Source: Vicinamibacteria bacterium (GTDB taxonomy: Bacteria; Acidobacteriota; Vicinamibacteria; Fen-336). Taken from it: a DNA stretch of 64,000 nt. Below, in pieces: positions 1 to 64,000 of the stretch (positions are counted from its first letter, which is position 1; the number at the start of each line of letters is the position of its first letter). A program made the translations under genes and the position numbers. The notes beneath the pieces are model-generated. The model did no database searches and had not been told where the DNA came from. It saw nothing but the letters and a program-made list of their open reading frames with translations. The stretch covers positions 2,355 through 66,354 of the forward strand of contig DATBIO010000272.1 in assembly GCA_036556965.1 (NCBI GenBank). Direction: 5' to 3'.

Positions 1-8641: not shown

Positions 8642-9097
8642 ATGCCGGCCGTGGCCGTCCTCGCCCTCGTCCTCGCCGCCCCGCCCTCCCTGTCCGACCT
8701 CGCCTGGATGGCGGGCTCCTGGCAGGCGGAGGGCCCCGGCCCCGTCTCCGAGGAGGTGTGGCTGCCCCCCGCCGGCGACAACATGATCGGGATGTGGCGC
8801 CTGGTGGCGGACGGCAAGGCGCGCGTCTACGAGTTCCTGACCCTGACCCAGGAGGCGGAGGGCCCCGTCCTCCGCTTCCGCCACTTCGACCGGGCGCTGG
8901 TGGGCTGGGAGGAGAAGGACAAGCCGCTGGTGCTTCCCCTCGTGCGCCAGGGGGCGCGCGAGGCCGTCTTCGAAGGGCTGGCCTCGGACGGCACGCGGCT
9001 GCGCCTCCACTACCGGCGTCCCGCGGAGGACCGCCTGGCCGTGACCCTCCTGCGCGGCGACCAGGCGCAGGAGTTCGCCTTCCGGCTCCGGCCGTGA
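8642..9097 (+). CDS. DUF6265-like (lipocalin-like) small exported hypothetical protein
   Basis: ATG 8642 with AGGAGGAG RBS. N-terminal signal-like segment. Motif LAWMAGSWQAEG...EEVWLPPAGDNMIGMWR typical of this DUF. A TATACT -10-like hexamer lies at 8606-8611. Confidence 0.7.
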   Translation: MPAVAVLALVLAAPPSLSDLAWMAGSWQAEGPGPVSEEVWLPPAGDNMIGMWRLVADGKARVYEFLTLTQEAEGPVLRFRHFDRALVGWEEKDKPLVLPLVRQGAREAVFEGLASDGTRLRLHYRRPAEDRLAVTLLRGDQAQEFAFRLRP

Positions 9098-10170
9098 GCA
9101 GGCCCGCGGTGCTCTCCCTCGCCCTCCTCGTCCTCCTCGGCTGCTCGCGCGACGCGCACGCGCCCGCCCAGCCGCGCGCGGTGGAGGCCCGGGGCGACCT
9201 GGCCGCGGACGAGCGCGCCACCATCGAGCTGTTCGACCGCGTGGCCCCCTCGGTGGTGCACATCACGAACCTGGCCCTGCGCCGCGGGTTCCTCGACCTC
9301 AACGCGGTGGAGGTCCCCCAGGGGACGGGGTCGGGCTTCATCTGGGACGAGCGAGGATACGTGGTGACCAACTTCCACGTGCTGCAGGGGGCCCAGGCCG
9401 CGCGCGTGCGCCTGGTGGACCAGTCGGAATGGGACGCGCGCCTGGTGGGGGGAGAGCCGGACAAGGACCTGCTCGTGCTGAAGATCGACGCCCCGCCGGA
9501 GAAGCTGCGGCCCATCGCGGTGGGCACGTCCGCGAGCCTCAAGGTGGGCCAGAAGGTGTTCGCCATCGGCAACCCCTTCGGCCTCGACAACACGCTCACC
9601 ACGGGCGTCATCAGCGCGCTGGGGCGGGAGATCCGCTCCGTGGGCGGGCGCGCCATCCAGGACGTCATCCAGACCGACGCCGCCATCAACCCCGGCAACT
9701 CCGGGGGCCCCCTCCTCGACAGCGCGGGCCGCGTCATCGGCGTCAACACCGCCATCTACAGCCCCGCGGGCACGGGGACCTACATCGGCATCGGCTTCGC
9801 CGTGCCCGTGGACATCGTGAACCGCATCGTGCCCCAGCTCATCCGGGAGGGCCGGGTCACGCGGCCCGGTCTCGGCGTCACCCTGGCCGCGGACACGGTG
9901 GCGCGCCGCTGGGGCGTCGAGGGGGCGCTGGTGGTCACGGTGGCGGAGGGGAGCGGCGCGGCGCGCGCCGGGATGCGCCCCACCCTGCGCGACGAGGAGG
10001 GCTACGTGCTCGGCGACGTGATCGTGGCCATCGAGGGCCAGAGGGTGCGGCGCGCCGACGACGTCTCCCTCATCCTGGAGAAGCACAAGGTGGGGGACAC
10101 CGTCACCGTGACCGTGCGCCGCGGCGACGAGACGGAAGACCTCGCCGTGCGCCTCCAGGCCGTGCGCTAG
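9094..10170 (+). CDS. HtrA/DegP-family trypsin-like serine protease with C-terminal PDZ domain (lipoprotein-type signal)
   Basis: GTG 9094 overlaps the upstream TGA (GTGA). Signal LSLALLVLLGCS. Catalytic triad context HITN...DLLVLKID...GNSGGPL. PDZ region GALVVTVAEGSGAARAGMR. Confidence 0.85.
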   Translation: MSRPAVLSLALLVLLGCSRDAHAPAQPRAVEARGDLAADERATIELFDRVAPSVVHITNLALRRGFLDLNAVEVPQGTGSGFIWDERGYVVTNFHVLQGAQAARVRLVDQSEWDARLVGGEPDKDLLVLKIDAPPEKLRPIAVGTSASLKVGQKVFAIGNPFGLDNTLTTGVISALGREIRSVGGRAIQDVIQTDAAINPGNSGGPLLDSAGRVIGVNTAIYSPAGTGTYIGIGFAVPVDIVNRIVPQLIREGRVTRPGLGVTLAADTVARRWGVEGALVVTVAEGSGAARAGMRPTLRDEEGYVLGDVIVAIEGQRVRRADDVSLILEKHKVGDTVTVTVRRGDETEDLAVRLQAVR

Positions 10171-11027
10171 GAGGCGCCCGGGCCCCCGCCCGGGGGCGGG
10201 CGCCGGAGCACGTAGAAGGGCCGGCGGCGGCCCCCTTCGTGCGTGGGGACGAAGTCGGCGGCCGTGTAGCCCCGCCCGAAGTACGCGCCGAGCGCGCGCC
10301 GGACCTTGCCGTGCCAGTCCTCGGCCACCCGCGGCGCGGAGTGGCTGAGCACGTCCCACTCCGGCGGGATCTCCAGGAGCAGGGCGGGCTCGTCGAGGTC
10401 CAGCCTCGGCTCCGAGGCCACCGGCCAGCCCGCCTGCCACTTCACGTCGTTGATGCGCGGGAAGTCGGGCGCGGGCTCCGTGCGCGGGGGCTCGCCCTCG
10501 CGGAGGCGCGTCTCCACGCGCGGCGCGCGCAGCTCCCAGCGCACGAGCAGGCGGTCCGTGGGCAGGCCGTGGTGCAGCGACGAGCTGGTGATGCCGTACA
10601 TGTTGGGCAGGAACTCGGTGGCGGTGGCGGCCAGCCGGCGCAGGTTCAGGTGGGCGTTGCGCGCCTGCATGGGGTCGAAGGTCCAGGTGATGACGTCGAT
10701 GCCCCGGCGCAGCGCCTCCTCGCGCTGCGCCCACTTCAGGCGCACGCCCACCCCGCGCGCCTGGTAGTCGGGGAGCACGGCGAGCATGTCCGAGTGCAGG
10801 TGCGGCACGCCCCCGCGCAGGGCGGGAAAGGCGTAGGCGAACCCCACCGCCTGGCCGGAGCTCGTCTCCGCCAGGTGGAGGAACCCCCCCGCGTGCACGG
10901 TGGCGATCAGCTGGAGGGCGGAGTTGATCTCGAGGTCGGAGAGGCCCCACACCGCGCGCTGCAGGAGCACGCAGGACTCGAAGTCGGCGCCCTCCCGCGC
11001 CACGCGCACCCGCACGTCGTCGCCCAT
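10167..11027 (-). CDS. GNAT-family N-acetyltransferase
   Basis: ATG at 11027 (MGDDVRVRVARE...) with TAGACT hexamer 9 nt upstream. Acetyl-CoA binding-like segment QARGVGVRLKWAQREEALRRGIDVITWTFDP. 4-bp convergent overlap with the HtrA stop. The six-frame ORF is over-extended to 11330. Confidence 0.7.
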   Translation of the reverse strand: MGDDVRVRVAREGADFESCVLLQRAVWGLSDLEINSALQLIATVHAGGFLHLAETSSGQAVGFAYAFPALRGGVPHLHSDMLAVLPDYQARGVGVRLKWAQREEALRRGIDVITWTFDPMQARNAHLNLRRLAATATEFLPNMYGITSSSLHHGLPTDRLLVRWELRAPRVETRLREGEPPRTEPAPDFPRINDVKWQAGWPVASEPRLDLDEPALLLEIPPEWDVLSHSAPRVAEDWHGKVRRALGAYFGRGYTAADFVPTHEGGRRRPFYVLRRPPPGGGPGAS

Positions 11028-11118
11028 GGGCGCGGGCAGTCTAGCACGCGGGTCCCCACCGACCCCGGCGGCCGCGCGTTGCGGGCGCGGCGCTCCCGTC
11101 CGGTAGAATCCGCGCGCG

Positions 11119-12519
11119 ATGGCCCAGACGGCGCGGGGCGTGGCCGTGACGGAAGCCGCGCCCCCGGGGGGCGCCACCCTGGTGCGCGGCCTCGGCCTGG
11201 TGGACGGCGCCCTGCTCACGGTGGGGGCCGTTCTCGGCACCGGCATCTTCCTCACCACCGCCGACATGGCGCGGGTGATGCCGCACGCCGGCCTCCTCCT
11301 CCTGGCCTGGGCCACGGGCGGCCTCCTCACCCTGGCCGGGGCGCTGACCTACGCGGAGCTGGGCGCGATGTACCCGCGCGCGGGCGGCCCGTACCAGTTC
11401 CTGAAGGAGGCCTTCGGGCCCCTGCCCGCCTTCCTCTTCGGCTGGGCCGCCTTCACCGTGATCATGTCGGGCGGCATCGCCGCCATCGCGGTGGGCTTCG
11501 GCGAGTACCTGGGCGCCTTCCTGCCCTTCTTCTCCACGCGCAACGTGCTGGCCACGCTGCCCCTGGGAGGCTGGACGTGGCGGCTCTCGGGAGGCCAGCT
11601 CGCGGCCTGCGCCGCCATCGTCGTCCTCTCCGCCATCAACTACGCCGGGCTCAAGGCCGGGGCCGGCGTGCAGAACGCGGTCACCGCGGTCAAGATCGCC
11701 TCCATCCTGGGCCTGGCCCTGGTCGGCGTCTTCGCCCCCGCCGTGACCGCGGTCTCCCTCGGCGGGGCCCTGCCCGGGGGCGCCCTGTGGTCGGCCTTCG
11801 GCGTGGCCATGGTGGCGGTGCTGTGGACCTTCGACGGCTGGTACAGCGTGACCTACGTCGCGGGCGAGATGCGCGACCCCGAGCGCACGGTGCCCCGCGC
11901 GCTGGCCCTGGGCTCGCTGGCCGTCACCGTCATCTACCTCCTCGTGAACGTGGTCTACCTGCGCGCGCTGCCCGTGGCGGCCATGGCGGAGAGCTCCCGC
12001 ATCGGCGAGTCGGCGGCGGCCGCCCTCTTCGGCGCGGGCGCCGCGCGCGTGGTGTCGGCGGCGGTGCTCGTGTCGAGCTTCGGCTGCCTCTCCTCCACCA
12101 TCCTCTACGCCGCGCGCACCTACCTGCCCATGGCCCAGGACGGGCTCTTCTTCAAGGGGCTGGCCCGCGTGCACCCGCGCTTCCGCACGCCCGCCGCCTG
12201 CATCGCCGCCCAGTGCCTCTGGTCCGTCTTCCTGACCCTCTCCGGCAGCTACGAGCAGCTCTACACCTACGTGGTCTTCATGGTCTTCGTGTTCCACGCC
12301 GCGGTGGGCGCGGCCGTCATACGCCTCCGGCGCACGCGGCCGGGCGCGGCGCGGCCCTACCGGGTGTGGGGCTACCCCGCGGTGCCCCTGCTCTTCATCG
12401 TGTCGTCGGTGGCCCTGGTGGCCAACACGCTGGTGGAGAAGCCGCTCGAGTCCCTGCTGGGGCTGGGCCTGGTGGCCCTGGGCGTCCCCGCCTACCTGTG
12501 GTGGCGGCGGCGCGCGTAG
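11119..12519 (+). CDS. APC-superfamily amino acid/polyamine permease
   Basis: 466 aa, 12 TM-like segments, APC signature-like GTGIFLTTADMA; TAGAAT hexamer 9 nt upstream of ATG 11119 (leaderless-type). Confidence 0.8.
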   Translation: MAQTARGVAVTEAAPPGGATLVRGLGLVDGALLTVGAVLGTGIFLTTADMARVMPHAGLLLLAWATGGLLTLAGALTYAELGAMYPRAGGPYQFLKEAFGPLPAFLFGWAAFTVIMSGGIAAIAVGFGEYLGAFLPFFSTRNVLATLPLGGWTWRLSGGQLAACAAIVVLSAINYAGLKAGAGVQNAVTAVKIASILGLALVGVFAPAVTAVSLGGALPGGALWSAFGVAMVAVLWTFDGWYSVTYVAGEMRDPERTVPRALALGSLAVTVIYLLVNVVYLRALPVAAMAESSRIGESAAAALFGAGAARVVSAAVLVSSFGCLSSTILYAARTYLPMAQDGLFFKGLARVHPRFRTPAACIAAQCLWSVFLTLSGSYEQLYTYVVFMVFVFHAAVGAAVIRLRRTRPGAARPYRVWGYPAVPLLFIVSSVALVANTLVEKPLESLLGLGLVALGVPAYLWWRRRA

Positions 12520-12547
12520 AGGGTCGAGCCGTGAGCCCCCTCGCCGA

Positions 12548-13333
12548 ATGCGCCTCCTGAAGCGCCTCTGGAAGACGGGCGGCGCCCTGCTCGCGCGCGA
12601 CACCGCCGTGGTCACGAACGCCATCGCCTTCAACTTCCTGCTGTGCCTCTTCCCGCTGCTGGTGGTGGCGGTGGCGGCCGCGCAGCGGCTGCCCGCGGGG
12701 AGCGCGGACGCGCTGTTCACCGTGGTGCGCCAGCTCATCCCCTTCGAGCACGAGGCCCTGACGCGGTCGCTGCGGGGGATGGGGAAGCTGGCCCGGGGCC
12801 TGGAGGCCCTGTCGCTGCTGCTCATCGTGTGGGGGAGCTCGGGCATCTTCATGCCCGTGGAGATGGCGCTGAACCGGGCGTGGGGCGGGCGCCCGCGCGC
12901 CTTCGTGCGCAGCCGCCTGCTGGCCTTCGTCCTGACCATGGCCTGCGGAGCGCTGGCCCTGCTCTCGGTGGCCCTGACCGTGGCCGCGCGCGCCTACCGG
13001 GCCGAGTGGCCCGCGGTGGCGGAGTACGGGGCCTGGGCCAGCGGGCTGCTGCTCACCTACCTCCTCTTCTTCCTCATCTACAGCGTGGCCGCCGATCCGT
13101 CGCCCGGGCCCCGCGTCGCCCTGCACGCCGCGCTGTGGGCGGGCACCGCCTGGGAGGCGGTCAAGTACCTCTTCGTGATCAACCTCGGCCGCGCCAACCT
13201 GCGCCTGTTCTACGGGCCCCTGGCCTTCGCCGTGTCCCTCGTGCTGTGGGCCTACGTCTCCAGCCTGGTCCTCGTCTTCGGGGCCCTCATGGCCCCCGCG
13301 GACGCCAAGCGGCGGCGGCGGGCGGCGGCGTGA
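12548..13333 (+). CDS. YihY/BrkB (virulence factor BrkB / RNase BN-like) family membrane protein
   Basis: ATG 12548; MRLLKRLWKTGGALLARDTAVVTNAIAFNFLLCLFPLLVV is the typical YihY N-terminus; 6 TM segments. Confidence 0.75.
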   Translation: MRLLKRLWKTGGALLARDTAVVTNAIAFNFLLCLFPLLVVAVAAAQRLPAGSADALFTVVRQLIPFEHEALTRSLRGMGKLARGLEALSLLLIVWGSSGIFMPVEMALNRAWGGRPRAFVRSRLLAFVLTMACGALALLSVALTVAARAYRAEWPAVAEYGAWASGLLLTYLLFFLIYSVAADPSPGPRVALHAALWAGTAWEAVKYLFVINLGRANLRLFYGPLAFAVSLVLWAYVSSLVLVFGALMAPADAKRRRRAAA

Positions 13334-13376
13334 CGGGCGAGGGGCGTGTGGTCGAGGTCCCGGAGACCTCCCGGCC

Positions 13377-14315
13377 GTGAAGCGCCGGCTGGCCCTGGTG
13401 GCCCTCCTCGTCCTGGCCGTCCTGGGCGCCCTCTGGCTGCGCCCGGTGCCGGCACCGCGCCCGCCGGGCTCCTGGATGGCGGACGTGGGTGTGCAGCCGG
13501 CCTTCGCCACGGTGGGCGGCCTGCGCGTCCGCTACGTGCGGCGCGGCGCGGGGCCCACGCTGCTGCTCCTGCACGGCCTGGCCTCCTCCATCTACTCCTG
13601 GAAGGACGTGATCGGCCCGCTCTCCGCGCGGCACGACGTGATCGCCCTGGACCTTCCCGGCTTCGGCGCCTCCGACATCCCCCGGGACCTCGACGCCGCC
13701 CTCTACCCGCGCGTGGTGCTCGGGCTGCTCGACGGCCTCGGCGTCGCGCGCGCGTCCGTGGCCGGGAACAGCCTGGGCGGCGCCGTGGCCATCGTCCTGG
13801 CCGCGCGCCGGCCCGAGCGCGTCGAGCGGCTCGTCCTCATCGACTCCGCCGGCTTCAACTTCGACGCCGCCGACCGGCCGTGGGTCCTGCGCCTCGCCGG
13901 CTCCGCGGCCGTCACCGGCCTGCTGGAGCGGCTGCCCGTGCAGCGCCCGCTGGCGCGGCTGGGTCTGCGCCAGGTCTTCCACGACGACCGGCTGGTGACG
14001 CCCGAGCGGGTGGCCGAGTACGAGCAGGGCCTGGCGCGCCCCGGGGCGGTGGCCTTCGTGCGCGAGCTGCTGGACGAGCGGCAGGACATGGGGTTCCCCG
14101 GCATCGTGTCCGCGGTGCGCGCGCCCACCCTGATCCTCTGGGGGGCGGAGGACGCCTGGATCCCCGTGGAGCACGCGCGGCGGTTCGCGGAGGCCATCCC
14201 GGGGTCGCGCACCGCCGTGATCCCGGCCTGCGGCCACGTGCCCCAGGAGGAGCGGCCGGACGAGGTGGCGCGGCTGCTGCTGGAGTTCCTGGACGCTAGG
14301 CCAGGTGGCGCCTGA
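13377..14315 (+). CDS. Alpha/beta-fold hydrolase
   Basis: GTG 13377; HGLASS oxyanion region, GNSLGG nucleophile elbow, C-terminal His (CGHVPQEE); N-terminal TM/signal anchor. Confidence 0.8.
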   Translation: MKRRLALVALLVLAVLGALWLRPVPAPRPPGSWMADVGVQPAFATVGGLRVRYVRRGAGPTLLLLHGLASSIYSWKDVIGPLSARHDVIALDLPGFGASDIPRDLDAALYPRVVLGLLDGLGVARASVAGNSLGGAVAIVLAARRPERVERLVLIDSAGFNFDAADRPWVLRLAGSAAVTGLLERLPVQRPLARLGLRQVFHDDRLVTPERVAEYEQGLARPGAVAFVRELLDERQDMGFPGIVSAVRAPTLILWGAEDAWIPVEHARRFAEAIPGSRTAVIPACGHVPQEERPDEVARLLLEFLDARPGGA

Positions 14316-14985
14316 GGAACCCCAGCGTCCGCGTCCAGCTCAGCTCGGCCGCCGCGCGGTCGTAGACGTCCGCCCGCGTGTCGTTGAAGAAGGCGTGGCG
14401 GGTGCCCGCATACGTGTGGAACTCGTAGGCCTTGCCGCTTCGCTTCAGCGCCGCCTCGAAGGGGGCGACGTTGGCGTTGGCCCCGGGGTCGTGCTCGGCC
14501 CAGTGCGCCAGCACCGGCGCCTGCAGCCGGTCGAAGTCGTACGTCACCTTCGGGTGGATCCCGTAGAACACGACGCAGGCCCCGACCGTGTCGCCGTTCA
14601 CGCAGGCCGCGAACAGGCTCAGCGCGCCGCCCATGCAGAAGCCGACGGTGGCGACCTTCCGTCCCCCCACGAGCGAGCGCAGGTGCTCCACGGCCTGGCG
14701 CAGGTCCCGTTCCGCGCGGGCGATGTCCAGGGCCATGAGGAGCTTCCCCGCCTCGTCGGGCGAGCGGGTCACGGTGCCGTGGTACAGGTCCGGCGCCAGC
14801 GCGGTGAAGCCCTCCGCCGCGAAGCGGTCGGCGACGCGCTTGACGTGGTCGTTCAGGCCCCACCACTCCTGCACCACGACCACGCCGAGGCCCGTGGGCG
14901 ACGGGGGGACGGCCAGGTAGCCGTCCGTCGCCTCCGACGACCGGGCCTCCGTCTCCTGCGGACCGAAGCGGACCATCTCGCCCAT
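14296..14985 (-). CDS. Dienelactone hydrolase family protein
   Basis: GFCMGG nucleophile motif, DLH-like fold; 20-bp convergent overlap with the upstream alpha/beta hydrolase. Confidence 0.8.
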   Translation of the reverse strand: MGEMVRFGPQETEARSSEATDGYLAVPPSPTGLGVVVVQEWWGLNDHVKRVADRFAAEGFTALAPDLYHGTVTRSPDEAGKLLMALDIARAERDLRQAVEHLRSLVGGRKVATVGFCMGGALSLFAACVNGDTVGACVVFYGIHPKVTYDFDRLQAPVLAHWAEHDPGANANVAPFEAALKRSGKAYEFHTYAGTRHAFFNDTRADVYDRAAAELSWTRTLGFLRRHLA

Positions 14986-14995
14986 GGCCGTCCTC

Positions 14996-16699
14996 CTATC
15001 GCGGGGCGTCCAGCAGGGCGACCCGCGGGGCGGGGCGCCAGCCGGGGCCGCGCAGCCCGCGGCCGGGGGTCTTCCCCGTGAGGGCGCCCCCGTCCACCAC
15101 GGGCACCCCGTTCACCAGCACGTAGCGGAAGCCCTCGCTGTAGCGGTGGGGCTGCGCGAAGGTCGACAGGTCGCGGACCGTGCGCGGGTCGAACACGCTC
15201 AGGTCCGCCGCGAAGCCGGGCTTGAGCAGGCCGCGGCCCTCCAGGCCGGCCACGGCGGCGGGGAAGGACGTCATCTTCCGCACCGCCTCCTCGAGGGTCA
15301 GGACCTTCTCGTCGCGGACGTAGTGGCCCAGGATGCGCGCGGCGGAGCCCCAGCCCCGCGGGTGCGAGCCCTCGCGCGCGAAGGGGCCGTCCGTGGCCTT
15401 GGCCGGGGAGTCGGTGCAGAAGGCCACCAGGGGATGGGCGAGGGCGGCGCGCACGTCGGCCTCGTCCATGATGGACAGGATCCCCGACCCGTTCGCGCGG
15501 TCGGCGATCACGAGGTCGATGAGGGCGTCGCGGGCGTCCTTGCCCTGCTCGGCCGCGATCTGGGCGATGGTCTTGCCCTGCAGCGCGGCCAGGGCGGGGT
15601 CCAGGAGCGAGCCGACCAGGATGCCCTCCGGGCCCCCGCTGCCCAGGTACTGGTTCTCCCACTCGCCCGACTCCGTGGCCATGTCCCGCTTGGCCCTCTC
15701 GCGCAGGGCGGGGTCGCCCAGCCGCTCGAGCAGCGCCTCGCGGCCGCCCTCGCGGATCCACGGCGGCAGGCAGGCGTCGAGCCCGTTGGCCGCGCGGTTG
15801 TAGGGGTACTGGTTCGCGCTCACGTCGAGGCCGTCCGCGCGGGCCTGCTCGATGCGGCGCAGGACGGCGGGCATGCGCCCGAAGTTCGGCCGGTAGGCGG
15901 TCTTGAGGTGCCAGACCTGCGTGCGCACCGAGGCGTCGCGCGCGATGCGGAAGACCTCGTCCAGCGAGGCGTCGATGCGCGCCGACTCCGAGCGCTGGTG
16001 GGTGAAGTAGGCGCCGCCGTGGCGCGCGGCCACGCGGGCCATGGCCGTCAGCTCCCCGGTGCTCGCGTAGATGTTGGGGATGTACTGGAGCGAGGAGGAG
16101 ACGCCCAGCGCGCCCTGGCGCATGGCCTCCTCCACCACCTCCTCCATCCGCGCCATCTCGGCGCCGGTGGCCGCCCGCTCCTCCTTGCCCATGACCAGGT
16201 CGCGCACGCCCCCGGAGCCCACGAAGGTGGCCAGGTTGATGGCCGTGCCGCGCCGCTCGAGGGTGCCGAAGTAGCCGTCCAGGGTGGTCCAGTCGGGAGT
16301 GACCCCGTAGCGGCGGAAGGTGTCCGCCTCCTCCCGGACCATGCGGTCGTTCACGGGGGCGATGGAGGACCCCTCGCCCGTGACCTCGGTGGTGATGCCC
16401 TGGGTCACCTTGGAGGCGGCGCGCGCGTCCACCAGCACGTGGTACTCGGACTGTCCGAGCAGGTCGATGAAGCCGGGGGCCACCACCAGCCCCCGGGCGT
16501 CGATGCGGCGCCCCGCCCCCCGGCCCTCCAGCCGGCCGACGGCCGCGATGCGTCCGTCCTTGACCGCGACGTCGGCCACCGTCCAGGGCGCCCCCGTGCC
16601 GTCGAGGACGCGCCCGCCTTCGATGACGATGTCGAACGCGCCCTCGCCCGCGTGGCCGGCGAGCAGGCCCAGGGCGAGGAGCAGGGACAGGAGCCTCAT
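14996..16699 (-). CDS. N-acyl-D-amino-acid deacylase (D-aminoacylase) family amidohydrolase, secreted
   Basis: Signal peptide MRLLSLLLALGLLAGHAGEGA; D-aminoacylase-like sequence (FDIVIEGGRVLDGTGAPW..., PGFIDLLGQSE); 567 aa. Confidence 0.8.
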   Translation of the reverse strand: MRLLSLLLALGLLAGHAGEGAFDIVIEGGRVLDGTGAPWTVADVAVKDGRIAAVGRLEGRGAGRRIDARGLVVAPGFIDLLGQSEYHVLVDARAASKVTQGITTEVTGEGSSIAPVNDRMVREEADTFRRYGVTPDWTTLDGYFGTLERRGTAINLATFVGSGGVRDLVMGKEERAATGAEMARMEEVVEEAMRQGALGVSSSLQYIPNIYASTGELTAMARVAARHGGAYFTHQRSESARIDASLDEVFRIARDASVRTQVWHLKTAYRPNFGRMPAVLRRIEQARADGLDVSANQYPYNRAANGLDACLPPWIREGGREALLERLGDPALRERAKRDMATESGEWENQYLGSGGPEGILVGSLLDPALAALQGKTIAQIAAEQGKDARDALIDLVIADRANGSGILSIMDEADVRAALAHPLVAFCTDSPAKATDGPFAREGSHPRGWGSAARILGHYVRDEKVLTLEEAVRKMTSFPAAVAGLEGRGLLKPGFAADLSVFDPRTVRDLSTFAQPHRYSEGFRYVLVNGVPVVDGGALTGKTPGRGLRGPGWRPAPRVALLDAPR

Positions 16700-16771
16700 G
16701 GCGGGAGTCTACGGCAGAGTCGGCGCGGGCGCGGCGTTCCCGGAGTCCTGCCCCGTGCCCGGCCACCGCAT

Positions 16772-18076
16772 ATGATTCACCCCGTGACCTTCCTGGCCGC
16801 CGGACACGGCACCGACGTCGTGTCCGCCCTCCTGCTCGTCCTCGCCCTGCTCGTGGTCGGCGCGCGCCTGGCGGGGGCCGTCGTCGAGCGCCTGGGCTTC
16901 CCCGCCGTGCTGGGAGAGCTGATGGTGGGCGTGCTCCTCGGCAACCTCGCGCTCCTGGGCGGACCGGACCTGGGACCCTTCCGGGACAGCGAGGCCTTCG
17001 TGGTGCTCGCGGAGCTGGGCGCGGTCCTGCTCCTCTTCTCGGTGGGGCTGGAGTCCACGCCCCGGGACATGATGGCGGTCGGCCTCCCCGCCCTCCGCGT
17101 GGCCGTCGTCGGTGTGGTCACGCCCATGGCTCTCGGCTTCGGGGTGGGCGCGCTGGCGCTTCCCGGCGACTCGTGGATGCTCCACGCCTTCCTGGGGGCG
17201 ATGCTCGCCGCCACCAGCGTGGGCATCACCGCGCGCGTGCTCGGCGACCTGGGCGCGCTGCGCAGCCGCCCCGCCCGCATCATCCTGGGGGCCGCCGTCA
17301 TCGACGACGTCCTCGGCCTGCTCGTGCTCGCGGTCATCGCCGGGATCATCACCGCCGCCGCCGGGGGAGCGGCCATGACCACGGCGGGGGTGCTGGCCAT
17401 CGTGGGGAAGGCCGTGGTGTTCCTGGTGGGCTCCCTCCTCGTGGGGGGCCTCATCACGCCGCGCCTCTTCCGCCACACCGGTCGCCTGGGGGCGCGGGGG
17501 ATGGTGCAGGCCGTCGCCCTGAGCTTCTGCTTCGCGCTGTCGTCGCTGGCCCTGCTGGCGGGGCTGGCCCCCATCGTGGGAGCCTTCGCCGCCGGCCTCA
17601 TCCTGGAGGACGAGCAGCACAAGCCCCACCTGGTGCCGGGGGAGAAGAACCTCCACGAGTCGATCGAGCCGCTGATCGGGCTCCTGGTCCCCGTGTTCTT
17701 CGTCCGCATGGGAATGCTCGTGGACCTGCGGGCGCTGGGCTGGGGCGTGCTCGGCCTCGGCCTGCTCCTGACCGGCGCCGCCGTCCTGGGCAAGCTGGCG
17801 TGCGGCCTGGTGGCCCCCCGCGGCGTGTCGAGGCTGGTGGTGGGGCTGGGCATGATGCCCAGGGGCGAGGTCGGGCTCATCTTCGCGGGCATGGGCGCCA
17901 AGCTCCTGCTGGACGGCCGCCCGGTGGTGGACACCGCCGTCTACGCGGCCGCCGTCTTCATGGTGGTGGCCACCACCGTGGCCACCCCGCCCCTGCTGCA
18001 GTGGGCGGTGCGGCGCGACCTCAAGCGCGGCACAGCGCCTCCAGCCGCTCCAGCTGCTGGCGGTGACCCAGGCTGA
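16772..18076 (+). CDS. Cation:proton antiporter (CPA2/Kef-type Na+/H+ or K+/H+ exchanger)
   Basis: ATG 16772; 12-13 TM helices, CPA-type motifs (GEL.VGVLLG, AEIGAVLLLF-like, MMPRGEVGLIFAG). The long six-frame ORF from 14984 is an N-terminal over-extension. Confidence 0.8.
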   Translation: MIHPVTFLAAGHGTDVVSALLLVLALLVVGARLAGAVVERLGFPAVLGELMVGVLLGNLALLGGPDLGPFRDSEAFVVLAELGAVLLLFSVGLESTPRDMMAVGLPALRVAVVGVVTPMALGFGVGALALPGDSWMLHAFLGAMLAATSVGITARVLGDLGALRSRPARIILGAAVIDDVLGLLVLAVIAGIITAAAGGAAMTTAGVLAIVGKAVVFLVGSLLVGGLITPRLFRHTGRLGARGMVQAVALSFCFALSSLALLAGLAPIVGAFAAGLILEDEQHKPHLVPGEKNLHESIEPLIGLLVPVFFVRMGMLVDLRALGWGVLGLGLLLTGAAVLGKLACGLVAPRGVSRLVVGLGMMPRGEVGLIFAGMGAKLLLDGRPVVDTAVYAAAVFMVVATTVATPPLLQWAVRRDLKRGTAPPAAPAAGGDPG

Positions 18077-19097
18077 TGAGGGTGTCCCCGGGCGCGATGA
18101 GGGCCTCCGGCGGGGGGTTGAACTGCATGGCGCCGTCGGCGCGCTTGATGGCCACGATGATGATGCCGAGCTCCTCGCGGAGGCGGCGGTCGCGCACGGC
18201 GGCCCCCGCCAGGGCGGAGCCCTTTCGCACGACGTTCTCCTCGATCTGGAGCTCCAGGTAGTCGCTGCGCGTGGCCAGCTCGATGAAGTCCACCACCGCC
18301 GGGCGCAGGATGGCCTGGGCCACCTGGTGGCCCGCGGTGACGTAGGGCGAGACCACGCGGCTGGCCCCCGCGCGCACGAGCTTCTTCTCCGCGGCCACGT
18401 CCTCCGCGCGCGCCACGATGAACAGCCGCTCGTTGAGCAGGCGGGCGCTCATGGTGATGTAGAGGTTGTCGGCGTCGGAGGCCACCGCCGTGACCAGGGT
18501 GCGCGCGCGCTCCACTCCCGCCCGGCGCAGGACCTCGTCCGAGGTGGCGTCCCCGCCCAGGGCGATCCCGTGGGGCTGGGCGAAGTCGGCCAGCAGGTCG
18601 GGCTGCTTGTCCACGATCACGAAGGGCACGCCCTGGGCGCTCAGCTCGCCGCAGACGTAGGTGCCCATGCGGCCGAAGCCGCACACGATCGCGTGGTCCT
18701 TCAGCGCTTCGAGCATCCGCTCCATTCGTTGCCTCTCGAGGTTGCCCCGCACCTCGCCCCCGACCACCGCGCTGATGATCACGCCCGCCGCGTAGAAGAG
18801 GGTGAAGACCCCCACCAGGAGCAGGGCCATGGTGAGGACGCGGCCTTCCGGGCTGAGGGGATGGACCTCCAGGTAGCCCACCGTGGTCAGCGTGATCACC
18901 GTCATGTAGAGGGCGTCGAAGGCGGACCACCCCTCGACCGCCACGTAGCCGGCCGTGCCCAGCCCGAGGAGCAGCACGGAGAGCGCGGCCATGAGCACGA
19001 ACTCGCGCGAGCGGTCCGTCGCGCTCCAGCCCCGCGCGGAGGGAAGGGCGGCCCCCCCGCCGCGCCGGTCGGGACGGCGCCGGATGGAAGGGAACAT
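18021..19097 (-). CDS. Two-TM pore-loop cation channel with cytoplasmic RCK (TrkA-N/TrkA-C) domains, MthK-like; non-canonical filter TVGYLE
   Basis: ATG 19097 (MFPSIRRRPD...), TATCCT hexamer 10 nt upstream. Pore helix plus filter ...MTVITLTTVGYLEV... between two TM helices. Rossmann GFGRMG (RCK) and TrkA-C tail. 56-bp convergent overlap with the antiporter. Confidence 0.75.
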   Translation of the reverse strand: MFPSIRRRPDRRGGGAALPSARGWSATDRSREFVLMAALSVLLLGLGTAGYVAVEGWSAFDALYMTVITLTTVGYLEVHPLSPEGRVLTMALLLVGVFTLFYAAGVIISAVVGGEVRGNLERQRMERMLEALKDHAIVCGFGRMGTYVCGELSAQGVPFVIVDKQPDLLADFAQPHGIALGGDATSDEVLRRAGVERARTLVTAVASDADNLYITMSARLLNERLFIVARAEDVAAEKKLVRAGASRVVSPYVTAGHQVAQAILRPAVVDFIELATRSDYLELQIEENVVRKGSALAGAAVRDRRLREELGIIIVAIKRADGAMQFNPPPEALIAPGDTLISLGHRQQLERLEALCRA

Positions 19098-19142
19098 GAG
19101 GGGGTAAAGGATAGCCGATGCCCGCGGGTAGAATGCCGGGCC

Positions 19143-20468
19143 ATGAGCGTGGCGGCGCCGCCCTCGCTGGTCTTCCACCGCGTGGGGCGTCCCCTGCCCA
19201 GCGTGGCGCGGGGCCTCGGGGCCGAGCTGTGGGACACCGCCGGGCGGCGCTACCTCGACGGGTCGAGCGGCGCGGTGGTGGTGGGGATCGGACACGGCCG
19301 GGCGGAGGTCGCGGAGGCCATGGCGCGCCAGGCGGCGGCCGCGGCCTACGTGCACGGCACGCAGTTCACGAGCGAGGTGCTCGAGGAGTACGCCCGGCGC
19401 CTGGCCGTGCACGCGCCGGGGGCCTGCCGGAAGCTCTACCTCGTCACGGGCGGCTCGGAGGCGAACGAGACGGCGCTGAAGCTGGCCCGCGCCTGGCACC
19501 TCGCCCGCGGCGAGCCCGGGCGCCACAAGGTGGTGGGCCGCTCCATCTCGTACCACGGCAACACCCTGGCCACGCTGTCCGTCTCCGGGCGGCCCGCCCT
19601 CCAGGCCCCGTACCGCCCGCTGCTGACGAGCACGCCGCGCGCGGCGGCCCCCTTCTGCTACCACTGCCCGCTGGACAAGGCCTACCCGTCGTGCGCCCTG
19701 GCCTGCGCGGACGACCTGGCCACGGTGATCGAGCGCGAGGGGCCGGAGACGGTGGCCGCCTTCGTGGCGGAGCCTCAGATCGGAGCCTCCGCGGGCTCCG
19801 CTGTGCCCCCCGACGACTACCTGCCCCGCGTGGCCGAGACCTGCCGCCGCTACGGCGTGCTCCTCGTCGCGGACGAGGTGATGTGCGGGTTCGGGCGCAC
19901 GGGCCGGTGGTTCGCGGTGGAGCACTCCGGCGTGGCCCCCGACCTCGTGACCTGCGGCAAGGGCATGAGCAGCGGCTACGCTCCCGTGGGCGCCGTCCTC
20001 GCGCGCGAAGGCGTGGTGGAGGCGGTGGACGCCGCGGGCGGGTTCGTGCACGGCTTCACCTTCTCGCACCACCCCGTCACCGCCGCCGCCTGCCTGGCCG
20101 TGCTCGAGATCCTGGAGCGCGAGCGCCTGGTGGAGCGGGCGGCCCTCCTCGGCGCGCGCCTGGCCGCGCGCCTGGCCGTCCTGCGCGCGCGTCCCCACGT
20201 GGGCGACGTGCGGGGCCGCGGCCTCATGTGGGGGATCGAGCTGTGCGAGGAGCCGTCGGCGCGCCGGCCCTTCCCCCGCGCGCGGCGCACGGCCGAGCGC
20301 GTGACGGAGCGCGCGCTGGAACAGGGCCTCGTCGTCTACCCGAGCACCGGCTGCGCCGGCGCCGACGGTGACGTGCTCATGGTCGCCCCCCCGCTGGTGA
20401 CCACGGACGCCCAGCTCGAGGAGATGGTCTCTCTCCTCGAGCGCGCCCTCGGCGCGGAAGGCCTCTGA
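19143..20468 (+). CDS. Class-III (omega) PLP-dependent aminotransferase (putrescine/diaminobutyrate/aspartate-aminotransferase-family)
   Basis: ATG 19143 with TAGAAT 8 nt upstream. Motifs GIGHGRAEV, GSEANETALKLAR, DEVMCGFGRTGRWFA, TCGKGMSSGYAPVGA. Confidence 0.85.
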   Translation: MSVAAPPSLVFHRVGRPLPSVARGLGAELWDTAGRRYLDGSSGAVVVGIGHGRAEVAEAMARQAAAAAYVHGTQFTSEVLEEYARRLAVHAPGACRKLYLVTGGSEANETALKLARAWHLARGEPGRHKVVGRSISYHGNTLATLSVSGRPALQAPYRPLLTSTPRAAAPFCYHCPLDKAYPSCALACADDLATVIEREGPETVAAFVAEPQIGASAGSAVPPDDYLPRVAETCRRYGVLLVADEVMCGFGRTGRWFAVEHSGVAPDLVTCGKGMSSGYAPVGAVLAREGVVEAVDAAGGFVHGFTFSHHPVTAAACLAVLEILERERLVERAALLGARLAARLAVLRARPHVGDVRGRGLMWGIELCEEPSARRPFPRARRTAERVTERALEQGLVVYPSTGCAGADGDVLMVAPPLVTTDAQLEEMVSLLERALGAEGL

Positions 20469-20521
20469 CCACGGCCGCGGACGCGTCCGCCCGGGCCCTC
20501 GAGGCGCCGGCCGCCGGGGAC

Positions 20522-22729
20522 GTGGCCGTCGCCCGGCGCGACCTCGCCGCCGCCTCCGTGCTCTTCGTGGTCAGCGGCGCGGCCGCCCTCGTCTACCAGG
20601 TGGCCTGGCAGCGCCTGCTCGCCCTGACCACGGGCGTCGGCGTGTATTCCGTGGCCATCATCACCGCCGCCTTCATGGCGGGGCTGGGCCTCGGCAGCCA
20701 CGCGGGAGGCGTCATCTCCGCGCGGCTGACCGCGCGCCGGGCCCTGGCCGCCTTCGGGCTCATCGAGCTGGGGGTGGCCGCCTTCGCCGCGGTCAGCGTG
20801 CCTCTCTACTACGGCGTGCTGTACCAGCGCGCGTCCGCCCTCTATGACGGCCTCGGACGGGCCACCGTGACCCACCTCCTGTCGCTGCTGCCTCCCACCG
20901 TCCTCATGGGGATGTCCCTGCCCTTCCTCGTCCGCGGCCTGGTGCGCGCGCGGGCGGGGGCGGCGCGCACCATCGGCTACCTCTACGGCGCCAACGCCCT
21001 GGGCGCGGCCCTCGGCGCCTTCCTCACGCCGTGGGTCCTGCTGCGCTTCCTCGGCGTGACGGGGGCGGTGCAGGCGGCCGCCGCGGGGAGCGCGCTGGCC
21101 GGGCTGGGGGCCCTCCTCATCGCCCGCGGCGCCCTCTCCGCGGCGGCGCCCGGGCCTTCCCCGGACGCGCCCCCGGCCGCGGAGCCGCCTCAGCCGTTTC
21201 GCGTCTGGCTCCTCCTCTACGCGCTCTCCGGCTTCGTGGCCCTCTCCCTCGAGATGGCGTGGTTCCGCGTCCTCGACGTGGCGGCCAAGGGCGCCGCCTT
21301 CACCTTCGGCACCCTGCTCGCCGGCTACCTGGTGGGCCTGGCCGCAGGCACCCTGGCCGCGGCGCGCCGCGCGGAGGCCCTGCGGCGCCCGCTGGCCGTG
21401 TTCCTGGCCTGCCAGGCGGGCGTCGTGCTCAGCACGCTGGCGGCGCACGCCGCGCTGGCCTGGCTCCCCGCGGCCTGGCCGGGCGTGGAGTGGCTGGTGG
21501 CCTACGGGCATCGGCAGTACGGCGTCAAGATGGCGCCGTTCGAAGGGTGGGCCTTCGCCGGCGTCTACGTGCTCCTGCCCCTCGTCCTCTTCGGGCCGGC
21601 CACCTTCCTCATGGGATTCGGCTTCCCCGTCCTGCAGAGGGCCACGCAGTCCGATCCCGCGACCAGCGGCCGCCGCGTCGGCATCCTGCAGGCAGGGAAC
21701 ATCGCGGGCTGCGCGCTGGGCAGCCTGGTCACCGGGCTCCTCCTCTTCGACGCCGTGGGGACCTCGGGCGTCTTCCGGATGCTGGCGGGGGTGGCGGCGG
21801 CGGTGGCCCTCGTGGGCGCGCGCGCCCTCCGTGACCGCCGCTTCGCGGGCGCCGCCGCCGCTCTCCTGCTGCTGGCCGCGGCCTTCCCCGGCAACGACCG
21901 CCTCTGGCGGCGCCTCCACGGCGCTCCGCCGCCCGAGGACTCGTTCGTCGAGGAGAACGCGGCCAGCGTCACCGCGCTCACGCCCCAGCCCGGCGGGTAC
22001 CGCCTGGCCGTCAACGGCCGGCACAACAGCTGGCTGCCCTTCGGCTGGCTGCACACCATCATCGGCGCCATGCCCGCCGTGGCCCACCCTGCCCCCGCCG
22101 AGGTGGCGGTCATCGGGCTGGGCTCGGGCGACACCGCCTGGGCCGCGGGGTGCCGCGACACGACGCGGCGGGTGACGGTGTTCGAGATCGCGTCGAGCCA
22201 GCCGCGCCTGCTGGCGCGCGTGGCGGGCCAGCCCACCATGTCCCGCCTGCACGACTTCCTGCGCGACCCGCGCGTCAGCATCGTGGGCGACGACGGCCGC
22301 CGGCGGCTGCAGGCCGACGGGCGGACCTACGACCTGATCGTCAACGACTCCATCGACTTCGACACCTCCATGGTCACCCACCTGCAGTCCGTCGAGTACT
22401 ACCGCCTCGTGCGCAGCCGCCTGCGCCCGGGCGGGCTCTTCTGCGCCCTGGCCCGCACCCCGCGCCTGCGCGCCGCCGTGCAGCGCGTGTTCCCCCACAC
22501 CGTCTACTTCCGCGAGGACCTGCTCCTGGCGGGCGCCGAGCCCATCGTCATCGACCGGGAGGGCTGGACGGCCCGCCTGCGCAGCCCCCACGTCGTGGAG
22601 TACCTGGGGCGGGCCCGCATGCGGGAGGTGGTGGCCTTCGTGGAGCGCGCCCACTACGGGCGGCCGCTGCCTCCCGACGCCGACGTCAACCGGGACCTCG
22701 AGCCCAAGGACGAGTTCTTCCGTCCCTAG
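20522..22729 (+). CDS. Membrane-fused spermidine-synthase-like aminopropyltransferase (N-terminal multi-TM domain + C-terminal SAM-dependent spermidine synthase fold)
   Basis: GTG 20522. About 12 TM helices in the first ~430 aa. C-terminal AVIGLGSGDTAW...YDLIVNDSIDFD typical of the spermidine synthase Rossmann core. Confidence 0.75.
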   Translation: MAVARRDLAAASVLFVVSGAAALVYQVAWQRLLALTTGVGVYSVAIITAAFMAGLGLGSHAGGVISARLTARRALAAFGLIELGVAAFAAVSVPLYYGVLYQRASALYDGLGRATVTHLLSLLPPTVLMGMSLPFLVRGLVRARAGAARTIGYLYGANALGAALGAFLTPWVLLRFLGVTGAVQAAAAGSALAGLGALLIARGALSAAAPGPSPDAPPAAEPPQPFRVWLLLYALSGFVALSLEMAWFRVLDVAAKGAAFTFGTLLAGYLVGLAAGTLAAARRAEALRRPLAVFLACQAGVVLSTLAAHAALAWLPAAWPGVEWLVAYGHRQYGVKMAPFEGWAFAGVYVLLPLVLFGPATFLMGFGFPVLQRATQSDPATSGRRVGILQAGNIAGCALGSLVTGLLLFDAVGTSGVFRMLAGVAAAVALVGARALRDRRFAGAAAALLLLAAAFPGNDRLWRRLHGAPPPEDSFVEENAASVTALTPQPGGYRLAVNGRHNSWLPFGWLHTIIGAMPAVAHPAPAEVAVIGLGSGDTAWAAGCRDTTRRVTVFEIASSQPRLLARVAGQPTMSRLHDFLRDPRVSIVGDDGRRRLQADGRTYDLIVNDSIDFDTSMVTHLQSVEYYRLVRSRLRPGGLFCALARTPRLRAAVQRVFPHTVYFREDLLLAGAEPIVIDREGWTARLRSPHVVEYLGRARMREVVAFVERAHYGRPLPPDADVNRDLEPKDEFFRP

Positions 22730-23079
22730 CCGCCGCCCCTCCCCGCCTCGTCGCGCATGGGCGCGGCCGGCGAGCGCTTGATCGCCTCGAGGAGGGCGAG
22801 CTTCTCGCGCAGCCCGATGCGCGTGATCTGCACGCCGAAGCCGCGGGGGAGGTCGGGCGCGCGCGGGTCGGCGGGCTCGTTGAGCCAGGTCACGCGCGCC
22901 TGCACGCGAAAGGGGTCCAGGCCGCCGAGGGCCAGCTCGAGCTCGAGGACCTGGCCGGTGAAGACGGCCAGCTCGGTGGCCAGGAACAGCCCGCCCACGC
23001 TGACGTTGGCCACGGGCAGCTCCATGCCGTCCAGGCGGCAGGCGATGGCGGGGAGGAGGAACCGGTCGCGCGCCTTCAC
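22726..23079 (-). CDS. Stand-alone PilZ-domain protein (c-di-GMP effector)
   Basis: GTG 23079 overlapping the upstream stop (GTGA). 117 aa single PilZ-like barrel (LPVANVSVGGLFLATEL...RVQARVTWL). Confidence 0.6.
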   Translation of the reverse strand: MKARDRFLLPAIACRLDGMELPVANVSVGGLFLATELAVFTGQVLELELALGGLDPFRVQARVTWLNEPADPRAPDLPRGFGVQITRIGLREKLALLEAIKRSPAAPMRDEAGRGGG

Positions 23080-23288
23080 GTGGCCTTGGGGAAGTGCCGG
23101 TCGACCCAGGCCCGCACGCGCGCCTCCACCTCCGGCTCCGTGCCGCCCGAGAACCGCTCGGCGGCGGGCCGCGCGGACATGGTGGCGGCCACGAAGACCT
23201 CGGCGTGCACCACCTCGCCCTCGCGGTAGAGGTAGGCGTGGACGTCGCCCCCCGGCCGGCGGAACTTCAGGAGGCGCCCCGTCTTCAC
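23076..23288 (-). CDS. Small hypothetical protein (~70 aa)
   Basis: GTG 23288; in-frame coding-like GC3 bias; translationally coupled to the downstream PilZ gene; no family recognised. Confidence 0.4.
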   Translation of the reverse strand: MKTGRLLKFRRPGGDVHAYLYREGEVVHAEVFVAATMSARPAAERFSGGTEPEVEARVRAWVDRHFPKAT

Positions 23289-23302
23289 GCTACCGCACGT
23301 TA

Positions 23303-24349
23303 CTACGGCTGCCCGCGCGCGGGCGGGGCGGCGGGCGCTTTGAACAGCGTGGCGGCGGCCGCCGCCGGGAGCGGCCGCGCGAGGGCGGCGAACCAGGTGT
23401 CGGCCATGATCTCGTAGCCGCGGTCGTTGGGGTGGACGTGGTCCTCGATCACGGTGCCGATGTCGCCGCCGCTGGCCTGCACCAGGGCCGCGTTGATGTC
23501 CACGAGGAGGGCGCCCTCCTCGCGGGCCATGGCCCTCAGCTCCTCGTTGCGCTCGTTCACCCAGTCCTGGCGCGACTCCGGCGTACGGAAGTCGTAGCCC
23601 ACGTTGATGGGGGGGATGGTCCCCACCACGGGCAGGCTCTCCGCCGCCTTCACGTCCCGCACGATGCTGCGCACGCTCTCCAGGGTGAAGCAGGTCTCCG
23701 CCTCGTCGCAGAGGGAGTCGTTCCAGTCGTTGGTGCCGTAGAGGACCAGGGTGTAGGCGGGCCGTCGGCGGTCCAGGCTGCCCCCGATGCGCTGGGCGCC
23801 GCGGTCGGACCGCGTGCCGCTGATGCCCTCGTCGTAGACGGTCGCGTCGCCGAAGTGGGCGGCCAGCAGGGCCTCCAGCATCACGCGGTAGCCGTCGCCG
23901 TCGCTGGACCCGTCCCCCACCGTGATGCTGTCGCCGAAGCCCATGTAGGTGTACGGGTTGTTGACCCCGATGGCCAGGGTCAGCCCCAGGAAGGCCTCCT
24001 CCGTGGCCGGCGACCGGACGGTGACCGTCACCCCCGGCACGGTCTGGTAGAAGGCGGGCAGCGTGGACATCCGCACCGAGGCGGTGTGAACGCCTTCCGG
24101 CACCCCGTTGACCACCAGGTAGCCGTTGCCCGTCGCCGAGGTCGCGCTGCGGCCGGCCACCGTGACCTCCACCCCGGGCACGCGGCCGATCTCGTCGGGG
24201 TCGGCCACGCCGTCGGCGTCCACGTCGTAGAACACGACCACGGGGACGGGGTGCGTCGGGGTGGGGGGAGGGGGGGTCATCGGACCCTCGCCCCCGCAGG
24301 CCGTGAGGCCCAGGAGGGGCAGGAGGGCGGCGGCCCGCAGCGCGCGCAT
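23303..24349 (-). CDS. SGNH/GDSL-family hydrolase lipoprotein
   Basis: Lipoprotein signal MRALRAAALLPLLGLTAC (lipobox LTAC). GDSIT block GFGDSITVG plus YGTNDW and DHVHPNDRGY blocks of the SGNH fold. Start ATG 24349 (alternative 24364). Confidence 0.8.
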   Translation of the reverse strand: MRALRAAALLPLLGLTACGGEGPMTPPPPTPTHPVPVVVFYDVDADGVADPDEIGRVPGVEVTVAGRSATSATGNGYLVVNGVPEGVHTASVRMSTLPAFYQTVPGVTVTVRSPATEEAFLGLTLAIGVNNPYTYMGFGDSITVGDGSSDGDGYRVMLEALLAAHFGDATVYDEGISGTRSDRGAQRIGGSLDRRRPAYTLVLYGTNDWNDSLCDEAETCFTLESVRSIVRDVKAAESLPVVGTIPPINVGYDFRTPESRQDWVNERNEELRAMAREEGALLVDINAALVQASGGDIGTVIEDHVHPNDRGYEIMADTWFAALARPLPAAAAATLFKAPAAPPARGQP

Positions 24350-24482
24350 GCAGCCGCGGACCATAGCACGCGGTCTTGCCTTGCTCCAGGGACGGGGCGC
24401 GTTCTATACTCGCGCCCTCCCCGCAACCTGCGCGTTCGTGCTCCCCACGCGAGGGGCGCGTGCCGCGCCGGCGGCACGAGAC

Positions 24483-24821
24483 ATGAGCGAGACGGGAACA
24501 CAGCGCGGCAACCGCCGTTTGTCGGCGCGGCGCGCCTGCCGCCTGACCGTCCGCTACAAGGCGGAAGGCGGCTGGCATCCCGCCACGGCCATGGACCTCT
24601 CGCAGAAGGGCTGCCGCCTGCGCGTGGGCGAGGACCTGGCGCGGGGCGGCGACCTCACGGTGGCCTTCGAGGCGCCCATCTCGGACCAGCAGACGGCCAT
24701 CGAGGTGGCGGTTCCCGGCACCGTCATCTGGTCGCGGCGGGAAGGGCTCTCCTACCAGGCGGGCGTGCTCTTCAGCACCGTGCCCGACGCCCTCAACGAG
24801 ATCCTCGGCTCTCTCGGCTAG
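24483..24821 (+). CDS. Stand-alone PilZ-domain protein (c-di-GMP effector)
   Basis: ATG 24483; RxxxR...D/NxSxxG-like PilZ motifs (RRLSARRACRLTVRYK ... DLSQKGCRLRV). Candidate promoter TTGCTC-N18-TATACT at 24381-24410. Confidence 0.65.
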   Translation: MSETGTQRGNRRLSARRACRLTVRYKAEGGWHPATAMDLSQKGCRLRVGEDLARGGDLTVAFEAPISDQQTAIEVAVPGTVIWSRREGLSYQAGVLFSTVPDALNEILGSLG

Positions 24822-24894
24822 GCCGGCCACCCGCCCGCCCCGGCGAAGGTAAGATTCCCGGCGTCTCACCATCCCCGATCGGAGGACGCCGAGC

Positions 24895-26334
24895 GTGTAC
24901 TACCGCAGCCGGGCCAGGGTCGGCCCCCGCTTCTCCCGCACCTACACCTTCACCCTCGTCCTGCTGGCCCTCGCGGTGGCGGGAGGCCTGTACGTGACCG
25001 TGCGCATGGTCTTCGCGGGCCGGCCGCGCATCGGCCTCAGCGCCCCCTTCGACGTGGTCGGCCGCAACCGCCCGCTGGTGGTGGAGGTGAACGACCATGC
25101 CCACGGCCTGAGCTGGGTCAGGGTGGCCGTGGAGCAGGGCAACGCCCGGCACGTGGTGTACGAGGAGTCGTTCGCCTCCCCGCGGCCGCAGGTCCAGGTG
25201 CGCTGGGTGCCGGGGGAGGAGAAGCGGTTCCGCCTGCAGGACGGCATGGGACGGGTGGTGGCGGAGGCGCGCAACAAGTCCTGGGGCAACTTCTTCCGCG
25301 GCAAGACGGCCGCCTTCCAGAAGGACTTCACCGCCCAGCTGGTGCCCCCGCGGGTGGAGGTCCTCACCGCGCAGCACTACGTGAACCAGGGCGGCTGCGA
25401 CATGGTGGTGTACAAGGTCACGCCCGCGGACGCGGAGAGCGGCGTGCTCGCGGGCGAGCGCTTCTTCCCCGGCCATCCCATGCCCGGCGCGCCGCCCGGG
25501 GTGCACTTCGCCGTCTTCGCCTACCCCTACGACGCCGGCCCCGACCTGCCGATACGCCTGCGCGCACGGGACAAGGCGGAGAACGAGGTGCTCGCCGGCT
25601 TCACCCTCAAGGTCTTCCCGAAGACGTTCCGGAACCGCGAGATCCCGCTCCACGAGGCCTTCCTCAACAAGGTGGTGCCCGAGATCGTGAGCCAGGCCGA
25701 TCTCCGCGACCAGGGCGACCTGCTGAAGAACTACCTCCAGATCAACCGCGACCTGCGCCAGAAGAACAACGCGGACCTGGCGGCGCTGACCCAGCGCAGC
25801 CGGCCCCAGTTCCTCTGGAGCGAGCCCTTCAAGCAGCTGGGCAGCTCCCAGGTGGAGGCGCAGTTCGCCGACCATCGGACGTACCTCTACAAGGGCGAGG
25901 CGGTGGACATCCAGGACCACCTCGGGTTCGACCTGGCCACCACCGCCAACGCCCCCGTCACCGCCTCCAACGCGGGCGTGGTGGTGCTCGCGGAGTACTT
26001 CGGCATCTACGGCAACACCGTGGTCATCGACCACGGGTACGGGCTGATGTCGCTCTACGGCCACCTCAGCTCGTTCGGGGTGAAGGAGGGCGACACCGTC
26101 ACGCGCGGGCAGGCCCTCGGCCGCAGCGGGGCCACCGGCCTGGCCGGCGGCGACCACCTGCACTTCTCGATGCTGCTCCGCGACGTGCAGGTGGACCCGC
26201 GCGAGTGGTGGGACCCGCACTGGATCGAGGACCGGGTGGCGGCCAAGCTGCGGCAGTTCGGCAGCGGCGCCGGCCCGGGCAAGGCGCCGGCACCCTCGCC
26301 CCCGCCCGCCGGCCGCCGGCGGCCGGCGCGCTGA
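24895..26334 (+). CDS. M23-family (LytM/lysostaphin-like) metallopeptidase with N-terminal membrane anchor
   Basis: GTG 24895 with GGAGGA RBS. C-terminal M23 catalytic core (HxxxD ... GHLSSFGVKEGDTVTRGQALGRSGATGLAGGDHLHF). Confidence 0.85.
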   Translation: MYYRSRARVGPRFSRTYTFTLVLLALAVAGGLYVTVRMVFAGRPRIGLSAPFDVVGRNRPLVVEVNDHAHGLSWVRVAVEQGNARHVVYEESFASPRPQVQVRWVPGEEKRFRLQDGMGRVVAEARNKSWGNFFRGKTAAFQKDFTAQLVPPRVEVLTAQHYVNQGGCDMVVYKVTPADAESGVLAGERFFPGHPMPGAPPGVHFAVFAYPYDAGPDLPIRLRARDKAENEVLAGFTLKVFPKTFRNREIPLHEAFLNKVVPEIVSQADLRDQGDLLKNYLQINRDLRQKNNADLAALTQRSRPQFLWSEPFKQLGSSQVEAQFADHRTYLYKGEAVDIQDHLGFDLATTANAPVTASNAGVVVLAEYFGIYGNTVVIDHGYGLMSLYGHLSSFGVKEGDTVTRGQALGRSGATGLAGGDHLHFSMLLRDVQVDPREWWDPHWIEDRVAAKLRQFGSGAGPGKAPAPSPPPAGRRRPAR

Positions 26335-26340
26335 CCGCGG

Positions 26341-27816
26341 CTAGCGCACCCGCGGCCAGCGCGAGCTGTGGCGCTGGAAGTGGGTGGCGCGGCCGTCGGC
26401 GCCCATCACGAACACGATCTCCTCGGCCAGGCTGTCGTCCTTGCGCACGCGGCGGAAGGTGTGCTCGCCGGTCCGGCGGAGCCGCGTCATCTCCTTCACC
26501 GGCTCCATGGAGGGCAGGTCGATGACGGCGAGCCCGTCCTCCCAGGGCAGGACCGCGATCTCGCCGCCCCAGGGCGCCACGCTGTAGGCGCCGACGTAGG
26601 GGCGCAGGGCGGGGTCCGGCGCCTTTCCCTTGCCGGGCTCCTTCACCGCCGCCTTCACCGCGGGGGCCACGATGTCGTAGAGGCGCTGGGCCCAGGCGGC
26701 GGCGGCCACGCCCTGCGCGTTGGCCATGAACACGGTGGCGATGCGGTCCTCGGGACGCATGAGGAGCTGCGTCCGATACCCCGGACAGCTGCCGCCATGG
26801 CCCACGAACACCTTGTCGTCCCGGCGCGCCACCCAGAAGCCGAGGCCCCACGTCGTCTCGAAGTCCGGCTCCACCCAGTGGATCCGGTGCATCTCGCGCA
26901 GGGTGGTCGCCTTCAGCACCTCGGTCCCGCCCCGCGCCAGGAGGCGGAACTGCCAGGAGGCGAAGCGCGCGAGGTCGAGAGGGGTGGAGGCGAAGCCCGC
27001 CGCGGGCCCGATGGCGCCCGCGGTGAAGAAGGCGAGGGGGGCGCGCCGTCCCTCGCGGTCGGGGGCGGCGTAGCCCACGGCCAGCCGCTTTCCGCGCTCG
27101 CCCGCCGGCATCTGCGTGGTGGTGCTGTCCATGGCCAGCGGGTCGAGGATGGCGCGCTTCACGTACGCGTCGTAGGGGACGCCCGCCGCCGCCGCCGCCA
27201 CTTCGCCGGCCAGGGCGATGCCGAGGTTGGAGTACTGGTAGTGCGTGGCGGGCGCGTAGAGGGCCTCCTGCTTCCGGACCGTCTCCATGAGCTGGGCGCG
27301 GGTGGGGAAGGGCCACGTCGGGTCGGACCAGTAGGGGTAGTCCGACTCCCGCGGCAGCCCGGAGGCATGGGTGAGGAGGCCCTCGACGGTGACGTCGCCC
27401 TCGCCCTCGGTGCGCTTCAGCCCGAACCACGGCAGGTGGCGGCCGACGGGGTCGTCGAGGCGGAGCCGGCCCGCGTCGCGCTGCTGCATCACCGCCACGC
27501 TGGTGAAGAGCTTGGAGATGGAGCAGATGCTGTAGATGGTGTCCGCGGTGGCCTCCCGCTTCGCCTCGCGGTCGGCGTAGCCGAAGCCGCCGCTCCAGAG
27601 CACTTCCTGGTCGTGCACGATGGCGGCGGAGACGCCAGGGATGCCCTCGTAGGCCCGCTGGCCCTCGAGCCAGGTGCGCGCCAGCTCGAGAGCGGTCTGG
27701 ACGCGCGGGTCGTCGCGGACGGCGGCGGGCGGGGGGGCATCGGCGGCGGGCGGGGGGGCATCGGCGGCCGCGGCGGGGGCGGCGGCCAGGGTGAGTCCGA
27801 GCAGGAGCGCGCGCAC
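26341..27816 (-). CDS. Beta-lactamase-fold serine hydrolase (class C beta-lactamase / PBP-related)
   Basis: GTG 27816 with GGAGGA RBS overlapping the upstream gene stop. Signal peptide. SxxK motif SICSISK, YxN YSN, HGG motif GHGGS. The 984-aa six-frame ORF is a false N-terminal extension into the S9 gene region. Confidence 0.8.
   Translation of the reverse strand: MRALLLGLTLAAAPAAAADAPPPAADAPPPAAVRDDPRVQTALELARTWLEGQRAYEGIPGVSAAIVHDQEVLWSGGFGYADREAKREATADTIYSICSISKLFTSVAVMQQRDAGRLRLDDPVGRHLPWFGLKRTEGEGDVTVEGLLTHASGLPRESDYPYWSDPTWPFPTRAQLMETVRKQEALYAPATHYQYSNLGIALAGEVAAAAAGVPYDAYVKRAILDPLAMDSTTTQMPAGERGKRLAVGYAAPDREGRRAPLAFFTAGAIGPAAGFASTPLDLARFASWQFRLLARGGTEVLKATTLREMHRIHWVEPDFETTWGLGFWVARRDDKVFVGHGGSCPGYRTQLLMRPEDRIATVFMANAQGVAAAAWAQRLYDIVAPAVKAAVKEPGKGKAPDPALRPYVGAYSVAPWGGEIAVLPWEDGLAVIDLPSMEPVKEMTRLRRTGEHTFRRVRKDDSLAEEIVFVMGADGRATHFQRHSSRWPRVR
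27720..27761. repeat. Perfect 21-bp tandem duplication (CGGCGGCGGGCGGGGGGGCAT x2, plus a partial third copy) inside the beta-lactamase-fold gene
   Basis: Seen directly; encodes the repeated peptide ADAPPPA-ADAPPPA just after the signal peptide. Confidence 0.7.
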
Positions 27817-27824
27817 GTTTCCTC

Positions 27825-29843
27825 CTAGGAGAGCCAGCGGGCGAGCCACCCCAGCACTTCCCCGTACCAGTGGCGGGAGTTCTGGGGCTTCAGGATCCAG
27901 TGGTTCTCGTCCGGGTAGTAGACGAGGCGTGCGGGCACGCCCTTGGCCTTGAGCACCCCGTAGAGCTCCAGGCCCTGGGTCACGGGCACGCGGTAGTCGC
28001 GCTCGCCGTGCAGGACCAGCATGGGCGTCCGGAAGCCGGCCGCGTAGCGGTTGGGGCTCCACCTCTCCACGTTGGCGAGGTTGGTGAAGGGGTAGCCGCC
28101 GTAGGAATGCTGGCGGCCGAAGCTGGTGTCGGAGGCGGACTGCCCGAGCAGGCTGTACACGCCGGCGTGGCTGACCAGCGCCTTGAAGCGGTCGGTATGG
28201 CCGGCGATCCAGTTCACGAGGAAGCCGCCGTAGGAGCCGCCGGCGGCGGCCATGCGCGCGGGGTCCACCGAGCCCTCCGCGATCAAGGCGTCCGTGGCCT
28301 TCATCACGTCCTCGAAGGGCTTGTCGGGGTGGGCGCCCAGGATGCTCTCCACCCAGGCCTGACCGAAGCTGGAGGAGCCGTGGAAGTTGACCATGGGCAC
28401 CACGTAGCCGGGGGCGGCGAAGACCAGGGGGTTCCAGCGGAAGTGGAAGGTGTCGCCGAACGTGCCCACCGGCCCGCCGTGGACCAGGTGGACGAGCGGG
28501 TACTTCGTGCCCTTGCGGAAGCCGGGCGGGTAGGCCACGAACATCTGCACCTCGTCCCCGCCCGCGCCGCGGAAGGTCTTCTCCTCCACGGGGCCGATGG
28601 CCAGCCCCGCCATCAGCGCGTCGTTCACGCGCGTGAGCGCGCGCGGGGAGGTGCCGTCGAGCTTCACCGCCCACAGCTCGGGCGGGTGGGTGAGGTCCTG
28701 GCGCTGGAACACCACCTCGCCCTGGGGTGTGACCTCCGCGCCGGCCACCGTGCCCCCGCGGTGGACGAGGCGCAGCGGCCCACCGGAGGCGGGCACGGCG
28801 TAGACGTTCGTGCGCCCGCGGACCTCGGCCAGGACCACCAGGGACCTGCCGTCGGCCGTCCACGCCCAGTGGCCGGCGGACGCGTCGAGGGCCGGGGCCT
28901 CGGTCAGGGTGGTGGTGGCGCCCGTGGCCAGCTCCATCACCGCCAGCCGCGTGTAGTCGGGCCAGCCCTCGGCCTTGCGCTGGAGACCGTAGGCGATGTG
29001 CCCGCCGTCGGGGCTGAACCGGGGATCCTCGTCGTCGGCGGGGTTGCCCGCGGTCAGGTTCCGCGCCTCGCCCCCCGTCGCCGGCACCAGGAAGAGGTCG
29101 GAGTTGAGGGCGGGGTAGGGCTCGGCCGTGCTGTTGGCGGCGAAGACGATCGCGCTCCCGTCCGGGGCGATGCTGAAGGAGCCCGCGCCGCCCTGCAGCC
29201 CGAAGTAGCGCCGGGAGCCGGGGAGCAGGTCGGTGACCTTGCGCGAGGACACGTCCACCACGAAGAGGTGCGGGTACTCGCCCGCGCCGAGCCACCGGTC
29301 CCAGAAGCGGAAGAGCCGATTCTCCGTGGCCACCGCCTTGACCTTGTTCTTCTCCCGCGCCTCCAGCTCCTTCTTCGTGGCCTCGATGGTCTCGGCGCCG
29401 GCGATGACGTGGGAGACGAAGGCGATGCGCGCGCCGTCGGGGAACCAGGCGGGGTCCGACACGTCACGCGGCATCTCGGTGACGCGCTCGGCCTCGCCCC
29501 CGTCCACGGCCAGGACGTACAGCTGGGCCGCGGGGTCGCCGTCACGCTTGGAGACGAAGGCCAGGCGGCGCCCGTCGGGGCTCCAGGCGGGCGAGCCGTC
29601 GGAGGCCTTGTTGAAGGTCAGGCGGCGGGCGGGCCCCCCGGCCGTGGGCACCAGCCACAGGTCCGCGTTGCCGCGGTTCTCCTCCATGTCGTACGTGGTC
29701 ACGCCGTAGGCCGCCCACCGGCCGTCGGGAGAGACGGCGGGGGTGCCCACGCGCTGGATCTGCCAGAGCACGTCGGCGGTGAGCGGCTTGCCCTCGGCGG
29801 GCGCCGCGGCTTGCGCGAGCACGAGCAGGGCGGCAGCGATCAT
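27825..29843 (-). CDS. S9-family serine peptidase (prolyl oligopeptidase / acylaminoacyl peptidase type; N-terminal beta-propeller + C-terminal alpha/beta hydrolase)
   Basis: Signal peptide MIAAALLVLAQAAAPAEG. Repeated WSPDG/FSPDG propeller blades. Nucleophile elbow GGSYGG and catalytic His near the C-terminus. Confidence 0.85.
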   Translation of the reverse strand: MIAAALLVLAQAAAPAEGKPLTADVLWQIQRVGTPAVSPDGRWAAYGVTTYDMEENRGNADLWLVPTAGGPARRLTFNKASDGSPAWSPDGRRLAFVSKRDGDPAAQLYVLAVDGGEAERVTEMPRDVSDPAWFPDGARIAFVSHVIAGAETIEATKKELEAREKNKVKAVATENRLFRFWDRWLGAGEYPHLFVVDVSSRKVTDLLPGSRRYFGLQGGAGSFSIAPDGSAIVFAANSTAEPYPALNSDLFLVPATGGEARNLTAGNPADDEDPRFSPDGGHIAYGLQRKAEGWPDYTRLAVMELATGATTTLTEAPALDASAGHWAWTADGRSLVVLAEVRGRTNVYAVPASGGPLRLVHRGGTVAGAEVTPQGEVVFQRQDLTHPPELWAVKLDGTSPRALTRVNDALMAGLAIGPVEEKTFRGAGGDEVQMFVAYPPGFRKGTKYPLVHLVHGGPVGTFGDTFHFRWNPLVFAAPGYVVPMVNFHGSSSFGQAWVESILGAHPDKPFEDVMKATDALIAEGSVDPARMAAAGGSYGGFLVNWIAGHTDRFKALVSHAGVYSLLGQSASDTSFGRQHSYGGYPFTNLANVERWSPNRYAAGFRTPMLVLHGERDYRVPVTQGLELYGVLKAKGVPARLVYYPDENHWILKPQNSRHWYGEVLGWLARWLS

Positions 29844-29888
29844 CGGGCCTCCTCCCGGCGGGGGTCCTGGCCGTTCACGCCGCGGCGA

Positions 29889-30377
29889 TCAGGGGCGGGG
29901 GGCCCCGGCGGCGGCGATGCACTCGATCTCCACGCGCGCGCCGAGGACGAGGCCCCCGACGCCCAGGGCGCTGCGCGCCGGCTTGTTGCGCGGGAAGTAC
30001 TCGCGGTAGACGCGGTTCATGGCCTCCCACTCCGCGACGTCCGCCAGCATGACCGTGCACTTCACCACGCGCTCCAGCGAGGACCCGTTCTCCTCGAGCA
30101 CGCGCTTGATGTTCTCGAGCGTCTGCCGCGTCTCGCCCTCGATGCCCCCCGGCGCCAGCTCCCGGCGGCCGGGCAGCACGCCCAGCGCCCCGGAGAGGAA
30201 GAGGAGATCGCCCACGCGGACGGCCTCGGAGTACGGCGGGTTGGCGGCCGCCCGCGCGGGGGACGTGAGGTAGGCCACCTCCGGCGGGGCGCGGCGCGAG
30301 GCACAGGCGACGGTGGCCATGAGCGCGGCCAGGGCCGCGAGCCGCCTGGGAGTCCCCCCGAGCACGGCCCCAAGCAT
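29889..30377 (-). CDS. RidA/YjgF (reactive-intermediate deaminase) family protein with N-terminal signal extension
   Basis: C-terminal RidA core (PPYSEAVRVGDLLFLSGALG ... VKCTVMLAD..EWEAMNRVY). ~45-aa hydrophobic N-terminal extension. Start ATG 30377 (alternative ATG 30401). Confidence 0.7.
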   Translation of the reverse strand: MLGAVLGGTPRRLAALAALMATVACASRRAPPEVAYLTSPARAAANPPYSEAVRVGDLLFLSGALGVLPGRRELAPGGIEGETRQTLENIKRVLEENGSSLERVVKCTVMLADVAEWEAMNRVYREYFPRNKPARSALGVGGLVLGARVEIECIAAAGAPRP

Positions 30378-30417
30378 ATCGAAGGCGGGGCGGTGGGGCA
30401 CGGGCGCCGCGACGTCC

Positions 30418-31296
30418 TCAGCGCCGGCGCCGCCACCGCGCGAGGACGCGCCGGAAGTCGTCGGGGAGCGGGCTCTCCACGCGCACGACGCCCTCGCCCC
30501 CCGGCGGGCGGAAGCCGAGGACGGCCGCGTGCAGCATCTGGCGCGGGGCGGCCGGGCCCTTCTCCGGACCGTAGACCGCGTCGCCGACCACGGGCAGCCC
30601 CACGTGCGCGAGGTGCACGCGGATCTGGTGCTGGCGCCCGGTGGCGAGCTGGACCTCGAGCAGGGCGCCCTCCGCGAACCGCTCGCGCACGCGCCAGCGC
30701 GTGAGGGCGGCGTGGGCGCCCTCGCCCGCGCGGGCCACCCGGCGGCGGCCGGCCACGTAGGCGTCGGCCAGGGGCAGGTCCACCTCGCCCTGCTCCGCGC
30801 GTGGACGGCCGGAGACGAGGGCCAGGTAGCGGCGCTCGACGCGGTGCGCGCGGAAGAGGGACTGCAGGTGGGCGCGCGCCTCCCGGCTCAGGGCCAGGGC
30901 CAGGGCGCCCGAGGTGTCACGGTCCAGGCGGTGGACGGGATGGACGTAGGCGCGCCGCGGCCGCAGCCGCCGCACGTACTCCTGCACCCGCCGCAGGACG
31001 GTGTCCTCGTCGCGGGCCTCCGGCGAGGAGGCCACGCTGAGCAGGCCCGCCGGCTTGTCCACCACCAGGACGTGGCCGTCCTCGTACAGCACGGGAAGGG
31101 AGAGCCGCGCGCGCGGCAGGGCGCGGCGGTTGGGGTCCCAGGCCACGGCCGCGGAGGCGGCCACGGAGAGCCCGGGCTCCCGGGCCAGGCGGCCGTCCAC
31201 CGTCACCTGGCCCTTCTCGATGACCTCGCGCGCCTTGCGCCGCGAGAGCCCGGGATGGCGGCGCACGAGGAGGACGTCGAGGCGCGTGGCGCTCAC
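30418..31296 (-). CDS. RluA-family pseudouridine synthase
   Basis: GTG 31296 overlapping the upstream TGA. S4-like N-terminus then catalytic HRLDRDTSG motif. The 597-aa six-frame ORF is over-extended. Confidence 0.8.
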   Translation of the reverse strand: MSATRLDVLLVRRHPGLSRRKAREVIEKGQVTVDGRLAREPGLSVAASAAVAWDPNRRALPRARLSLPVLYEDGHVLVVDKPAGLLSVASSPEARDEDTVLRRVQEYVRRLRPRRAYVHPVHRLDRDTSGALALALSREARAHLQSLFRAHRVERRYLALVSGRPRAEQGEVDLPLADAYVAGRRRVARAGEGAHAALTRWRVRERFAEGALLEVQLATGRQHQIRVHLAHVGLPVVGDAVYGPEKGPAAPRQMLHAAVLGFRPPGGEGVVRVESPLPDDFRRVLARWRRRR

Positions 31297-32174
31297 TCGC
31301 GGAGGCCGCGCGCGTCGTCCCACGCCGCCGGGTCCTGGCCGAAGTACTCGGCCAGCACGGCGTACACCTCGGCATGGTGGCGCCGCAGGGGCTGGGGGAC
31401 CTCGAAGAACGCCTCCACCGCCACCGGCCAGAACTCCACGGGATCGTCCGCGCCGTAGTCGTCGATGACCGACCGGCCGCGCTCGAGCCGCTTCATCTCG
31501 CGGGCGGCCAGGGCGACCCATTCCTCCGCGCGCGCCGCCGTCATCCCCGCGGGTATCCCGTCGAAGTGGGTGGCCTCCACGTCCAGGAGGTGGGCGAACT
31601 CGTGATAGCCGACGTGGTAGGCGTCGTCGGAGGTCTCGAAGCTCTCCTCGAGGGCGGGCAGCGACAGGATGAGGGTGCCCCAGCCATGCGCCTGGCCGGC
31701 CAGCTCCGCGTTCTCGAACGAGTAGTCCCGGTCGAAGTCCTGGGGGTAGAGCAGGACCTCCGTCACCTGCGTCCAGCGGAAGGCGGGCCAGGCCAGGCTC
31801 AGGCTGGCCGCGGAGGCGGCCACCAGCAGGCGATGCTCGTCGGTGACCTCGACCTCGACGCCGGTCACGGGCGTGTCGGCCAGGAACGACCGCACGGCCT
31901 GCTCGAAGAGGGCGCGCTCGCGCGCGGGCAGGCGCTCGTAGTGGTCGGACGCCTCCAGCAGGAACCGGCGCCAGCGCTCGGGGAAGGGGGCGGCGAGCAG
32001 GGCCTCGCGGCGCCGCTCGCGGCGCCGGGCGTGGGCCGCCGCTCCCCCCGCGGCCGCCCCCGCGGCCAGGCTTCCCGCCCACGCTCCCGGCGTCCCGAAG
32101 AGGAGGGCGCCCACCGCGGCCCCGGCGAGAGCGCCGAGGGCGGTCGTGCCCGCCAGCCGTGCGGCCTCGCTCAC
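31293..32174 (-). CDS. MtfA-like (peptidase M90) zinc-dependent peptidase
   Basis: GTG 32174 overlapping the upstream stop (GTGA). HEFAH zinc motif (YHVGYHEFAHLLD). N-terminal TM/hydrophobic segment. Confidence 0.7.
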   Translation of the reverse strand: MSEAARLAGTTALGALAGAAVGALLFGTPGAWAGSLAAGAAAGGAAAHARRRERRREALLAAPFPERWRRFLLEASDHYERLPARERALFEQAVRSFLADTPVTGVEVEVTDEHRLLVAASAASLSLAWPAFRWTQVTEVLLYPQDFDRDYSFENAELAGQAHGWGTLILSLPALEESFETSDDAYHVGYHEFAHLLDVEATHFDGIPAGMTAARAEEWVALAAREMKRLERGRSVIDDYGADDPVEFWPVAVEAFFEVPQPLRRHHAEVYAVLAEYFGQDPAAWDDARGLRE

Positions 32175-33127
32175 GCGTGCCGGGCGAGGAGCCGCCGCAG
32201 CACCGCGGCATCCACGTTGCCGCCCGTCACCACCACCGCCGTGGGACCGTCCGCGCGCACGCGCCCCATCGCCACCGCGGCGGCGGCGACGGCGCCCGCG
32301 CCCTCGGCCACCACCTGGTCGTGGGCGAGCAGGGCCACCATCGCACGCTCGAGCTCGTCCTCCGGCACCACCTCCATCGCGTCGAACAGGTGGCGGTGCC
32401 GGAAGGCGATCTCGCCGATGCCGCCGGCCAGGCCGTCGGCCAGGGTGGGCGCGGCCGCGTACTCGGTGAGGGCGCGGCCCTGCCGGACCGACTCGCGCAG
32501 CGCGGGCGAGGCCTCCGGCTGCACGGCCACCACCCGCACGCGGGGGGCGCGCGCCTTGAGCACGGCGGCCATGCCGCTGATGAGGCCGCCCCCGCCGACC
32601 GGTACCACGACGGCGGCCAGGTCCGGCCGGGCCTCCAGCAGCTCCAGGGCCACCGTGCCCTGGCCGGCGGCGACGCGGTCGTCCTCGAAGGCGTGGGCCA
32701 TGACCGCGCCCGTCTCCTCCGCGAACCGCTCCGCGGCGGCGTGCGCGTCGTCGTAGGTCTCGCCCCCCTCGTGCACGGTCACGGGGAACGCGCGCAGCTT
32801 GTCGACCTTCGCCCGCGGCGCGCTGCGCGGCACGAAGAGCGTCGCCCGCACGCCGCCCACGGTGGCGGCGGCGAAGGCGACGCCCAGGGCGTGGTTCCCC
32901 GCGGAGGCGGCCACCACCCCGCGGCGGCGCTGCGCCTCGGGCAGCGTGGCCAGCAGGTGCGTGGCCCCGCGTACCTTGAACGAGCCCGTGGGCTGCCAGC
33001 ACTCGAGCTTCAGCAGGACCTCGCCCGCGCCGCGCAGGGCGAAGGACGGGCGCAGCGGCGTGGGGGGAAGGTGCGGCGCCACCACCGCGCGGGCGGCCTC
33101 CACCGCCTCCACGGAGAGCACGCTCAT
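32171..33127 (-). CDS. PLP-dependent threonine/serine dehydratase (threonine ammonia-lyase / serine racemase family, fold type II)
   Basis: ATG 33127 overlapping the upstream stop (ATGA). PLP-lysine motif SFKVRGA. Glycine-rich loop VPVGGGGLISG. 318 aa. Confidence 0.85.
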   Translation of the reverse strand: MSVLSVEAVEAARAVVAPHLPPTPLRPSFALRGAGEVLLKLECWQPTGSFKVRGATHLLATLPEAQRRRGVVAASAGNHALGVAFAAATVGGVRATLFVPRSAPRAKVDKLRAFPVTVHEGGETYDDAHAAAERFAEETGAVMAHAFEDDRVAAGQGTVALELLEARPDLAAVVVPVGGGGLISGMAAVLKARAPRVRVVAVQPEASPALRESVRQGRALTEYAAAPTLADGLAGGIGEIAFRHRHLFDAMEVVPEDELERAMVALLAHDQVVAEGAGAVAAAAVAMGRVRADGPTAVVVTGGNVDAAVLRRLLARHA

Positions 33128-35955
33128 GGGCGCACGGGGCCGGCGGCCAGGAGGTCCAGCCGCGGCTCCCCGCAGCGGGCGGCGATGGCGGAGGCCGTGC
33201 GGTCGCGCAGGTCCACCAGCGCGTGCCAACCCTCGCCCTCCGGCCTCAGGGGGGGGCCGATCCAGAGGTGGATGTGGCCCCGGCGGGGGCGCCACCCGCC
33301 GCCGCGCAGCACGTGCCGCGTGCCCTGGAGGGCGAGGGGGAGGATGGCCACCTCCGCCGCCGCCGCGCTCTTGAAGGCGCCCAGGCGGAAGGGGCGCAGC
33401 CCCGTGGCCGGGGTGAAGGTGCCCTCGGGGAAGAAGAGCACGTTGCGCCCGGCGTGGAGCGCCTCGTCGATGGTGCGCGCGTCGTTGAGGCTCTGCTCCG
33501 TGTCCCAGCGGTCCACCGTCAGCTGCCGGGTGCGGCGCACGAAGGAGCCGACGAACGGCCAGCGCCGGACCTCGGCCTTGGCCACGAACGCGAAGTCGAG
33601 GGGAAGGAGCGCCATCAACGCGGGGACGTCGGCGTAGGAGGCGTGGTTCGAGCACAGCACCAGCGGTCCGGGCACGGCGAGGCGCTCGAGCCCCTCCACG
33701 GTCAGCCGCTGGCCCAGGAGCCGGAAGAACAGGCGCGCGCAGAAGCGTCCCGTGCGCGGGGCCCACGTGCGGGGCAGGACCACGGCCAGGACCCAGGCCA
33801 GCAGGCCCACCGCGGCCACGGCCGCGGCGGCGGCCCCCGCGTAGAGCAGGCCCGGCACGGCGCGCAGCCGCCGCCGCGCCTCGTTCACGGCCACGGCCGC
33901 GAAGAGCCGGGAGCGGGCGCCCGGGGAGAGGCCGCGCTCGGCGCCGAGCGCTCCGCGCAGGTAGAGGTCGCGCGTGGCCGCCCGCCGGACCTTGCCGCTC
34001 GGCGTCTTGGCCACCACGCCCGGCGCCACCAGCCGCACGTCGTCGGGGGGCACGCCGGTCACGCCGCCGACCCGCTCCACCACGGCCGCGGCCAGGCGCT
34101 CGCGCGCGGGCCCGTCCGTCTCGCGCGTCTCCGCCACCACCACCAGGGCCTCCGTGCCCAGCGCGGCCTGGGCCACGCCGAAGGCGGCCACGCAGCCCTT
34201 GCGGATGCCCTCCACGGAGGCCGCCGCCTCCTCGACCTCCTGCGGGACCAGGTTGCGTCCGCCCTTGATGATGAGGTCCTTGCGCCGGCCGGCGACGTGC
34301 ACCTCGCCGTCGGCCACGAAGGCGAGGTCGCCGCTGTCCAGCCAGCCGTCGCCCACCGCGACCTCCGCCGTCGCTTCCGCGTTCCGGTAGTAGCCGGCCA
34401 TGCTCGAGGGACCCCGGAAGACGAGCCGTCCCACCCGGCCGGAAGGGAGCTCCGCGCCGTCGTCGTCCAGGATGCGGACCTCGTGGCCGGGCAGCGCCGT
34501 GCCCACGGAGACGAAGCGCAGCGGCTCCTTCTCGCCCGGGGCGGGGGCCTCGACGCGCCCGTCCCCCGAGAACGGCTCGCGCGCGGCCAGCGTCACGCGT
34601 GGCCCGCGTCCGGGGGGCGGGAAGCAGAGCCCGACCGCGCTCTCCGCCAGCCCGTACACGGGCATGAAGGCCTCGCGGCGGAAGCCGTAGGGCGCGAACC
34701 GCCGCGCGAAGCGGTCCATGGTGTCGGGGCTCACCGGCTCGGCGCCGTTCAGCGCGCAGCGCCACGAGGAGAGGTCCAGCCCCTCCAGGGCGCGGTCGGG
34801 GATGCGGCGCACGCAGAGCTCGTAGGCGAAGTTGGGGGCGGCGGACATGGTGGCCTGGCGCTCGTGGATGGCCCACAGCCAGCGCTCGGGCCGCGCCAGG
34901 AAGGCCAGCGGCGACTGGATGTCGATGGGGACGCCGTGGACGATGCAGAACAGCCAGGAGCCGATGAGGCCCATGTCGTGGTAGAGCGGCAGCCAGGTCT
35001 GACCGACGTCGGTGGGCGCGAGACGCAGCCCGGCGGCGATGGCGCGGATGTTGGCGAGCAGGTTGTCGTGCGTGAGGAGCACGCCCTTGGGCATGCCCGT
35101 GCTCCCCGACGTGTACTGGATGAAGGCGGGATCCGCGCCGGCGCCCTCCGGCGCCGGCCAAGGGCCCCCCTCGGCGGCCAGCTCGTCGGCGGTGGCCACC
35201 GCGCGCAGGGAGGGCACGCGCGGACGCAGCAGGCCCACGACGGGGCGCGCGCGCTCGACCGTCACCAGGAGGCGGGCCTCGGCGTTGGCCAGGATGCCGG
35301 CCTGGCGGAGGGCGTACTCCTCCAGGCGGTCGAGACGCACGGGCGGGTACAGGGGGACGGGGATGGCCCCCAGGAGCAGGATGCCCTGGAAGGTGCGCAG
35401 GAAGTCCAGGCCGGTGGGGAGGACGAGGGCCACGGTGTCGCCCCTGCCCACCCCGCGCGCGCGGAGGCCGGCCGCCACCGAGGAGGCCTCGGCGAAGAGG
35501 CCGCCGTAGCTCAGCGCGACCTCGCGCCCGTCGTCCTCGCGGAGCCAGGCGTGCAGGCGCTCGGGCTCGGCCTGCGCCCGCAGCCAGAGCGCGCCGTGGA
35601 CGGTGGCGGCCTCCGGCAGCGGCGCCGGCTCGCGCGGCACCGCGGCCCTTCCCGGCCGCGGCCTCGCGGCGGCCTCGCCGGACTCCGCCTCCAGGAGGGC
35701 CCGGGCCAGGCCCTCCGGCGTGTCGATCTGCAGGCAGCGGTCGTCGAGACGGCGGCCGAAGGCGGCCTCCAGCCGGAGCATCAGCTCCACGCGCTCCAGG
35801 CTGCCCAGGCCGACCTGCCGCTCGAGGGAGGCCTGGGGGGCCACCGCCCCCGCCGCGCGCGCGCCACCGAGCTCCCGCGCGAGGTCGCGCAGGACCTCCA
35901 GCACCGTGCCCAGCGCCGCCTCGTAACTGGAGGTGGCCGCCGTCGTTTCGGTCAC
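33124..35955 (-). CDS. Tri-domain acyl carrier protein / fatty-acyl-AMP ligase (AMP-binding) / 1-acyl-sn-glycerol-3-phosphate acyltransferase (PlsC-type) fusion
   Basis: GTG 35955 with TACAGT 6 nt upstream (leaderless-type). Phosphopantetheine attachment motif GLGSLERVELM. Adenylation motifs YTSGSTGMPKGV and GD..RRKDLIIKGGRN. Acyltransferase H(X)4D motif CSNHASYADV and FPEGT. 943 aa. Confidence 0.8.
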   Translation of the reverse strand: MTETTAATSSYEAALGTVLEVLRDLARELGGARAAGAVAPQASLERQVGLGSLERVELMLRLEAAFGRRLDDRCLQIDTPEGLARALLEAESGEAAARPRPGRAAVPREPAPLPEAATVHGALWLRAQAEPERLHAWLREDDGREVALSYGGLFAEASSVAAGLRARGVGRGDTVALVLPTGLDFLRTFQGILLLGAIPVPLYPPVRLDRLEEYALRQAGILANAEARLLVTVERARPVVGLLRPRVPSLRAVATADELAAEGGPWPAPEGAGADPAFIQYTSGSTGMPKGVLLTHDNLLANIRAIAAGLRLAPTDVGQTWLPLYHDMGLIGSWLFCIVHGVPIDIQSPLAFLARPERWLWAIHERQATMSAAPNFAYELCVRRIPDRALEGLDLSSWRCALNGAEPVSPDTMDRFARRFAPYGFRREAFMPVYGLAESAVGLCFPPPGRGPRVTLAAREPFSGDGRVEAPAPGEKEPLRFVSVGTALPGHEVRILDDDGAELPSGRVGRLVFRGPSSMAGYYRNAEATAEVAVGDGWLDSGDLAFVADGEVHVAGRRKDLIIKGGRNLVPQEVEEAAASVEGIRKGCVAAFGVAQAALGTEALVVVAETRETDGPARERLAAAVVERVGGVTGVPPDDVRLVAPGVVAKTPSGKVRRAATRDLYLRGALGAERGLSPGARSRLFAAVAVNEARRRLRAVPGLLYAGAAAAAVAAVGLLAWVLAVVLPRTWAPRTGRFCARLFFRLLGQRLTVEGLERLAVPGPLVLCSNHASYADVPALMALLPLDFAFVAKAEVRRWPFVGSFVRRTRQLTVDRWDTEQSLNDARTIDEALHAGRNVLFFPEGTFTPATGLRPFRLGAFKSAAAAEVAILPLALQGTRHVLRGGGWRPRRGHIHLWIGPPLRPEGEGWHALVDLRDRTASAIAARCGEPRLDLLAAGPVRP

Positions 35956-36202
35956 CGCCGCACTGTACCAGCGTTGCCGTGCGCTATGCTGGGCCGTGCC
36001 GCGCGCCGTCACCATCCGGGAGATCGAGCGGATCTTCGCCGTCACCGACCCCCTGGGGATCCACCGCGAGGCCGTCGTCATCCCGCTGGCCATGCGCAGC
36101 CCGGGCGGAGTGCGGCGGCTGCCCGGGGGCAGGATCGAGATCGTGGTGGACGCGGAGGCCGACTTCGAGCAGTGGGTGGCCGGGCTGCCCGCCCGGATCG
36201 CC

Positions 36203-36754
36203 TCAGTCGGGTAGCGCGGCCAGGGCCCGCCGGTAGGCGAGGAGGTCGCCCTCGCTGAAGAGGGCGAAGCGGACGACGGACACGGTGGAGCCCGCCTGCA
36301 ACGCCGCGCGCACGGTGGCGAGGGCAACCGCGGCCGCCTCCTCCACGGGATAGCCGTAGGCGCCCGTGGAGATGCTGGGGAACGTGACCGAGGCCAGGCC
36401 GCGCGCGGCGGCCAGGTCCAGGCAGTTGCGATAGCAGCGGGCCAGGGTCTCCGCCTCGCCCGCCCCGCCGCCGCGCCACACCGGACCCACGGTGTGGATG
36501 ACGTGGCGGGCGGGGAGTTGCCCGCCCCCGCTCACGACGGCCTCGCCGGGAGGGAGGGGACCCTGGCGCTCCACGATGCGCCGGCACTCCTCCTTGATGG
36601 CGGGGCCCCCGGCCCGGTGGATGGCACCGTCAACGCCGCCCCCTCCCATGAGCCCGGAGTTGGCGGCATTGACGATGGCGTCGCTCGCTGCGCGCGTGAT
36701 GTCCTCACGCGCCAGCTCGATGCGACCCGAGCCGAATGTTCGGACGACCAGCTT
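36203..36754 (-). CDS. Macro-domain protein (MacroD/YmdB-like ADP-ribose processing); start codon unresolved
   Basis: Conserved macro motifs GRIELAREDITRAASDAIVNAANSGLMGGGGVDGAIHRAGG and C-terminal GxSVxFPxISTGxYGYP. The first in-frame ATG (36649) lies inside the conserved fold. There is no ATG/GTG/TTG between the in-frame HU stop (36860-62) and 36649. Confidence 0.6.
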   Translation of the reverse strand, partial: KLVVRTFGSGRIELAREDITRAASDAIVNAANSGLMGGGGVDGAIHRAGGPAIKEECRRIVERQGPLPPGEAVVSGGGQLPARHVIHTVGPVWRGGGAGEAETLARCYRNCLDLAAARGLASVTFPSISTGAYGYPVEEAAAVALATVRAALQAGSTVSVVRFALFSEGDLLAYRRALAALPD

Positions 36755-36859
36755 CCCTCGGGCGCCCCGCGCGCGGCGCGCCCTCCTCGACCCGGCGGGA
36801 CGTGCGGCCGACGCCGCGCGGCCGCACCGACCGCGGGGTGTGGCAGGGAATCGGTCCGG

Positions 36860-37147
36860 TTACTTGCTTCCCAGCGCCGCGTCCTTGGCCGCCTTGGCCA
36901 CCACGAACTTCAGGCGCTTGCGGGCGGGGATGCGGATTTCCTGGCCGGTCTGCGGATTGCGGCCCATGCGCGCCTTGTAGCTGCGCACGACCAGCTTGCC
37001 GATGCCGGGGATGGTGAAGCCGTTCTTGGCTTCCTTGTGGGCCATGGTGGCCAGCGCCTCGAGATACGCGGCCGACTGCTTCTTGGAGATGTCGATCTTC
37101 TCGGCCATGGCAGCCACGATCTTCGACTTGGTCATCGCCTTTGCCAT
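36860..37147 (-). CDS. hup: DNA-binding protein HU (HU/IHF family)
   Basis: 95 aa; MAKAMTKSKIVAAMAEK...GFTIPGIGKLVVRSYKARMGRNPQTGQEIRIPARKRLKF; strong AAGGAGGA RBS 8 nt upstream of ATG 37147. Confidence 0.9.
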   Translation of the reverse strand: MAKAMTKSKIVAAMAEKIDISKKQSAAYLEALATMAHKEAKNGFTIPGIGKLVVRSYKARMGRNPQTGQEIRIPARKRLKFVVAKAAKDAALGSK

Positions 37148-37261
37148 CGTGTCAATCCTCCTTGGAAGGCATCTGGTGGGCGGGGGCCCTGATCGGAAGG
37201 CGCGGGCATTCTACATGCCCGCCGCGGCCGCGTGTCAACCGGTTGTTTTCGAGCGGGGCCG

Positions 37262-37582
37262 CTAGCGCGGCGGCGGCGGGCGGAGGAGGAACACCGTCTC
37301 CCCGGGACGGCCCAGGCCCAGCTCCTCGCGCGCCAGGCGCTCGATGGCGCGCGGATCGGCGCGCAGGGCGCCGATCTCCGCGGCCAGGCGGCGGTTCTCC
37401 GCGCGCAGCCCTTCGATCTCCGCCAGCAGGGCCTCCGCGCGCTCGCGCTGCCGCACGAGCTGCAGGATGCCGCGGTCTCCGAAGAGCGAGCCCACGAGGA
37501 GGGCGAGGAGGGCGATGACACAGGTCAGGACGGCGGCCTTGCGCGGCAGGCGCGCCTCGGCCCGCGCCTTGTCGTCCCTCAT
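37262..37582 (-). CDS. ftsB: Septum formation initiator FtsB/DivIC family protein
   Basis: ATG 37582 with GGGAAGG RBS. N-terminal TM anchor (AAVLTCVIALLALLVGSLF) followed by a coiled coil (LQLVRQRERAEALLAEIEGLRAENRRLAAEIGALR). Confidence 0.7.
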   Translation of the reverse strand: MRDDKARAEARLPRKAAVLTCVIALLALLVGSLFGDRGILQLVRQRERAEALLAEIEGLRAENRRLAAEIGALRADPRAIERLAREELGLGRPGETVFLLRPPPPR

Positions 37583-37634
37583 CCCGTCGCCTTCCCGTTC
37601 GCGCAAGAGGGAAACGTTAGCACGCCCTTCGCGC

Positions 37635-38072
37635 TCACGACCCGAGCAGCCCCAGCCGGCGCGCCCCCTGGCGCGCGCCCGCGGCCTGGTAGCGCTTGAG
37701 GAGGTCCACCAGCTCCTGGTTGACCTGCTTCAGCCGCCGCAGCCCCTTGCGGAAGGCGCGCGACCGGGTGAGAAGCGCGCGCGCCTCCTCCACCCTCTCC
37801 TCGCCCAGGTAGGCGAAGCTGCCCGCCCCCCCGCTGCGGCGGGAGAGCACGTAGTAGGGGCCGTGCCCGCGGCCCTCGGCGCAGGCGCATCCCGCCTTGC
37901 CGCAGCGCCCGAAGCGCGTGAAGAGCGACCCCGCCACCTGCGCCCGCAGGGCGATGAGGGAGCGCACGAGCACGCGCTGCTCGGCCAGGCGCGCGCGGAT
38001 GCGGCGCCGCAGCGCGGCGGGCGCGGCGGCGCGCGCGCGGGGCGTGCGGACGGCGGCGGTGGCGGCAGGCAT
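37635..38072 (-). CDS. Hypothetical zinc-ribbon protein of the DUF6788-like type (RCGKxGCxC ... GHGPYYVL motif)
   Basis: ATG 38072; 145 aa; conserved-looking Cys cluster GRCGKAGCACAEGRGHGPYYVL followed by a basic/helical C-terminal half; coding-like GC3. Confidence 0.55.
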   Translation of the reverse strand: MPAATAAVRTPRARAAAPAALRRRIRARLAEQRVLVRSLIALRAQVAGSLFTRFGRCGKAGCACAEGRGHGPYYVLSRRSGGAGSFAYLGEERVEEARALLTRSRAFRKGLRRLKQVNQELVDLLKRYQAAGARQGARRLGLLGS

Positions 38073-38077
38073 TGTCG

Positions 38078-38114
38078 TACAGTGCGTCTGTAAGAAAGTG
38101 CTGTAAGACTACAG
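38078..38114. promoter_or_regulatory. Pair of nested inverted repeats TACAG-N5-CTGTA and CTGTA-N4-TACAG (plus direct repeat TGTAAGA x2) in the divergent DUF6788 / EVE-cutA promoter region; TAGAAT -10-like box at 38141-38146
   Basis: Seen directly in a locally AT-richer 60-bp stretch between the two divergent start codons (38072 and 38167). Confidence 0.35.
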
Positions 38115-38166
38115 GCAAGAGACGGCCGCGGTCAAGGGCCTAGAATGGGCCCCGGAGGCACGGGCC

Positions 38167-38565
38167 ATGTGGCTGCTGAAGACGGAGCCGGGCGCCTACG
38201 GCTACGACGACCTGGAGCGCGAGGGACGGACGGTGTGGGACGGGGTGACCAATCCCGTGGCCCTGAAGAACCTCCGCGCCATGAAGGCGGGAGACCGGGT
38301 GTTCGTGTACCACACGGGGGACGAGAAGGCGGTGGTGGGGACGGCGGAGGTGGTGCGCGAGGCGTACCCGGATCCCAGGGCGGGCGACCCGCGGCGCGTG
38401 GTGGTGGACGTGCGCGCCACCGGCCGCCTCGCCCGCCCGGTGGCCCTGGCGGAGATCAAGCAGATGGCCGTCTTCCGCGACAGCCCCCTCGTGCGGCAGG
38501 GCCGCCTCTCGGTGGTGCCCGTCACCGCCGCCCAGGGCGCCGCCCTCGAGAAGGGACGCGCGTGA
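38167..38565 (+). CDS. EVE-domain (PUA-like) protein
   Basis: ATG 38167 with GGAGG RBS. MWLLKTEPGAYGYDDL...WDGVTNPVALKNLRAMKAGDRVFVYHTG...AVVGTAEVVREAYPDP is the canonical EVE fold signature. Confidence 0.85.
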   Translation: MWLLKTEPGAYGYDDLEREGRTVWDGVTNPVALKNLRAMKAGDRVFVYHTGDEKAVVGTAEVVREAYPDPRAGDPRRVVVDVRATGRLARPVALAEIKQMAVFRDSPLVRQGRLSVVPVTAAQGAALEKGRA

Positions 38566-38885
38566 GCGCCGAGCGGGTGGTCGCGCTCTCCACGGTGGGG
38601 AGCGCGGAGGCGGCGGAGGAGATCGCCCGCGCCCTGGTGGAGCGGGGCGTGGCCGCCTGCGTCAACGTCGTGCCCGGGATCGTCTCCTTCTACCGGTGGC
38701 AGGGCGAGCTCCAGCGCGACGGGGAGTGGCTGCTCGTGATCAAGACGCGCGCCGAGCGCTTCGAGGCGCTGCGCGCGGCCCTGGTGGCCCTCCACCCCTA
38801 CGAGGTGCCGGAGGTGCTCGCGCTGCCGGTGGTGGCCGGGCACGAGCCCTACCTGCACTGGCTGGACGAGAGCGTTCGTCCCTAG
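38562..38885 (+). CDS. cutA: Divalent-cation tolerance protein CutA (PII-like trimer fold)
   Basis: GTG 38562 overlapping the EVE TGA (GTGA). Motifs ALVERGVAACVN, SFYRWQGE, WLLVIKT, ALHPYEVPE. Confidence 0.85.
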   Translation: MSAERVVALSTVGSAEAAEEIARALVERGVAACVNVVPGIVSFYRWQGELQRDGEWLLVIKTRAERFEALRAALVALHPYEVPEVLALPVVAGHEPYLHWLDESVRP

Positions 38886-38915
38886 GCGCGGCCGCGCGCG
38901 GAGCGGGTCCCCGGC

Positions 38916-40052
38916 CTAGAGCCGGGAGAGGGCCCCGCGAAGATCCGCGATGAGGTCCTCGGCGTCCTCGCAGCCCACGCTGATGCGCACCAGGCCGTCG
39001 GTGATGCCGAGGGCATCGCGCTCCGCCTGCGTGTAGCCGGCGTGCGTCATGGTGGCGGGGTGGGAGATCAGCGTCTCGATGCCGCCCAGGCTCTCGCCCA
39101 GCGAGCAGAGGCGCACGCCCTCCAGGACGCGTCCCGCCGCCGCGCGCGAGCCCAGCTCGAAGGAGATCATGGCCCCGAAGCCGCCGGCCTGCCGCTTGTG
39201 GACGTCGTGGCCGGGATGGTCGGAGAAGCCGGGCCAGAACACCTTCCGCACCTTGGGCTGGCCGCGCAGGAACTCCGCCACCACGCGGCCGTTCTGCTCG
39301 TGCCGCGCCATGCGCAGGGCCAGGGTCTTGGTGCCGCGCAGCACGAGCCAGGAGTCGAAGGGGGAGAGGATGGCCCCCGCCGCGTTCTGGTAGTACTGCA
39401 GCCACTGCGCGTGCTCCGCGGACTTCGCCACCACCACCCCGCCCACGCTGTCGGAATGGCCGTTGAGGAACTTGGTGGTGGAGTGCACGACGAGGTCGGC
39501 GCCGAGGGCCAGGGGCTTCTGGAAGCAGGGGCTCATGAAGGTGTTGTCCACCACGAAGAGGGCCTTCCGGCGGCGCGCGGCCTCGCCCAGGGCCGCGATG
39601 TCGCAGACCTTCATCAGGGGGTTGGTGGGGGTCTCGATCCACAGCATCTGGAAGTCGCCCGCCGCGCGCTCGAAGGCGGCGGCGTCGCTGGCCTCCAGGA
39701 AGGCGAAGTCGACGCCGTAGCGCGCCAGGACCTTGGTGAAGAGGCGGTGCGTCCCCCCGTAGACGTTGTCGGAGACCACCACCCGCTGGCCCGACGTGAC
39801 CATGGACAGGACCGCGTTGGTGGCGGCCATGCCCGAGGCGTAGCAGTAGGCGTCGGCGCCCCCCTCCAGGGCGGCCAGGTTCTTCTCCAGGGCGCGCCGC
39901 GTGGGGTTCTGCGTGCGCGCGTACTCGTAGCCCTTGTGCCGGCCGATGCCCTCCTGCACGTAGGTGGAGGTCTGGTAGATCGGGGTGACCACCGCGCCCG
40001 TGGTGGGGTCCGGCTCCTGGCCGGCGTGGATGCAGTCCGTGGCGAAGCCCAT
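38916..40052 (-). CDS. Cystathionine gamma-lyase / gamma-synthase family PLP enzyme (Cys/Met metabolism)
   Basis: ATG 40052; PLP-lysine context HSTTKFLNGHSD, ETPTNP, typical CGS/CGL fold type I sequence. Confidence 0.85.
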   Translation of the reverse strand: MGFATDCIHAGQEPDPTTGAVVTPIYQTSTYVQEGIGRHKGYEYARTQNPTRRALEKNLAALEGGADAYCYASGMAATNAVLSMVTSGQRVVVSDNVYGGTHRLFTKVLARYGVDFAFLEASDAAAFERAAGDFQMLWIETPTNPLMKVCDIAALGEAARRRKALFVVDNTFMSPCFQKPLALGADLVVHSTTKFLNGHSDSVGGVVVAKSAEHAQWLQYYQNAAGAILSPFDSWLVLRGTKTLALRMARHEQNGRVVAEFLRGQPKVRKVFWPGFSDHPGHDVHKRQAGGFGAMISFELGSRAAAGRVLEGVRLCSLGESLGGIETLISHPATMTHAGYTQAERDALGITDGLVRISVGCEDAEDLIADLRGALSRL

Positions 40053-40060
40053 GCCGCCTC

Positions 40061-41017
40061 TCAGAGGTTCTCGAAGACGCCCTTGCCCAGGTAGCGCTCG
40101 AAGCCGTCGGGGAAGACGGTGACCACGCTGGCCCCGCGGGGCAGGCGGGCCGCCACCGCGCGCGCGGCGTGCGCGGCCGCCCCCGCGGAGCCCCCCACCA
40201 GCAGGCCCTCGCGCCGCGCCAGCTCGCGCACGGCGGCGAAGGAGGCGTCGTCGGTCACGGTCACGATCTCGTCCACCAGCGCGCGGTCCAGGGCCGCGGG
40301 CCAGAACGAGTTGCCGATGCCCTCCACCTTGTGTGGACCGGGCGGCCCTCCCCCCCAGATGGACCCCTGGGGCTCCACCAGCACCGCGTGCACGCGCGGG
40401 TCGCGCTCCTTGAAGTAGCGGGCCACCCCGGTGAAGGTGCCGCCCGTGCCCGCCCCGATCACCACCGCCGCGGGCAGGTGCCCCAGCTGCTCGTGGATCT
40501 CCACCGCCGTGGTGCGCTCGTGGAAGGCGGGGTTGGCGGGGTTCTCGAACTGCTGGGGCACGAAGGCCCCGGGGATGCTCCTCGCCACCTCGCGCGCCCG
40601 GGCGATGGCGCCCTCGATCCCCGCCTCCGTGGGCGTGAGCACGATCTCGGCCCCCAGCACGTTCATGACCGCGGTCTTGGGCCCCACGAACTTCTCCGGC
40701 ACCACCACCACCACGCGGTAGCCGCGGCTGATGCCGATGAGGGCCAGGCCCACGCCGGTGTTGCCCGCGGTGGGCTCCACGATGGTGGCTCCGGGGGCGA
40801 GCAGGCCCGCCTCCTCCGCGGCCAGCACCATCCCCAGGGCGGCGCGGTCCTTCACGCTACCGCCGGGGTTGAGGAACTCCAGCTTGGCGAAGACGGAGGC
40901 CCCGCCCGCGGGCACGTAGCGCTGGAGGTGGAGGAGGGGGGTGCGCCCGACGAGGTCGAGCACGCCGCGCGCGATCCCGCCCGCGCGCTCGGTGTCGGCC
41001 TCCGCGCGCGCGCTCAT
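40061..41017 (-). CDS. Cysteine synthase / cystathionine beta-synthase-like PLP enzyme (fold type II)
   Basis: PLP-lysine motif NPGGSVKDRAALGM. GTGGT glycine loop GAGTGGTFTG. 8 bp upstream of the gamma-lyase gene (operon). Confidence 0.85.
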   Translation of the reverse strand: MSARAEADTERAGGIARGVLDLVGRTPLLHLQRYVPAGGASVFAKLEFLNPGGSVKDRAALGMVLAAEEAGLLAPGATIVEPTAGNTGVGLALIGISRGYRVVVVVPEKFVGPKTAVMNVLGAEIVLTPTEAGIEGAIARAREVARSIPGAFVPQQFENPANPAFHERTTAVEIHEQLGHLPAAVVIGAGTGGTFTGVARYFKERDPRVHAVLVEPQGSIWGGGPPGPHKVEGIGNSFWPAALDRALVDEIVTVTDDASFAAVRELARREGLLVGGSAGAAAHAARAVAARLPRGASVVTVFPDGFERYLGKGVFENL

Positions 41018-41068
41018 GGCGTCACGTTAGCGCAGGCCGCGAAGGGGGGTCAACGTTGCCGCGCCGCC

Positions 41069-44000
41069 TCAGGCGCGCAGGCCGATGTCGTGCAGGATGC
41101 CCGCGCACTCGTCCGCGGGCAGCGGGCGCGAGAACAGGTAGCCCTGCATGAGGTCGCAGCCGTGGTTCTCGAGGAAGACGAGCTGCTCCTCCGTCTCCAC
41201 CCCTTCCGCCACCACGCGCAGCTTGAGGGTGTGGGCGAGGGCGATGACGGCGGTGGCGATGGCGGCGTCGTCGGGGTCGGTGGTGATGTCGCGCACGAAG
41301 GACTGGTCGATCTTCAGGGTGTCGATGGGCAGGCGCTTCAGGTAGCTGAGCGAGGAATAGCCGATGCCGAAGTCGTCGATGGTGATGCGCACGCCCAGCG
41401 CCTTCAGCTCGCGCAGGGTGTGCACGGTGGCCTCCGCGTTCTGCATGGCATTGGTCTCGGTGATCTCCAGGTCGAGGCAGGAGGCGGGCAGGCCCGTCTC
41501 GGCGAGGGCGCGGCGCACCTCGTTCACCAGCTCCGGCTGCTGGAACTGGCGCGCGGAGAGGTTCACCGCCACCACCAGGTCGGGGTGGCCGGCGGAGTGC
41601 CAGGCGCGGGCCTGGGCGCACGCCGTACGGAGGGTCCAGGCGGAGAGGGGGAGGATGAGGCCGGTGGCCTCGGCCACGGGGATGAACTCGCCGGGGGCCA
41701 CCAGGCCGCGCTCCGGGTGCTGCCAGCGCAGGAGCGCCTCCACCGCGTGCACGCGTCCCCGGCTGAGGTCGAGCATGGGCTGGTAGTAGATGACCAGCTC
41801 CTGGCGGGCGATGGCCTTGCGCAGCTCGCTCTCCACGGCCAGGCGCTCCACCGCGCTCGCGTTCATGGTGGGTGCGAAGAGCTGGTAGTTGTCGCGCCCC
41901 TGCTCCTTGGCCCGGTACATCGCGGTGTCGGCGTTCTTGACCAGGGTCTCGGCGTCGGCGCCGTCCTCCGGGTAGACGCTCACCCCCATGCTGGCGGAGA
42001 CGTAGAGCTCGCGCTCGTCCATCCGGAAGGGCTGGCGCAGCGCGTCCAGGATCTTCTCCGCCACCGTGGTCACGTCGATGGCGCGGGCGAGGCCGGGCAG
42101 CAGGAGGGTGAACTCGTCCCCGCCCAGGCGGGCCACGGTGTCGCCCTCCCGCACGCAGCCCAGCAGGCGCTCGGCCACCGCGCACAGCAGGCGGTCGCCC
42201 ACGGTGTGGCCGAGGGAGTCGTTGATGACCTTGAAGCGGTCGAGGTCCAGGAAGAGCACGGCCAGGCGGTGGCCCTGGCGATGGGCCTGGGCCACCGCCA
42301 CCTGCAGGCGGTCCGTGAAGAGGAGCCGGTTGGGCAGCGCGGTGAGGGCGTCGTGGTAGGCGAGGGCCTTGATCTGCTCCTCGGCCCGCTTGCGCTCCGT
42401 GACGTCGAAGGCGAAGCCGAGGGCGGCGGAGCGGCCGCCGAACTCGATGCTGCCCGCGGAGAAGTCCACCCAGCGCAGGCCGCCGTCCTTGCGCACGATC
42501 CGGAACTCGTAGCGCGCGGGGACGGGCAGGCCGCGCTGGCGGGCCAGGCCGCGCTCCTTGACCATCTCCTGGAACTCGGCGTCGGCCAGCGACCAGAAGG
42601 GCCGGCGCGCCAGCTCCTCCACGCTGTAGCCGGTGAGGAGGGAGGCGGCGGCGTTGGCGTAGCGGAAGTCCTCGCCCTGGTAGATGAAGATGGCGCTGGG
42701 CGTGGTGTCGGCCAGGGTGCGGAAGCGCTCCTCGCTCTCGCGCAGCGCCTCCGTGGTCTGCTGGCGGACGAGGGCGTTGGCCACGTGCTGGGACACGTAG
42801 GCGATGAGGTCGCGGTCCCGCTCGGTGAAGCGCACGTCCTCGGAGTAGCTCTGCACCACCATGGCCCCGAAGGCGCGGCCGCCGCGGCGCAGGGGCGCCC
42901 CCAGCCAGTCCACGGACGGCTCCCCCAGGAGCTCGATCTCCCCCCGCGCCACCAGGGCGGCGAAGCGGTCCTGGTCCACCAGCCGGGGCTCCGCCTCGCG
43001 CAGCACCCACTCCGTGAGCCCCTTGCCGGGGGCGCGCGGCGCGGGGGGGGCGTCGTGCTCGTCCACGAAGTAGGGGAAGCGCACGGAGTGCCCGTCGTCG
43101 TCGAGGATGGCGATGTAGAAGTTGCGCGCGTACATCAGCTCGCCCACGATGCGGTGGATCTCCCGGTAGAACTCGGGCATGTCCTCGATCACCCCCGCGG
43201 AGTGCGCGATGCGGTAGAGGGCGGCCTGCAGCTTCTCCGCCCGCTTGCGGTCGGTGACGTCGCGGATGACCACCTGCACGGCGGTGGTGCCCTGGTAGGT
43301 GAAGGGCACCGCCCCCACCTCCACGTCCACGGCACGGCCGTCCCGGCGCACGAACTTCTCCTCCACGAAGGGCAGGGTCTCCCCCACCGCCAGCCGCTTC
43401 ATGCGCTCGATCACGGTGGGCAGCGAGTCGGGGTGGATGGCCTCCAGCACGGGGCGGCCCGCCATCTCCTGGGGAGAGCGGTAGCCCATGATGCGGGCGG
43501 CGGCGCTGTTGGCGAAGATCAGGCGCCCGTCGGCGTGCACGGCGATGCCGTCCGGGCTCAGCTCCACCAGCCGCCGGTAGCGCTCCTCGCTCTGGCGGAG
43601 CGCGTCCTCCGCCGCCCGGCGCTCGGTGACGTCGATGAAGACCCCGCGGAAGCCGCTGGCCTCGCCCTTCTCGTCGCGCATGAGGGCGATGGAGCCGCTG
43701 ACCCGGCGGCGGCTCCCGTCGCCGCGGATGACCTCGAACTCCGCGCCGCGCACGGGGTCGCCGGTGGTGAAGACCTGGTTGAAGAGGCGGTAGACGATGC
43801 GCGCGTTCTCCTCGTCCGTGTACTGCCGGTTGTTCATGCCCAGCAGCTGCGGGGCCGGGTAGCCGAGGTTGCGGGCCAGGGCGTCGTTCAGGAAGACGAG
43901 GTTCCCCGCCAGGTCCACCTCGTAGTAGCCCTCGTCGATGGAGCCGAGGATGGCGCGGTACTTCTCCTCGCTCCGCCGCAGCGCCTCCAGGGCGTGCACG

Positions 44001-45124
44001 CGCTCGGTGACGTCGCGCGCCACCACCAGGGCGGCCTTGTGCCCCCCGAACTCCAGGACGTGGGAGCTGACCTCGACGTCGATGATGCCTCCGTCCTTGC
44101 GGCGGTGGCGCCAGCCCCCGCCGTACTCGAGGTCCGCGCGGCCGCGGTCGATGCGCGCGAGCAGGCGCGGGACCTCGTCCAGGGGACGGATCTCGGTGAT
44201 GCGCAGGCGCAGGAACTCGTCGCGGCTGTAGCCGTAGCGGGCCACCGCCGCCTCGTTGACCTCCAGGAAGTGCAGGGAGCTCAGGTCGTAGACCCACATG
44301 GGGTCGGGGTGGCTGGCGAACAGCAGGCGGAAGCTGGCCCCGCTCTCGAAGAGGGCCCGCTCCGCGCGCCGCTCCTGGGTGACGTCGCGGAAGCTCCAGA
44401 CCCGGCCCACGGCCCGCCCCTCCAGCCACTGCGGGCGCGAGTAGCGCTCGAAGACGCGGCCGTCCTTGAACTCCAGCACGTCGAAGCTCTCCGCCTCGGG
44501 CAGCGCGTAGAGCTCCTTGACCTTGCGCAGGAAGGCGTCCGGCTCGCGGAGCTGGTCACGCACGTAGCTCAGGGCGCGCTCGTCGTCGCGGGTCTCGATC
44601 ACCTCCGGCGGGATCCGCCACATCTCCGCGAAGCGCAGGTTGCTGGAGACGATGCGCCCGTCGGTGTCGATGACGAGGATGCCGTCGGCGGTGGCCTCCA
44701 GCGTGGACTGGAGGAGGGAGACCGCGCGCTGGAGCGCGACCTGGGTGCGCTCGCGGTCGGTCACGTCGTGGAGGGTGGAGTGCAGCAGCAGCTGCCCGTT
44801 CAGCTCCAGCGGCCCGGAGTGCATCTCCACGTGGCGGATCTCGCCGGAAGCCAGGCGGTGGGGAAGGGCCACCGCGCTCCGGGGCTGGGTGGCAGCGCGG
44901 GCCAGGGCCTCGCGGAGCTCGTGGGCCGGCGCGGTGGCGAGGTCACCCAGGGTCTTCCGGCGGAGCTCCTCCCGCGAGTAGCCGTAGAAGCGGCAGGCGG
45001 CCGGGTTGGCCTCCACGATGCCGCCCGAGAGCGGATCGATGAGGAGCTGCACGGCGAGGTCCTGGTGGAACACCTGCCGCTGGAGGTCGCCCACCGCCGA
45101 ACGTCCTTGACCTGCTTCAGCCAA
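41069..45124 (-). CDS. Multi-PAS/GAF sensor diguanylate cyclase / phosphodiesterase (GGDEF + EAL)
   Basis: Several PAS repeats. GGDEF site RLGGDEF. EAL domain with EALLRW and DDFGIGYSSLSYL motifs. 1351 aa from the first ATG (start not resolved; internal GTG alternatives). Confidence 0.85.
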   Translation of the reverse strand: MAEAGQGRSAVGDLQRQVFHQDLAVQLLIDPLSGGIVEANPAACRFYGYSREELRRKTLGDLATAPAHELREALARAATQPRSAVALPHRLASGEIRHVEMHSGPLELNGQLLLHSTLHDVTDRERTQVALQRAVSLLQSTLEATADGILVIDTDGRIVSSNLRFAEMWRIPPEVIETRDDERALSYVRDQLREPDAFLRKVKELYALPEAESFDVLEFKDGRVFERYSRPQWLEGRAVGRVWSFRDVTQERRAERALFESGASFRLLFASHPDPMWVYDLSSLHFLEVNEAAVARYGYSRDEFLRLRITEIRPLDEVPRLLARIDRGRADLEYGGGWRHRRKDGGIIDVEVSSHVLEFGGHKAALVVARDVTERVHALEALRRSEEKYRAILGSIDEGYYEVDLAGNLVFLNDALARNLGYPAPQLLGMNNRQYTDEENARIVYRLFNQVFTTGDPVRGAEFEVIRGDGSRRRVSGSIALMRDEKGEASGFRGVFIDVTERRAAEDALRQSEERYRRLVELSPDGIAVHADGRLIFANSAAARIMGYRSPQEMAGRPVLEAIHPDSLPTVIERMKRLAVGETLPFVEEKFVRRDGRAVDVEVGAVPFTYQGTTAVQVVIRDVTDRKRAEKLQAALYRIAHSAGVIEDMPEFYREIHRIVGELMYARNFYIAILDDDGHSVRFPYFVDEHDAPPAPRAPGKGLTEWVLREAEPRLVDQDRFAALVARGEIELLGEPSVDWLGAPLRRGGRAFGAMVVQSYSEDVRFTERDRDLIAYVSQHVANALVRQQTTEALRESEERFRTLADTTPSAIFIYQGEDFRYANAAASLLTGYSVEELARRPFWSLADAEFQEMVKERGLARQRGLPVPARYEFRIVRKDGGLRWVDFSAGSIEFGGRSAALGFAFDVTERKRAEEQIKALAYHDALTALPNRLLFTDRLQVAVAQAHRQGHRLAVLFLDLDRFKVINDSLGHTVGDRLLCAVAERLLGCVREGDTVARLGGDEFTLLLPGLARAIDVTTVAEKILDALRQPFRMDERELYVSASMGVSVYPEDGADAETLVKNADTAMYRAKEQGRDNYQLFAPTMNASAVERLAVESELRKAIARQELVIYYQPMLDLSRGRVHAVEALLRWQHPERGLVAPGEFIPVAEATGLILPLSAWTLRTACAQARAWHSAGHPDLVVAVNLSARQFQQPELVNEVRRALAETGLPASCLDLEITETNAMQNAEATVHTLRELKALGVRITIDDFGIGYSSLSYLKRLPIDTLKIDQSFVRDITTDPDDAAIATAVIALAHTLKLRVVAEGVETEEQLVFLENHGCDLMQGYLFSRPLPADECAGILHDIGLRA

Positions 45125-45307
45125 CTTCGACCGACCCCCTCCGTGGCGCGTGGCCCGCGGTCTTTGACGACGGCCGGGCTAGTGTACGCGGCCCCGCGCG
45201 GGCTCGCCAGGCGCGGCCGTGGGCGCCCGCACACGCCCGGCCCGCCGGCCGCCCACGGAACTCCGCCTTCCCCGCGTGAAACCGGCCCCCCGGGCCCGGC
45301 AGCGGTC

Positions 45308-45336
45308 TTGCTGTAGGCGGCGCCGACGGGCAGACT
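45308..45336 (+). promoter_or_regulatory. Candidate sigma-70-type promoter for the alpha-2-macroglobulin/pbpC operon (TTGCTG-N17-CAGACT), followed by GGAGGA RBS at 45349-45354
   Basis: Seen directly; hexamers only partially match consensus, so weak. Confidence 0.25.
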
Positions 45337-45357
45337 CTGCGCCGTCTCGGAGGATCG

Positions 45358-48300
45358 ATGGAACGGGGAACGCGCAGCCGCACCCTGGGTGTCTTCCTCG
45401 CGTTGCTGGCCGTGCCCGCGGCCGCCGCCGAGCTCCAGGTCGTGCAGTCCGGCCCGCAGGGGGAGGTTGCCCAGCTCGGGGAGGCGGCCGAGGTGCGGGT
45501 GGTCTTCTCCGAGCCCATGGTGGCGCTGGGCCGCATCCCGGACCGGGTGGAGGCGCCCTTCTTCTCCATTGCGCCGTCCGTCCCCGGAACCCTCCGCTGG
45601 TCCGGCACGCGCACGCTCATCTTCACGCCCGACGCGCCGGATGAGCTCCCCTACGCGACCCGCTTCCGCGTGACCGTGGAGGCGGGGGCGACCGCCGTCT
45701 CCGGCCGCCGCCTGGCCGCGCCCCACGCCTTCGAGTTCACCACTCCCACGGTCCGCCTCCTCCGCGTGAACTGGCAGCGCGAGGGTGGGCGGTTCGACGC
45801 CCCCCTCTTCCTGTACCTCCGCTTCAACCAGCCCGTCTCGCGACAGTCCCTCCTCCCGCACCTCTCCTTCGCCTACGCGCCCCATGACTGGACCCCGCCC
45901 GAGCTGCCCGCGGAGGCGTCGGAGCGCGACCCGCGGGCGGCCTCGGACTTCGCGGCCAAGGTGGCGCGCACGCAGGCGGCGGTGAAGAGCCGCGCCGCGG
46001 TGGCGGTGGCGGCCGCCCCGAGCTGGGACCGCCAGACGTTCCCCCCCGCCCCCGACCTGGTGGTCCTGGAGACGAGGGTGGCGCCTCCCCCCGACGCCTG
46101 GATCGCGGTCACGGTGGGGCCCCGCGTGCCGTCCGCGCAGGGCGCGGAGACCCCGGGCCAGCCGCAGTCCTACACCGTGAAGCTGGAGCCGACGTTCTTC
46201 GTGCAGGGCTTCCGCTGCCGCGAGGCCTGCGACCCCGAGGGCTGGAACCCGCTCCGTCTTCGCGGACGCGTGGTACCGCGCGTGCTCGGGAGCACGCTGG
46301 CGGTGGCCGACGTCACCGCGTCTCCGGCCACGCCGCTGGAGCCCGCCGCGCGCTCCCCGGAGCACGAGGAGGAGCCCGGCTACGAGTACCCCACGGAGGG
46401 CGACGAGTACGACGCGGCCACCGAGGTGGCGCTGGAGGACGTCGGCTACCGCCTCGCGCCGGCACGGCGCTACCGGGTCACCGTCGGCCGCGGCCTCGTG
46501 GCCAAGGACGGCCAGACCCTGGGCTACACCTGGGCGGGCACGGTGGACAACTGGCACCAGCGGGCGTTCACCAGCTTCGGCGGGGGCCACGGGGTGTGGG
46601 AGTCGTCGGGGGGCTCGAAGCTGCCCTTCTACGCGCGGAACCTGCGCGCGGTGACGCAGTGGCTCCGGCCCCTGTCCCTGGACGAGCTGATGCCGACGAC
46701 GCGCCGGCTGCAGGAGAAGTACTTCCGCCTCGCCCCCGAGGAGGCGCCCGTGGAGCGGGCCCTCGGCGGCCGGCCCGACACCATCGAGTCGCACGGCCTG
46801 GAGCTGCGGCCGTTCCTGTCCCCCCAGAACACGGGCCTGCTCTGGGCGGCCCTGCGCGACGGCGATCCCATCCCCCGCGCGCACGAGTCGGACACCGCGC
46901 GCCCGCCGAGGTCGACGCTGGTCCAGGTCACCAACCTGGGGCTGAGCGTCAAGGACAGCCCGCACGACACGCTGGTGCTGGTCACGCGGCTGGACGACGG
47001 CCAGCCGGTGGCGGGGGCGAAGGTCGCCATCCGCGACCTGGACAACGCGGTGCGCTTCACCGCGACCACGGACGCCAGCGGCGTGGCCACCATGAAGGGC
47101 ACCGACCTTCGCATCCCCGACGAGTGGTGGCGGTTCCGCTTCATGGTCACCGCCGAGAAGGACGGCGACGCCGCCTTCGTGGGCTCCGACTGGTACGAGG
47201 GGATCGAGCCGTGGTCCTTCTCCGTCAACTACGACCTCGGGGAGTCGCGCCCGCTGCTGCGCGGGTCCGTCTTCGCCGACCGCGGCGTCTACAAGCTCGG
47301 GGAGGAGGTCCACCTCAAGGCCATCCTGCGCACCGACACCGCGGAGGGCGTGGCCCTGCTCCCCGCGGGCACCGCGGTGGAGGTCGTGGTCAGGGACACG
47401 CACGGAGACGAGGTCGTGAAGACCACCCTCGCCCTCTCCGAGTGGAGCAGCGCGGAGTGGGCGTTCACCCTCCCGCGCGCCGCCCCCCTCGGGTACTACG
47501 ACGTGGCGGCGACGGTGAAGGGTCAGGAGCGCTCCGCGCGCGGCTCCTTCCTCGTGGCCGCCTACCGGCGTCCCGAGTTCCGCGTCGAGGTGGGCCTGGC
47601 CGGGGAGTCCAGCCTGGCCGGGGTGTCCCTGGCGGGAGTGGTGGACGGCCGCTACCTCTTCGGCGGCGCCATGGCGGGCGCGCCCGTGCGCTGGACGTAC
47701 GCCCGGAGCCCGTCCTACACGGTGCCGGCGGCCATCTCGGACCGCTACCCCGCGGAACGCTGGGCCTTCCTCGACCACGAGCGCCCCACCCCCCCTTCCG
47801 GCACCATCGAGACGAAGGAGGAGGAGCTGGACGGGCAGGGCCGGCTGTCCCTGACCCTCGAGACGTCGAAGGACGCGGGCGTCCCCTACGAGTACACGCT
47901 GGAGGGCGAGGTCACCGACGTCTCCCGGCAGCGGCAGGCGGGACGCAACTCCTTCCGTGTGGATCCCGCGCCCTGGTACGTGGGGCTGAAGCGCCCGCCC
48001 TACTTCGCCGACGCCGCCCTCGGCCTCGACACCGAGGTGGTGGCGGTCTCCCTCGAGGGGAGCCCCGTACCCGGCGTGGAGGTCACCCTGAGCCTGACCC
48101 AGGTCCAATGGCACAGCGTGCGCCGCGCGGAAGGGGGCGGCTTCTACACCTGGGAGACGGAGCGCCGCGAGGTGGCGGCGGGCGAGTTCCAGGTGGCCAC
48201 CGCGGAGACGCCGCAGGCGCTGCACGTGCCCATGCCCGCGGGCGGCTACTTCGTGCTGCGCGCGGTGGCGCGGGACGCCGAGGGCCGCTCCACCACCACC

Positions 48301-51210
48301 GCCGTCTCGTTCTACGGCCTTGGTCCCGGCTACACGGCCTGGGCCCGCGAGGACCACAACCGCATCGAGCTGGTGCCGGAGAGGAAGACCTACCGGCCGG
48401 GGGACACCGCGCGGATCATGGTGAAGTCGCCGTGGGAGAAGGCGACCGCCCTGCTCACCACCGAGCGCGAGGGCGTCCGCTCGCACCGCGTCTTCGCCCT
48501 GTCCTCCACCCAGGAGACGGTCACCGTTCCCATCACCGAGGCCGACATCCCCAACGTCTACGTGTCGGTGCTGCTGGTCAAGGGGCGGACGGAGGGCTAC
48601 ACGGGGGAGGACCAGAGCGACCCCGGCAAGCCCTCTTTCCGGCTGGGCTACGCGGAGCTCACGGTCGAGGACGCGGCCAAGCGCCTGGCCGTGGCCGTGG
48701 CCACCGACCGCGAGGAGTACCGGCCGGCGGCCAGGGCCCACGTGGAGGTGACGGTGACGGACCCGCGCGGCCAGCCCGCCTCCGCGGAGGTGACGCTGTG
48801 GGCGGTGGACGTGGGCGTCCTCGCCCTCACCGGCCACCGCACGCCCGACGTGGGGGAGGCGGTGTGGGTGGAGAAGGCGCTCCAGGTCCTCAACACGGAC
48901 TCGCGCCAGCGCATCATCGGGCGCCGGGCCCTCGTGCCCAAGGGAGGCGAGGAGGGCGGGGGAGGAGGCGCGGACGAGGGCCCCGGCTCCTCCGTGCGCC
49001 GGGACTTCCGGGTGCTGGCCTTCTGGCTCGGCTCCGTGGTCACGGACCGGCGCGGCAAGGCCTCCGCGGACGTCGCCCTGCCGGAGAGCCTGAGCGCCTA
49101 CCGGGTCATGGCGGTGGCCGCGGACCGGCAGTCGCGCTTCGGCCGCGGGGAGCGCGAGCTGCGCATCAGCAAGCCCGTCATGCTGCGCGCGGCCTTCCCG
49201 CGCTTCCTGGCCCGCGGGGACGCGGCCACCTTCGGGGCGGTGGTGAACAACCAGCTCAAGGAGAAGGGCACCGCGCTGGTGACCATGCGCAGCCTCGACC
49301 CCGCGGTGCTCGAGGTCGAGGGCGAGGCGCGGCAGGCGCTGGAGGTGGCGGCGGGGGGGGCGGTCGAGGCCCGCTTCCGCCTGCGGGCGCGCGCCGTGGG
49401 CGAGGCCCGCGTGCGCATGACCGTGAAGCTGGCCGGCGAGAGCGACGCCTTCGAGGAGGTCCTGCCCGTCCGGCTGCTGGTGTCCCCGGAGGTGGTGGCG
49501 GCCTACGGCCAGGCTCGCCCTTCGGCGGTGGAGACCCTCGCCCTGCCCGCGGGGGTGCTGCCCGGCCAGGGCGGCCTCCACCTGGAGATGAGCTCCACGG
49601 CCCTGGTGGGCCTGGGCGAGGGCGCGCGCTACCTGGTCGAGTACCCGTACGGCTGCGCGGAGCAGCGGGCCTCCGCGGCCCTGGGGCTGGTGCTGGCCGC
49701 GGACCTGGGCGACTCGTTCCGGCTGCCCGGCATGGACACCGCCCGCATGAAGTCCGCGGGGCAGGCCACCCTCACCGAGCTGGAGGAGTTCCAGTGCGCG
49801 GGCGGCGGCTTCGCCTACTGGAAGGGCGAGTGCAGCACGGTGTCGCCCTTCCTCACGGCCTGGGTGCTGCATGTGCTGCAGCGCGGACAGGCGCTCGGCC
49901 ACGCCGTGCGCGCGCCCGTGCTCGAGCGCGGGTACACCTTCCTGGAGGGCGTCCTGGCCCAGCCGCGCCCGGAGAACGAGGGGTGGTGGCCCGCCTACAC
50001 GGCCTGGCAGTCCTTCGCGGTGAAGGTCCTGGCGGAGGGCGGGCGCAACGCGGACAGCCACCTCACCCGGCTGTTCGAGCACCGCGACCGCATGCCGGTG
50101 TTCGCCCTGGCCTTCCTGCGCGACACCCTGCACGCGCGCGGCGAGGGGGGAGAGCGGGCGGCCGACCTGGACCGCCGCCTGGGCAACGCCGTCCTGCCCG
50201 AGGGCGGCAGCGCGCACGTCGAGGAGCTGGCCGATCCCTACCTGCTCTGGTACTGGAACTCCAACGTCCGCTCCACCGCCATCGTGCTCGGGACCATCGC
50301 TCGCGCCGGAGTGAATCCGGCGCTCGCTCCTGAGCCGGGGGCCGCTGACGCGACCCCCGGACCCCCGGGGGCGCGCACGCGCCGGGAGGACCCGCTGCTG
50401 GCGGGGCTGGTGCGGTGGCTGATGGCCGCGCGCAAGCAGGGCCGCTGGGGGAACACGCAGGAGAACGCCTGGGCCATGGCCGCCCTCGTGGACTACTACC
50501 GGAAGCACGAGGCCGAGGTGCCCGCCTTCACCGGCACCGCCGCCCTCGCCGGGCAGGCCCTGATGAAGGAGGCCTTCCAGGGCCGGACCACGGATGCCCG
50601 CGCCAAGGACGTGCCCATGGCCGAGCTGTCTGCCCGGGTCGCCCCGGGACAGCCCGCGGAGCTCCGGTTCGAGCGCGAGGGCGCGGGCACGCTGCACTAC
50701 ACGGCGCGCCTCCGCTACGTGCGTGACGACCCGGCCCTGGCCCCCCTGGACCAGGGCATGCGCATCACGCGGCGCTACGCGCTGGCCGACCTCGAAGGCG
50801 TCGCCGTGACCAGCGCCGCGGCGGGGGCGCTGGTCAAGGTCACCCTGGAGCTGGAGCTGACCAAGGAGCGCCGCTTCGTGGCCGTGACCGACCCCCTGCC
50901 CGCCGGCCTGGAGCCGGTGGAGTCGTGGTTCGCCACCACCGCCTCCGACCTGGCGCGCGCGCAGGGCGAGCAGGAGAACGCGCAATGGCTCGACTGGTGG
51001 GAGCGCGGCGGCTTCGACCACGTGGAGCGCCACGACGACCGCGTCCAGCTCTTCGCCACGCGCCTGGAGGAGGGCCGCCACACCTTCTCGTACCTGGCCC
51101 GCGCCACCACCGCCGGCGCCTTCCACGCGGCGCCCGCGAGGGCGGAGGAGATGTACGAGCCGGAGGTCTTCGGCCGCACCGAGTCCGCGGTCCTCACGGT
51201 GAGGCCGTGA
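45358..51210 (+). CDS. Bacterial alpha-2-macroglobulin family protein (thioester-containing, MG-domain protease inhibitor)
   Basis: ATG 45358. Signal peptide MERGTRSRTLGVFLALLAVPAAAA. 1950 aa. Thioester motif GCAEQ (EYPYGCAEQRASAALG). Repeated MG-like beta-sandwich segments. Confidence 0.9.
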   Translation: MERGTRSRTLGVFLALLAVPAAAAELQVVQSGPQGEVAQLGEAAEVRVVFSEPMVALGRIPDRVEAPFFSIAPSVPGTLRWSGTRTLIFTPDAPDELPYATRFRVTVEAGATAVSGRRLAAPHAFEFTTPTVRLLRVNWQREGGRFDAPLFLYLRFNQPVSRQSLLPHLSFAYAPHDWTPPELPAEASERDPRAASDFAAKVARTQAAVKSRAAVAVAAAPSWDRQTFPPAPDLVVLETRVAPPPDAWIAVTVGPRVPSAQGAETPGQPQSYTVKLEPTFFVQGFRCREACDPEGWNPLRLRGRVVPRVLGSTLAVADVTASPATPLEPAARSPEHEEEPGYEYPTEGDEYDAATEVALEDVGYRLAPARRYRVTVGRGLVAKDGQTLGYTWAGTVDNWHQRAFTSFGGGHGVWESSGGSKLPFYARNLRAVTQWLRPLSLDELMPTTRRLQEKYFRLAPEEAPVERALGGRPDTIESHGLELRPFLSPQNTGLLWAALRDGDPIPRAHESDTARPPRSTLVQVTNLGLSVKDSPHDTLVLVTRLDDGQPVAGAKVAIRDLDNAVRFTATTDASGVATMKGTDLRIPDEWWRFRFMVTAEKDGDAAFVGSDWYEGIEPWSFSVNYDLGESRPLLRGSVFADRGVYKLGEEVHLKAILRTDTAEGVALLPAGTAVEVVVRDTHGDEVVKTTLALSEWSSAEWAFTLPRAAPLGYYDVAATVKGQERSARGSFLVAAYRRPEFRVEVGLAGESSLAGVSLAGVVDGRYLFGGAMAGAPVRWTYARSPSYTVPAAISDRYPAERWAFLDHERPTPPSGTIETKEEELDGQGRLSLTLETSKDAGVPYEYTLEGEVTDVSRQRQAGRNSFRVDPAPWYVGLKRPPYFADAALGLDTEVVAVSLEGSPVPGVEVTLSLTQVQWHSVRRAEGGGFYTWETERREVAAGEFQVATAETPQALHVPMPAGGYFVLRAVARDAEGRSTTTAVSFYGLGPGYTAWAREDHNRIELVPERKTYRPGDTARIMVKSPWEKATALLTTEREGVRSHRVFALSSTQETVTVPITEADIPNVYVSVLLVKGRTEGYTGEDQSDPGKPSFRLGYAELTVEDAAKRLAVAVATDREEYRPAARAHVEVTVTDPRGQPASAEVTLWAVDVGVLALTGHRTPDVGEAVWVEKALQVLNTDSRQRIIGRRALVPKGGEEGGGGGADEGPGSSVRRDFRVLAFWLGSVVTDRRGKASADVALPESLSAYRVMAVAADRQSRFGRGERELRISKPVMLRAAFPRFLARGDAATFGAVVNNQLKEKGTALVTMRSLDPAVLEVEGEARQALEVAAGGAVEARFRLRARAVGEARVRMTVKLAGESDAFEEVLPVRLLVSPEVVAAYGQARPSAVETLALPAGVLPGQGGLHLEMSSTALVGLGEGARYLVEYPYGCAEQRASAALGLVLAADLGDSFRLPGMDTARMKSAGQATLTELEEFQCAGGGFAYWKGECSTVSPFLTAWVLHVLQRGQALGHAVRAPVLERGYTFLEGVLAQPRPENEGWWPAYTAWQSFAVKVLAEGGRNADSHLTRLFEHRDRMPVFALAFLRDTLHARGEGGERAADLDRRLGNAVLPEGGSAHVEELADPYLLWYWNSNVRSTAIVLGTIARAGVNPALAPEPGAADATPGPPGARTRREDPLLAGLVRWLMAARKQGRWGNTQENAWAMAALVDYYRKHEAEVPAFTGTAALAGQALMKEAFQGRTTDARAKDVPMAELSARVAPGQPAELRFEREGAGTLHYTARLRYVRDDPALAPLDQGMRITRRYALADLEGVAVTSAAAGALVKVTLELELTKERRFVAVTDPLPAGLEPVESWFATTASDLARAQGEQENAQWLDWWERGGFDHVERHDDRVQLFATRLEEGRHTFSYLARATTAGAFHAAPARAEEMYEPEVFGRTESAVLTVRP

Positions 51211-53546
51211 GGCCCCGCCGGCGCCTGGTGGCCGCGCTGGCCGCCACCGCGACCTGCCTGGCCGCCTGGGTCAGGATGGGCCCGCTGCCCGAGGGCTTCC
51301 TGGACCTGGGCCGCCACGCCTCCACGGTGGTGGTGGACCGCAATGGCGTCCCCCTCTACGAGTCCCTCTCCGCGGAGGGCCAGCGCTCGCGCGTCCTGGC
51401 CGGGGAGCAGCTCCCCGCGCACCTCGTGGCCGCCACCCTCGCCGCCGAGGACAGGCGCTTCTTCGCGCACCCCGGCGTCGACCCCGTCGCCCTGATGCGG
51501 GCCACCGTCCACAACCTGCGCGCGCGGCGCCTGGTGGAGGGCGGGTCCACCGTCACCCAGCAGGTGGTGAAGCTCCTCATGCGGCGGCCGCGCACGCTGG
51601 GCGGCAAGCTGCGCGAGATCCTCTACGCCCTGCGCCTGGAGCACCGCCTCGAGAAGCGCGAGATCCTCGCCCTCTACATGGCGCTGGCGCCCTACGGGAA
51701 CCAGCTGGTGGGGGCGGAGGCGGCCAGCCGCGCGTACTTCGGCTGCGCGGCGGAGGACCTCACCCCCGCGCAGGCCGCCTTCCTGGCCGGCCTGCCCCAG
51801 CGGCCGGGCGCCCTGAACCCGCACCGCAACTTCGCGGCCGCCGCGCGCCGGCAGGGCTGGGTCCTGGAGCGCATGGCGCGGAACGGCGCCCTCGACACGG
51901 CCGGCCTGGCGCGGGCCCAGGCCGAGCGCCTGCGCCTGGCGCGGCCGGAGGGCGCCTTCGCCGCCCCGCACTTCGTGGAGCGGGTGATGGGCGACCTGCG
52001 CGCACGGCGGGCGCGGAGGGTGGAGACGACCCTGGACGCCGAGCTGCAGCGGCGGGTGCGCGGCATCCTGGGGCGGCACCGCGAGCGGCTGCGTGCCCAC
52101 GGCGCCCACAACGTCGCGGTGGCCGTCCTCGACAACACGCGCGGCGAGTGGCTGGCCTGGGAGGGGTCGGGGGACTGGTTCGACGCGGACCACGGCGGGG
52201 CCATCGACGGCGTGGTCACCCCCCGCCAGCCCGGCTCCGCCCTCAAGCCGTTCACCTACGCCCTCGCCTTCGAGGCCGGCTTCACGCCGGCCTCCGTCCT
52301 CCCCGACGTCCCCCAGCACTTCGGCACCGCGCGCGAGGGCGTGAGCTACAGCCCACGCAACTACGACGGGCGGTTCCGCGGCCCGCTGCGGGCCCGGCAG
52401 GCCCTGGCCGGCTCGGAGAACGTGCCCGCCGTGTGGCTGCTCTCCCGCCTGGGGGTGGCCGACCTCCTGCGCACCCTCCGCCGCGCCGGCCTGACCACGC
52501 TCGAGCGCTCCGCCGACCACTACGGATACGCGCTGACCATGGGCGACGCCGAGGTCCGCCTGGACGAGCTGGTGGCCGCCTACTCCGCCCTGGCGCGGGG
52601 CGGCCGCACCCTGCCGCCCCGCCACACCCGGCGCGTGGTCTGGGACGACGGCACGGAGACGGCGCCGGGGCGGGCGGACGGGGTGGCCCTGATGTCCCCG
52701 CGCGCGGCCTTCTGGGTGGCCGACATCCTGGCCGACGACCGGGCGCGCGCGTTCATCTTCGGCCACGGCGGCTCGCTCGACTTCCCGTTCCCGGTGGCGG
52801 TGAAGACGGGGACCTCGCAGTCCTACCGCGACAACTGGACGATCGGCTTCACCCGCGAGGTGACGGTGGGAGTGTGGGTCGGCAACTTCGACCGCGCCGA
52901 GCTGCGCAACTCGTCCGGGGTCACGGGGGCCGCCCCCATCTTCCACGACGTGCTGCAGGCGGCCCAGGAGCGCGTCACCGGCCGCCTCCCCGCGGAGACC
53001 GATCCGCCCCTGGCCGCGCCCACGGCCGACCTCCGGCCCGTCGCCATCTGCGCGCTGTCCGGCCTCGCCGCGGGCGAGAGCTGCCCGGCCGTGGAGACGG
53101 AGTGGCTCCCCCCCGGACCGCGCACGCGGTGCAACTGGCACCGGCACGAGCACGGCCGCGCGGTCGTGCACTGGCCGGCCCGCTACCGTTCCTGGGCGGC
53201 CGGCCAGGGGCTGCTGGACGAGCCCGGTGCGCCCGTGGCCGCGCGCGCGCCGTCCGCCGCCCCTGCCCAACGGCGCACGGAGCCGGTGGACCTCCGGATC
53301 GTCAACCCGCCGGAGGGCGCGTTCTACCTGCGCGACCCCACGCTGCGCGCCGACTTCCAGACGCTGCCCCTGCGCGCCGAGGCCGATCCCGCCGCGGGAC
53401 TGCTCACGTGGCGGGTGGACGGCGTGGTGGTGGGCACCGCGCGCCCCGAGAAGCCGCTGGACTGGCCCCTGACGCGGGGCCCGCACCTGATCTCGGTCAG
53501 CGACGAGCGGGGACGGCGTCGCGAGACGAGGGTGGTGGTGCGCTAG
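51207..53546 (+). CDS. pbpC: Penicillin-binding protein 1C (glycosyltransferase + transpeptidase), partner of alpha-2-macroglobulin
   Basis: GTG 51207 overlapping the A2M TGA. GT51 motifs EDRRFFAHPGVD, GGSTVTQQ. Transpeptidase SxxK (QPGSALKP), SxN and KTGT motifs. C-terminal PbpC-specific domain. Confidence 0.9.
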   Translation: MRPRRRLVAALAATATCLAAWVRMGPLPEGFLDLGRHASTVVVDRNGVPLYESLSAEGQRSRVLAGEQLPAHLVAATLAAEDRRFFAHPGVDPVALMRATVHNLRARRLVEGGSTVTQQVVKLLMRRPRTLGGKLREILYALRLEHRLEKREILALYMALAPYGNQLVGAEAASRAYFGCAAEDLTPAQAAFLAGLPQRPGALNPHRNFAAAARRQGWVLERMARNGALDTAGLARAQAERLRLARPEGAFAAPHFVERVMGDLRARRARRVETTLDAELQRRVRGILGRHRERLRAHGAHNVAVAVLDNTRGEWLAWEGSGDWFDADHGGAIDGVVTPRQPGSALKPFTYALAFEAGFTPASVLPDVPQHFGTAREGVSYSPRNYDGRFRGPLRARQALAGSENVPAVWLLSRLGVADLLRTLRRAGLTTLERSADHYGYALTMGDAEVRLDELVAAYSALARGGRTLPPRHTRRVVWDDGTETAPGRADGVALMSPRAAFWVADILADDRARAFIFGHGGSLDFPFPVAVKTGTSQSYRDNWTIGFTREVTVGVWVGNFDRAELRNSSGVTGAAPIFHDVLQAAQERVTGRLPAETDPPLAAPTADLRPVAICALSGLAAGESCPAVETEWLPPGPRTRCNWHRHEHGRAVVHWPARYRSWAAGQGLLDEPGAPVAARAPSAAPAQRRTEPVDLRIVNPPEGAFYLRDPTLRADFQTLPLRAEADPAAGLLTWRVDGVVVGTARPEKPLDWPLTRGPHLISVSDERGRRRETRVVVR

Positions 53547-56268
53547 GGAGGGGATGGGCCAGGGCGGGGGCGATCACGCGCCCGGTGGCCTGGGCGGGCG
53601 GGTCGATGCCGAGCAGGGCGCAGAGGGTGGGGGCGACGTCGATCTGCCGGATCAGCCCCAGGTCGGTCCCGCGTGCCACACCCGGTCCCGCCATCGCGAA
53701 GGACGCGTGCATCTCCGGACGATCCGCGTCGAAGAAGTGGTCCCCGCCGGGAGGGGCGGCCTCCACCGCCGCCCCACGCAGGGACGACGAGGCCTCGTAA
53801 CCGGGCGCCAGGGAGAGATAGAGGTCGCCCCCGTGTGGCCCGCCGGCGCGCGGGGAGTCCCCCCGGCCCGCCGCCGAGGGGTCGAGCACGGCGAGGACGA
53901 CGGCTTGCCCGGTGGCCGGATCACGCACGCGCAGCAAGGCGTCCCGCGCCTGCCGCCGGACCGCCGCCTCTTCCGCGGGGGCGACGATGCCCCCGGAGCG
54001 CGCCTGCCGGTTGACGAGCAGGAAGTGGCCCCGCGCGTAGTAGGCGCGCGTGCGCGCGAGGTCCACGCGTCCGTCGGCGTCGAGGGCGAGCAGGCCGGCC
54101 TCGCGCAGCAGGACGTTGGGCCGCACCACGGCGTGCGTGGAGGCCAGGCCGTGGTCGGCGCCCACCGCCAGCACCACGTCCTCGCCGGCGCGCCCCGCGA
54201 GGTGGCCGACGAACCCGTCGATCAGCCCCAGGGCGCGGTCCATGTACGGGCGCAGGCGGGCCGCCACCGCGGCGTCGTGGCCGGGGAGCGAAGCGTCCAC
54301 GCGGCCCAGCCAGACGTGGAACACGCTGTCCGGATACGGCAGGTAGGTGACGAGCAGGTCCCAGTCGGTGCGGTCCCAGGCGAAGTCGGCCAGGCGCTCG
54401 AACTGCCGGATGACCAGGGACACGGTCTCCAGCATGCGCTCCTCTGCGGTACCGTCGCCGCCCTCCCACAGCGTGGGGCCGAGGCCGCCCTTCTCGTAGA
54501 GCCACTCCGCGCCGTTGCCCAGGAAGCCGCCCGTGGCGGCCTGGGCCGCGCGCTCCACCTCGGGGCGGCTCGCGCGCAGCACGTGGGGGGCGGTGCGGTA
54601 GAGGACGATGCGCTCGCCGTCCGGCGCCAGCTCGAAGAGGCGGAAGTTGAGGGCGGCCTGCGCGCCCCCGAGGCCCAGGGTCAGCGCGCGGAAGGCGTCC
54701 TTGCTCCCGGCGGGCGCCGGCTTGAGGGTGATCCCCGCGGCGGGGTCGCGGTCGAGGGCGAGGTACATCGTGTCGAAGCCCGCCACCGCGTCCCCGGGGT
54801 CGTCGTAGAGCAGGCCGTCGACGGTCACCCCGAACTCCTCGAGGCGGAACTCGCGGACCTCGCCGTGATGCGCGGGCAGGGGGCCCAGCCAGGCGCCGGC
54901 GGGACGCGCGGCCAGGTCCTGGGCGCCGTACGCGTGCTCGGCGGCCTCCAGGTTCTGGTAGCCGTCGAAGAGGACCAGGTTGCGCCCGTAGTCGCCGCCG
55001 AAGCGCCGCTCGTGCAGGAAGGGGCCGAAGGGGAAGACCTGCGTGGCGGAGGCCACGGTGGCGCGCAGGCCCTGCCGCGCCGCCGTCACCCAGACGGGCT
55101 CCGCGAGCAGGACGGTGGAGCTGTAGCCGCTCACCGTGTCGATGACGCGCCGGCCGGGGAAGGTGACGTCGTTGCCGGCGACGCCGTTGTCGTCCGCCCA
55201 GGTGCCGGTGAAGAGGGCGGCGTGGCCCACCGCGGTCTTGGCCGGCAGGCTGGTCAGCACTCCGCGCGCCACCGCGCCCCGCGCCCGCAGCGCGGCCAGC
55301 TGCGGCATGAGGCCGCGCGCCACCGCTGCGTCCACCAGGGACGCGCCCGCGCCGTCCAGGGTGGCGAGGACGGCCCGGGTCTTCCCGCGCACGTAGGGGA
55401 AGCGGAAGGTGGCGTCCAGGACGGGCCGGCCCGCCTCCTCCCAGGCCTGGAGCCAGAAGCCGCCCACCGCGGAGGCGGCCGCGCTCAGCCGTGCCCGCAC
55501 GCGCTCGGCCTCGCGCGCCTGCATCCGCGAGTAGTAGCCGCGATCGTAGCGGTCGTCCTCCGGCGTCTCCGCGTAGTCGCGCCCCCGCACCGAGGCCTTG
55601 TCCGCGGCGAGGACCTCGACGGAATGGGCGAAGGACTCCAGGAGGACGGCGAAGACGGCCTCGATGGGCGGACCGGGCGGCCGGGCCGCGGCGGGCAGGA
55701 GGCTCTCCGCGAGCTGGACCTGGTTGTTCTCCACCAGCGCGCTCTCCCAGCGGTTGTGCAGGCCCTGCTGGCCGCTGAGCTGGCCGTCGTAGTTGAGGGC
55801 GGCGTGGAGGGGCACGTGGGCGTCCCCCACGTAGTGGCCGAGGGCGGCGGCCTTCTCCAGGGCGCGCGCCTCGTCGGAGGCGCGGAAGGCCGCCACCAGC
55901 TCCGCGTACACCTCCGCCACCCTCCAGGGGACGCGGCCCTTCTCGCGCGCGTCGGCGCCATGGCGCGCCAGGTGCTCTTTCTCGACGTGGGACAGCGCGG
56001 GGAACGGATAGGAGCCGAAGGCGTCCATGTCGAGGAAGTGGTTGGGGGCTTCCCCCTCCACCCCCGCCGCGCGCCAGAGGTCGGGATCGATGGAGTGCTC
56101 GGCGAGCCAGGCGCGGTTGCCCTGGAACAGCGCGCGCAGGTCGGAGGGCAGCGTGTCCACCGCCTTGTCGTTCACGAGGCGGTGCCCGGTGAAGCCCCAC
56201 GCCCCCGCGGACGCGGGCAGGGCCAGGACGAGGGCGGTGGCGGCGGCCAGGGGCCGGACGGCGGGCAT
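53497..56268 (-). CDS. Secreted S1/P1-type nuclease fused to an alkaline-phosphatase-superfamily phosphodiesterase/nucleotide pyrophosphatase domain
   Basis: ATG 56268 (signal MPAVRPLAAATALVLALPASAGA). N-terminal WGFTGHRLV...HYVGDAHVPLHAALNYDGQ (S1/P1 nuclease zinc ligand pattern). C-terminal ~600 aa with AlkP-core motifs (LVTYLPYPDSVFH..., VLAVGADHGLAS). 50-bp convergent overlap with pbpC. Confidence 0.75.
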   Translation of the reverse strand: MPAVRPLAAATALVLALPASAGAWGFTGHRLVNDKAVDTLPSDLRALFQGNRAWLAEHSIDPDLWRAAGVEGEAPNHFLDMDAFGSYPFPALSHVEKEHLARHGADAREKGRVPWRVAEVYAELVAAFRASDEARALEKAAALGHYVGDAHVPLHAALNYDGQLSGQQGLHNRWESALVENNQVQLAESLLPAAARPPGPPIEAVFAVLLESFAHSVEVLAADKASVRGRDYAETPEDDRYDRGYYSRMQAREAERVRARLSAAASAVGGFWLQAWEEAGRPVLDATFRFPYVRGKTRAVLATLDGAGASLVDAAVARGLMPQLAALRARGAVARGVLTSLPAKTAVGHAALFTGTWADDNGVAGNDVTFPGRRVIDTVSGYSSTVLLAEPVWVTAARQGLRATVASATQVFPFGPFLHERRFGGDYGRNLVLFDGYQNLEAAEHAYGAQDLAARPAGAWLGPLPAHHGEVREFRLEEFGVTVDGLLYDDPGDAVAGFDTMYLALDRDPAAGITLKPAPAGSKDAFRALTLGLGGAQAALNFRLFELAPDGERIVLYRTAPHVLRASRPEVERAAQAATGGFLGNGAEWLYEKGGLGPTLWEGGDGTAEERMLETVSLVIRQFERLADFAWDRTDWDLLVTYLPYPDSVFHVWLGRVDASLPGHDAAVAARLRPYMDRALGLIDGFVGHLAGRAGEDVVLAVGADHGLASTHAVVRPNVLLREAGLLALDADGRVDLARTRAYYARGHFLLVNRQARSGGIVAPAEEAAVRRQARDALLRVRDPATGQAVVLAVLDPSAAGRGDSPRAGGPHGGDLYLSLAPGYEASSSLRGAAVEAAPPGGDHFFDADRPEMHASFAMAGPGVARGTDLGLIRQIDVAPTLCALLGIDPPAQATGRVIAPALAHPLPSAPPPSSRDAVPARR

Positions 56269-56337
56269 GAGGAGCCGGATTCTATCGGAGCGGGCGAGGC
56301 CTGGGGCGCGCCTCGCCAAGCCGGTCGCCGGCCGTGC

Positions 56338-56946
56338 TCAGCGCAGGGTGACGGTGATGGAGACCGGCTCGCCGTTGCGCAGGACGACGGCGTTGAGCGT
56401 GCTCTCGCCCTGGAGCCGTGCGTAGAGGCCGACCAGGGTCGCCATGCCGTCGATGGGCACGCCGTTGATGGAGGTGAGGACGTCGCCCGCGTGCAGCCCG
56501 GCGTCGGTGAGGAGGCTGCCCTCCGGCAACCGGGTCAGCGTCATGCCCGCGACGCGCCCCTCGGAGAAGGCGGGCACCATCGTGGTCTCGGCGAGGATGC
56601 GCGGCATCTCCTGGCCGAGGCGGCGCTCCACCTCCTGGCGCGCCATCTCCTGCGCCGGGCGGGCGGCGTCGAGGAGGGGCGGGGTCGGCTCGCCCGTGGC
56701 CACCGCCTCCGGCGCGGTCTGCACGCGCAGGGCGCGGCGCTCCCCGTCCTGCTCGAGGGTGACCGACCCCGCGCCGATGGCGGCCACGCGCGCGCCGAAG
56801 GCGGAGTCGCCCACCGCCACCACGCGGGTGCGGCCGCCGCTGCGCAGGATGGCCACGCATCGTTCCGGCCGCGGGCCCACCACCGTCCCCACCGCGGTCA
56901 GGTCGGCCGGCCAGGTCACGGCGAGGGCGAGGAGCAGCGGAGTCAT
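56338..56946 (-). CDS. PDZ-domain periplasmic protein (GspC-like / PDZ serine-protease-partner type)
   Basis: N-terminal signal/TM MTPLLLALAVTWPADL; C-terminal PDZ (GMTLTRLPEGSLLTDAGLHAGDVLTSINGVPIDGMATLVGLY). Confidence 0.6.
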   Translation of the reverse strand: MTPLLLALAVTWPADLTAVGTVVGPRPERCVAILRSGGRTRVVAVGDSAFGARVAAIGAGSVTLEQDGERRALRVQTAPEAVATGEPTPPLLDAARPAQEMARQEVERRLGQEMPRILAETTMVPAFSEGRVAGMTLTRLPEGSLLTDAGLHAGDVLTSINGVPIDGMATLVGLYARLQGESTLNAVVLRNGEPVSITVTLR

Positions 56947-57007
56947 GGCGCGACCGTAGCACGGCGGACCGGCGCGCTGTCAACGTCTGCTATAGTCGCC
57001 GGTCGCG

Positions 57008-59014
57008 ATGGACCCGGCCCGCTTCGCGCCGTCGCCCGGCGCGACGGCTCCCGCCCCCCGACGACGCGATCGCCTGCGCGCCTTCTTCACGGGCACGTGG
57101 AAGGGCCGCGTCGTCCTGGCCGCCCTCGCCGTGGTCCTGCTCGAGGTCGCGGGCCTGCCCCTGCCCGCGGGGCTCACGGCGCCGGCATGGCTGGTCACCG
57201 CCGTCTTCCTGACCTGGGCCTGCGTGCGGGGCGGGCGCTGGGTGCTCCGCCGCCTGCTCTGGCGCATCCGCAGCAAGATGCTCCTCTCCTACCTGTTCAT
57301 CGCGGTGGTGCCGGTGGTGCTCCTGTTCCTCTTCTTCGCCATCGCCGGCTTCCTGGGCCTGACCCTGGTGGCCTCCTACGTGGTGGCCACGCACATCGAG
57401 CGCGTGGGCCAGGAGCTGCGGGTGGCCGCCCGCTCCACGCTCGTCTCGTCCCCCGGCCCGGCGGCGGACGGGCGTGCCCTCCTCCCGCACGTGCGTGCGC
57501 TGCGCGTGGAGCATCCGGCCCTCTCCTACGCCCTCTTCCGCGAGGGGACGGTGGTCGCACGCGAGGGCGCGCCGCCCGCCACCCTGCCCGCCTGGCTCAA
57601 GCCGGAGGGGTTCGCGGGGGTGGCCCGCGACGGCGAGGACAGCTGGCTGCGCGTGGCCTGGCGCGTCGGCCCCGACACGCTGGTTCTCCAGGTCCCCCTG
57701 GACGAGGCCCTCTTCGCGTCCCTGCGCGACCGCACGGGCGTGCGCGTGCTGTCGATCGGCGGCGCGGAGAGCGTGGAGGCGGAGGCGGGAGGCAAGGGTG
57801 TCCACGTGAAGACGGGGGAGGGCCGCTCGCGCCCCATCGCCCTGCCCCCGGAGGCGGAGGGCGACTTCGGGCTCAACTCGGTGGCCCTGGTGGAGAGGAC
57901 GCGCTGGGACAACGGGGAACAGGGGCTGGCGCCGCTGGCCATACGCTTCAACCCGCCCGTGATGCTGAAGCGCCTGTCCCCGGGCACGCTCGACCTCGGC
58001 GACATCTTCGTCAAGATCCTGGTCGGCGTCGGGATCTCCTTCGTGATCCTCTACATCGTGCCCCTCGTCCTGGGACTGCTCCTGGCGCGCTCCATCACGC
58101 GCAGCGTGCACGACCTCTCGCGGGGGACGGTCCACCTGCGGCAGGGCGACTTCGGCCATCCCATCCCCGTGCGGAGCCGCGACCAGCTCGGAGACCTGGC
58201 CGACTCGTTCAACACCATGGCCCGCAGCGTGGAGGATCTCTTGCGCGAGCAGGCCGAGAAGCAGCGGCTGGAGGAAGAGCTGCGCATCGCCCGCCAGATC
58301 CAGATGAGCCTGCTGCCCCAGGACAGCGTCTCCGTGCCCGGCCTGGAGCTCTCGGCCGCCTGCATCCCCGCGGCGGAGGTCGGGGGGGACTACTACGACC
58401 TGCTGCCCCTGGGTGACGGCCGCCTCGGGGTGGTGGTGGCCGACGTCTCCGGCAAGGGCACCTCCGCCGCCCTCTACATGGCCGAGCTGAAGGGGCTCAT
58501 GCTCTCCCTCTCGCGCATCCACGAGTCGCCCTACCGGCTGCTCTGCGAGGCCAACCGCATCCTGGCCGCGAACATGGACGCGCGGTCGTTCGTCACCATG
58601 ACCTACGCGGTGGCGGACACCCGCGCGGGGGTCCTGCGCTACGCGCGCGCCGGCCACAACCCCCTCCTGCGCCTGGGGGCGGACGGGGCGCCGCCCCAGG
58701 CCCTCACCCCTCCCGGCCTCGGCCTGGGCATGGACCGCGGCGAGCGCTTCGACCAGGTGCTGGAGGAGCGCGAGCTGCCGCTGCACCCGGGCGACACCTA
58801 CCTGTTCTTCACGGACGGCCTCTCCGAGGCCATGAACGCGGACGGCGACCTCTTCGGGGAGGCGCGCCTGGCCGCCGTGCTCGCGCGCGCGCCGGCCCTC
58901 GACGGCGGCGCCCCCGAGGCGTTGCGCGAGGAGGTGCTGCGGGAGGTGCGGCTCTTCGCGGGCGGGGCGCCGCAGCACGACGACATGACGATGGTCGTCC
59001 TCAAGGTGGTATGA
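57008..59014 (+). CDS. Membrane-bound sensor with HAMP domain and PP2C-type (SpoIIE/RsbU-like) serine phosphatase domain
   Basis: ATG 57008 with TATAGT 11 nt upstream. Two TM segments flanking a periplasmic sensor region. HAMP (SRDQLGDLADSFNTMARSVEDLL). PP2C motifs GGDYYD, VADVSGKG, FFTDGLSEA. Confidence 0.85.
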   Translation: MDPARFAPSPGATAPAPRRRDRLRAFFTGTWKGRVVLAALAVVLLEVAGLPLPAGLTAPAWLVTAVFLTWACVRGGRWVLRRLLWRIRSKMLLSYLFIAVVPVVLLFLFFAIAGFLGLTLVASYVVATHIERVGQELRVAARSTLVSSPGPAADGRALLPHVRALRVEHPALSYALFREGTVVAREGAPPATLPAWLKPEGFAGVARDGEDSWLRVAWRVGPDTLVLQVPLDEALFASLRDRTGVRVLSIGGAESVEAEAGGKGVHVKTGEGRSRPIALPPEAEGDFGLNSVALVERTRWDNGEQGLAPLAIRFNPPVMLKRLSPGTLDLGDIFVKILVGVGISFVILYIVPLVLGLLLARSITRSVHDLSRGTVHLRQGDFGHPIPVRSRDQLGDLADSFNTMARSVEDLLREQAEKQRLEEELRIARQIQMSLLPQDSVSVPGLELSAACIPAAEVGGDYYDLLPLGDGRLGVVVADVSGKGTSAALYMAELKGLMLSLSRIHESPYRLLCEANRILAANMDARSFVTMTYAVADTRAGVLRYARAGHNPLLRLGADGAPPQALTPPGLGLGMDRGERFDQVLEERELPLHPGDTYLFFTDGLSEAMNADGDLFGEARLAAVLARAPALDGGAPEALREEVLREVRLFAGGAPQHDDMTMVVLKVV

Positions 59015-60658
59015 ATGGCGCCATGGTCCCTGCTGGCCCTGCTCGTGTCCGCTGAGCCGGTGGGCGCGGCCGCCCCCGCCGACCTGGTCCTCCGCGGGGG
59101 CCGCGTGTGGGCGGGCAAGGGGCTCCCCGCCGCCAGCGCCCTCGCCGTGCGCGGAGAGCGGATCGTGGCCGTGGGGGACGACGCCGCCGTGGCCGGCCTG
59201 GCCGGCCCCCGTACGCGCGTGGTGGACCTGCGCGGCCGCCTGGTGGTGCCCGGCTTCAACGACGCGCACGTGCACTTCCTCTCCGGGGGGGCGTCGCTCC
59301 TCTCCGTGGACCTGCGCCGGGCGCGTGACGAGGGCGAGCTGGCCCTGGCCCTGGGCGACCACGCGCGCAAGCTGCCGAGGGGGACGTGGATCCTGGAGGG
59401 CAACTGGGACCACGAGGCCTGGCCTTCCCAGGCCCTCCCCACGCGCCAGCTCGTGGACCCCGTCACCCCCGAGCACCCCGTGTTCGTGCAGCGGCTGGAC
59501 GGTCACATGGCTCTCGCCAACTCGCTGGCCCTGCGCCTGGCCGGCATCACGCGCGCGACCCCCGATCCGGAGGGCGGGACCATCGTGCGCGACGCCGCGG
59601 GCGAGCCCACGGGCATCCTCAAGGACAACGCCCAGGAGCTGGTGACGCGGGTCGTCCCGCCCCCCTCGCGCGAGGCGAGCCTGCTCGCGGCGCGGGCCGC
59701 CCTGCGCGAAGCGGCGCGGGTGGGCGTCACCACCGTCCAGGACAACTCCGGCGACGAGGCGTGGGAGGTCTACCAGGAGCTGCGCCGGCGCGGGGAGCTG
59801 ACCGCGCGCATGTACGTCTGGCGCTACGCCGCCGCCCTGCCCGCGCTCGTCCGCGGCAAGCGGCGCTTCGGCGACGGCGACCACTGGGTGCGGCAGGGAG
59901 CCATCAAGATCCTCTCCGACGGCTCGATGGGGTCGGGCACCGCCGCCTTCTTCGCGCCCTACAGCGACGACGCCGGCACCCGCGGGCTGCTGCTCCATCC
60001 GGTGGCGGAGCTGGAGCGCCTGATCCGCGAGGCGGACGCCGCCGGCTTCCAGCTCGCGGTCCACGCCATCGGCGACCGCGCCAACAGCCTCGTCCTCGAC
60101 GCCTTCGAGAAGGCGGAGCGGGCCAACGGGAGCCGGCCGCGCCGCTGGCGGATCGAGCACGCCCAGGTCGTGCGCCGGTCCGACCTGGCCCGCTACAGGG
60201 CGCTGGGGGTCATCGCCTCCATCCAGCCGTCGCACTGCATCGACGACATGCGCTGGGCGGAGCGCCGCATCGGCCGCGAGCGCGCGCGCGAGGCCTACAA
60301 CTTCCGGTCCTTCACCGAGGCGGGCATTCGCGTGGCCTTCGGCACCGACTGGTTCGTGGAGCCCCTCGACCCGCGCCTCGGCCTCTACGCCGCGGTGACC
60401 CGCGAGTTCCCCGAGGGCGGCCCTCCCGGCGGCTGGTTCCCGGAGGAGAAGATCGCCCTGGAGGACGCGCTCGACCTCTACACGCGCGGCTCCGCCTACG
60501 CCGAGCACGCGGAGGCGGACAAGGGCACCCTGGAGGCGGGCAAGCTCGCGGACCTCGTGGTGTTCGCGGCGGACCTCTTCGCCGCGCCCGCGCGCGCGAT
60601 CCTCACCACGCCCGTGGACATGACGGTGGTCGGCGGCCGCGTCGTCTTCGAGAAGTGA
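59015..60658 (+). CDS. Amidohydrolase-3 (YtcJ-like) family metal-dependent hydrolase, secreted
   Basis: ATG 59015 directly after the upstream TGA. Signal peptide. PGFNDAHVHF metal-binding motif. C-terminal ADLVVF...VVGGRVVFEK. Confidence 0.85.
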   Translation: MAPWSLLALLVSAEPVGAAAPADLVLRGGRVWAGKGLPAASALAVRGERIVAVGDDAAVAGLAGPRTRVVDLRGRLVVPGFNDAHVHFLSGGASLLSVDLRRARDEGELALALGDHARKLPRGTWILEGNWDHEAWPSQALPTRQLVDPVTPEHPVFVQRLDGHMALANSLALRLAGITRATPDPEGGTIVRDAAGEPTGILKDNAQELVTRVVPPPSREASLLAARAALREAARVGVTTVQDNSGDEAWEVYQELRRRGELTARMYVWRYAAALPALVRGKRRFGDGDHWVRQGAIKILSDGSMGSGTAAFFAPYSDDAGTRGLLLHPVAELERLIREADAAGFQLAVHAIGDRANSLVLDAFEKAERANGSRPRRWRIEHAQVVRRSDLARYRALGVIASIQPSHCIDDMRWAERRIGRERAREAYNFRSFTEAGIRVAFGTDWFVEPLDPRLGLYAAVTREFPEGGPPGGWFPEEKIALEDALDLYTRGSAYAEHAEADKGTLEAGKLADLVVFAADLFAAPARAILTTPVDMTVVGGRVVFEK

Positions 60659-61347
60659 CCGACCGGGCCGCCGGCCTGCGCGCCCTGCAGGAACGGCTCG
60701 GGCACCGGTTCGCCGACCCCGCGCTGCTGGAGCGCGCCCTCACCCACACCAGCGCCGTGCACGAGGCGTCGTCGTCCGCCGCCCACAGCGAGGCCCTCGA
60801 GTTCCTGGGGGACGCCGTCCTCGGGCTGGTGGTGGCCGACCTCCTCCACCGCCACCATCCCGAGGGCGACGAGGGCTCCATGAGCCGCGCGCGCGCGTAC
60901 CTGGTGGCGGAGCCCAGCCTCGCGCGGCGCGCGGACGCGCTGGGCCTGCCCGCCCTTCTCGTCCTGGGCAAGGGCGAGGAGAAGACGGGCGGCCGCCAGA
61001 AGGCCGCCCTCTGGGCGGACGCCTACGAGGCGGTGGTGGCCGCCCTCTTCCTGGACGGCGGCTTCGAGCCGGCCGCGCGCTTCCTGCGCGCGGAGTTCGA
61101 GGCGGAGGCGGCGGCGGCGACGCGGCTGCCCTCGCGCGACCACAAGAGCGCTCTCCAGGAGCTCCTGCAGGCGCGCGGCGAGGGCGTCCCCGACTACGTG
61201 GTGGTCGCGGAGGAGGGGCCGAGCCACCGGCGGCGCTTCCGCGTGCAGTGCGTGGTGTCCGGGCGCCCCGTCTCCGAGGGGGAAGGCTTCTCCAAGAAGG
61301 AGGCGCAGCAGGAGGCGGCGCTGCGCGCCCTCGGGCTCCTGGGCTGA
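60655..61347 (+). CDS. rnc: Ribonuclease III
   Basis: GTG 60655 overlapping the upstream TGA. RNase III signature HSEALEFLGDAVLGLVVADLL. C-terminal dsRBD (GPSHRRRFRVQCVV...GEGFSKKEAQQEAALRAL). Confidence 0.9.
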   Translation: MTDRAAGLRALQERLGHRFADPALLERALTHTSAVHEASSSAAHSEALEFLGDAVLGLVVADLLHRHHPEGDEGSMSRARAYLVAEPSLARRADALGLPALLVLGKGEEKTGGRQKAALWADAYEAVVAALFLDGGFEPAARFLRAEFEAEAAAATRLPSRDHKSALQELLQARGEGVPDYVVVAEEGPSHRRRFRVQCVVSGRPVSEGEGFSKKEAQQEAALRALGLLG

Positions 61348-61348
61348 G

Positions 61349-61371
61349 CGGGCCCCCGGGCGGGCGGCCCG
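61349..61371. terminator. GC-rich hairpin (CGGGCC - 11-nt loop - GGCCCG) between convergent rnc and M14 genes; possible bidirectional terminator
   Basis: Seen directly; no U-tract. Confidence 0.25.
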
Positions 61372-61396
61372 TCCGCGAGGCGCGCCGGGAACGTCC

Positions 61397-64000: not shown

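Follow-up and report, generated by a model that had tools for sequence, protein, structure and literature searches.

The window analysed here, a stretch of 64,000 nucleotides, carries on its minus strand a string of four genes. The lead gene, G1 (33124..35955), encodes a 943-aa fusion with the architecture ACP-FAAL-TM helix-PlsC/LPLAT. It is followed by G2 (32171..33127), which encodes a fold-type II PLP enzyme of 318 aa, by G3 (31293..32174), which encodes an M90 (MtfA-like) zinc peptidase of 293 aa, and by G4 (30418..31296), the 292-aa product of which joins an S4 domain to an RluA-family pseudouridine synthase. The genes are chained by stop/start overlaps, ATGA at the G1/G2 junction (33124..33127) and GTGA at the G2/G3 (32171..32174) and G3/G4 (31293..31296) junctions, and these coordinates agree with the original prediction, whose domain calls were likewise all confirmed by Pfam, including that of a RidA homologue. 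The latter, a Rid-family protein, is encoded on the same strand at 29889..30377, adjoining the four genes but outside the unit. On the other side of G1 lies a divergent, conserved ORF of 72 aa (35996..36214, plus strand), for which homologues were found and which has no Pfam match.

The carrier domain of G1 (PP-binding, residues 22-87, 35695..35892, minus strand) matches PF00550 with 23.7 bits against a cutoff of 20.8. Its phosphopantetheine serine, Ser52 (codon 35800-35802, minus strand), lies in a G-[LIF]-[DG]-S-L motif and is conserved in 75/75 aligned sequences, so that the serine motif characteristic of carrier domains, (D/G)S(L/I), is present. The adenylation domain extends over residues ~130-671 (33943..35568, minus strand), and residues 130-523 match the AMP-binding family PF00501 with E = 9.5e-67. 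Its best PDB matches are FAALs, namely the E. coli FAAL 3pbk (E = 8e-90), 3kxw and FadD32, compared to 2e-31 for FadD13. The FAAL-specific insertion aligns without gaps with residues 327-478 of 3pbk, whereas CoA ligases align with the insertion query only from query position ~52-68 onward. The NCBIfam FAAL subfamily model PRK09192 gave 440 bits, which is under its cutoff of 600. The adenylate-forming motifs, the insertion and the greater closeness to FAALs than to acyl-CoA synthetases identify the domain as FAAL-type, and the SGSTGxPKG motif and K655 are invariant in the 75 sequences.

A hydrophobic helix at residues 709-727 of G1 (33775..33831, minus strand; Kyte-Doolittle mean of 2.59 over 19 residues) is predicted to be the membrane anchor ahead of the acyltransferase. 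The PlsC/LPLAT domain itself (residues 750-876, 33328..33708, minus strand) matches PF01553 with E = 5.4e-25 and combines this putative anchor with both motifs expected of such enzymes, HX4D and (F/Y)xEGT, here NHxxxxD (H771, D776) and FPEGT (842-846). Since H771, D776 and E844 are also invariant in the 75 sequences, every catalytic residue of G1 is retained throughout the alignment. The acceptor-specific models all scored under their cutoffs: the AGPAT model TIGR00530 gave 89 (cutoff 103), the OlsA models 73-78 (300) and the E. coli PlsC model 33.6 (501). The three domains with their invariant catalytic residues thus support the earlier reading of G1 as a self-contained enzyme that would activate, carry and transfer an acyl group. 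Its homologues, which are ~943 aa long, form more than 8000 protein clusters, and members of the ACP-FAAL-LPLAT family are present in at least ~600 species-level genomes from many phyla, with no annotation beyond 'AMP-binding protein'. Very long G1 ORFs of 1016-1156 codons in relatives were considered as carriers of an ElbD-like extra domain and turned out to be only upstream ORF or start-codon extensions.

Comparison with known systems places G1 close to E. coli Aas, in which the acyl group passes via an ACP thioester to lysophospholipid (PMC13170283), the same chemistry as we propose for G1. Both are membrane proteins that unite a fatty-acid-activating adenylation domain with a PlsC-type acyltransferase. 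However, the domain order of Aas, PlsC-AAS, is reversed in the ACP-FAAL-TM-PlsC arrangement of G1, the carrier is fused in G1 and a bound free ACP in Aas, and the adenylation domain of G1 is FAAL-type, not Aas-type. Having neither the PlsC-then-AAS order nor an equivalog score, G1 falls outside Aas proper, and the Aas models scored far under their cutoffs (PRK08043, 20 against 886; PRK08633, 162 against 1221; PRK06814, 151 against 1349). At 8/81 loci G1 is closely preceded by a gene for an MFS transporter, an arrangement that recalls lplT-aas. LplT is the partner of E. coli Aas, whereas the transporters upstream of G1 are ATG22/UMF1-like, not LplT.

Fusions of FAAL with LPLAT/AGPAT domains are already listed in FAAL surveys (Patil et al. 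2021 eLife, PMC8460268; FAALPred 2026, PMC12820801), where they are treated as a PKS/NRPS-independent use of FAALs, described by architecture only, with no function or acceptor demonstrated. Compared to these surveys, the N-terminal cis-ACP and its invariance are spelled out here for G1. Acyl-activating, ACP and AGPAT-like domains in one polypeptide are also found in the ether-lipid enzyme ElbD of Myxococcus xanthus, of which a review notes that most homologues in other phyla have no reductase domain (PMC9131029). Unlike ElbD, from which we set it apart by description and not by sequence, G1 has no FAR/reductase (NAD_binding_4) domain, nor have its 75 aligned relatives, and no elbB, elbC or elbE-type neighbours occur in the sampled gene tables of G1 relatives. 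With both the FAR1-like domain and the elb operon context missing, G1 is not of the ElbD type.

The three downstream products belong to different families. G2 matches PALP (PF00291, E = 2.6e-70) and carries the PLP lysine motif SFKVRGA and a GGGG loop, as expected of the dehydratase fold; it has no regulatory ACT domain and no signal peptide. Its best PDB match is the catabolic threonine dehydratase 2gn0 (E = 1.8e-56), followed by serine racemases. Fold and motifs are thus shared with the TdcB/serine racemase group, yet all 17 dehydratase-type NCBIfam models compared, TdcB, EutB, IlvA and BhcB among them, scored under cutoff, and G2 is most likely a TdcB/serine-racemase-like dehydratase or racemase. 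G3 matches Peptidase_M90 (PF06167, E = 5.2e-56) with 190.4 bits against a gathering cutoff of 26.2, and together with its HEFAH zinc motif (HExxH) this makes it an M90 peptidase; the structural matches are MtfA 3dl1 and 9srw. Its similarity to the MtfA of E. coli and Klebsiella is nonetheless weak (PRK15410, 39.8 against a cutoff of 400), and G3 has a hydrophobic N-terminal segment at residues 7-25, whereas MtfA is cytoplasmic and is not known to have such a segment. G4 contains the S4 and PseudoU_synth_2 domains of Pfam and passes the RluA-family model TIGR00005 (208.9 bits, cutoff 192.7), with the RluC and RluD equivalog models under their cutoffs; judged by these profiles, it is most likely an RluC/RluD-like rRNA pseudouridine synthase.

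The close packing of these genes is also seen in relatives of the clade. The G1/G2 ATGA overlap recurs in L081, L084 and L089-L092, and the 4-bp G2/G3 overlap in 4/5 sampled relative contigs having both genes. At the G3/G4 junction of relatives the genes overlap by 1, are 7 apart or have other genes inserted between them. In relative L082, which is without G2, G1 and G3 themselves overlap by 4 bp. Among the relatives, 12/14 focal gene pairs are at most 10 nt apart, compared to 15/56 background co-directional pairs (Fisher p = 9e-5), and an exact 4-bp overlap is found in 7/14 focal pairs versus 10/56 background pairs (p = 0.03). A generic terminator scan detected no terminator-like sites in 29500-36500, and over the full 64-kb window neither Rfam nor tRNA scans gave a match. 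The location on one strand, the stop/start overlaps, the lack of an internal terminator and the spacing below background indicate that G1-G4 probably form one tightly coupled, co-transcribed unit, which sustains the single transcript proposed in the original prediction. One possible reason for the tightness of G1-G2-G3 and for the G1/G3 overlap is selection to keep the expression of G1 and G3 coupled.

Transcription of the unit appears to start immediately ahead of G1. A -10-like hexamer, TACAGT (35962..35967, minus strand), precedes the G1 GTG at 35955 with 6 nt between them, in leaderless-type geometry, which we define as a conserved -10 hexamer (TAnnnT) 5-8 nt before ATG/GTG with no Shine-Dalgarno sequence; the TACAGT-N6-GTG of G1 has these features. 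The motif TA[N]AGT is rare, with only 5 occurrences on both strands of the window (128 kb), all intergenic, one of them being a perfect TTGACA-17-TAGAGT. Moreover, TAGAGT, TACAGT or TAGACT stands 6-10 nt ahead of the G1 start in 7/8 relatives. The rarity and the conservation of the motif both speak for the leaderless promoter that had been predicted, and the G1 mRNA would accordingly be leaderless, or nearly so, and initiated from a conserved -10 element. The window and relative L082 also have an extended -10 (TGn), which is not conserved among the other relatives. A generic sigma-70 scan of 29500-36500 returned no promoter, which is uninformative because the genome is GC-rich, and the motif-specific analysis was therefore used. 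The divergent 72-aa ORF, kept in 6/8 relatives, is preceded by TATGCT-N5-GTG, and only 40 bp between it and G1 are available for two divergent promoters. The frame of the ORF listed upstream of G1 at 35979-36236 is not the right one; the small ORF that is conserved there spans 35996-36214.

The Rid-family gene begins 17-41 bp downstream of G4, with its start at 30377 or alternatively at 30401 or 30365. Its product matches Ribonuc_L-PSP (Pfam) and scores above the cutoff of TIGR00004. The N-terminus has a lipoprotein-type signal (RR, a hydrophobic run and TVAC), and the signal peptide and Cys are kept in 13/15 Rid homologues. Because this Rid subgroup has a lipoprotein signal peptide, the protein is probably not cytoplasmic, and the signal suggests that it is probably an exported lipoprotein; in this respect it differs from RidA proper (2-iminobutanoate/2-iminopropanoate deaminase), which is cytoplasmic. 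The gene is absent from this site in 8/8 relatives, and in the closest one, L081, an S9 peptidase gene directly follows the Rlu gene. The Rid gene is thus most likely a later insertion in this lineage, unrelated to the G1-G4 unit.

The best named relatives are Vicinamibacteria (Acidobacteriota), rather than Gemmatimonadota, a phylum named in the original prediction. Within the clade the gene order is well kept: G1-G3 adjacency is found in 8/8 relatives, and G3 is conserved in 8/8, G2 in 7/8 and G4 in 6/7. The exceptions are L082, where G2 is missing and AhpC stands between G3 and G4, L085, where an opposite-strand S10 peptidase gene separates the same two genes, and L087, which has a different gene at the G4 position. 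This conservation does not single out the four genes, since unrelated housekeeping genes (CGS, EVE, DUF6788, FtsB/DivIC and HU) are likewise kept in 8/8 clade relatives; those for HU, FtsB/DivIC and EVE are located upstream. Outside the clade the picture is different. The PLP enzyme and the M90 peptidase adjoin the fusion in only 2/80 genomes, the closest ones, which are Vicinamibacteria-like with G1 of 63-65% identity, and the expected co-occurrence was therefore limited to close relatives. In the other 78/80 genomes, from many phyla, none of G2, G3, G4 and RidA was found near the G1 orthologues within the available flanks (up to 10 kb per side); 76 distant G1 loci were scored, of which 56 had at least 3 kb of downstream sequence. 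Even L083, with a G1 61% identical, has radical-SAM and glycosyltransferase genes after G1 instead. Clustering of flanking ORFs at 81 G1 loci revealed no neighbour family in more than 11/81, the top clusters being shadow ORFs overlapping G1.

A similar restriction was seen from the side of the peptidase. The matches listed in a protein search with the M90 protein were all from the same clade (62-71% identity), and a metagenome scan with it returned one short frameshifted contig, also of this clade. Distant M90 contexts were for this reason sampled from 5 annotated plasmid/chromid loci, and FAAL, PlsC or PALP genes were beside the M90 gene at 0/5 of them, a count that is to be read with the incomplete plasmid annotation in mind. 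Taken together, the adjacency across distant genomes, beyond background synteny, that would mark a coherent operon was not observed for G1-G4.

It could be argued that the overlaps are a product of mis-assembly or mis-called starts and that the genes are separately initiated, as the DNA has 75-78% GC with plentiful alternative in-frame GTG/ATG starts and one public gene call places the G1 start 20 codons further upstream. However, the region 30252-37174 is 99.8-99.9% identical, gap-free, to contigs of four separate JGI metagenomes, so that the overlaps are real and not artefacts of one assembly. Independent gene calls on the near-identical contigs gave the same start codons for G2, G3 and G4 (318, 293 and 292 aa), the G1 start is consistent with homologue length (~943 aa), and these overlaps also appear in the gene calls of diverged relatives; we therefore regard an artefact as extremely unlikely. 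The original prediction had gone further and proposed a dedicated pathway to an N-acyl amino acid or amino-lipid, with the dehydratase serving the head group and RidA quenching the enamine on site. The family assignments behind this proposal are correct, the Rid gene does follow closely on the same strand, and PlsC-type enzymes are able to O-acylate lyso-aminolipids, yet a role for FAAL enzymes in making aminolipids is not established (PMC11631085) and Pfam revealed no N-acyltransferase (OlsB/GNAT-like) domain in the cluster. Of what a RidA partner of the dehydratase should show, the Rid fold is present, but the shared compartment and the conserved linkage are not: the Rid protein and 13/15 of its homologues have a lipoprotein signal and Cys, G2 has no signal, and the Rid gene is missing at the site in 8/8 relatives. 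On-site detoxification is thus not supported, and with the cluster unconserved outside one clade, its partners lacking in 78/80 genomes, the PLP gene missing in L082 and the Rlu gene separable, such a pathway is very unlikely.

A more restrained alternative is that G1, (G2) and G3 are a true Vicinamibacteria-specific module, for example for membrane lipid or lipopeptide remodelling, where the membrane-tethered peptidase and at times the PLP enzyme would work together with the acylating fusion, with G4 and RidA as bystanders. The recurring 4-bp overlaps of G1/G2 and G2/G3, the 4-bp G1/G3 overlap where G2 is missing, the focal spacing below background, the unbroken G1-G3 adjacency in the clade and the hydrophobic membrane segments in both G1 and G3 are all in line with it. 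Against it stand the unrelated genes that are equally syntenic in the clade, the 78 loci beyond the clade, at none of which G1 has an M90 or TdcB-like neighbour, the other genes that come next to the 61% identical G1 of L083, the unrelated neighbours of the distant M90 genes (5 loci) and the absence of a biochemical logic linking the three families in known pathways. We thus consider this alternative rather unlikely, and a more specific version of it, a translationally coupled clade-specific module of ACP-FAAL-LPLAT and M90, usually with the TdcB-like enzyme, that would make or remodel an acylated membrane component, is in our view improbable. If true, such a module would be the first case of a physiological role for the widespread FAAL-LPLAT fusions, and likewise for an M90 peptidase from outside the enterobacteria.

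The explanation that we favour, with reasonable though by no means full confidence, is that of a real, tightly packed and probably co-transcribed gene string, restricted to a Vicinamibacteria-like lineage of soil Acidobacteriota and functionally mixed, with an Aas-like lead enzyme. Most likely the four genes do not form one pathway, and we propose that inherited gene order and compaction of the genome have placed G2, G3 and G4 on the transcript of G1. As this case teaches, neither stop/start overlaps nor synteny within a clade should be taken to show a shared pathway. The operon is thus ordinary, and its notable gene is G1, a member of a widespread and usually stand-alone family. In the mechanism that its domains suggest, the FAAL domain would adenylate a free fatty acid and load the acyl group onto the phosphopantetheine attached to Ser52 in the N-terminal carrier domain of the same protein, and the membrane-anchored PlsC/LPLAT domain would hand it to a lyso-lipid on the cytoplasmic side of the inner membrane. 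G1 would then be a counterpart of E. coli Aas that is complete in itself, the function of Aas being lysophospholipid recycling and the incorporation of free fatty acids. If this is true, the family would provide a self-contained way of turning free fatty acids into membrane lipid that does not depend on CoA, and a common alternative to Aas/LplT and FadD/PlsB in environmental bacteria.

The region has a G+C content of 75-80% and long ORFs in all frames, so its gene calls need support. The four proposed minus-strand genes translate into clean proteins, and Pfam profile searches confirmed every family assignment of the original prediction: G1, the ACP-FAAL-LPLAT fusion (33124-35955, 943 aa), carries PP-binding (22-87), AMP-binding (130-523) and PlsC-type Acyltransferase (750-876) domains, G2 (32171-33127, 318 aa) is a PALP enzyme, G3 (31293-32174, 293 aa) belongs to Peptidase_M90 and contains HEFAH, and G4 (30418-31296, 292 aa) combines S4 and PseudoU_synth_2 domains. 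A Rid-family gene (29889-30377/30401, minus strand, Pfam) follows G4. The G1/G2, G2/G3 and G3/G4 junctions read ATGA, GTGA and GTGA, exactly the start/stop overlaps that had been described. Contigs of four different JGI metagenomes match window 30252-37174 without gaps at 99.8-99.9% identity, and independent gene calls on them reproduce the starts of G2, G3 and G4 together with the 4-bp overlaps; therefore, an assembly artefact is excluded and the overlaps are real. One public call starts G1 at an ATG 20 codons upstream, but since the lengths of G1 homologues group around 943 aa, we favour the start at 35955.

The idea of a single coupled transcript gains support from the packing of these genes in relatives. 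In the gene tables of seven related contigs, co-directional neighbour pairs within the four genes overlapped by 4 bp in 7/14 cases and lay no more than 10 nt apart in 12/14, against 10/56 and 15/56 for background pairs outside the four genes (Fisher, p = 0.03 and p = 9e-5, respectively). No terminator-like site was found in 29500-36500. Given this arrangement, co-transcription of G1-G4 can reasonably be inferred and the genes are probably translationally coupled.

The transcript was proposed to start from a leaderless promoter, TACAGT at 35967-35962 followed after 6 nt by the G1 GTG at 35955. A generic sigma-70 scan of 29500-36500 found no promoter. With both strands counted, the 64-kb window contains only five copies of the pattern TA[ACGT]AGT (637, 8608 and 35967 on the minus strand, 38078 and 56991 on the plus strand), all at promoter-like intergenic sites, and the copy at 637 is part of a perfect TTGACA-17-TAGAGT. 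The DNA upstream of G1 is poorly conserved (mean column identity of 47% among eight relatives with 61-73% protein identity), and a similar hexamer precedes the G1 start by 6-10 nt in seven of these eight, being TAGAGT or TACAGT in six and TAGACT in one. This comparative evidence, a rare motif retained in most relatives, supports a putative leaderless-type promoter ahead of G1. The exception is the related contig L087, which has neither the hexamer nor the small divergent ORF found upstream of G1 in the window, and in which a Macro-domain gene (5423-6004) overlaps the G1 start (6001) by 4 bp; the upstream boundary of the unit is thus variable, and G1 of L087 is presumably read through from the Macro gene. 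TAnnnT hexamers also lie 5-8 nt ahead of start codons at 41017, 16699 and 56946 (minus strand) and 35996 (plus strand), which suggests that leaderless mRNAs may be common in this organism. The start at 35996 belongs to the divergent ORF (35996-36214, plus strand, 72 aa), which has its own TATGCT-N5-GTG, begins only 40 bp from the start codon of G1 and has homologues in 6/8 clade relatives and no Pfam match; its stop overlaps the 3' end of a convergent Macro-domain gene. A mechanically called ORF at 35979-36236 is in the wrong frame and was rejected.

Conserved co-occurrence of the four genes across phyla did not hold. A scan in which each GTDB species was represented by one genome gave 597 confirmed G1 relatives, of which the best 80, with 39-65% full-length identity, were retrieved together with flanks of up to 10 kb per side; they come from Acidobacteriota, Gemmatimonadota, Nitrospirota, Methylomirabilota, Alpha-, Beta-, Gamma- and Deltaproteobacteria and others. 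With G2, G3, G4 and RidA as queries (tblastn, phmmer), cluster matches appeared only in the two closest relatives, L001 and L002 (G1 63-65% identical), and no partner gene stood in the cluster arrangement at the other 78 loci. Stray matches there were an unrelated, weak pseudouridine synthase on the opposite strand (L012) and an upstream Rid homologue (L059). Seventy-six non-clade loci could be scored, 56 of them with at least 3 kb downstream of G1, and clustering of all flanking ORFs gave no family common to more than 11/81 G1 loci. Therefore, G1 is normally a stand-alone gene.

Within the clade of Vicinamibacteria-like relatives (G1 61-73% identical), the gene order of six further contigs is G1-G2-G3-G4, but it varies in detail: G2 is missing from L082, where AhpC separates G3 from G4, an S10 peptidase gene on the opposite strand stands between the latter two in L085, and in L087 a different gene takes the place of G4. 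A G1 of 61% identity from a Gemmatimonadales MAG (L083) is followed by radical-SAM and glycosyltransferase genes. G3 is present in 8/8 relatives, G2 in 7/8 and G4 in 6/7. However, the whole surrounding block is syntenic, the window shares its genes upstream of G1 with these relatives, and the cystathionine-synthase-like, EVE, DUF6788, DivIC/FtsB and HU genes occur there in 8/8. Since these neighbours are equally syntenic, the adjacency of G1-G4 says no more about function than does a gene order that was simply inherited.

This block extends over window 36203-41026 and loci L001, L002 and L081-L087 in the order PAS/GGDEF-EAL sensor, (PALP), Cys/Met PLP enzyme, CutA1 and EVE on the opposite strand, DUF6788, DivIC/FtsB, HU, (Macro) and G1. 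The second PALP gene of the window (40061-41026) is paired with a Cys_Met_Meta_PP gene (38916-40052), probably as a transsulfuration pair. The divergent DUF6788/EVE intergenic region (38073-38166, plus strand) is locally AT-richer, contains TACAGT, a direct repeat of CTGTAAGA (present twice) and TAGAAT 20 nt ahead of the EVE ATG, and matches no Rfam family.

The proposed role of RidA in quenching the enamine released by the dehydratase is contradicted by the data. The Rid gene is missing at this position in all eight relatives, and in the closest, L081, the pseudouridine synthase gene is followed at once by the S9 peptidase gene that in the window lies behind RidA, so RidA was inserted in the lineage of the window. 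The N-terminus of this Rid protein (RR, a hydrophobic run, TVAC) aligns with classic lipoprotein signal peptides of homologues, which are 140-170 aa long and conserve the lipobox Cys in 13/15 cases; canonical RidA has about 125-130 aa. The protein is apparently an exported RidA-like lipoprotein, whereas G2 has no signal peptide. Thus it is unlikely that it quenches enamines for a cytoplasmic dehydratase. The Rid subgroup with a lipoprotein signal is large (Acidobacteriota, Gemmatimonadota, Gammaproteobacteria), and the gene may be preceded by a TATGCT-N7-GTG of its own (start at 30365).

A pathway for an N-acyl amino acid or amino-lipid finds no support either, as the partners are limited to the clade and Pfam detects no N-acyltransferase domain in any of the proteins. 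Known two-step aminolipid pathways require an N-acyltransferase, and FAAL has no established use in the synthesis of aminolipids (PMC11631085). G2 is closest to the catabolic threonine dehydratase TdcB and serine racemases but reaches none of the NCBIfam equivalog cutoffs. G3 is clearly an M90 peptidase (Pfam), with a hydrophobic N-terminus and only a distant resemblance to MtfA. G4 scores above the cutoff of the RluA-subfamily model and is an RNA modification enzyme of the housekeeping type.

One could argue that G1, G3 and in most cases G2 form a functional module specific to the clade, as their junctions are unusually tight and conserved and G1 and G3 overlap by 4 bp even in L082, where G2 is missing. 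The inherited synteny of the whole block makes us regard such a module as rather improbable. Neighbours of five distant M90 genes, a small sample on annotated plasmids or chromids, were unrelated. The best explanation, which we hold with moderate confidence, is a lineage-specific, compact operon of mixed function headed by a member of a widespread, uncharacterised ACP-FAAL-LPLAT family.

The adenylation domain of this lead enzyme is of the FAAL type. Among solved structures, E. coli FAAL 3pbk (8e-90), Legionella FAAL 3kxw and FadD32 match it best, while the acyl-CoA synthetase FadD13 reaches only 2e-31, and its FAAL-specific insertion region aligns gap-free with 3pbk, whereas CoA ligases align only after the insertion. 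Carrier Ser52, the SGSTGxPKG loop, the C-terminal Lys655, His771 and Asp776 of HX4D and Glu844 of FPEGT are invariant in 75 full-length members from many phyla, and a single strong hydrophobic helix (709-727) lies ahead of the acyltransferase domain. G1 would adenylate a free fatty acid, load the acyl group as a thioester onto its own carrier domain in cis and, through the LPLAT domain, transfer it to a lyso-lipid. Such chemistry is that of E. coli Aas (PMC13170283), but G1 is not its orthologue, since it has the opposite domain order and a fused carrier and stays far under the cutoffs of the Aas models. The AGPAT and OlsA models give G1 similar scores, both below threshold, and so favour neither acceptor. 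An ATG22/UMF1-type MFS transporter gene directly upstream of the fusion gene in 8/81 loci, usually on the same strand (e.g. L073, 6173-7444), recalls the LplT-Aas pairing, although the transporter itself is not LplT.

Orthologues from cultured proteobacteria (Methylobacterium nodulans pMNOD02, Burkholderia sp. JP2-270 p2 and Cupriavidus sp. USMAHM13) lie amid stress- or dormancy-type genes (BON domain, Hsp20, KdpBC, MgtA, acsA-pdh), and in Cupriavidus a second AMP-binding gene overlaps the start of the fusion gene. RefSeq labels the orthologues of these three genera only as 'AMP-binding protein'. Earlier papers point out FAAL-LPLAT fusions as an architecture without explanation (PMC8460268; PMC12820801), there is a mention of 'ElbD-like homologues lacking FAR1' in non-myxobacterial phyla (PMC9131029), and we found no functional study of such a fusion in the literature. 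The interest of the locus lies in its uncharacterised lead enzyme, and not in the operon.

Follow-up and report, generated by a model that had tools for sequence, protein, structure and literature searches.

The window analysed here, 64,000 nucleotides of a Vicinamibacteria bacterium (GCA_036556965.1 DATBIO010000272.1:2355-66354), carries on its minus strand a long open reading frame that raises a simple question: can one polypeptide activate a fatty acid, load it onto its own carrier and transfer it to a lipid? A first-pass annotation had proposed that an acyl carrier domain, a fatty-acyl-AMP ligase and a PlsC-type acyltransferase follow each other in the product. Pfam returned the three domains in this order, PP-binding at residues 22-87, AMP-binding at 130-523 and Acyltransferase (PF01553) at 750-876, and the motifs quoted in that annotation were all located in the translation. 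Coordinates of the features are collected in Table 1.

Table 1. Features of the fusion gene and its downstream neighbour (positions counted from the first nucleotide of the window).
Feature	Residues	Position	Strand	Basis or remark
Whole gene, ACP–FAAL–membrane helices–LPLAT		33124..35955	minus	943 aa, GTG start, TGA stop; ORF list and translation
Acyl carrier (PP-binding) domain	1-90	35686..35955	minus	Pfam PF00550, family profile, hhalign, AF2 helices
Ser52 codon (AGC), predicted phosphopantetheine attachment site in GLGSLE	52	35800..35802	minus	Conservation and ACP alignment
Flexible Ala/Pro/Arg-rich linker	91-118	35602..35685	minus	Low conservation, gaps; pLDDT 56-71, no secondary structure
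Fatty acyl-AMP ligase (FAAL) domain	119-672	33940..35601	minus	Pfam, NCBIfam, PDB alignments, Foldseek
FAAL-specific helix (SPLAFLARP)	348-356	34888..34914	minus	Aligns with EcFAAL R251-P259; predicted block of the canonical CoA pocket
FAAL-specific insertion region	~449-482	34510..34611	minus	Gapless versus EcFAAL and olefin-synthase FAAL
Lys655 codon, adenylation lysine (A10 motif PSGK)	655	33991..33993	minus	Invariant in 84-member alignment
Membrane-association segment	678-746	33718..33924	minus	Long helix, hydrophobic core 699-732, then amphipathic basic helix
PlsC-type lysophospholipid acyltransferase (LPLAT) domain	747-930	33166..33717	minus	Pfam PF01553, PDB 5kym, NCBIfam
H(X)4D catalytic motif	His771...Asp776	33628..33645	minus	Aligns with NHQSLMD of 5kym
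FPEGT (LPLAT motif III)	842-846	33418..33432	minus	Aligns with FPEGT of 5kym
PALP gene (PLP-dependent, Thr/Ser-dehydratase-like)		32171..33127	minus	Downstream neighbour; its ATG overlaps the TGA of the fusion gene (ATGA)

The reading frame runs without interruption from a GTG at 35955 to a TGA at 33124-33126. Full-length homologues are colinear with its product, and its GC3 of 0.95 is typical of coding frames in the window; this is a real, intact gene. That it might be an annotation artefact, long spurious ORFs being common in DNA of 75% GC, or that translation might start downstream of the first 90 residues, the GTG having no obvious Shine-Dalgarno sequence, is hardly credible given the coding-type GC3 and the conservation of the N-terminal domain down to 35% identity. 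A longer JGI call (P0001, ATG at 36015, 963 aa) was rejected: its 20 extra residues are absent from all homologues, and the ORF would overlap a conserved small gene on the opposite strand. Since the homologues begin at the equivalent of 35955, with the pattern M-[ST]-E..., and the extension from ATG 36015 is unmatched, the N-terminal 90 aa are, on this comparative evidence, translated, as the first-pass annotation had assumed; an untranslated N-terminus is effectively refuted by homologue starts and protein-level conservation. The PALP gene that follows is a neighbour, and a functional link to the fusion enzyme is not implied. It is also found in two homologue loci (L001 and L003) and is missing in a third (L002), where a Peptidase_M90 gene comes directly after the homologue.

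The carrier domain scores weakly in Pfam (23.7 bits for a gathering cut-off of 20.8, E 5.7e-5), yet it is firmly supported, because three other lines of evidence agree. A profile built from 42 family N-termini matched 150 solved ACPs in the PDB, with a best E of 1.7e-12. Aligned by hhalign to E. coli AcpP, the family profile gave a probability of 96.6% and placed Ser52 on the phosphopantetheine serine; in the solved ACPs, likewise, Ser52 aligns with the Ser of DSL. Finally, AlphaFold folds residues 3-90 into a helical bundle (helices 3-30, 32-36, 52-66, 72-76 and 80-90) with Ser52 opening helix II. The motif GLGSLERVELM lies at residues 49-59, and the family consensus at this place is the canonical DLGLDSL. 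Conservation was measured on an alignment of 84 diverse family members, 35-73% identical. Ser52 is invariant in these as well as in 121 close homologues, and around it G49, L53, E57, R61 and E63 are at least 90% conserved. By these comparisons residues 1-90 are an acyl carrier domain, with phosphopantetheinylation predicted at Ser52. Routine annotation (precomputed PF00550) misses the domain in about half of the close homologues. Two representatives, P0222 and P0224, are without it; unless these are truncated gene calls, some relatives are evidently served by a carrier in trans.

The ligase domain matches AMP-binding with 226 bits (E 1e-66) and the NCBIfam FAAL model PRK09192 with 440 bits. 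It contains YTSGSTGMPKGV at residues 281-292 and GD...GRRKDLIIKGGRN at residues 542-568. The core motifs of the ANL superfamily, A3 (YTSGSTGxPKG, 281-291), A5 (434-438), the A8 hinge (556-568) and the A10 lysine K655, are invariant or nearly so in the 84 members, and D543 is invariant. The hallmarks that define FAALs, including the FAAL-specific helix, have been described (PMC8460268). AF2 places a helix (349-354) at the position of the FAAL-specific helix, in which P349, F352 and P356 are invariant. The FAALs of the PDB (7r7e, 3pbk, 3kxw and FadD32) align contiguously with the domain, whereas the alignments of FACL structures, FadD13 among them, fall into two pieces with a break at ~411-483. 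Foldseek gave a TM of 0.91 for the ligase fold against EcFAAL, of which residues W224, P226, M231, F279 and P107 correspond to W321, P323, M328, F376 and P205 here, all conserved. The ligase is thus, by sequence and predicted fold, of the FAAL type with all the published hallmarks, and FAAL biochemistry would predict that it rejects CoA.

Between ligase and transferase lies the only strong hydrophobic peak of the protein (Kyte-Doolittle 2.59), within a segment that AF2 models as helices 678-726 and 729-746. It is seen in most family members, and occupies the place of the N-terminal ~51 residues of T. maritima PlsC. The hydrophobic stretch, ~26-34 residues long, could make a true transmembrane pass, which would part the transferase from the ATP-dependent ligase across the membrane; monotopic anchoring seems more likely. 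The transferase itself is recognised by PF01553 with 88 bits (E 5e-25), and its sole PDB sequence match is the same T. maritima PlsC, 5kym (E 9e-19). The catalytic stretch CSNHASYADV is present at residues 768-777, where all 84 members share N770 and H771, with at least 90% conservation of D776. Within FPEGT, E844 is invariant and F842 and G845 are at least 90% conserved, and R816 (motif II) and P873 (motif IV) of LPLATs are conserved too. The domain stays below the curated cut-offs of all NCBIfam models, with 88.9 bits for AGP_acyltrn (cut-off 103), 33.5 for E. coli PlsC (cut-off 501), and 78 and 73 for the OlsA models (cut-off 300); therefore, the sequence does not assign its acceptor. It nevertheless resembles ordinary O-acyltransferases such as PlsC and OlsA. 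The first-pass annotation had left the choice between a lysolipid and an amino acceptor: the former is favoured, and nothing in a transferase of this kind supports the latter.

How does the protein compare with known systems? In Aas, as here, one polypeptide joins an adenylate-forming, fatty-acid-activating domain to a PF01553 H(X)4D acyltransferase. Aas works through an ACP thioester on the cytoplasmic side of the inner membrane, converting free fatty acid, ATP and lysolipid into diacyl lipid (PMC11416262), and the same intermediate, location and net reaction are proposed for the present enzyme. The contrast with Aas drawn in the first-pass annotation was correct: the order is reversed, the transferase of Aas spanning 1-203 and its synthase 204-719, and the carrier is built in, whereas Aas uses a free ACP. 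Moreover, the ligase is of the FAAL type (440 bits with PRK09192, against 151-163 bits for the whole protein on the LplT-Aas models, whose cut-offs exceed 1200), the strong hydrophobic segment has no counterpart in Aas, which lacks a predicted TM helix, and an lplT partner is absent. A rearranged Aas, or an Aas orthologue, was rejected because of the FAAL-type ligase and of a transferase that reaches only 20 bits with the model of E. coli Aas (PRK08043, cut-off 886). These comparisons indicate an enzyme that is Aas-like by its predicted function and was fused independently, by convergence. With the FAALs (EcFAAL 3PBK, L. pneumophila 3KXW, olefin-synthase 7R7E, mycobacterial FadD32/FadD28) it shares the ANL motifs, the insertion, the helix, the bulky pocket residues and the prolines. 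In known FAALs, however, the acyl group goes to a PKS/NRPS ACP, either downstream or stand-alone; in the present protein the carrier precedes the ligase, and it is a lipid acyltransferase that would receive the chain. With the PlsC/AGPAT-type LPLATs (5KYM, OlsA) it has in common H(X)4D, FPEGT, the equivalents of motifs II and IV and, where PlsC has its N-terminal motif, a hydrophobic and amphipathic helix pair before the domain; in contrast to PlsC and OlsA, the transferase is fused behind a ligase and a carrier, and it is an equivalog of neither.

The ACP–FAAL–LPLAT architecture was found in at least 10 phyla, including cultured Methylocystis, Thiocystis, Mesorhizobium and Photobacterium. To call it unusual, as had been done, was an overstatement, since the family is large and the fusion of a FAAL with a lysophospholipid acyltransferase had already been mentioned, without functional study, in two FAAL surveys (PMC8460268, PMC12820801). 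We found in the literature neither a functional study of, nor biochemical data on, any family member; this large, multi-phylum family appears never to have been tested in the laboratory. The architecture is kept whole across many phyla while neighbours vary, and no conserved operon partner was detected among 85 loci, which fits an enzyme carrying all its own parts. In 11 of the 85 loci (alpha-, beta- and gamma-proteobacteria, Desulfobacterota), an MFS transporter gene directly adjoins the fusion gene, recalling the lplT–aas pairing; this transporter is ATG22-like and does not match the LplT models. No MFS gene lies near the fusion gene within the window. Downstream of the homologue at one Gemmatimonadales locus come genes for a radical-SAM protein and a glycosyltransferase.

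From these features, the enzyme is probably a self-contained, membrane-associated machine that takes fatty acid to lipid via its own carrier. A PPTase would convert the carrier to its holo form at Ser52, and the FAAL domain would use ATP to adenylate a free long-chain fatty acid, a chemistry that we infer from FAAL biochemistry, the identity of the domain being established. With the CoA pocket blocked, the acyl group would pass only to the thiol of a carrier-bound phosphopantetheine, that of the in-cis carrier on its ~28-residue flexible linker. The acyl-S-carrier would then swing to the C-terminal transferase, held on the cytoplasmic membrane face by the hydrophobic and amphipathic helix pair, where His771/Asp776 would catalyse O-acyl transfer to a lyso-glycerolipid (lysophosphatidic acid or lysophospholipid). 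As a net result, a membrane lipid would be re-acylated or remodelled from free fatty acid, by a route insulated from coenzyme A (beta-oxidation) and from the housekeeping ACP pool. The single-protein pipeline advanced in the first-pass annotation is thus the best-supported mechanism, because the attachment and catalytic residues Ser52, Lys655 (the carrier serine and adenylation lysine whose conservation was in question) and His771 are invariant and because a CoA-rejecting FAAL needs a carrier-bound thiol; it is deduced from sequence. AlphaFold gave the full protein a pLDDT of 89.2 and a pTM of 0.74 with the ACP–FAAL linker disordered, and the reach of Ser52 to both active sites in cis is argued from linker length alone. 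There are precedents in which a carrier-bound acyl group feeds a PlsC-type domain: in Aas, the acyl-ACP made by the enzyme's own synthase domain feeds a PlsC-type domain (PMC11416262), and in the myxobacterial PUFA synthase Pfa3 a C-terminal AGPAT domain, a PlsC-type domain in cis, is thought to off-load the carrier-bound acyl chain into phosphatidic acid (PMC4882568). In Pfa3, a PKS-like synthase builds the chain de novo, whereas the FAAL of the present enzyme would activate a pre-formed free fatty acid.

The same chemistry might serve a specialised product, a particular fatty acid (of unusual chain, hydroxy or branched) being placed on a non-phospholipid acceptor, for instance by O-acylation of lyso-ornithine lipid, as OlsA does, or of another amino- or glycolipid. 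The classical role of FAALs is to channel fatty acids towards specialised lipids (PMC8460268), the OlsA scores come near that of the AGPAT domain model, and the radical-SAM and glycosyltransferase genes of the Gemmatimonadales locus point the same way. We nevertheless find this unlikely: neither a biosynthetic cluster nor an olsB-like gene is conserved nearby among the 85 loci, the OlsA scores are far under their cut-off, and a spread across phyla with ordinary PE/PG membranes better fits a general function. Much less likely again is a vestigial or regulatory carrier, the ligase loading free ACP in the manner of Aas, or the transferase drawing on acyl-ACP or acyl-CoA of the general pool. The low Pfam score, the close homologues lacking a PF00550 call and the two representatives without the domain would agree with it, but an invariant Ser52 in a conserved motif is unexpected in a decayed domain, and the canonical consensus, confident helical bundle and ACP profile match (E 1e-12) also speak against it.

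Slightly less credit still is given to an ElbD-type ether-lipid enzyme, or to what metagenome screens count as an ElbD homologue. ElbD of Myxococcus xanthus (Q1DC43) does unite an acyl-activating domain, an ACP and an AGPAT-like acyltransferase in one chain, and reductase-less ElbD-like proteins are reported from other phyla (PMC9131029); BLAST screens have reported ElbD homologues in Acidobacteria and Proteobacteria (PMC11868695). What sets ElbD apart, by its description, is an N-terminal fatty-acyl reductase, an elb operon and purification as a soluble protein, whereas the reductase domain (NAD_binding_4/FAR) is absent by Pfam both here and in ten variant members, elbB/elbE-like neighbours were not found at this locus or at the compared homologue loci (the genes there include macro-domain, HU, PALP, M90 peptidase and RluD genes), and the present protein has a strong hydrophobic segment. 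The domain order of ElbD, reductase–ligase–ACP–AT, is also unlike the present one.

Free fatty acids are known to reach bacterial membranes through FadD (as acyl-CoA), through Aas/AasS (as free acyl-ACP) and through FakAB–PlsX/PlsY (as acyl-phosphate). To these, the carrier–ligase–acyltransferase family may add a fourth route, widespread and so far unrecognised, in which the enzyme's own carrier arm would lead from activation to lipid, kept separate from both CoA and the FAS ACP pool, with the ATG22-like MFS protein acting in some lineages as an LplT-like lysolipid flippase; we put this forward tentatively, as a proposal of somewhat less than even likelihood. If true, one polypeptide would take an acyl group all the way from ATP activation to membrane lipid.

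The gene was read from an open frame on the minus strand that runs from 36327 down to a TGA at 33124-33126, in a window whose G+C content is ~75% throughout. Started at GTG 35955, it encodes 943 residues with a GC3 of 0.95, a usual value for genuine genes in the window. An M-[ST]-E... start at this position is common to 120 close and 83 more distant homologues. The public JGI gene call (P0001) gives an identical protein of 963 aa, started at ATG 36015, whose 20 extra N-terminal residues have a counterpart in no homologue and run into a small plus-strand gene. The upstream starts, TTG 36327 and ATG 36015, were ruled out because the homologues begin at GTG 35955 and a conserved opposite-strand gene occupies the upstream region; a wrong start is effectively excluded. 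The shared start also settles the doubt, raised in the first-pass annotation, that the N-terminus might be untranslated, and all the motifs quoted there were found in the translation.

The small gene, whose 3′ end overlaps the stop of the macro-domain gene, has a GC3 of 0.93 and no Pfam match. Two other Vicinamibacteria loci encode a protein of ~60% identity in the corresponding place (L001, 7751-7972, and L002, 6702-6944). It leaves almost no promoter room for the tri-domain gene.

Table. Genes of the window mentioned in the text
Feature	Positions	Strand	Content
Tri-domain gene	33124-35955	-	carrier, FAAL, membrane helices, PlsC-type acyltransferase
Small gene	35996-36214	+	72 aa, in the 247 bp that separate the macro-domain and tri-domain genes
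Downstream run	29889-33127	-	PALP, Peptidase_M90, RluD-type pseudouridine synthase, RidA/L-PSP; tightly packed
Large signalling protein	41069-45178	-	1369-aa ORF; multiple PAS, GAF, GGDEF, EAL
Alpha-2-macroglobulin, then penicillin-binding protein	45280-53546	+	bacterial alpha-2-macroglobulin (1976-aa ORF); PBP1C type (Transgly + Transpeptidase + BiPBP_C)
Two-domain ORF	53497-56337	-	weak S1/P1-nuclease match (below Pfam cut-off); type I phosphodiesterase/nucleotide pyrophosphatase

The ligase domain matched Pfam AMP-binding over residues 130-523 (226 bits). The top curated models are FAAL families (PRK09192, 440 bits; PRK05850, 303 bits; FadD32, 276 bits), against at most 198 bits for general acyl-CoA ligase models and about 150-160 bits for LplT–Aas fusion models. 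Among solved structures, the best matches are the olefin-synthase FAAL (7R7E/F/G), EcFAAL (3PBK), the L. pneumophila FAAL (3KXW) and FadD32. These all align without interruption over residues 127-671; for acyl-CoA ligases, FadD13 among them, the alignment is in two pieces only, with a break at ~411-483 that coincides with the FAAL-specific insertion. FAAL hallmarks, as defined by Patil et al. 2021 (PMC8460268), were mapped through a residue-by-residue alignment with EcFAAL, the chain numbering of which is that of the paper minus one. The pocket-blocking residues W224, M231 and F279 of EcFAAL fall on W321, M328 and F376, P226 and P107 of the same set fall on P323 and P205, and the FAAL-specific helix R251-P259 corresponds to S348-P356, within which AlphaFold places a helix at 349-354. 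Conservation across the family is complete or at least 90% at every mapped position. With Foldseek, the model superposes on EcFAAL with a TM score of 0.91 (normalised to the target), and a search of the PDB recovers the FAAL part only. We conclude that the ligase is, as judged from sequence, a FAAL and not an acyl-CoA or Aas-type synthetase. By established FAAL biochemistry, it is predicted to make acyl-AMP and to need a carrier-bound thiol, not CoA.

For the carrier domain, Pfam PP-binding was matched at residues 22-87 with 23.7 bits, the gathering score being 20.8. As this match is a weak one and the finding depends on the domain, four further tests were applied. Residues 1-121, searched against the PDB as a single sequence, returned acyl carrier proteins only, with GLGSLE on GLDSLD. 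A profile built from 42 family N-termini matched 150 solved ACPs (best E 1.7e-12), and E. coli AcpP matched the family profile at 96.6% probability, in an alignment that puts Ser52 opposite the serine carrying phosphopantetheine. In an AlphaFold2 model built from an 84-sequence alignment, residues 3-90 form a helical bundle with Ser52 in the first turn of helix 52-66, and a disordered linker of ~28 residues follows (pLDDT 56-71). Ser52 is invariant in 121 close and 84 diverse sequences, and the motif consensus in the wider family is the canonical DLGLDSLxRxEL. The N-terminal PP-binding domain proposed at first pass is therefore backed by Pfam, the PDB searches, the AcpP comparison and the AlphaFold2 model.

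Among the closest homologues (best 120 of 8000), a precomputed PF00550 match exists for only 59, and P0001, identical to our protein, has none; the GLGSLE serine motif is kept in every one of these 120 (P0001-P0120) that includes the region. The domain is thus commonly missed, and it is systematically under-annotated among the homologues. Two cluster representatives, P0222 (860 aa) and P0224 (825 aa), have the FAAL and the acyltransferase without the N-terminal carrier, and are either natural variants using a carrier in trans or truncated gene calls.

The C-terminal part matches Pfam Acyltransferase (PF01553) at residues 750-876 with 88 bits. Residues 675-943 match one solved protein only, T. 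maritima PlsC (5KYM, E 9e-19), NHASYAD aligning on NHQSLMD and FPEGT on FPEGT. N770, H771 and E844 are invariant in the family, and conservation is at least 90% at D776, R816, F842, G845 and P873. Assignment of an acceptor from curated family models was dropped, since every score lies below its cut-off: 88.9 bits for AGP_acyltrn (cut-off 103), 78 and 73 bits for OlsA models (cut-off 300), 57 and 53 bits for the transferase part of LplT–Aas fusion models, 33.5 bits for the E. coli PlsC model and 20 bits for the E. coli Aas model. Two predicted helices, one of 49 residues (678-726) and one at 729-746, lie between ligase and transferase in the AlphaFold model. The hydrophobic peak at 699-732 is the only strong one in the protein, and a single segment of this kind is present in most of the family. 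The peak sits where ~51 N-terminal residues of T. maritima PlsC remain unmatched in the alignment. This N-terminal region was reportedly described by Robertson et al. in 2017 as a two-helix motif anchoring the enzyme in one leaflet. Because the segment occupies the place of that anchor, we infer a monotopic anchoring, in which both catalytic domains would be cytoplasmic.

A word-indexed search gave 8000 matches at E≤1e-10. The best 120 of these are all 908-972 aa long, with the layout of our protein and 60-100% identity; the few that are named come from Vicinamibacteria or Gemmatimonadales MAGs, and their labels are 'AMP-binding protein', '1-acyl-sn-glycerol-3-phosphate acyltransferase' or 'fatty-acyl-CoA synthase'. 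Among the matches listed, the closest are from Vicinamibacteria (73% identity to P0002, 63% to the homologue in locus L005). In an exhaustive search of 50%-identity representatives, the best 150 are mostly ~900-1000 aa, and most are matched over residues ~17-933 in one stretch at 35-55% identity. Ten length variants show the order PP-binding, AMP-binding, Acyltransferase in all but two, P0222 and P0224, which have no carrier. A scan of species-representative genomes yielded 599 matches, which came from general FAAL motifs and should therefore not all count as tri-domain proteins; 80 loci were kept, nearly all spanning residues ~18-933. They belong to Acidobacteriota, Gemmatimonadota, Nitrospirota, alpha-, beta- and gamma-proteobacteria, Myxococcota, Desulfobacterota, Planctomycetota, Actinomycetota, Bdellovibrionota-like organisms and Entotheonella. 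Among the carriers in culture are Methylocystis sp. JAN1, Thiocystis violacea DSM 208, Mesorhizobium delmotii, Photobacterium minamisatsumaniensis, Malikia granosa and Wenzhouxiangella.

The surroundings of the gene are syntenic with those in Vicinamibacteria, in the order DUF6788–DivIC–HU–Macro–(small gene, opposite strand)–tri-domain gene–[PALP]–Peptidase_M90–RluD. The ATG of PALP, a Thr/Ser-dehydratase-like gene, overlaps the TGA of the tri-domain gene (ATGA), and the peptidase is MtfA-like with a hydrophobic N-terminus. Peptidase_M90 lies downstream of the homologue in all 3 other Vicinamibacteria loci examined (L001-L003), directly after it in L002, where PALP is absent. As the packing is confined to Vicinamibacteria and PALP is missing in L002, both were rejected as functional partners and treated as lineage synteny. 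An all-against-all clustering of ORFs across 85 loci, aimed at revealing the acceptor, found no universal neighbour or conserved operon partner. The commonest neighbour, directly beside the gene in 11 of the 85 loci, is an ATG22-like MFS transporter (PF11700), found in alpha-, beta- and gamma-proteobacteria and Desulfobacterota (L027, L033, L035, L044, L046, L047, L051, L056, L062, L068 and L078); none is encoded within the window. The arrangement recalls the lplT-aas pairing, but the transporter was ruled out as an LplT, having no match to the NCBIfam LplT models. The homologues in five cultured genomes each have different, unrelated neighbours. In a Gemmatimonadales MAG (L004, 9971-12211), genes for a radical-SAM protein and a GT1 glycosyltransferase come after the homologue, a setting that may point to a specialised lipid.

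Elsewhere the window carries ordinary chromosomal genes, among them those for a PAS–GGDEF–EAL protein, for an alpha-2-macroglobulin with PBP1C, the classic A2M–PbpC pair, and for peptidases. In L001, a multi-PAS protein similar to the large signalling protein is encoded upstream of the homologue. The pairing of S1/P1-nuclease and type I phosphodiesterase in one ORF is unusual.

At the domain level the protein belongs to the FAAL, ACP and LPLAT families, and these identities are near certain. It falls outside the Aas and ElbD families (ElbD being compared by domain content and context), because their defining features were tested and were not found in it. Most likely, it nevertheless works like Aas. 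Ser52 would be phosphopantetheinylated; the FAAL would adenylate a free long-chain fatty acid and thioesterify it onto the in-cis carrier; the acyl-carrier would then dock on the transferase at the membrane surface, where His771 and Asp776 would catalyse acylation of a lyso-glycerolipid at its free hydroxyl. According to Rock and colleagues, ACP is said to behave as a tightly bound subunit of Aas, so that a covalent fusion would be a natural variant. Aas performs the same reaction, but with free ACP (PMC11416262). A second precedent is the AGPAT domain of myxobacterial Pfa3, which is proposed to off-load a carrier-bound acyl chain in cis into phosphatidic acid (PMC4882568). Carrier-mediated channelling is likely, the acceptor is the weakest link, and the account as a whole seems to us reasonably probable.

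A specialised-lipid role, with for instance a lyso-ornithine lipid as acceptor, would agree with the OlsA-like scores and with the usual job of FAALs, but no gene cluster was found, and we regard it as rather unlikely. We give little credence to a decorative carrier domain, which is hard to reconcile with the invariant serine, and an ElbD-like ether-lipid role is very improbable, as the reductase domain and the elb context are missing and a hydrophobic segment is present. This segment may be a true transmembrane pass, which would be a problem for the Aas-like mechanism.

The first-pass annotation had called the carrier, ligase and acyltransferase fusion unusual. The architecture is real, but it is common and catalogued, and is better described as uncharacterised than as rare. 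In a passage of PMC8460268, the fusion of a FAAL-like domain with a lysophospholipid acyltransferase is called a 'unique domain organization', and N-terminal fusions to FAALs are described as first seen in plants; the survey passages on the fusion (PMC8460268, PMC12820801) make no mention of an N-terminal carrier. Full-text searches of the literature found no functional study of an ACP–FAAL–LPLAT protein. As the fusion is already catalogued, the advance would be functional rather than the discovery of an architecture, and the predicted function is readily testable.

The protein is a compact, testable model for the shuttling of a carrier domain from a soluble ligase to a membrane-surface transferase. 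Proteins of this kind bear on the reading of lipid genes in metagenomes, as their only annotation is 'AMP-binding protein' or 'AGPAT', and ether-lipid screens may score them as homologues of ElbD. If the mechanism holds, it would bear on why FAALs exist outside PKS/NRPS contexts and on the bypass of fatty-acid-synthesis inhibitors by exogenous fatty acids. Many environmental bacteria, including Acidobacteriota, Gemmatimonadota, Nitrospirota, many Proteobacteria and Desulfobacterota, would then bring fatty acids into membrane lipid, by recycling or scavenging, through a self-contained enzyme that is missing from current pathway maps.
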